DNA from: a virus
Taxonomy: Duplodnaviria; Heunggongvirae; Uroviricota; Caudoviricetes
Length of the DNA stretch: 19,634 nucleotides
Direction: 5' to 3' (one strand)
Virus record (IMG/VR): IMGVR_UViG_3300006226_000014
Span: 88,804-108,437 of that record
Shown here: positions 1 through 19,634 of the stretch, in pieces
Position numbering within the stretch: position 1 is the stretch's first letter
Layout of the letters: each line of letters begins with the position of its first letter
Translations under genes and position numbers: made by a program
The notes under the pieces: model-generated
Database searches by the model: none
What the model was told of the DNA's origin: nothing
Seen by the model: the letters and a program-made list of their open reading frames with translations, nothing else

Positions 1-735
1 AAGCAACGCCTTTTGAGCACTGTGAACTTGCTTCTCCATAGTATTCAGAACACTTGGTACAACTGGGAATTGTAAGTTGTAGATATCGCCTGTCAATGGG
101 AGTCTGCTGCCTGAACCAATGTCGAGCACTGTCCCACGTCGATCTTTTGTGTCATCTTCTAATGAAGTAAAGATGGGGAGTACATTTCCAGTACCCGTTA
201 GTCGAACTGGTAATTTGCCATCATATCCGTGGTCCCATCCTCGCTTAGCCCCGCCTTTCTCTCGATATGGCGCTATTACAGTTCGTAGATAAGACAGTTC
301 ATTCCAAACATACTTTTTAGATTTAGTAAGCATAGCACACTCTTCTCTGAGCGACTTGAGTTTGTTCTTAGAAGACCGACCTTTTGATCTAGCATAGACT
401 AAATGATTCTCAAGATGGTTGATGAATTTGGTGTTGTCGATAGATTGTAAGATTTCCTTAATACGAGTGAAGCCATAAAAGAACCAACATGTACCATCTG
501 GAATGAGCACTCTGTGCATTTCATTGAGCCAGTCTGTCATGAAGGAGACATACTCATTAGAAGTGAACTTATCCCAGTCCTGCTTAGTCTTAGATGAATG
601 GGCATTAGAATAGCCTATAGCATAGGGAGGATCCGAGACACAGAGATGAATAGATTCATCTTTTAAGGAGATATCTTTGTAATTTGCATTGTGTAATATA
701 AGCTTAGATTGATTGATTTGTAAAGTAGTTGCCAT
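1..735 (-). CDS. DNA N6-adenine/N4-cytosine methyltransferase, beta class (3' end runs off the window)
   Basis: Not in the ORF track; read by hand. ATG at 735, open for 245 codons to position 1: MATTLQINQSKLILHNANYKDISLKDESIHLCVSDPPYAIGY...DWLNEMHRVLIPDGTCWFF...QVHSAQKALL. Catalytic motif IV DPPY is at 622-633, followed by the typical 'E.HRVL.PDG' segment and an HPxQKP-like HSAQKA. Confidence 0.9.
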   Translation of the reverse strand, partial: MATTLQINQSKLILHNANYKDISLKDESIHLCVSDPPYAIGYSNAHSSKTKQDWDKFTSNEYVSFMTDWLNEMHRVLIPDGTCWFFYGFTRIKEILQSIDNTKFINHLENHLVYARSKGRSSKNKLKSLREECAMLTKSKKYVWNELSYLRTVIAPYREKGGAKRGWDHGYDGKLPVRLTGTGNVLPIFTSLEDDTKDRRGTVLDIGSGSRLPLTGDIYNLQFPVVPSVLNTMEKQVHSAQKALL

Positions 736-736
736 T

Positions 737-748
737 ATTATTGAGTTT
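737..748 (-). promoter_or_regulatory. near-consensus class 1 motif (AACTcA-ATAAT) before the methyltransferase
   Basis: Minus strand reads AAACTCA ATAAT A ATG: one mismatch to WACTAA-N-TA-N-T and one extra base before ATG. No SD is present. Confidence 0.4.
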
Positions 749-753
749 AAAAC

Positions 754-2037
754 TCAATTTTTTAGATATTCTAATTCATATCGATTTTTATAAAAACACA
801 TAATAAAAATGGTACCAAAACTGATGATTATAGGAACAATTGTAAATAAAATTAGAATTGGAATTGAATTTGAAATATTAGTTTGAATAAATGATATAGT
901 TAATAAACCAACAATAAAATATGAAATACTTTCTCCTATCTTTTTTATAATCGCAGCCCCGGAAAAAATTAAACCTTCTATTTTTACACTATTCTTTTCA
1001 AAGTTTTCTTCAATAATATCAATAAAAAATAAATGAGAAGATACTTCATGTGGAGCCATCATTATTCCATTAATTATAAAACAAATAATAAGTAAAACTA
1101 ATGGAATAAAATTTAAATAAAGTCCAAAAAATAAAATTAAGCTACAAGATAAAATATAAATAATATTAGTTATTATTAAAACTTTAGATTTTTCAAATCT
1201 AAATATTTTAGGAGTAAAACCTATAGCTATTGTCATAGGAACCATAAAAGAAATAGTAAATAATCCAACTAAAAATGGAGAATGGAACCAACTAGACGCA
1301 AAAAATACTAAAGGTATTGTTACTAATGATCTTTTTAAGATCAAAAACATATAACTAAGTAATGAAATAATATAATTTTTAGATATAATATTTTTTAATT
1401 CTTTAATTTTATAATTGTTTTTTATAAAAATTCTTTCTTTTGTTCCTTTAAAACAAAGAATAAAAAATATCATTCCAAAAATTCCATAAATTGTCCAAGT
1501 AATTTGCCAATTAAATATATTTATTAATGGATATGTAATATTATTTATTAAAATAGTACAAATAAAAGCTCCATAAACTCTAAATAAATTTAATATTTGT
1601 CTTTCTTTTATATTATCAGTTATTCTTAAATTTAATGTAGAATGAGATATATTAATTCCAGTATATACAATTGTTGTTAGGAGATTATAAGTTATAATTA
1701 TATAAAGATATGATAAAAAATTTCCTATTCCAAAAGAGAATGGATTAATAAAAGTTAATGATAATATTATCATAAATGGAATTGATAAAAATAATAAATA
1801 AGGTCTTGATTTACCCAATTTAGTTTTAGTATTATCTACTATATATCCAAAAATGATATCACTAATAATATCAAATAATTTAGAAAAAGTAATAATTAAA
1901 ATTATTATACCATAAAATTCAGGACCAAAAGTTTGATAAAAGGGAAGAATAAAAGTCGCTAATGATGCATTAGCAATATTATAACCCATACTTCCTAATC
2001 CATAACTAATTTTTTCTTTTAAAGAAACTTTTTCCAT
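754..2037 (-). CDS. MFS transporter, glycoside-pentoside-hexuronide (GPH/MelB-like) cation symporter family
   Basis: N-terminus KEKISYGLG...FDIISDIIFGYIVDNTKTKLGKSRPYLL and ER..L..FR match the GPH signature. About 11-12 hydrophobic segments in 427 aa. Start overlaps the upstream stop (TAATG at 2035-2039). Confidence 0.88.
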   Translation of the reverse strand: MEKVSLKEKISYGLGSMGYNIANASLATFILPFYQTFGPEFYGIIILIITFSKLFDIISDIIFGYIVDNTKTKLGKSRPYLLFLSIPFMIILSLTFINPFSFGIGNFLSYLYIIITYNLLTTIVYTGINISHSTLNLRITDNIKERQILNLFRVYGAFICTILINNITYPLINIFNWQITWTIYGIFGMIFFILCFKGTKERIFIKNNYKIKELKNIISKNYIISLLSYMFLILKRSLVTIPLVFFASSWFHSPFLVGLFTISFMVPMTIAIGFTPKIFRFEKSKVLIITNIIYILSCSLILFFGLYLNFIPLVLLIICFIINGIMMAPHEVSSHLFFIDIIEENFEKNSVKIEGLIFSGAAIIKKIGESISYFIVGLLTISFIQTNISNSIPILILFTIVPIIISFGTIFIMCFYKNRYELEYLKN

Positions 2038-3038
2038 TAAGTTCTCCCGAATAATTGTTTATATGGAATTCCATATATAGATTTGTACACTACATCATTT
2101 ATAACATTATTTTCAGCATTACAATGCATATAAGGTTCTAAGCTTTTTCCACTTAGAGCTGATCTAATAACTCGTATGTTAGTAAATAACGTTTGAAATA
2201 CTGGTACTTTTAAGTCAACTAATGATAATGATAGATACAACAAATCAAAAGCATCTCTATCTTCTTTCTTATTTACTGATTGGAAATTAGCATCTTTGAA
2301 CTGTTGAATTACTTCATCTATTGTCACGTTACTATCTGCTACTTGTTGTAAGTAATCTCTGCACAATACTTTAATGTTGTTCCCAAACTTAGCTTTCTTC
2401 ATAAGTAGAGTACCTACAATATTATCACTTTTGTCTCCAAACAATGCCTTATATAGAATGTTAGCCGCAATAGTCGGCTTAAATTGGAATAGCTGTTCAA
2501 ATTGACTAACAGTAAATGGTTTATCGAAATCCCCGTTAATCATATGTACTATAACATTAGGTTTGTCATGGATATAACCAGCAAAATCATAGTCAGTAGT
2601 TATCAAAGCTACATTTTTGCATGTCGACATGAACTTCCAACCATCTTTGATCTGAGCAATTAGTGGTTCAACATAGTCATCAGCTTCATACTCATCTGAA
2701 TAGAGTAACTTAATACTGTCCCCACGATATAAGTAGTACTTACGAAATAACTCGATAGTTTCTAAGTAAATAGGAGAGTATGTTCTGTTTGCTTTATAGT
2801 CAGATAAGATTTTCTTTCGTTCATTAATTGAATAGTAAAAGTTCTTTGATTCACCTAAATCTGAGTAAGACACTGGATCAAATAGTATATACAAAATGCC
2901 GTCTTTATTGAGGCGTGACTTAACTTCACCTTCTACATAATTGATCATCCGTTTAATTACGTCGAGTGAAGTTTTAGCTGTTTTCTTTAGGCGATAAAAT
3001 AGACTGGCGCTGTCTAAAATGATATAGTCGTATAGCAA
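2037..3038 (-). CDS. 5'-3' exonuclease / flap endonuclease (PolI N-terminal, T4 RNase H / T5 D15-like)
   Basis: Motifs IILDSASLFYR, FD, YKANR, EADD, LITTDYDF and ALFGDKSDNI. TTG start with AAAGGA 7 nt upstream. Confidence 0.9.
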   Translation of the reverse strand: MLYDYIILDSASLFYRLKKTAKTSLDVIKRMINYVEGEVKSRLNKDGILYILFDPVSYSDLGESKNFYYSINERKKILSDYKANRTYSPIYLETIELFRKYYLYRGDSIKLLYSDEYEADDYVEPLIAQIKDGWKFMSTCKNVALITTDYDFAGYIHDKPNVIVHMINGDFDKPFTVSQFEQLFQFKPTIAANILYKALFGDKSDNIVGTLLMKKAKFGNNIKVLCRDYLQQVADSNVTIDEVIQQFKDANFQSVNKKEDRDAFDLLYLSLSLVDLKVPVFQTLFTNIRVIRSALSGKSLEPYMHCNAENNVINDVVYKSIYGIPYKQLFGRT

Positions 3039-3059
3039 TGTTCATCCTTTAAAATTAGC

Positions 3060-3089
3060 AAAAAAGGCCAACTAGCCTATCTTGCCTTT
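3060..3089 (-). terminator. putative intrinsic terminator/attenuator hairpin
   Basis: Minus strand AAAGGCAAGATAGGCTAGTTGGCCTTTTTT: stem AGGCU/GGCCU with loop AGUU, then a U tract. An alternative pairing of AAAGGC with GCCUUU is possible. Confidence 0.5.
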
Positions 3090-3095
3090 AAAGAG

Positions 3096-3105
3096 TATAT
3101 TAACA
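3096..3105 (-). promoter_or_regulatory. class 2 promoter motif (TG-T-TAATAT extended -10-like)
   Basis: TGTTAATATA on the minus strand, in the intergenic region upstream of the exonuclease. Confidence 0.5.
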
Positions 3106-3117
3106 CTAATTTGTAAA

Positions 3118-3303
3118 TTAGCCTTTTAGTTTATGCAATACGGTGGCTTTATCACCTTGATCTGCAATACGAATATCTTGACGTTCTTTCAATGCGTCAA
3201 CTTCTTCCCGCGTCATTTGTGAAGATTGTCCGCGATCCGTTACTTCAACTAAATGTTCTTTCTGTTTTAGATTGTCACCATCGACTTCTCTTAATCGTTC
3301 CAT
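3118..3303 (-). CDS. small hypothetical phage protein
   Basis: 61-aa ORF in operon orientation, preceded by the class 1 motif TAACTAA ATATT ATG. Confidence 0.75.
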   Translation of the reverse strand: MERLREVDGDNLKQKEHLVEVTDRGQSSQMTREEVDALKERQDIRIADQGDKATVLHKLKG

Positions 3304-3315
3304 AATATTTAGTTA
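3304..3315 (-). promoter_or_regulatory. class 1 motif WACTAA-N-TA-N-T directly before ATG
   Basis: TAACTAA ATATT ATG(3303). Confidence 0.6.
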
Positions 3316-3797
3316 CCAACTTCTTTTTTCAATATGCGACGTTCTTTAGCTTTTTCTGGATCAATTTCACCATATATAAGTCGAAGTAATCTGTTCATCA
3401 TAACAGAAGCATTGTCTTCTTGTCGTTCGTCCCATTCATTCCATCCAAAATAGACTTGGTCATTATCATTCAATGCATCAAAAGTACATTGCAAATCATC
3501 ATGATCGTCACATCTAATAAGGCCAAGCTTCCACATATTCTCATGTCTAAATCGAATAACAAGTACTGGCACAGATGCAATTTCTAAGTTAGTCATAATA
3601 GCTGCTGCAATAGTATCGTTTGGCTTATATGTGTATGTTGCTAAGTTATCAACCAAGTTGCCAAAGATATCCTTCTTGTTTAGTAGTGCCATACATTTAG
3701 GACATGAGGCTGTCTTAATCATTACAAAATAGACTGTTTCGTCTATGTTACCTCCCTTTGTCCAAATGTCCAATTCTTGTGTCGTTAGTTCTTTCAT
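3309..3797 (-). CDS. thioredoxin-fold protein (CxxC)
   Basis: VYFVMIKTASCPKC (beta strand then CxxC) and a later ASVPVLVI cis-Pro-like motif. SD GAGGAG upstream. Confidence 0.65.
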   Translation of the reverse strand: MKELTTQELDIWTKGGNIDETVYFVMIKTASCPKCMALLNKKDIFGNLVDNLATYTYKPNDTIAAAIMTNLEIASVPVLVIRFRHENMWKLGLIRCDDHDDLQCTFDALNDNDQVYFGWNEWDERQEDNASVMMNRLLRLIYGEIDPEKAKERRILKKEVGN

Positions 3798-3806
3798 TTT
3801 TCTCCT

Positions 3807-4223
3807 CTATAAGTTTTGTAATTCAGGAAAGTCAGGATCTGGTGGTTGCCAATCGATTCCTAATTTATATCCGCGCGTAAAACCACGCTTATATGCTTCT
3901 TTGATCTCTTTGTTAGTTTGTTCATTGTAATCTTTTCTGAACTGCTCTTTAGCTGCTTCTTCTCCAGCATCAAATCCTTCAGCCCACTTATCATGGGCTA
4001 TTCTATCGTATGTGTTAACTTCAAATTCTTCCTTTTCAGCTTCGAAAGCATCTTCTAATTGTTCTTTGAAGTAATCTGCTATGTAACTGTCATCTTTTAG
4101 TCGTGATAAGATAAGATCTACAAGTTCATCTCGTGGACCTTGTAGTTGCAATCCTAATTCATATTTGATACAAAATTGATCTATATCATATAGAAATCTA
4201 GGATCTAAATCTCGATAAGTCAT
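3807..4223 (-). CDS. hypothetical acidic protein with GxxxG repeats
   Basis: 138 aa containing EGFDAG and RGFTRGYKLG. Start overlaps the HNH stop (ATGA). Confidence 0.7.
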   Translation of the reverse strand: MTYRDLDPRFLYDIDQFCIKYELGLQLQGPRDELVDLILSRLKDDSYIADYFKEQLEDAFEAEKEEFEVNTYDRIAHDKWAEGFDAGEEAAKEQFRKDYNEQTNKEIKEAYKRGFTRGYKLGIDWQPPDPDFPELQNL

Positions 4224-4921
4224 ATATCTATATTAACTCTCCCGGGTAAAAATCCCTCTGGGCAAATTTCTCTTCTAATATTTTTAATACCATTGTTAAA
4301 CCAATATAAATTTTTTGTAGTAGCTTTTAATCCTTTATTCCAGGTTTGTTTTCCTCGATTTCCACTTCCTAATTTTTCTTTAACTTCTTTTCTTTGCATT
4401 GCTAATATTGTTTTTTCTTTAATATATTGTTTTTGTTCTTCTGTTCTTTTTTGTCCTCTTAATTGTTTAGATCTTTTTTCTATAGAATCTTTAGATAAAA
4501 TAATACTTTGTCCTTTTTTAAAACCATATATGTTTCCTTTCATTCTTTCTTTAATTATTTTTTGATGTTCAATACGAAGTTTTTCATATAATTTTCCATT
4601 CATATAGATAAGACCATTCTTATTAATACATTGTCTTTTAAATGCACATAACATTTGATAATAGTGTTCTTTATTTTGTTCATAAATTTTACATAAAAGA
4701 TAACCAGCTAAAAAATGTTCTCTACCGGTTAATGGAATATAATTTTCTTCAGATTCATTTCCTCCTGCACATTTTGGAATAATATGATGAAATTCAAAAT
4801 ATCTATTATCTCCATTTCGTTTCCATTTTTTCCATTCTTTTTTATTTTTTGGTCTATTACCTTTTTGAATTTCTTGTTTTATATAATTAACATAATTTTC
4901 ATAATTTTGTTTGTAATTCAT
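4220..4921 (-). CDS. free-standing HNH homing endonuclease with NUMOD3-like C-terminal DNA-binding repeats
   Basis: YFEFHHIIPKCAGGNESEENYIPLTGREHFLAG HNH-type motif; basic repeats SKQLRGQKRTEEQK and GKQTWNKGLK; terminal WFNNG...PEGFLPGR. More AT-rich than its neighbours. Confidence 0.85.
   Translation of the reverse strand: MNYKQNYENYVNYIKQEIQKGNRPKNKKEWKKWKRNGDNRYFEFHHIIPKCAGGNESEENYIPLTGREHFLAGYLLCKIYEQNKEHYYQMLCAFKRQCINKNGLIYMNGKLYEKLRIEHQKIIKERMKGNIYGFKKGQSIILSKDSIEKRSKQLRGQKRTEEQKQYIKEKTILAMQRKEVKEKLGSGNRGKQTWNKGLKATTKNLYWFNNGIKNIRREICPEGFLPGRVNIDI
4229..4237 (-). promoter_or_regulatory. class 2 motif GTTAATATA inside the HNH 3' end
   Basis: TAATAT at 4235-4230 puts the predicted +1 on the A of ATG 4223. 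Confidence 0.4.
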
Positions 4922-4940
4922 ATTATTTAGTTATATTAAC
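4922..4940 (-). promoter_or_regulatory. overlapping class 2 and class 1 motifs before the HNH gene
   Basis: Minus strand GTTAATA TAACTAA ATAAT ATG(4921). Confidence 0.55.
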
Positions 4941-4965
4941 TATAATAAGTACAATAACCTTATGC

Positions 4966-6171
4966 CTATCCGCCACCTCTTTGTGTGGCCAAAATTCCTA
5001 CTAGTCCTATGGATTTTAATATAGGATCTAAAGCTGATTGAAGTTTTTCTGCTCTATTAGCTAAAACTGTTGCATCAAGTTGACCTGCGATATCAGTTTT
5101 AACTAAAGATCTTAATAATGAAAAATTATTTAAAACTTCTATTCTTGCCATAGGTCTGGCAATAGTTTCAAGATCTTCATATCTTATATCGTCCCAATTT
5201 CTAGATTCTTTTAACCATTTAAAATTTAAATTTCCGCCAATAGTAGAAAACCCATAACAAAAAAGTTTGCCGTCTATCTTCTTTCGGCTGTACTTTTCTC
5301 GTCGAAAAAAGTTTAAGAAGCCTTGATTAGCTGCCATTTGTAATGGTATAGTTTGCTTAGTATCGAGACCAACATATCCTGGAACTTGCTTACCAATGTA
5401 TCGCACGCCTCGTCCAAACCTTCCACCATATCCCATGCCGCCCATTCCACCATACAACATTTGTTCATTATAGAATGCAAAAGGTGACTGATTACCATTA
5501 GCACCAGCTCCTGCTCCACCTGGAACAGTATAGTATGGCACACAAGCATAAGCGTCTTGTGGAAAAGGTACCATGAATTCAGCACCTTTAGTTATTTGAT
5601 AGCCGGGCTGTTCTTCTATGATAGGCCTAAATGTGAAGTAGCGTTGCATTGCTGGTCGAATGCAGTACTTAATGATCTCGTTCTTAGCTAATTCTGTCTC
5701 AGTGAATAGTACAAATGGAAAACCAATAGCCGTCAATATAGTAAGCAACTCATCGTCATCAATATTGATACAACCATTGTCAACTGTTATAGATTCGTTA
5801 GAGTATGGTATGAAGTCGTTGTTTGGCATAAAGCCGCCGTGCCATTTAGAAGGCAACACAACGAAGTAGGGCACCATTACGCCTTCTAATGCCGTGTATT
5901 CTCCTCGCACATCATCTATCTGCATAACAGACCAGTCTAATGGCATTTTGAACTGGTTGTCTACAACATAAGAATGCGCTACATATATGATGCGATTATG
6001 TAACGGTGCTGCTGAAAGCCAGTCTCCATCAGATGCGTCTATTCGTACAACACTATCTTTAGCGTAAAACTTTGTATGTTTGTTAACTGTCACTTGTCCC
6101 ATTGACCACCAAGTTTGAAGTATCTCCTCGGGATCACATTGGCGCAAATATGAATGGGCGTCTACTGCCAT
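4966..6171 (-). CDS. probable neck/head-completion protein (T4 gp13-like) with an N-terminal extension
   Basis: KNEIIKYCIRPAMQRYFTFRP resembles the gp13 N-terminal helix. C-terminal GQLDATVLANRAEKLQSALD resembles the gp13 'lng..l..eA..e..L' tail. SD TAAGGAG. Confidence 0.5.
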   Translation of the reverse strand: MAVDAHSYLRQCDPEEILQTWWSMGQVTVNKHTKFYAKDSVVRIDASDGDWLSAAPLHNRIIYVAHSYVVDNQFKMPLDWSVMQIDDVRGEYTALEGVMVPYFVVLPSKWHGGFMPNNDFIPYSNESITVDNGCINIDDDELLTILTAIGFPFVLFTETELAKNEIIKYCIRPAMQRYFTFRPIIEEQPGYQITKGAEFMVPFPQDAYACVPYYTVPGGAGAGANGNQSPFAFYNEQMLYGGMGGMGYGGRFGRGVRYIGKQVPGYVGLDTKQTIPLQMAANQGFLNFFRREKYSRKKIDGKLFCYGFSTIGGNLNFKWLKESRNWDDIRYEDLETIARPMARIEVLNNFSLLRSLVKTDIAGQLDATVLANRAEKLQSALDPILKSIGLVGILATQRGGG

Positions 6172-6180
6172 AATCTCTCC

Positions 6181-6426
6181 TTAAGTTGGTATATGATAGT
6201 CAAAGAACTCTACACATTTAGTAATGAGAATCTGAGCTGCTTCTAAATCACCATTGAGTTCCATAAGCTTATATCTAGGTTTGTTGTCGACATAATGTTG
6301 CAACATTAGTTGTTCTGCCATTTTAGTATGGATCAAAGCATTTTTCAGCGCGTCATTTCCAGCAGCAATAGTACTGCGAATTGTTCCATTATGTTCATTA
6401 CCTTCTTCAAAAAGTTCTTCCGTCAT
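6181..6426 (-). CDS. small hypothetical protein
   Basis: 81-aa ORF preceded by the class 1 motif CTACTAA CTAAT ATG. Confidence 0.7.
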   Translation of the reverse strand: MTEELFEEGNEHNGTIRSTIAAGNDALKNALIHTKMAEQLMLQHYVDNKPRYKLMELNGDLEAAQILITKCVEFFDYHIPT

Positions 6427-6438
6427 ATTAGTTAGTAG
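6427..6438 (-). promoter_or_regulatory. class 1 motif
   Basis: CTACTAA CTAAT ATG(6426). Confidence 0.55.
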
Positions 6439-6739
6439 CAGTAGGTATGCCTCGTTCTATGCAGTCATTACAATACCAATCATCATTCGGCTGTGCTACA
6501 CCTTTCTTAGTTTGTCGACATATATCACAAACACGTTCTATATTTGGATCAGTTAGTTCTCTAATGATCTTAATCGAGTTGTCTAAATTGTCAAAAAGTG
6601 AGTCACTGCCAAACTTATCATATAGCCAGTCTTTAAGTTCTTCAATACGACTAATAGCTTCATCTTTATATGATGACTTAATTTCCCAGGTACCTTCCTT
6701 TAGAGTGCCTTCTTGCAGAATCTTTTCAAATGAGTGCAT
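6428..6739 (-). CDS. small protein with C-terminal C4 zinc finger; possible internal head protein
   Basis: CDIC...YCNDC at the C-terminus. I moved the start from 6769 to 6739 because ATG 6739 overlaps the upstream stop (TAATG) and has GGGTGG upstream, giving the N-terminus MHSFEKILQEGTLKEG. Confidence 0.65.
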   Translation of the reverse strand: MHSFEKILQEGTLKEGTWEIKSSYKDEAISRIEELKDWLYDKFGSDSLFDNLDNSIKIIRELTDPNIERVCDICRQTKKGVAQPNDDWYCNDCIERGIPTATN

Positions 6740-6975
6740 TAACCACCCATTTCGCCAGTTTGTCGCCAATCATCATCATAGCTACTATTTAGTCTCATTG
6801 CTGCTAAAACGGCACCAACTGCTGCGTCTCTTGCTATGTCTAATTCTGCTTCAGAATAAAAGTTTTTATCAGCATAAGTTTCTTCAACCCAATCTAAAGC
6901 ATATTTTTCCCAATAGTCTTTATCAATAGATTCTTTGAGCTTAGCTGATTCGTATAGTTTTTCATATGTATTCAT
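6739..6975 (-). CDS. small acidic protein; possible internal head protein
   Basis: 78 aa with N-terminus MNTYEKLYESAKLKES, preceded by the class 1 motif. Confidence 0.7.
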   Translation of the reverse strand: MNTYEKLYESAKLKESIDKDYWEKYALDWVEETYADKNFYSEAELDIARDAAVGAVLAAMRLNSSYDDDWRQTGEMGG

Positions 6976-6987
6976 AATAGTTAGTAC
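6976..6987 (-). promoter_or_regulatory. class 1 motif
   Basis: GTACTAA CTATT ATG(6975), immediately after the terminator U tract. Confidence 0.55.
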
Positions 6988-6990
6988 AAC

Positions 6991-7021
6991 AAAAAAGCTC
7001 AGACCGTGAGACCTGAGCTTT
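6991..7021 (-). terminator. intrinsic terminator
   Basis: Perfect 9-bp inverted repeat AAAGCTCAG/CTGAGCTTT (6994-7002 / 7013-7021), extended by G-U, U-G and C-G pairs around a UCAC loop, ending in U6. Confidence 0.85.
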
Positions 7022-7061
7022 ATTAGGGAGGTAAGAGATGTAGATTATGTTGCCATAACCT
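6991..7061 (-). ncRNA. candidate 71-nt small RNA with an anti-RBS seed
   Basis: Extended -10 (TG-T-TAATAT) predicts +1 at A7061, the first base of the 8-bp hairpin AGGUUAUG-GCAA-CAUAAUCU. A 20-nt linker ACAUCUCUUACCUCCCUAAU follows, then the terminator. Confidence 0.55.
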
Positions 7062-7066
7062 TGTAT

Positions 7067-7076
7067 TATATTAACA
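7067..7076 (-). promoter_or_regulatory. class 2 promoter motif (extended -10)
   Basis: TGTTAATATA(AT) directly after the stop codon of 7080-8081. Confidence 0.55.
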
Positions 7077-7079
7077 TCT

Positions 7080-8081
7080 TTATTTTATTTTTCTAGTAAA
7101 ACTTAGATAAGTCTTACTGTGATCTCCTACCCACTTGAGTGAGAGCTGTCTTTCTTCTGAAATATCCCAAGGATTATTTTGAGATATACCCGAAACAACC
7201 ACATTAAATCCGATAGGTGTTGGTGTACATCTTAAAGTCATTCCAACATCTTCTGGTGTTTGTGTTACAGATAAATCAGCATTAAGATTAAGAATAGTAT
7301 CATCACCATCTTGAGTAATTTCTCTAATAACAAAGTGATAGTCAGGATTATCATATGAGAATAATATGACGCGGCCTTGATATTCTCCGCCCCATTGTCC
7401 GATAAAGAGGTCCATATGCCAACCAGTACCGAGTTCGAGGAAACGACCATTTCTAAGTTCTGGAACAAAATTATATCTAGCTTGATATTCTATAAGTGAA
7501 GAATAAGCATCATATACTTCGATTGCTGTTACTAATTCTTTTGATAGGCATTGATCGCCTTTATACCAACCATCGAACTCCCAGCCCCATGGTTCATAAG
7601 CTGTGAATATAACTTCAGTACCATTCTTAACTTCAGCATGTGCTGGTGTTGCATATGCTCCTGAGTTGATAGCATCAGCTGGTACAATAACTACATTAAA
7701 GCCAGTCATTCTTACTGGAATAGTTACTGCGATCTTTCCTTTGATGAACTTAATAGTTGTTGGTTCTTCAATATCTTCACCAAAAACGCCAGGCATTGTG
7801 AGAATCTTAGCAGCCTCTTTTATGCTGTCGGCTACTACTGAAACTGGAAAGTCACCATCTGGTGTTGTGAAATAGCCAGTGTATTGATTAAGGTGCTTAA
7901 CCTCTTGTGGATGATGCTTGTGGTCATGCTTAATTGTGAACTGTTCCATGTGATTAGGATCAGCTATTGGTTGACCAGGAATATGAAAGCCAGGAGGTCC
8001 AGGAAAGTGGGCCCCTCTTGCTGGTCCAGGTCCACCATGTCCAACAAAACCAGCATCTGACGGATGTCTTTTATCTGCCAT
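7080..8081 (-). CDS. probable virion surface/decoration protein with a divergent InlB B-repeat-like domain
   Basis: VKNGTEVIFTAYEPWGWEFDGWYKG...VTAIEV...IEYQARY matches the 'G..V.l.A.p..Gy.F.gW' repeat pattern. His/Gly/Pro-rich N-terminus. SD TAAGGAG. Confidence 0.5.
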   Translation of the reverse strand: MADKRHPSDAGFVGHGGPGPARGAHFPGPPGFHIPGQPIADPNHMEQFTIKHDHKHHPQEVKHLNQYTGYFTTPDGDFPVSVVADSIKEAAKILTMPGVFGEDIEEPTTIKFIKGKIAVTIPVRMTGFNVVIVPADAINSGAYATPAHAEVKNGTEVIFTAYEPWGWEFDGWYKGDQCLSKELVTAIEVYDAYSSLIEYQARYNFVPELRNGRFLELGTGWHMDLFIGQWGGEYQGRVILFSYDNPDYHFVIREITQDGDDTILNLNADLSVTQTPEDVGMTLRCTPTPIGFNVVVSGISQNNPWDISEERQLSLKWVGDHSKTYLSFTRKIK

Positions 8082-8098
8082 TGTAATTATCTCCTTAT

Positions 8099-8110
8099 GA
8101 TATTTAGTAG
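8099..8110 (-). promoter_or_regulatory. class 1 motif with an SD-containing leader
   Basis: CTACTAA ATATC | ATAAGGAGATAATTACAATG. Confidence 0.5.
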
Positions 8111-8111
8111 T

Positions 8112-8175
8112 CTTGCAATAAGAGACTACTTATTGTAAATTAAGTTCTAATTGTAATAGAAAATCTTATTGTAAA
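8112..8175. repeat. array of 11-bp operator/iteron-like repeats
   Basis: CTTATTGTAAA (8129), CTAATTGTAAT (8147) and CTTATTGTAAA (8165) at an exact 18-bp period, plus an inverted copy CTTATTGCAAG (8122-8112). Confidence 0.75.
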
Positions 8176-8200
8176 AGTAGGCCTTCACTTTTAGCAACTC

Positions 8201-8212
8201 TAACTAATTACT
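8201..8212 (+). promoter_or_regulatory. class 1 motif
   Basis: TAACTAA TTACT ATG(8213). Confidence 0.55.
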
Positions 8213-8503
8213 ATGAAGTCAATAAATAGAAGACGACAGCAAATAGTTGACTTAAATACTGGTAAGACATATATCAACGAATCAATGGCTGAGAAAGATA
8301 TCGGCTTATCTCGATATTTCATACACAAAAGTCTCACTGAGAAAATACCAGTAAAAGGTCAAATGTTTGCTTACTATTCTTATAGTATGGACACAGTAGC
8401 AATGAAGAACCACTATATGCAAAACTATAACGAAGTAATAACAAGGAGTAAAAAATGGCAGAACTTAACCCGGTTGACGGCTCAGGCATCAACCCTAACT
8501 TAG
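8213..8503 (+). CDS. NUMOD1/IENR1-like HTH DNA-binding protein without a nuclease domain
   Basis: IVDLNTGKTYINESMAEKDIGLSRYFIHKSL...KGQMFAY fits the pattern I.D..TG..Y.S...A....G.S...I........kG..F.Y. Confidence 0.6.
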   Translation: MKSINRRRQQIVDLNTGKTYINESMAEKDIGLSRYFIHKSLTEKIPVKGQMFAYYSYSMDTVAMKNHYMQNYNEVITRSKKWQNLTRLTAQASTLT

Positions 8504-9570
8504 ACAAAATCCAAAAAGCGAGGCAAGATTTTGATGCCAAACTAACAATGCCAGCTGGATATGTTGAGGTTGTCTTATCAACAAGAGGATTAGTAGGAGC
8601 ACCCGCTCGCTTCTATATTAGAAACTTTAGCCCAGAAGATTTGATGAAGTTGGGGCTATCTGATAAGGAAGACGTCCCTCTCGAACTTATCAAAGTATTA
8701 GACAGTCTTATATACAACCCAGACAATAACCCAATGTTATCAGTCAAGAACTTTCACGAGAAAGAAGTTATTGAACTATTGCTCTTCTTATATGAGACAT
8801 TCTATACGACCATCTTTCCTAATCAGGAATGGATCTTAACTGATGAAGACTGGGAGTTCTTGAAGCAACAACATGGTGGAGAAGACAGCGACGAATTCAG
8901 GGCACAAGAACGCGCTATTAAGAATAAGACATGGAAGCCAGTGTTTGACATTGACATATCAGCATTAGATTACTATGAAATTCCAGATGATATCAAGCTT
9001 AAGGCTCGTATTGATCGTAAGTATTCTAATCAAAACTTTTCGGCAACTTTCACACTGCCAAAATTTGGTGACTTCATCACACTTAAGTACTTCATAGACA
9101 GCATCTACAAAGAAGAAGACAAAAAGTTTGCTCGTATAGGAGAGACATATAAGTTCAGAAAAGAAGCTGAGGAAAAGTTGATGAATGGTGAAAAGATCAA
9201 CTTAGCGTCTATTCCTAATGTACCTAAAGCTGATTTAGATAAGTTCAAAGAGTATGAAGTCAATAAGTCATTGTTTGCCATTACAGCATCTAAAGCATTG
9301 TATCTAGACGAATTTGATGGTGAAAACGTATCACAATGGCCGTTAGAGAAAAAGCTCGAGTTAGCAAAAGATGCTCGATTAGACTATTCAACGTTTAAGA
9401 TGGTACAGGACCATTTTAATGAACTTAAATTTGGGCTAAAGGAGGATATAACCGTACGCGACCCCATCTTAGGAGAAGTCGTTACGCGGAAGTACACATT
9501 TCAACTCATTGATCTACTCACGGCCATTAGAGATACAGGAGCTTCTGAAACTACTCTATCTTTTGTCTAG
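8455..9570 (+). CDS. probable baseplate-hub/tail assembly chaperone (T4 gp26-like)
   Basis: FYIRNFSPEDLMKL...LIKVLDSLI...VKNFHEKEVIELLLFL and FTLPKFGD resemble gp26-family motifs. SD AAGGAG. Confidence 0.5.
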   Translation: MAELNPVDGSGINPNLDKIQKARQDFDAKLTMPAGYVEVVLSTRGLVGAPARFYIRNFSPEDLMKLGLSDKEDVPLELIKVLDSLIYNPDNNPMLSVKNFHEKEVIELLLFLYETFYTTIFPNQEWILTDEDWEFLKQQHGGEDSDEFRAQERAIKNKTWKPVFDIDISALDYYEIPDDIKLKARIDRKYSNQNFSATFTLPKFGDFITLKYFIDSIYKEEDKKFARIGETYKFRKEAEEKLMNGEKINLASIPNVPKADLDKFKEYEVNKSLFAITASKALYLDEFDGENVSQWPLEKKLELAKDARLDYSTFKMVQDHFNELKFGLKEDITVRDPILGEVVTRKYTFQLIDLLTAIRDTGASETTLSFV

Positions 9571-9805
9571 AGACTGTGGATTTGGTTACGACGAAATGAT
9601 GCATATGCCCACACACATATTGTTGGGCTTATGGAATGCTAAGCGTGGTGTTCTAGAATCAGAGAACGAAGAGCAAAAGAAACAACAACAAACTGGAGCA
9701 GGAACAGCTGTACCGTCTATGAGCCAAATGATGGGGCAAGCTAAATCAATGACACCTAAAGTGCCATCAATGCCAAACCCGGCTAGCTTTAGGCTTCCAC
9801 GGTAG
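9509..9805 (+). CDS. small gp51-like / chaperone C-terminal extension ORF
   Basis: LLYLLSRDCGFGYDEMMHMP...LESENEEQKKQQQ resembles the short ORFs that follow gp26/G-type chaperones. TTG start with no SD; overlaps the upstream ORF by 62 nt. Confidence 0.45.
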   Translation: MIYSRPLEIQELLKLLYLLSRDCGFGYDEMMHMPTHILLGLWNAKRGVLESENEEQKKQQQTGAGTAVPSMSQMMGQAKSMTPKVPSMPNPASFRLPR

Positions 9806-10259
9806 CTTCGGCTATCTTATCTTTAAGTTGAACCTTTTCAGCTAAGAACTGCAGTGCTTGTAGCCCCACCAAAATATCGGTGGGGGTTGCAGCATTTAGC
9901 TCTTTGATGTTGTTCTGTGTGTAGTGCGGTGTTTGTTCTTTTTGCTTTTGTGCAAGTTCATTCTGCTGTGCTGCTGTCAATAGCTGCATTGTTGGTGATA
10001 CGAGCTTAGAGATTAAGTCGTTCTTATTAGTAGAGGCACTAGTTGCTAAGGCTATCAATTCAGATGCTTTCATATCTGGCAGTTTAGCTATGATAGCGTT
10101 CTTAATCGCCTGTTGATAGACATCTTCTTGTCTAGCCATTTCAAATGTATCATTGAGAAACTTGCCCAAAGAATCTTCAATCAGTTTGACAGAAGTTGTC
10201 TTGGTGGCTAAGTCGTGTATTTGTTCTTCAGTTGGAACTACGTCTGTAATATCACTCAT
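9789..10259 (-). CDS. hypothetical helical protein
   Basis: 156-aa ORF preceded by the class 1 motif TAACTAA CTAAT ATG. Confidence 0.75.
   Translation of the reverse strand: MSDITDVVPTEEQIHDLATKTTSVKLIEDSLGKFLNDTFEMARQEDVYQQAIKNAIIAKLPDMKASELIALATSASTNKNDLISKLVSPTMQLLTAAQQNELAQKQKEQTPHYTQNNIKELNAATPTDILVGLQALQFLAEKVQLKDKIAEATVEA
9801..9824 (+). terminator. C(UUCG)G hairpin, probable terminator
   Basis: GGTAGC TTCG GCTATC followed by TTATCTTT, at the convergent overlap of 9509-9805 and 9789-10259. Confidence 0.5.
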
Positions 10260-10281
10260 ATTAGTTAGTTAATCTATAATC
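10260..10281. promoter_or_regulatory. 22-bp bidirectional promoter region
   Basis: Class 1 motif on the minus strand (10271-10260) overlaps the class 2-like GTTAATCTA on the plus strand (10268-10276). Confidence 0.5.
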
Positions 10282-10614
10282 ATGATGGAAGCTTTTGATT
10301 TTGAGTTGCAAAAGATAGCGCAAAAGATGCGCTACGACTCTTTAGATGCTTATGTTGATACTAGTGAGTTGTTCCAATTAGTTGTTATGGAATTAGCAGA
10401 TAGATTCACTGGTAAGATGGTACATATTGCTATTAGAGAGTTTAAGGAAAGTTTAAGTCACTATATGGATCGCTTCAATCAAAAATGCAATATGTTCCAA
10501 TCAGAAGATGGGACTTTCAAAGTTGAACAAACAGATAGAAGCATAACTATACAGTTTAACTTTCATGTCAACGAATATCAGAACAATACTTTCAACATAC
10601 GTATTTCTATATAA
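10282..10614 (+). CDS. hypothetical protein, possibly gp25/GPW-like baseplate wedge subunit
   Basis: 110 aa with C-terminal alternating beta strands (KVEQTDRSITIQFNFHV...FNIRISI), directly upstream of the giant baseplate-like gene. Confidence 0.35.
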   Translation: MMEAFDFELQKIAQKMRYDSLDAYVDTSELFQLVVMELADRFTGKMVHIAIREFKESLSHYMDRFNQKCNMFQSEDGTFKVEQTDRSITIQFNFHVNEYQNNTFNIRISI

Positions 10615-10624
10615 GTTCAGTCTT

Positions 10625-10636
10625 TAACTAATTATA
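10625..10636 (+). promoter_or_regulatory. class 1 motif
   Basis: TAACTAA TTATA TAAG ATG(10641). Confidence 0.5.
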
Positions 10637-10640
10637 TAAG

Positions 10641-13600
10641 ATGGAACGATTCCCTACAAATGCCAAGTACTATCAATCGGTATTAGACACATACACATCA
10701 TCAGATGAGTTCAATGCTAACAAACGAGTTCACTATAATAATGAGATACCACCAGTCGACTTATACGATATGGTACACTCCAAACTCAAGAATGATATGT
10801 GGAAGTGGTTCTTAGGCTCATCATCTATTGCATATGATATCCCTTACAATATAGCCACAGACGCTCTCGAATACTTTGATGAAGACGGCATTATAGTTCA
10901 GCCATCTATTGCTAAATATGTCAATGGAGTTAGAGCGCCAGATTTTGGTCCAGTTCCTAAGCTAACGTACAACCCTAACATTAAGCCAACTTATCAAAGA
11001 ATGTTAGATCGAGCTAATTCTATAACAGACCCTTATGATAAGCAGCGCGCATTAGATGAAGCAGCTAACTACATCAAGGACTTCTACTATAATGAGAGAG
11101 TAGATGATTACTATGAGATTACTGTTCCAGAATACCATCGTGTACAATTAGAAGGCGTCTTTTTACCAGAGGTTGACTTCTTGCTTCATGAAGGATATCG
11201 TTATCTTAGTGTACTATATCCAGATCATCCAAACTTTACAGAGATCTTAACAACAAATGAGGTCAACGATGAGATCATTCAAGCAGCTGCTGTTATCCAT
11301 TATGTGCCTGACTGTATCTTTTTTGACTGGTTAGTAACAGAATACGAACAAGGTGTAGACTATTACGACTTACCTAGAGCCTTCAAAGAAGAAGCTCTTA
11401 TGATGAAGATTCGTAACTTGACTAATCATGCATTTAGACGAAAGTTGTATGGTGCAAAGACTGGCTATATGCAGTTTGGTAGTGAGATACTACAACACAT
11501 GTCTGTTCATATAGTTGCGGAGTATTTGCCATTCAAACCGTACTTAAGAATAGACGAAACTATTCGTAACAACAATGAACATAAGAACTTTAAGTGGTAC
11601 AACAACATATATCACAAGCCAGACATTTTAGATGACCGCGCCATCAATAAGTTTGACACTCTATACAGAAAGCAGTTCCGCTTATTAGATTTTGACAACT
11701 GGTCATATGACTATGTCAACACCTACAAAGATCCGGTGGAGATATTTGGTACAGCTTATCCGACGCCTTATTCTATGTCCGACATATATGAATACCCCAA
11801 CACTCGCAATACTGTGCTACAAGTACCAATGACAATAATGGAAGATTTCTATAGTGGTCAAAAAGTAACTGTAAGCGGGCAACCTTGCTTCATTAACTAT
11901 ATGATCAAAGAGAATGCTTACAGAGTGAGTGTCAATCTTTCATATGCTGGCGATGAATTAGATGACCACTATTGTAGTACTTATCAGCTTATAGATGCTA
12001 TCACACATATCAATATCACTAGTCGTATTGATCCAATCTATGTTGACTTTCAAATTCACAGAGGAGTAGAACATACTCTACAACGCGTTTTAGATGCTGA
12101 ACCCGATACTTATGATATGTTAGCATTTGAGTCAGCTGTTCATGAACCTAATCCGCTAACTCGATCAATTAAGGAGTTGTACAAACTCATACCTGACCAT
12201 ATAGATGGTAAGTTCACGCTTAACCCGCATCAGAATGGAACATTGTACATGCCCGCTAATCAGTTCTTAACACTATATGCTGACTACTTAAATGTTACAA
12301 TAGATAGAACTGACTACGAAAAGCCAGTTTTACAATTCAGTGCAACAGCGATGGCAGAAGATGGCTACGTACATCAGAACGATTTAATAGTTAACGACCT
12401 AGTCAACAGCACTTACATCTCAGAAATAGTTGGCATAGAGAACGGTGTCTTTAAGTTCACCGTTACTGAGGCTGATAGAATGTTCGCGTCTCCAACCGGA
12501 GACAGATTAGGTCTTAGCAGCATAGAAGCAATCAATGCAAAAGAAGATGGTGAGTATGTACTAGTATTTGAATTCAGTAAGCAGAACTTACCAGAGCTGA
12601 CTGGAAAGAAAGTCGTGCTAATGGGTAAGCCAATCTTTTCTACAACTGAGCATCCTGACAAAGACAACCAATATCAAGTGAATGGTGTGACATTCTATGT
12701 GTCAGCAATTCCATTTGTTAAGTCACACGAAATGCTCAAATGTCTATATGTATCATACGAACAAACTGCATTAGATAAGTTCAAACTATTAGAAACAATC
12801 TTTAAGAATGGCTCTTCATTGAAAGAGGGACATATCTATAAGACAAACTATGCTCGATATGAAAAAGCCACTAACGCTTATGCCACATTTGTTCCAGCGC
12901 TTAAGACTTTGATAGCACAGAACAAGGCTGGGCAGGTGCATCCTAATGATACATATTGGAATAGAGTCAAAACAGCAGCTACTAATTTGATCGATGCATA
13001 TGATTTAGCACCAGTTAAGCAACGACAACTTAGAGAGTACTATAATGATTTTGTTGCTACAAATGATAGCACTGCAGCATTACGTGATCCTGATAAGATA
13101 GAGGCCAACTGTCTCGCTCTGTATGATATGTTTGAAGAGTACAACAGTGTGTACTTCCCACTATTGTTCTGTGAGATATCTATTGACTTAGATAGAGAGT
13201 ACTACACATCATATAGATCATCCAATGATGAGACAAGACGGACGCTTAACGCGATAGAACGACTTGATGTTGTTCTTGATACTATGCTTCCAAATAGGAA
13301 CTTACTACTAAAACCAGCAACAAATGATTTCTACAATGTCAACTTAACTGAAGAGTTCGCCTATTCACCATTAGTTCAATTAGATACTTTGAGCAATGTA
13401 CTATCAATTCATCTTGACAAATATGGTGAAGGCATAACACATACAAAAGTACTCGAACTCGGCACTGACGGTTTGCTTAATGAGTACACATTCGGCTCGC
13501 TTAATACAGCTTCTATTTCGAGTAACAATGAAGATGTTAAGTTAGATGATCCACAATACTATTATTCAAATGGCAAAGAGTACATAGAACGCTATTACTT

Positions 13601-16600
13601 AGGAACACAGGAGTATCTTTGTCTAAATAAAGATATCTCATTCGCTATAAATGCTAGCTCTGAACCTAAGAAGTTCTCATATGCAACTATTGACTTCCTC
13701 GACTTATTTATGCCTGATGATAAGGTCAACAATGTAGTTGGGGTTGTTCAACAAACACACGAAGTTGAGATAAGAAGCATTTGCACAGCTGGAAGTAACA
13801 TTATAGATTTTGTCGATGAAGAATCTATATGGCGAATGGCAGCGTTATCAACTGGTGATCAAGTTATTGGTAAGACAATAGAGAATGACACTTTCATCGA
13901 GGTTATCAACATTGATAATCATTATGTCACGCTTAACAAAGCACTTCATACTTCAGGCGATTTTGTATTGACATATCTTTGTAAGATCAACATATTTGCC
14001 AAAGACGTTTATGTTGACTTCTTCAAGTATCGTTATGAACTTTCACGCAATAAGTTGATCGATACTGGCTCAGTTGTTAGTCACATATTCAACAAAGAAC
14101 GATATGACTGTTGGCCGAGCGAAACTTACCCAATGAGTGCAGTGGACGTTAGCAAGTTCAAAGAGAATCTCCTACGTAACTTACGTAATCAAAGTATCTA
14201 TAAGCAGTTCTTTAACCGACACGTTTGGGACTTACATAATGATGGCATTGATCCAACAGCTGGATATACTATGTCATCTGTCATACATGTCAACCAAGGT
14301 CTTTTCTTAGAAGCTAATGCATTTAAAACTTTCAAAGAAACGAACCCAGCTAAAAAGGCTATGCTAACTGATCCATTAGGAGTATTTGGATTCACAAATG
14401 ATAGAGAGTACATAATGAAGAAAGAAGTACTCGACTATTTTCAGAACTATCTTTATGAACTTTCTAGAGCATCTGATAATGTTAACGTTGGTGTAGCTAT
14501 TACTGCGTCAACTAAAGCTGACGGTGAACCAACTATTGATCCAAAGATTGACAGTGTGTTCACAACTTATGGTTGGAACTTCAATACAGTACCATATTAT
14601 GTAGACATTGGTGTTGGTAAATTAGACGATGTTCTAATTCAAAAGATGGAATTTGAAGATCAGCAGTTAGATTATGAAGACAAATCATATTGGAATTACA
14701 GCATTTATGATGATATTCATATGACTAAAGATCGAGATGAACGATGGCAACATGAAACGGACAATATGTCATATGAAGAGTTGCGAGAACAAGGTATTGA
14801 TTTAGAAAAAGCTGATCGTTCTGTATGGTTTGCTAAGCAGTTCACAGTGAAAGATGGTGATGGAATCCCACCTATTTATAGCATACATCGCCCAATAATG
14901 CGCGCTTATATTGGTGAATATGAGGTACAAAAGTTCATTAAGTTTGATGGTTATCTTGAGAAGAACTTCACAACAGTGCAATTTAGTATCATCAAGCAGG
15001 TCTTTAAGAACTTGAAGAAAGATAATGAAGTCCCTCTCAATGTAGTCAATAAGCGCTTTTTTGAACTTAACATATTACGTAATGTTATTGTCAATAATAA
15101 GAAAGATTTAGATACAGATACTGATCTTATTCGTGATGGCCAAGAAATTACTTCTATTTATTTAGGTGAGTGGAGACCAGGTTCTAGATTAGTTGGCGGA
15201 CAATACTATATCAACTGGCCAGCAATTCCAGTAGATATGACACCTAATCGTATTTACTATTATTCTATTGCTGAACACATACAATTAGTGTCTGTTATTG
15301 ATGATGTGAAATTTGAAGAAAAAACTGGTGTCCTTCCCAATATAGCATTTGAAGCTGGAACTATCATAGTTGTCGAAAATGGTAGATGGCAAGTTAAAGA
15401 TTTTGTATTCGCCGGATTATATGGTACGAGTTCTGAACTTAATAAGATCATTATACCACCAAATGATGATGATACATTTGTCAATATTTCTAATTCTTAT
15501 CCAATTGAAAAACGAGATGACGGGGCGGAATACACATTACTGCATATGTTGCTTGTTAAGCTTCTAATTAATTTAGGTTTATTCAAAGGTAACTTACAGA
15601 ATGTATGTGAATATACGGTAGAACAACTTGAAGAAATGTATCAAAATGTTTTAGATTATAGAGATACAGAATTTGATGATGATGGTAACATTATTCATCA
15701 AGAAAATATAGAGGCCATTAAGACAGAAATACTAGGTTCTGGTTATATAGAAAATAGTCCAACAGCACTTTTATTTCCAGAAACTTTTAAGAATAAATAT
15801 AATGTTAATACACATAACATATATTGGTTTATGTACACTAAAGGTCGTGATGCACAATATGGTCTTTTAGAACGTTGTCAAATAATGCCGGGGCAATGTA
15901 TTGCTTTATTATATGTAAATAATAAATTTAGAATCTCGTTACTTAATGAAAATAAATTATTATTCTTAATCAATTCAGATAAAAAGATCAGAATCAATAC
16001 TGAAGAATATCTCACATTTATTGGACAATATGGCTATACAGAAAAAAGAAATATTTTCTTATTTGAAAAAGTTGATCAATATGTTAACACATTAGATTTA
16101 CGATATAAGAATTTACTTAGGGGTTCAGTTGATGTTAATATAACAGCAGTTCCGCATTTTAAAGTTGATGGTTGGGAATATAATAATGATGGAATAACTC
16201 TTAAAGATGAAATAAGAAAAAATCCATTTGACATAACAGAAGATAATATCTATTATGATAGCATTAATAATAAATTATATTCATATAATACTGATAGTAA
16301 AACTCATGAAAAAACTAAATTTGCTATTGTTCAAGAAGATAACAAATACTTCAAGAACTTATTGTACATATATGGACAATATCAACAATTAGGTGCTACT
16401 ATCAATAAAGAATTTGTTGAACAAGGTGTTCTTACTCCAATTCCAGGTGTACCTTTCAATGTTGACAATGCTAGTCTATTTGATCGTATTCTTGAAATAG
16501 AACAAATCAACATTCGTTCACAGTATAATATCAATTTAGAACCAACATTATTCTCTTCATATTGCAATATAGAAGGTATTCTTAAAGGCATTCATGTTAC

Positions 16601-19600
16601 TGAAGATGGTAACAAATATCTCAGTGTTAATTATAAGTATGACAAAGAACCAATATTGACTACTAATAAGCTTAAGTTCTCTACTGAAGTTCAAAAACTA
16701 TTACCAATACGAAATGGCTTAAATTGGGCTAGTGAAGATATTGACTTTACAAATGCTAAATGGCCTGATGGTGAAAAAGTAGACCCACCTTTAGTACAGA
16801 GTGTTAAAGTTACTAAATCTATTACAGCAGATAATGATGAATCAACACTTAAGTACTATAAGAACCTATTAGTATTAGAAGGCGAAGTTGATACAGCTCA
16901 ACCTAACAAAATTGATTTTAGTAGAAATACTAAGTTGCAAGATGCTTTAAGTTATGTTAAGCGCGGAGATTCAATAGTAGATATTGTTGGAATATCAAGT
17001 TTAAGTTCTAAATCCTATAACAGATATGTTGTAAGTGCTACTAAAAATCTAAATGCAATTAAGTTTGTAGATTATAGAAATAACATTTTAATAATTGCAA
17101 CAAATACTGGTTTAGGTGCTGTGTACAAACGTACATTAGATGGATTAGAAGATACTATATATGTTGAAGATAAGAATATTGTTAATTATGAATTTCCCGG
17201 ACCATTAAATACGAAATATATCTATAATCAACTTAATTCGTTATCTTGGGATGAAAAGAAAGGTATTTGGATATTGGGAGTAAGTAATGGAGTTTATGAA
17301 AGTAATACTTTAGAATCAGAGTTATTATCTGTAACAATAAGTACTAATGAAACTGATATTACTGATATACGATTAGCTAAAATTTATGATAGTCCTGGAC
17401 AAAACATTAATGCCTATCAGTTTGTTGCTATTTTAGATAAAGATACTGGTGATGATAGAAAAAACAATTATAAAACAGTATTAACTAGAGATGTTGCCTT
17501 TCAAGAAATAAGTATTAGTGGTAATATAGATGTTATAACTAATAATTTATTAAATAGCATTAATATAGATAATTCAGATTATAGAAATTGGGAAAGTAAA
17601 GAACTTAATCCAGATACAGGATTAAACTACACTAGCCTTGATCCATTACCAGACCCTAATTATAATTATAGAGGATTTGGTTTTAATAAATCTGGTGAAT
17701 ATATTTCTAAAACCCCAATTATAATAGAAAAAGATAGTTATAAAATTCTTAATTTTACTATTAAAAAGGTAAATCCTGCAATTTCAAATTCTAGTTCAAT
17801 TTCTATTGGTGTTGATAATAAAGATATTGGATATACAGAATTTGAAAATAAAATAGTAATTATTGATCAAATTTGGATATTTGATAAAGAAGTACAAAAA
17901 TGGGTTGTTACGCTTAATTCTGAAGATTTCCCTAATTTTATATCCAATTATAACAATACTGAATATACTAATGTTACAACTTATTTAGTTGGTTCAGAGT
18001 TTGGTAAAAATAAACACGATGTTGCAGGAGAATTTTTATGGAAATTACCACGTGCAGAAGTCTCTGAAAATACAATAGTTGCTGCTATAGTTTGTACAGA
18101 AGATGTTAATGAAGTTGATAAACTTAAACCGCACTCAATAAATCTTAAAATAACTATATCTGATGATGGTGGACAATTTAATATCTATAATTTAACAGTA
18201 AATAGTCCAGAAAAAATTATTTATAATTATGATGTAAGTGACCCACCTTCTGAAATAAATATTCGTCATTTACAACCTGAAACTTATATAGAAGGACCAT
18301 ATAATCCATTAATTTATAATAATGAAATAAATTATATTCCATATTTAGTAGAAAACGTTAATGATAAATTAAGAGCAAAAAAGTGGTCAGTTTATAACTC
18401 ATTAGGACACCAAGCAATAATTATTGGTTCAACAATTTTCTTTTATACTCCAACAAATTATTATGGTGAAGAAACAGATTTAGATTTTGATGAAATAAGA
18501 ACTACCTTTGATCCAGCTTATTTTACTGAAGATATAATAAATAAAGGAAAAGATGCTTTAAACCCAATTGGCTTAACTGAAGAATATCATTGGAAAAGAG
18601 CTGAATTACCATCTTCAATAAATAATACATATCAATTATTTAATGAAATGACATTAAAACAGGCTTATGAATTAGTATTGTTACAACGAGAGTTAACATT
18701 AGACGAAATTAGTAAATTACTTAATCAGACAAGACCCCCTATAAGTTTGCCAATTTCTGATGGCACTTATGCTATTAGTCTTTCTGATCCTGAAGAACAT
18801 CGAGTTTATAAAGCTATGTATAATTGGATTATTTTACATAATGTTCAATTTTATGAAAATGATGAAGTAATTCCTATTGAAATTAGAGAACCAGGAATAC
18901 AATTTTATAAAACTGAAAAAGGAAATATACCACAATTTTATACAGATTATAATAAAGATGAAAAAGATGCTCCTCATGTTAAGTGGACATCTGCACAAGA
19001 GACTAAGTTTGAATTAGGAAATATTGTTTCAGTATACTTAACACATCAAATGTATTTAAGATATTTAGCAGATTATTATTCTGTTATTTGTGGTGCTACT
19101 CGATATGTTCATTATTTTGGTCCAGAAGAACTTAAAGATGTACAATTGACTAATACTCAATTAATTATTCAAACTGCTAATGATGATATTATTTCATTTC
19201 CAATAGAAAAAGCAACATCAAGAGATGCTATTGAAAACTATAATAATTGGCATGTGTCAAATATTGCACCAGAATATATTTTTATTGATCAAAGAGCAAC
19301 TTATGAGCAACGAACTGTTTGTTATGATAATAAATATTATAATTTAAAATCTTTTCCAACTCAAAAAACTACAAAAGCATTTACATTATTAGAAAAATAT
19401 ATTGAAAATAATATACAAATATATGCTGGATATATAGAAGCAAATGATAATGTTAGAGATATTTATAATGAATTTATAAAGAGTGGTCCAAATAATGAAA
19501 CTATATTAAATAATTTCAAATATATTATAGATTTATTTCCAAATAGATTAGGACCTAATAATATTATACCATCTTTTACTGAAGAAGATCCTTTAATAGT

Positions 19601-19634
19601 TTTTAATAGAAAATATCCAATAATTTTTTATAGT
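10641..19634 (+). CDS. giant baseplate wedge / tail-associated protein (>=2998 aa, 3' end beyond the window)
   Basis: Read by hand: ATG GAA CGA TTC at 10641, with no in-frame stop seen through the final TAT AGT (8994 nt = 2998 codons). Residues ~229-278 (DWLVTEYEQGVDYYDLP...IRNLTNHAFRRKLYGAKTGY) resemble the P2 gpI / T4 gp7 wedge motif. Confidence 0.85.
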   Translation, partial: MERFPTNAKYYQSVLDTYTSSDEFNANKRVHYNNEIPPVDLYDMVHSKLKNDMWKWFLGSSSIAYDIPYNIATDALEYFDEDGIIVQPSIAKYVNGVRAPDFGPVPKLTYNPNIKPTYQRMLDRANSITDPYDKQRALDEAANYIKDFYYNERVDDYYEITVPEYHRVQLEGVFLPEVDFLLHEGYRYLSVLYPDHPNFTEILTTNEVNDEIIQAAAVIHYVPDCIFFDWLVTEYEQGVDYYDLPRAFKEEALMMKIRNLTNHAFRRKLYGAKTGYMQFGSEILQHMSVHIVAEYLPFKPYLRIDETIRNNNEHKNFKWYNNIYHKPDILDDRAINKFDTLYRKQFRLLDFDNWSYDYVNTYKDPVEIFGTAYPTPYSMSDIYEYPNTRNTVLQVPMTIMEDFYSGQKVTVSGQPCFINYMIKENAYRVSVNLSYAGDELDDHYCSTYQLIDAITHINITSRIDPIYVDFQIHRGVEHTLQRVLDAEPDTYDMLAFESAVHEPNPLTRSIKELYKLIPDHIDGKFTLNPHQNGTLYMPANQFLTLYADYLNVTIDRTDYEKPVLQFSATAMAEDGYVHQNDLIVNDLVNSTYISEIVGIENGVFKFTVTEADRMFASPTGDRLGLSSIEAINAKEDGEYVLVFEFSKQNLPELTGKKVVLMGKPIFSTTEHPDKDNQYQVNGVTFYVSAIPFVKSHEMLKCLYVSYEQTALDKFKLLETIFKNGSSLKEGHIYKTNYARYEKATNAYATFVPALKTLIAQNKAGQVHPNDTYWNRVKTAATNLIDAYDLAPVKQRQLREYYNDFVATNDSTAALRDPDKIEANCLALYDMFEEYNSVYFPLLFCEISIDLDREYYTSYRSSNDETRRTLNAIERLDVVLDTMLPNRNLLLKPATNDFYNVNLTEEFAYSPLVQLDTLSNVLSIHLDKYGEGITHTKVLELGTDGLLNEYTFGSLNTASISSNNEDVKLDDPQYYYSNGKEYIERYYLGTQEYLCLNKDISFAINASSEPKKFSYATIDFLDLFMPDDKVNNVVGVVQQTHEVEIRSICTAGSNIIDFVDEESIWRMAALSTGDQVIGKTIENDTFIEVINIDNHYVTLNKALHTSGDFVLTYLCKINIFAKDVYVDFFKYRYELSRNKLIDTGSVVSHIFNKERYDCWPSETYPMSAVDVSKFKENLLRNLRNQSIYKQFFNRHVWDLHNDGIDPTAGYTMSSVIHVNQGLFLEANAFKTFKETNPAKKAMLTDPLGVFGFTNDREYIMKKEVLDYFQNYLYELSRASDNVNVGVAITASTKADGEPTIDPKIDSVFTTYGWNFNTVPYYVDIGVGKLDDVLIQKMEFEDQQLDYEDKSYWNYSIYDDIHMTKDRDERWQHETDNMSYEELREQGIDLEKADRSVWFAKQFTVKDGDGIPPIYSIHRPIMRAYIGEYEVQKFIKFDGYLEKNFTTVQFSIIKQVFKNLKKDNEVPLNVVNKRFFELNILRNVIVNNKKDLDTDTDLIRDGQEITSIYLGEWRPGSRLVGGQYYINWPAIPVDMTPNRIYYYSIAEHIQLVSVIDDVKFEEKTGVLPNIAFEAGTIIVVENGRWQVKDFVFAGLYGTSSELNKIIIPPNDDDTFVNISNSYPIEKRDDGAEYTLLHMLLVKLLINLGLFKGNLQNVCEYTVEQLEEMYQNVLDYRDTEFDDDGNIIHQENIEAIKTEILGSGYIENSPTALLFPETFKNKYNVNTHNIYWFMYTKGRDAQYGLLERCQIMPGQCIALLYVNNKFRISLLNENKLLFLINSDKKIRINTEEYLTFIGQYGYTEKRNIFLFEKVDQYVNTLDLRYKNLLRGSVDVNITAVPHFKVDGWEYNNDGITLKDEIRKNPFDITEDNIYYDSINNKLYSYNTDSKTHEKTKFAIVQEDNKYFKNLLYIYGQYQQLGATINKEFVEQGVLTPIPGVPFNVDNASLFDRILEIEQINIRSQYNINLEPTLFSSYCNIEGILKGIHVTEDGNKYLSVNYKYDKEPILTTNKLKFSTEVQKLLPIRNGLNWASEDIDFTNAKWPDGEKVDPPLVQSVKVTKSITADNDESTLKYYKNLLVLEGEVDTAQPNKIDFSRNTKLQDALSYVKRGDSIVDIVGISSLSSKSYNRYVVSATKNLNAIKFVDYRNNILIIATNTGLGAVYKRTLDGLEDTIYVEDKNIVNYEFPGPLNTKYIYNQLNSLSWDEKKGIWILGVSNGVYESNTLESELLSVTISTNETDITDIRLAKIYDSPGQNINAYQFVAILDKDTGDDRKNNYKTVLTRDVAFQEISISGNIDVITNNLLNSINIDNSDYRNWESKELNPDTGLNYTSLDPLPDPNYNYRGFGFNKSGEYISKTPIIIEKDSYKILNFTIKKVNPAISNSSSISIGVDNKDIGYTEFENKIVIIDQIWIFDKEVQKWVVTLNSEDFPNFISNYNNTEYTNVTTYLVGSEFGKNKHDVAGEFLWKLPRAEVSENTIVAAIVCTEDVNEVDKLKPHSINLKITISDDGGQFNIYNLTVNSPEKIIYNYDVSDPPSEINIRHLQPETYIEGPYNPLIYNNEINYIPYLVENVNDKLRAKKWSVYNSLGHQAIIIGSTIFFYTPTNYYGEETDLDFDEIRTTFDPAYFTEDIINKGKDALNPIGLTEEYHWKRAELPSSINNTYQLFNEMTLKQAYELVLLQRELTLDEISKLLNQTRPPISLPISDGTYAISLSDPEEHRVYKAMYNWIILHNVQFYENDEVIPIEIREPGIQFYKTEKGNIPQFYTDYNKDEKDAPHVKWTSAQETKFELGNIVSVYLTHQMYLRYLADYYSVICGATRYVHYFGPEELKDVQLTNTQLIIQTANDDIISFPIEKATSRDAIENYNNWHVSNIAPEYIFIDQRATYEQRTVCYDNKYYNLKSFPTQKTTKAFTLLEKYIENNIQIYAGYIEANDNVRDIYNEFIKSGPNNETILNNFKYIIDLFPNRLGPNNIIPSFTEEDPLIVFNRKYPIIFYS

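Follow-up and report, generated by a model that had tools for sequence, protein, structure and literature searches.

What directs the expression of genes that lack a Shine-Dalgarno (SD) site and carry the same short word immediately before their start codons? This question is raised by a 19,634-nt stretch of DNA (IMGVR_UViG_3300006226_000014:88804-108437; hereafter the window) from an uncultured 330-kb giant phage of the gut/rumen type. The word is a ten-base box, ACTAAhTAhT, in which h is A, C or T and never G. It occupies positions -10 to -1 of ATG, and is fused to the start codon in about a sixth of the genes. For comparison, this phage was analyzed together with three relatives, one of which is a complete 329-kb genome, using gene calls from a crude custom caller.

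A ten-base box fused to start codons

All six ACTAA-N5-ATG sites listed in the initial annotation were found in place, and they open ORFs of 61-233 codons. On the minus strand, ACTAAATATT (3304-3313) and its ATG (3301-3303), together spanning 3301-3313, precede the 61-codon gene 3118..3303, and the TAA within this box terminates the upstream gene 3309..3797. ACTAAATAAT and its ATG (4919-4931, minus) precede a 233-codon homing-endonuclease gene of low GC content (4220..4921; phrog_655, E 1e-27). ACTAACTAAT was found twice on this strand, ahead of the 81-codon gene 6181..6426 (6424-6436 with ATG), where it contains the stop codon (6428-6430) of the upstream gene, and ahead of the 156-codon gene 9789..10259 (10257-10269 with ATG). 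ACTAACTATT with its ATG (6973-6985, minus) begins the 78-codon gene 6739..6975, with a strong terminator 8 nt before it. The plus-strand site, ACTAATTACT with its ATG (8203-8215), begins the 96-codon gene 8213..8503, the first in a divergent unit.

Three additional copies had been described as having short leaders. This holds for the one-mismatch box ACTAATTATA (10627-10636, plus), which is followed by the 4-nt leader TAAG and the ATG (10627-10643 in all) of the giant ORF 10641..19634+, and for the one-mismatch box ACTCAATAAT (737-746, minus), which lies 1 nt from the ATG (733-746 in all) of the DNA methyltransferase gene 1..735. It does not hold for the one-mismatch box ACTAAATATC (8099-8108, minus; 8082-8108 with its leader), where 17 nt carrying AAGGAG (8091-8096) separate the box from the gene 7080..8081 (333 codons, ATG at 8081).

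The box is strongly over-represented. In the window, ACTAANNNNNATG was observed eight times versus 1.65 expected, and none of 200 shuffles gave eight. Across the whole 108-kb record, ACTAA.TA.T was observed 33 times versus 10.2 +/- 3.0 expected from a second-order Markov model, and the box attached to ATG was observed 22 times versus 0.28 expected from a Markov model (maximum 2). Each of these 22 ATGs opens an ORF of at least 61 codons, and 42 of the 43 abutting ATGs in the complete relative open real ORFs. T-1 is invariant even when not imposed, since the pattern ACTAA.TA..ATG likewise returns 22 sites in the 108-kb record.

Among 133 ATG-abutting sites from the four genomes, C-9 and T-1 are present in all 133, position -7 is invariably A, and G occurs in none at the two variable positions, the middle one of which is A, C or T without preference for A. 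The initial annotation had extended the motif by A or T at -11; these bases are preferred there (A 55%, T 30%) but not fixed. Further upstream, the region -50 to -13 of the same sites displayed no conservation and no -35 element.

Leader lengths, orthologs and transcription units

The proposed fixed spacing was confirmed genome-wide, by the 22 abutting sites of the 108-kb record and by 215 box copies from the four genomes taken together. In 129 of these copies the box directly touches the start codon (0 nt), in 18 the two are 1-5 nt apart, in none 6-10 nt and in 31 at least 11 nt, and 28 of the last 31 have an SD site. Such a two-peaked distribution is what a fixed 5' end predicts. The 31 distant copies are exact and lie 11-40 nt upstream of the start, and their SD often begins at +1 to +3.

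These distances bear on whether the box acts in translation, either as an SD substitute bound by the ribosome or by a phage factor, or as a translational operator, on an mRNA that starts elsewhere. T4 RegA is a comparable translational regulator that acts next to AUG, and the fixed position of the box beside the ATG of SD-less genes fits such a role, as does its lack of G, by which it cannot itself be an SD. However, the ordinary SD behind 28 of the 31 distant copies means that there the box is neither required beside the AUG nor a substitute for the SD. Orthologs that alternate between an abutting box and a box followed by leader and SD also argue against a translation signal, as does the enrichment of boxes at divergent junctions and terminators described below, which is a property of transcription units. 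Overall, a role in translation is improbable.

The box is kept at orthologous genes in the three relatives, despite protein identities of only 35-79% and divergence of the flanks. It abuts the ATG in both genomes in 12 ortholog pairs, whereas one pair has an abutting box in one genome and box, leader and SD in the other, and another has an abutting box in one genome and a 2-nt leader in the other. In relative G001, the ortholog of 3118..3303 carries a box with one mismatch, ACTAATTAAA, and behind it an AGGAG-containing leader, the ortholog of 9789..10259 has an exact box and a 2-nt leader, and the counterpart of the giant ORF, 4673 residues as an open frame, has an exact box and a 1-nt leader. 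At a further locus, one genome (L008) holds ACTAACTATT-AAGGAATAATA-ATG next to a divergent class C box (the box described here), while the other three hold a back-to-back abutting pair at the place judged orthologous by position. In addition, 63 of 64 abutting genes start with ATG versus 274 of 316 SD-led starts (p = 0.004), a preference that leaderless translation would produce.

With respect to gene order, 48-49% of box genes lie at divergent junctions versus 15-19% of other genes (Fisher p = 0.0016 and 4.6e-5), and divergent spacers of 22-30 bp contain nothing but two boxes placed back to back. About ten boxes are no more than 16 nt away from a strong terminator hairpin with a T-run. Among these terminators is the intrinsic terminator at 6994-7021 of the window (minus; 12-bp stem, 4-nt loop, T-run), which closes the 7080..8081 unit just ahead of the box at 6976-6985. 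The genes behind boxes include a tail-fibre operon, the baseplate and sheath region, giant ORFs, many small unknowns and a homing endonuclease. Twelve of the 22 abutting copies lie inside operons, with the upstream stop codon within the box.

This overlap could suggest that the word is no dedicated signal and simply arises at tight junctions of AT-rich DNA, where TAA stops accumulate in several frames; indeed, TAA-C-TAA-C-TAA-T closes all three. Nevertheless, a same-strand upstream gene is missing for 10 of the 21 box genes called in this phage and for 21 of the 43 in G001, and the copies in divergent spacers already contradict a by-product origin. The invariance of C-9 and T-1 in 133 sites, the excess of 22 over 0.28 and the conservation at orthologs with diverged flanks also speak against such an origin, which is hardly credible.

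RNA processing would give the same 5' ends if a phage or host endoribonuclease cut long transcripts just before the A, and it would account for the leader lengths observed, the constancy of the register and the boxes located within operons. However, the 22-30 bp divergent spacers would then demand unmarked promoters within the opposite genes, and little upstream RNA is expected where boxes stand directly behind strong terminators. The window matched no known RNA families, which also counts against processing, and we know of no nuclease with such a box specificity. A processing site is thus quite unlikely.

A compact promoter as the likely explanation

The comparative evidence best supports one part of the initial annotation, a phage-specific promoter of leaderless mRNAs. 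A-10 C-9 T-8 A-7 A-6 h-5 T-4 A-3 h-2 T-1 is probably a compact promoter without a -35 element, specific to one clade of giant phages. RNA polymerase would read the box on DNA and start at the base after T-1, which is A in 80% of box copies; T-1/A+1 is a pyrimidine-purine step, favoured by RNA polymerases for initiation. Where this A belongs to ATG, the mRNA would be leaderless and require no SD, and the other copies would yield a transcript with a minimal leader, often starting directly with AAGGAG. Judging from the virion-type genes among those driven, the box is probably a late promoter class.

A second box in the same genomes, class B (aGTTAAT-N8-ATG), is likewise fused to start codons and is counted as support for the promoter reading. 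It places a TAATnT hexamer exactly at -12 to -7 of ATG, the canonical sigma-70 -10 register for a leaderless transcript, and thereby has the sigma-70 feature T-12 A-11 nnn T-7 at the canonical distance. In the window, class B boxes precede the 138-codon gene 3807..4223 (4221-4237, minus) and the 110-codon gene 10282..10614 (10268-10284, plus; TAATCT at -12 to -7, G at -14). The latter overlaps by 2 nt the class C box of the opposite gene 9789..10259, within a divergent spacer of 22 bp. Leadered sigma-70-like promoters (TTGAAC-N17-TATAAT) also occur in this phage. The class C box itself was rejected as a sigma-70 -10 or extended -10 element because of its invariable A at -7 and the presence of T-12/A-11 in only about 55% of sites, in agreement with the earlier statement that it is not a TAnnnT element.

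Two properties of the box itself weigh against the promoter reading: sigma-type promoters are seldom conserved as far as -1, and translational coupling could also account for the expression of the 12 within-operon copies.

Search for the reading enzyme

The initial annotation had also pointed to a phage-encoded sigma factor or RNA polymerase (RNAP), a proposal that our searches did not support: neither gp55 nor sigma-70, multisubunit or T7-like RNAP was detected in the complete relative, which is a further point against the promoter reading. For multisubunit RNAP, PF00623 and PF00562 (beta'/beta) had no match in G001-G003, whereas the control genomes all matched, and the D[FY]DGD motif is absent from every ORF of at least 40 aa in the complete 329-kb relative. 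For single-subunit enzymes, the best phmmer --max match to T7 RNAP or the N4 RNAPII subunits had an E of 0.78, and PF00940 had no match, a weak result because the controls were silent too. Candidate R-x3-K-x7-YG motifs in two giant ORFs are not kept in the orthologs.

For gp55, phrog_234 and phrog_12791 had no match at E <= 10 in any of four records, of which one is 100% complete, phmmer found nothing, a seven-sequence HMM searched with --max reached no better than E 0.14, the genomes not being in agreement, and hhalign against 96 conserved families gave probabilities of at most 2.2%. The best phmmer E for gp45 was 0.57, a single-sequence search that is weak at such a distance. No sigma-70 region 2 or 4, and no recognisable sigma factor, was found in the complete 329-kb relative. 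The replicative polymerase that was found belongs to family A and is not a T4-type family B gp43. The phage also has rIIA, a T4-like trait.

It is a serious possibility that host RNAP reads the box with the help of a phage specificity factor that was not recognised, while an unrecognised phage RNAP seems somewhat unlikely. We consider it rather doubtful that the box is read by machinery invisible to current profiles, whether a new phage RNAP or a novel type of subunit that would give host RNAP its specificity. In favour of such machinery, conservation reaches -1, the register is like that of the T7 group and AR9 and unlike that of sigma or gp55 boxes, and neither an RNA polymerase nor a sigma factor could be detected in a complete genome. 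In that case, and together with class B, about a sixth of the genes across the whole clade of gut/rumen giant phages would be expressed from leaderless mRNAs in a host that uses SD sites, which would mean that the phages control how translation is initiated.

Comparison with known promoter systems

T4-type late promoters have TATAAATA at -13 to -6 and are read by gp55 with gp33 and the gp45 clamp, and the late box of the T4-like phage Aeh1 is CTAAATA, starting from -12 (PMC1524935). The likeness to T4 noted in the initial annotation therefore stands for the word: aCTAAaTA is nearly the same, differing from the T4 word only in its first two bases and containing the Aeh1 box, and it shares a short A/T-rich composition, the lack of a -35 element and a place ahead of virion genes (here tail-fibre and baseplate genes). 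It does not extend to the register, which is 3 nt nearer the start codon, the TA of the box ending 2 nt before the A of ATG. An ordinary T4-type late promoter, used by host RNAP with a gp55-like sigma, would occupy -13 to -6 and start 5-6 nt downstream. These likenesses and rIIA favour it, but in the T4/Aeh1 register CTAAhTA would put the start at +4, beyond the ATG. Such a start would lose the ATG and cut the SD at +1 to +3 of leadered copies; use of the word in this register would also count against the leaderless reading. Given also the lack of preference for A at the middle base and the searches for gp55 and gp45, a T4-type promoter is highly improbable.

Regarding AR9, its nvRNAP late consensus, A-11 ACA-N6-T-1 A/G+1 (PMC7598289; PMC5312081), was given correctly in the initial annotation. 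When the A of ATG is taken as +1, A-10, C-9, T-1 and A+1 coincide and A-11 is preferred, so that four or five of six specified positions agree; both elements are about 12 bp long, lack a -35 element and specify bases at -1/+1. The parallel fails at -8 (T here, A in AR9) and in the leaders of AR9 late mRNAs, which are 26-491 nt long (PMC5312081). Moreover, beta/beta' genes were not found in the box phages, and AR9 needs uracil-containing DNA.

The T7-group promoter core, -10 ACTCACTATA -1 with G+1, is identical in register at -10, -9, -8, -6, -4 and -3 and compatible at -5 and -2, with contiguous conservation up to the start site; the estimated chance of this match is p ~0.01 before correction for the several promoter types compared. 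In contrast, -7, -1 and +1 are unlike, the -17 to -11 part is not conserved here, and a T7/N4-like RNAP gene was not found. In phiKZ late promoters (T-3 A-2 T-1 G+1), the letters TATG likewise overlap the start site. However, a start on G would remove the AUG, nvRNAP genes were not found here, and the mapped early transcripts of phiKZ include no leaderless one.

The closest tested precedent is provided by the Thermus phages phiYS40 and Lalka27a, whose middle and late transcripts are leaderless. These too are large phages, and outside their early genes they use short phage-specific promoters of the -10 type that lack a recognisable -35 element. Lalka27a late promoters differ in having TAGGGT plus a C at -25, conservation in the present box runs up to -1, and 5' ends were mapped in the Thermus phages, whereas here they are deduced from sequence. 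Leaderless mRNAs are common in the Thermus host anyway, whereas the host here uses strong SD sites. Like leaderless-mRNA genes in Thermus phages, Deinococcus-Thermus and Actinobacteria, the box genes have a promoter element (here a putative one) adjoining the ORF, no SD and a strong preference for AUG.

The class C box and the phage that carries it

The initial annotation reported six ACTAA-N5-ATG sites in the window, all of which were present as described. It also ascribed short leaders to three further copies; the copies at 10627-10636(+) and 737-746(-) do have leaders of 4 nt and 1 nt, respectively, whereas at 8099-8108(-) the leader is 17 nt and includes AAGGAG. The genome-wide scan proposed there was run on the whole 108,437-bp record, and both an excess of the motif and a fixed spacing to ATG were found. 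ACTAA.TA.T occurs 33 times in this genome (10.2 ± 3.0 expected), and 22 copies are directly followed by ATG (0.28 expected). Every one of these 22 ATGs opens an ORF (61-1148 codons), in most cases preceded at 3-12 codons by an in-frame stop, and T-1 was invariant among the box-ATG copies even when T was not imposed in the search pattern.

The window spans bases 88804-108437 of this IMG/VR record, which is 34% in GC, is estimated by CheckV to be 33% complete and belongs to a contractile-tailed phage as judged from baseplate and sheath-like matches. Most of its genes carry Shine-Dalgarno (SD) sites of the strong AAGGAG type. Nearly all of its proteins were unannotatable by PHROG, Pfam and other sequence searches, and PHROG and Pfam gave no annotation for most of the box-bearing genes (gene calls throughout were made with our own simple caller). 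Neither a DNA search nor a search with a conserved 755-aa protein found a cultured relative, and the DNA polymerase gave only distant matches (≤27% identity). Three related records (IMG/VR UViGs 3300010167_000010, 3300010049_000010 and 3300006226_001702) were reached via the 755-aa protein and analysed at full length: G001 (329,018 bp, ~440 proteins, with direct terminal repeats, 100% complete), G002 (261 kb) and G003 (199 kb). The window is accordingly part of a genome fragment from a ~330-kb giant phage. Among the gene products of the complete G001 are a eukaryotic-type topoisomerase IB, a GroEL-like chaperonin, a Cache-HAMP methyl-accepting chemotaxis protein, a Ro60/TROVE-like vWA protein, a CCA-adding/poly(A) polymerase with an HD domain, an SNF2 helicase and rIIA. 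In G003, a 1859-aa ORF, the ortholog of G001 92331-97130, contains long Trp/Gly/Arg/Tyr-rich low-complexity inserts with GWGWGW... runs, which are found in this one ortholog only.

The core of the box, termed class C, was derived from 133 sites that abut ATG across the four genomes and reads A-10 C-9 T-8 A-7 A-6 h-5 T-4 A-3 h-2 T-1 (h = A, C or T; the A of ATG as +1). None of these 133 sites has G at either degenerate position (-5, -2), and T-12 and A-11 are weakly preferred (~55% each). No upstream element was conserved at -50 to -13 across the same sites, ATTGTAA being present in few spacers only. One such spacer, 8110-8190, lies between the divergent genes 7080..8081(-) and 8213..8503(+) and contains CTTATTGTAAA twice in the same orientation, ATTGTAA a third time and a single inverted copy (TTGCAATAAG). 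The array is kept in the orthologous spacer of G001 (187015-187135) and looks like a putative operator array for a DNA-binding regulator.

Several neighbouring elements of the window were also noted. The gene at 754-2037(-) encodes an MFS_2 sugar transporter (Pfam E 1e-38), lies in a region of ~20% GC within the 34% GC phage, and was probably acquired recently as an auxiliary gene; its best genome match, a Eubacterium MAG at 23% identity, is the only hint of a host. The record flagged as a provirus, also considered for host identification, has phage-like ORFs throughout. A low-GC homing-endonuclease gene (phrog_655) at 4220-4921(-), with its own class C box, lies between conserved genes and has its best G001 match at a different locus. 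At 6737-6741(-), a TAATG stop-start overlap is found together with a GGGTGG SD, which points to translational coupling of gene 6428..6739 to 6739..6975; the TTG start at 6769 in the ORF list is probably wrong. Rfam gave no match in the window.

Leaders, gene junctions and the proposed origin of the 5' end

Together, the four genomes have 215 exact copies, and their leaders were measured between the box and the nearest downstream start codon that opens an ORF of 50 codons or more. In 129 copies the leader was 0 nt, in 18 it was 1-5 nt, in none 6-10 nt and in 31 11-40 nt, and 28 of these 31 contain an SD, often beginning at +1 to +3, as in ACTAATTATT-AAGGAG-N8-ATG. An A directly follows the box in 172 of the 215 copies. 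Leaders are absent or just long enough for an SD and its spacer, as expected of a box that sets a fixed mRNA 5' end rather than of a signal obliged to touch AUG. The box is thereby predicted to mark the mRNA 5' end and not the start codon as such. That it instead acts in the RNA as a translation signal is improbable, being contradicted by the copies that have both leader and SD.

Orthologs that switch between an abutting and a leader-bearing box support its role as a 5'-end mark. Between this genome and G001, the box abuts ATG in both members of 12 ortholog pairs, whose proteins are 35-79% identical and whose flanks have diverged. In one pair, the counterpart of an abutting box is a one-mismatch box with a leader and an SD; in a further pair, an abutting box corresponds to one with a 2-nt leader. 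In one genome (L008), a box followed by AAGGAATAATA-ATG stands beside a divergent class C box, and the place that corresponds by position in the other three genomes holds a back-to-back abutting pair. A class C box also lies upstream of the giant ORF at 10641-19634(+), with a leader of 4 nt here and 1 nt in G001. This ORF runs past the window end (at least 2998 aa; the open frame in G001 has 4673 residues); Pfam and PDB sequence searches with the giant ORFs were empty, and ORF 10641-19634(+) also had no PHROG match.

Such 5' ends would most likely be made by transcription initiation, as the initial annotation had proposed in reading the box as a promoter that gives leaderless mRNAs; leader lengths, divergent junctions, terminators and ATG bias all fit this proposal. 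Of the box genes, 10 of 21 here and 21 of 43 in G001 flank a divergent junction, compared with 16/109 and 75/396 of the other genes (p = 0.0016 and 4.6e-5, respectively). Several divergent spacers are just 22-30 bp and amount to two back-to-back boxes; the 22-bp spacer at 10260-10281 is made up of a class C box and a box of a second start-codon-fused class, B, overlapping by 2 nt. These divergent-spacer copies contradict the view that the box is a mere by-product of stop codons, which we regard as scarcely credible. Cleavage of transcripts just before the A would also be expected to yield identical 5' ends. It would, however, require unmarked promoters within the opposite genes at divergent spacers, and would make little sense for the approximately 10 boxes that have a strong hairpin with a T-run no more than 16 nt away, such as the box at 6976-6985, which a terminator with a 12-bp stem (6994-7021) precedes by 8 nt; we therefore consider such processing unlikely to explain the box. 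Under transcription initiation, RNA polymerase would start at the A after T-1, T-1/A+1 being a step that RNA polymerases favour, and the mRNA would be leaderless where that A is the A of ATG. ATG is used at 63 of 64 abutting starts, compared with 274 of the 316 that are SD-led (p = 0.004), a bias that fits because leaderless translation requires AUG.

Other putative promoter classes and the possible reader of the box

K-mer enrichment upstream of G001 genes, followed by site inspection, revealed two additional classes. In class A, TTGAAC-N17-TATAAT precedes a leader with GTAAGGGAGA; by its sequence this is an ordinary sigma-70-type promoter, from which use of the host RNA polymerase by the phage would follow. 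In this genome, one copy lies ahead of the block of small SD-led genes at 31-41 kb. Class B comprises 31 sites in G001, aGTTAAT-N8-ATG (n = 19) and aGTTAAT-N9-ATG (n = 12), and is represented in the window at 10268-10284(+) and 4221-4237(-); among others, it precedes both halves of the DNA polymerase. With the A of ATG as +1, TAATnT falls at -12 to -7 and G at -14, the canonical sigma-70 -10/extended -10 register for what would be a leaderless transcript. This register provides an internal calibration, suggesting that the assumed +1 is right and that start-codon-fused promoters are a habit of the clade. Class B also has copies with SD-bearing leaders and is conserved between orthologs, with three pairs in which both members have it next to ATG; a middle-class leaderless promoter is the probable reading. 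Class C, of which the complete relative has ~80 putative promoters, roughly half of them start-codon-fused, precedes the tail-fibre operon, the baseplate and sheath region and giant ORFs. From these few annotatable genes, we infer that it is the late class. Exchange between classes B and C was never seen among orthologs, which suggests separate regulons.

The phage-encoded RNA polymerase or sigma factor expected in the initial annotation was not recognisable by sequence profiles in the complete relative. There, no multisubunit RNA polymerase was detected with the Pfam models for beta' and beta or with a regex for DFDGD, PF00940 (silent on the controls too) and phmmer found no T7- or N4-like enzyme, and sigma-70 regions 2, 4 and 4_2 gave sub-threshold noise only. 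R-x3-K-x7-YG polymerase-like motifs in the giant ORF and a 1600-aa ORF of G001 were dropped as their orthologs do not have them. No gp55 was detected by PHROG models, phmmer, our own HMM or an hhalign screen of 96 conserved families, and no bS21 or IF3 of the phage's own, which might have tied it to leaderless translation, was found. Host RNA polymerase acting with an unrecognised phage factor is quite possibly the reader of the box, while an unrecognised phage RNA polymerase is a rather unlikely one.

Implications and comparison with known promoter systems

If this interpretation is correct, the start sites and late regulon of an uncultured ~330-kb phage clade could be read from sequence alone, and gene starts could be fixed to the base, which is valuable where most proteins are unannotatable. 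Phage-directed leaderless expression, experimentally mapped so far in Thermus phages, would then extend to giant phages with strong-SD genes. Two questions are raised: what reads a 10-bp box reaching -1, given no recognisable RNA polymerase, sigma factor or gp55, and whether the phage shifts the host ribosome toward leaderless initiation. Once its reader is identified, the compact box may serve as a minimal orthogonal promoter.

The late consensus of phage AR9, given in the initial annotation as AACA-N6-TA/G, agrees with the published A-11 ACA-N6-T A/G+1 (PMC7598289, PMC5312081). With +1 on the A of ATG, class C has A-10, C-9, T-1 and A+1 in common with it; AR9 late mRNA leaders are 26-491 nt (PMC5312081). 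For late promoters of phiKZ, the consensus is T-3 A T G+1 (PMC7598289). The dRNA-seq map of early phiKZ infection has no leaderless transcript. T4 late promoters have TATAAATA at -13 to -6, and the T4-like phage Aeh1 has CTAAATA from -12 (PMC1524935). The likeness to T4 gp55 promoters noted earlier holds for the word, which is nearly that of Aeh1, but not for the register, which is too near the start (the word ends 2 nt before the A of ATG here and 5 nt before the start there), nor was a gp55 found. A T4 register, with the start at +4, would exclude ATG and cut the SD of leader-bearing copies; an argument for it from the purine at +4 was rejected, since the bias is nearly equal in SD-led genes (92% versus 81%). 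Of the 8 fixed positions of class C, 6 also match, in register, the T7 core ACTCACTATA|G (annotated phi1.1A promoter). With conservation up to -1, the box looks closer to single-subunit or AR9-type promoters than to sigma or gp55 boxes.

The closest experimentally mapped system is that of the Thermus phages YS40 and Lalka27a, with leaderless middle and late transcripts. Their phage-specific -10-type boxes adjoin the ORF, and an unknown phage factor is believed to modify the host RNA polymerase. In contrast, the phages described here have another box, belong to another clade, use an SD-using host and have two putative start-codon-fused promoter classes, with 5' ends deduced from sequence.

Follow-up and report, generated by a model that had tools for sequence, protein, structure and literature searches.

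A candidate small RNA gene with an invariant anti-ribosome-binding-site seed between stop codon and terminator in a sub-clade of jumbo phages

What is the role of a short intergenic stretch that lies between the stop codon of a phage gene and the terminator of the same gene, and that contains a promoter-like box, a hairpin and an open CU-rich linker complementary to a complete ribosome-binding site (RBS)? This question is raised by a locus in a 19,634-nt stretch of DNA, here referred to as the window, which covers positions 88804-108437 of an IMG/VR record (G000) of an uncultivated phage with a length of 108 kb and an estimated completeness of 33%. Relatives of G000 are jumbo phages of 260-390 kb with large tRNA sets. 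From position 1 to ~8100 of the window all real genes are situated on the minus strand, in agreement with an independent gene call, and most of the neighbouring proteins are without family assignment. Upstream of the locus, a gene of unknown function in a structural region (7080..8081, minus strand; TAA stop at 7082-7080) encodes a 333-aa protein and carries an ACTAA late-type box and an AAGGAG Shine-Dalgarno (SD) sequence as start signals. This protein has 52 homologues, whose MAG labels hint at a Clostridia host. Downstream, a 78-aa gene (6739..6975, minus strand) starts directly behind the terminator of the locus, with a ACTAACTATT box at 6985-6976 and no SD. Both ORFs were recovered by the independent gene call of the G000 record. 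A 160-aa ORF on the plus strand (6447-6929), antisense to the 78-aa gene and to a 103-aa gene, has neither SD nor start box, is absent from the independent annotation and is probably spurious. Within the gene region at 754-2037 (minus strand), positions 1001-2000 have a GC content of only 19.5%, compared to ~36% around them.

The predicted RNA unit corresponds to the minus strand at 7061-6991, between the 333-aa stop codon and the terminator of that gene. A promoter-like box, TGTTAATATA (7067..7076), starts 4 nt past the stop codon, and its geometry predicts a transcription start at 7061. From this position on, the unit consists of a 5' hairpin (7042..7061) with 8 bp (7 Watson-Crick pairs and one G-U) and a GCAA loop, a CU-rich linker of 20 nt (7022..7041), and an intrinsic terminator (6991..7021) with a 12-bp stem, a 4-nt loop and U6 (stem-loop 7021-6994, U-tract 6996-6991). 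The terminator is common to the RNA unit and the upstream 333-aa gene, forms the predicted 3' end of the RNA and was found in all four copies described below. While the linker as a whole is unpaired in the minimum-energy fold and in the centroid, the 13-mer AUCUCUUACCUCC within it (7039-7027), referred to as the seed, is unpaired in every fold computed and invariant in three lineages. An earlier, sequence-only reading of this DNA had described the hairpin with GCAA loop, the open linker and the terminator, and they fold as described on the minus strand at 7061-6991; its description of the linker complement also holds when read directly on this strand, since the reverse complement of the linker gives an SD (GGAGG) that is separated by a spacer of 6 nt from an ATG, with TAG behind it.

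Compared to shuffled sequences, the whole RNA unit has a fold z of -3.4, and the 5' hairpin plus linker alone reaches z = -2.6. The unit is the sole site in G000 and in the related phage G001 at which an anti-SD motif occurs at most 32 nt upstream of a strong terminator. An Rfam scan of the window returned no match at gathering score and sub-threshold matches only at loose E-values, and BLASTN of the RNA region against 50,697 phage records gave no match.

The assignment of a transcription start depends on the box. The start signals of G000 fall into three classes. In the first, a cassette of host type (TTGAAC-N17-TATAAT) is combined with a short leader that carries an SD; the second is an ACTAAnTAnT box directly adjoining the ATG, and the third is the motif GTTAAT(A/C)TA. 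The latter occurs in 18 copies in G000 (4.6 expected) and in 38 copies in G001 (6.75 expected), an over-representation of 4-6 times. An ATG starts exactly 5 nt behind the motif in 7/18 copies of G000 and 12/38 copies of G001, against an ATG background of 2%, and behind most of the remaining copies there is a short leader with an SD. These counts mark GTTAAT(A/C)TA as a genuine class of promoter-like phage elements with fixed geometry. Since boxes of this type are located upstream of the genes for DNA ligase, ThyX and both pieces of DNA polymerase A, the class looks like a replication-phase promoter class. TGTTAATATA contains TAATAT, a -10-like hexamer, plus a T that gives a TGn extension. If TAATAT is read as -12 to -7, +1 falls on the A of the abutting ATGs and, at the locus, on 7061, which is the sixth base after the box and corresponds to the position that the A of the start codon takes in copies of the leaderless type. 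A transcription start at 7061, the first base of the hairpin, has therefore good circumstantial support. A plain sigma-70 scan listed no promoter at the RNA unit due to the lack of a -35 element.

Several other loci with start signals of these classes deserve mention in their own right. A second TG-extended GTTAATATA box is situated in the window at 3104-3096 (minus strand), where a hairpin with a U-run follows within ~6 nt (3040-3104), succeeded by the SD and TTG start of an exonuclease-like gene (2037-3038); this hairpin may act as a terminator close to the promoter or stabilise the 5' end. Downstream of GTTAATATA boxes in G000, the intergenic stretches 31870-32200 and 66400-66625 are GC-rich, fold strongly and contain no ORF, and may represent further non-coding RNAs. 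The region 160001-180000 of G001 (L133) harbours a tmRNA in a cluster with 19 tRNA genes, several of which are preceded by GTTAAT(A/C)TA boxes, and at ~161194 of G001 (minus strand) such a box is followed by a GC-rich segment with ACCUCCCUUAA. In case of an early promoter cassette at 86685-86745 of G000, the spacer AATCTCCCTT is an exact inverted repeat of the leader SD region AAGGGAGATT, centred on the -10 element; other cassettes have this repeat only partly, and it could serve as an operator or sequester the SD.

Related loci were gathered via homologues of the two flanking proteins, of 401 aa and 333 aa. Used alone as a query, the 333-aa protein found nothing in viral contigs; the homologues were detected with alignment queries. 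A canonical RNA unit is located directly after the 333-aa homologue in three lineages: the window, L003 (5899-5985; neighbouring protein 60% identical) and L135 (1026-1102; neighbouring protein 64% identical), the contig of the latter ending inside the terminator. All three share the order TGTTAATATA, 5 nt, hairpin, AUCUCUUACCUCC, 5-6 nt and terminator, with a distance of 3-6 nt between box and stop codon. TGTTAATATA is identical in the three lineages, the extension T included, and so is AUCUCUUACCUCC (13/13); alignable coding DNA of G000 and G001 is ~71% identical. The hairpin starts at +1 in the window and L135 and at +2 in L003. Its stems, with 8 bp in the window, 7 bp in L003 and 8 bp in L135, are unrelated in sequence to each other and to the 11-bp stem of a fourth lineage, L137, and a hairpin of at least 7 bp at +1 to +3 has a chance probability of 0.015 per sequence of such composition. 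Likewise, the terminators of the three canonical copies are three different sequences, all of which still pair. The base 5' of the 13-mer is C in the window, U in L003 and C in L135, so that all three seeds can pair with the G of AUG; complementarity to SD, spacer and AUG is complete in the three canonical copies, in case of L003 with a G-U opposite the G of AUG.

L137, with a neighbouring protein 56% identical, contains a degenerate copy without box, which comprises the 11-bp AU-rich hairpin, an open CUCCCUU stretch and a terminator. Together with the three canonical loci it makes up the four nearest lineages for which the flank is available. Relatives with an identity of 55% or less have a plain terminator only at the corresponding spot, and nine further homologue loci showed only plain terminators or ended without flank. 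Due to the plain terminator in these more distant relatives, the RNA unit looks like an insertion of ~55 nt ahead of a pre-existing terminator that was kept in one sub-clade; its absence from them also implies that it is dispensable for this phage type.

A covariance model built from the window alone recovered L003 (25.3 bits, E 4e-4), L137 and L135. In the resulting alignment, which comprises only four sequences and was fitted to the structural model, 13 of the 18 pairs change on both sides, a value reached by 0/500 shuffles, and 98.3% of the cells are paired, compared to 53% at most for slid partners. Compensatory stem changes in related phages, which the earlier reading had put forward as a check, are found in L003, L135 and L137. 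Anatomy, conservation and stem covariation are in this sense direct observations, as is the box as a repeated element with fixed position. Within the five phage records searched with a covariance model (R2; G000-G004), the matches in G004 are generic hairpin-plus-terminator gene ends without the seed, and a match in G003 is seed-like (11/13) but has no proper terminator and lies in an ambiguous context. Other scans were rejected: the 13-mer combined with a T-run gave more than 110 matches, almost all of them antisense of ordinary gene starts, the box-plus-seed pattern retrieved only G001 and one chance match (L154), and shared 12-mers between intergenic regions were too noisy.

A different structured element was observed in G002, a relative without the 71-nt unit. 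At ~152419-152600 of this genome (L163:12419-12600, plus strand), a candidate RNA of ~165 nt features the GTTAATATA box, with a hairpin placed at +1 and with CUUACCUCC located 5 nt ahead of a strong terminator. It has a fold z of -5.5 and no Rfam match, and its anti-SD pairs with an internal GAGGUGA in the minimum-energy fold. No convincing phage target was found for this RNA (best value -17.4).

Which messages could be recognised by the seed? As already noted by the sequence-only reading for the window, no matching target occurs elsewhere, and this extends to the whole 108-kb record, in which the complement of the linker 20-mer has no other site with at most 4 mismatches. A near-exact complement is likewise absent from G000, G001 and three further relatives, with 33% of the G000 genome and 60% of the G001 genome covered by sequence. 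The 13-mer seed itself occurs once per genome. Matches to GGAGGTAAGAGAT with up to 2 mismatches in five phage records remained at control level.

All start regions (128 in G000 and 252 in G001) were ranked by their duplex energy with the seed. The start region of G000 35645-36019, encoding a 124-aa membrane protein with an N-terminal hydrophobic segment, reaches -24.0 kcal/mol with 10 + 5 pairs from SD through AUG, which is matched by 1/100 flank-shuffled seeds. The first of the 252 start regions in G001 belongs to a basic protein of 128 aa (-20.6 kcal/mol; equalled by 16/100 shuffled seeds). Its GC-rich orthologue in G000 (75046-75429), which sits behind an early promoter cassette, is the fifth of 128 with -16.2 kcal/mol, and the orthologues in G002 and G003, both without the 71-nt RNA, have other spacers and reach only -7 to -10. 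This pattern of two against two genomes fits co-evolution and could equally reflect shared descent. The energies of the candidate targets are only moderately better than those of the controls, and since any CCUCC pairs with many SDs, target prediction is unspecific. The proposal of a trans-acting, RBS-occluding sRNA is in this respect borne out in part: the layout is real and conserved, but a perfect target is lacking in the covered parts of the G000 and G001 genomes, and the start regions complementary to the seed are moderate candidates (-24.0, -20.6 and -16.2 kcal/mol) without a near-exact site among them.

Since GGAGGUAAGAGAUG is widespread as a natural RBS among phages and bacteria alike, a host target is equally possible. 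The exact 14-mer has at least 121 matches in bacterial genomes, and 79 among those listed are true gene starts from many phyla; with no host to narrow them down, these matches are uninformative. As an anecdotal observation, the exact 14-mer GGAGGTAAGAGATG is the ftsH RBS in three Bacillaceae (L209, L244 and L285) among the matches listed. Pairing in cis was considered and rejected, given that the seed pairs only weakly (-5 to -10 kcal/mol) with the RBS of the parent or downstream gene; for the RBS of its own 333-aa gene the values are -7.4 to -9.2 kcal/mol in the four lineages. The weak pairing with both RBSs argues against autoregulation in cis.

We propose that the locus is a gene for a small non-coding RNA of ~70 nt that is placed between stop codon and terminator and masks RBSs in trans, a reading to which we assign an even chance. 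The element as such represents a real, clade-specific phage sRNA candidate. From the features described above we infer the transcript itself, its timing, its target and the repression as follows. Transcription would start at ~7061 from the TG-extended GTTAAT(A/C)TA box, a class that is also found ahead of replication genes. The hairpin beginning at the first base would protect the 5' end of the RNA, and terminator hairpin and U-tail would make its 3' end, leaving the invariant 13-14 nt of AUCUCUUACCUCC single-stranded between the two hairpins. The seed would then pair with SD (GGAGG), 6-nt spacer and AUG of one or few mRNAs, and binding of the 30S subunit would be blocked. The most plausible targets are early messages, i.e., G000 75046-75429 and/or 35645-36019. 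With such targets, the RNA would act as a switch that turns early proteins off once the replication-phase promoters fire.

Other readings of the locus have to be weighed against this proposal. The unit might be a 3' UTR element of the 333-aa mRNA without its own promoter, from which a small RNA is cut or which acts in cis on stability or translation, for instance by an icaR-like 5'-3' pairing. Its location, entirely confined to the stretch from the stop codon to the terminator of this gene, is in good agreement with such an element, chance alone would give about 4.6 copies of the box per genome, and L137 contains hairpin, C-rich stretch and terminator without the GTTAATATA box, which indicates that an own promoter is not universal. 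However, three lineages that have diverged from each other carry the same TGTTAATATA, with the hairpin always situated at +1 or +2, and the cis version is further opposed by the poor pairing of the seed with the parent RBS in all four lineages. We regard a 3' UTR element as rather unlikely. ACCUCC, which the linker shares with the 3' tail of the 16S rRNA, allows for the different idea that an abundant mimic of this tail titrates SD-led messages globally, whereby host and early-phage SD messages would be soaked up and ribosomes shifted to SD-less, probably leaderless, phage mRNAs. Many genes of this phage indeed have a promoter-like box abutting the ATG and no SD, L137 retains only the anti-SD core, and the longer candidate RNA of G002 has CUUACCUCC at the same pre-terminator position. 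A generic sponge has, however, no need for the 8 nt 5' of CCUCC that are invariant in three lineages as well; many phage structural genes use strong AAGGAG SDs and would be hit too, and stoichiometric titration would require very high RNA levels. We therefore judge global titration to be improbable.

The order of promoter, short RNA, strong terminator and further genes would also fit a by-product or control site of antitermination comparable to lambda 6S or StxS, with the linker as a nut/put-like signal. The conserved linker contains CUCUUAC, which we take to be the core of the lambda nutR boxA, and the second box of the window (3104-3096) also precedes a hairpin and a U-run before a gene. As known for StxS, such terminated RNAs can also act as regulators (PMC7547250). 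The genes downstream, however, have boxes of their own next to the ATG and lack an SD, the downstream gene differs between lineages (78-aa in the window, 401-aa in L003), and the conservation of CCUCC would be left unexplained, which makes antitermination very improbable in our view. We give even less credence to a functional plus strand, on which a strong SD would drive a start-stop or mini-ORF similar to the lambda bar-type minigenes. The plus strand of the window does read SD, 6 nt, ATG and TAG, and the equivalent strand has ORFs of 3 codons in L135 and 10 codons in L003, but peptides and ATG position vary between the lineages, neither a promoter nor a gene lies nearby on the plus strand, the orientation of both the conserved box and the U-tract is that of a minus-strand transcript, and in case of the G002 variant the opposite strand lacks a start codon. 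Finally, an ordinary terminator region with a TATAAT-like box and CCUCC could have arisen by chance in this AT-rich DNA, where the z of the single hairpin is only about -2.6; conservation and covariation across lineages contradict this explanation, which we consider the least probable of all.

The layout of the putative small RNA is already known in bacteria, where CU-rich anti-RBS sRNAs have been described. The double-hairpin or toxic sRNAs of Burkholderia (RF02278, Betaproteobacteria toxic sRNA) and the Neisseria NmsRs have a length of ~57-67 nt and carry one hairpin at the 5' end and another as terminator; the CU-rich stretches that they leave unpaired correspond to the reverse complement of RBSs, and predicted interactions concentrate on start regions (PMC5688073). 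Although this design of unpaired CU-rich anti-RBS stretches is the same, the double-hairpin sRNAs are chromosomal and multicopy and usually have two CU-rich stretches, whereas the phage RNA unit has one. The window scores 21 bits against the RF02278 model (gathering score 50) with the first hairpin of the model deleted, and RF02278 is accordingly viewed as an analogue of the RNA unit, not as a family of which it is a member or relative. In case of RsaE/RoxS and similar C-rich sRNAs of the Firmicutes, a C-rich motif (UCCC) blocks initiation at G-rich SDs (PMC2790875). Similarities are the accessible C-rich motif directed against SDs and the hint at Clostridia given by the MAG labels of the homologues; those sRNAs are largely Hfq-independent. 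RsaE and RoxS have several seeds, in contrast to the single, phage-encoded one of the RNA unit, which reaches through the spacer to the AUG and has no Rfam match.

DapZ and MicL are type I 3'UTR-derived sRNAs of enterobacteria that depend on Hfq and have promoters inside the coding sequence. The RNA unit resembles them in having its promoter-like box at the 3' end of a protein gene and a terminator common with that gene, and these features of the type, end-of-gene promoter and shared terminator, are present by sequence in three lineages; it differs in that the box is located 3-6 nt past the stop codon and hence outside the coding sequence. Among phages, the c4 RNA of P1/P7 and other small RNAs mask an RBS and block translation of phage genes (PMC12197685). 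c4 is processed from the operon of its own target and controls immunity in a temperate phage, whereas the RNA unit belongs to a T4-like jumbo phage and would act on an unlinked target. T4 itself shuts off early messages at the SD/start region by means of the RegB endoribonuclease and the RegA repressor. If the early targets are right, the logic would be the same, with proteins in T4 and an RNA here, and the likeness concerns the function only.

To our knowledge, hardly any regulatory RNA of a virulent or jumbo phage has been described, and we know of none defined in uncultivated phages. Here, sequence comparison alone was sufficient to arrive at a small RNA candidate for which a class of promoter and the boundaries are defined, together with a seed that is invariant and with candidate targets that can be tested. 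The analysis also points to three start-signal classes in this phage clade, of which GTTAAT(A/C)TA appears to serve replication genes. In case the anti-SD core acts as a sponge, an anti-SD RNA would be linked to leaderless phage translation, which would amount to an RNA-based translational takeover. In case the early-gene targets hold true, the small RNA would be an RNA counterpart of the early-message shut-off by RegA/RegB of T4.
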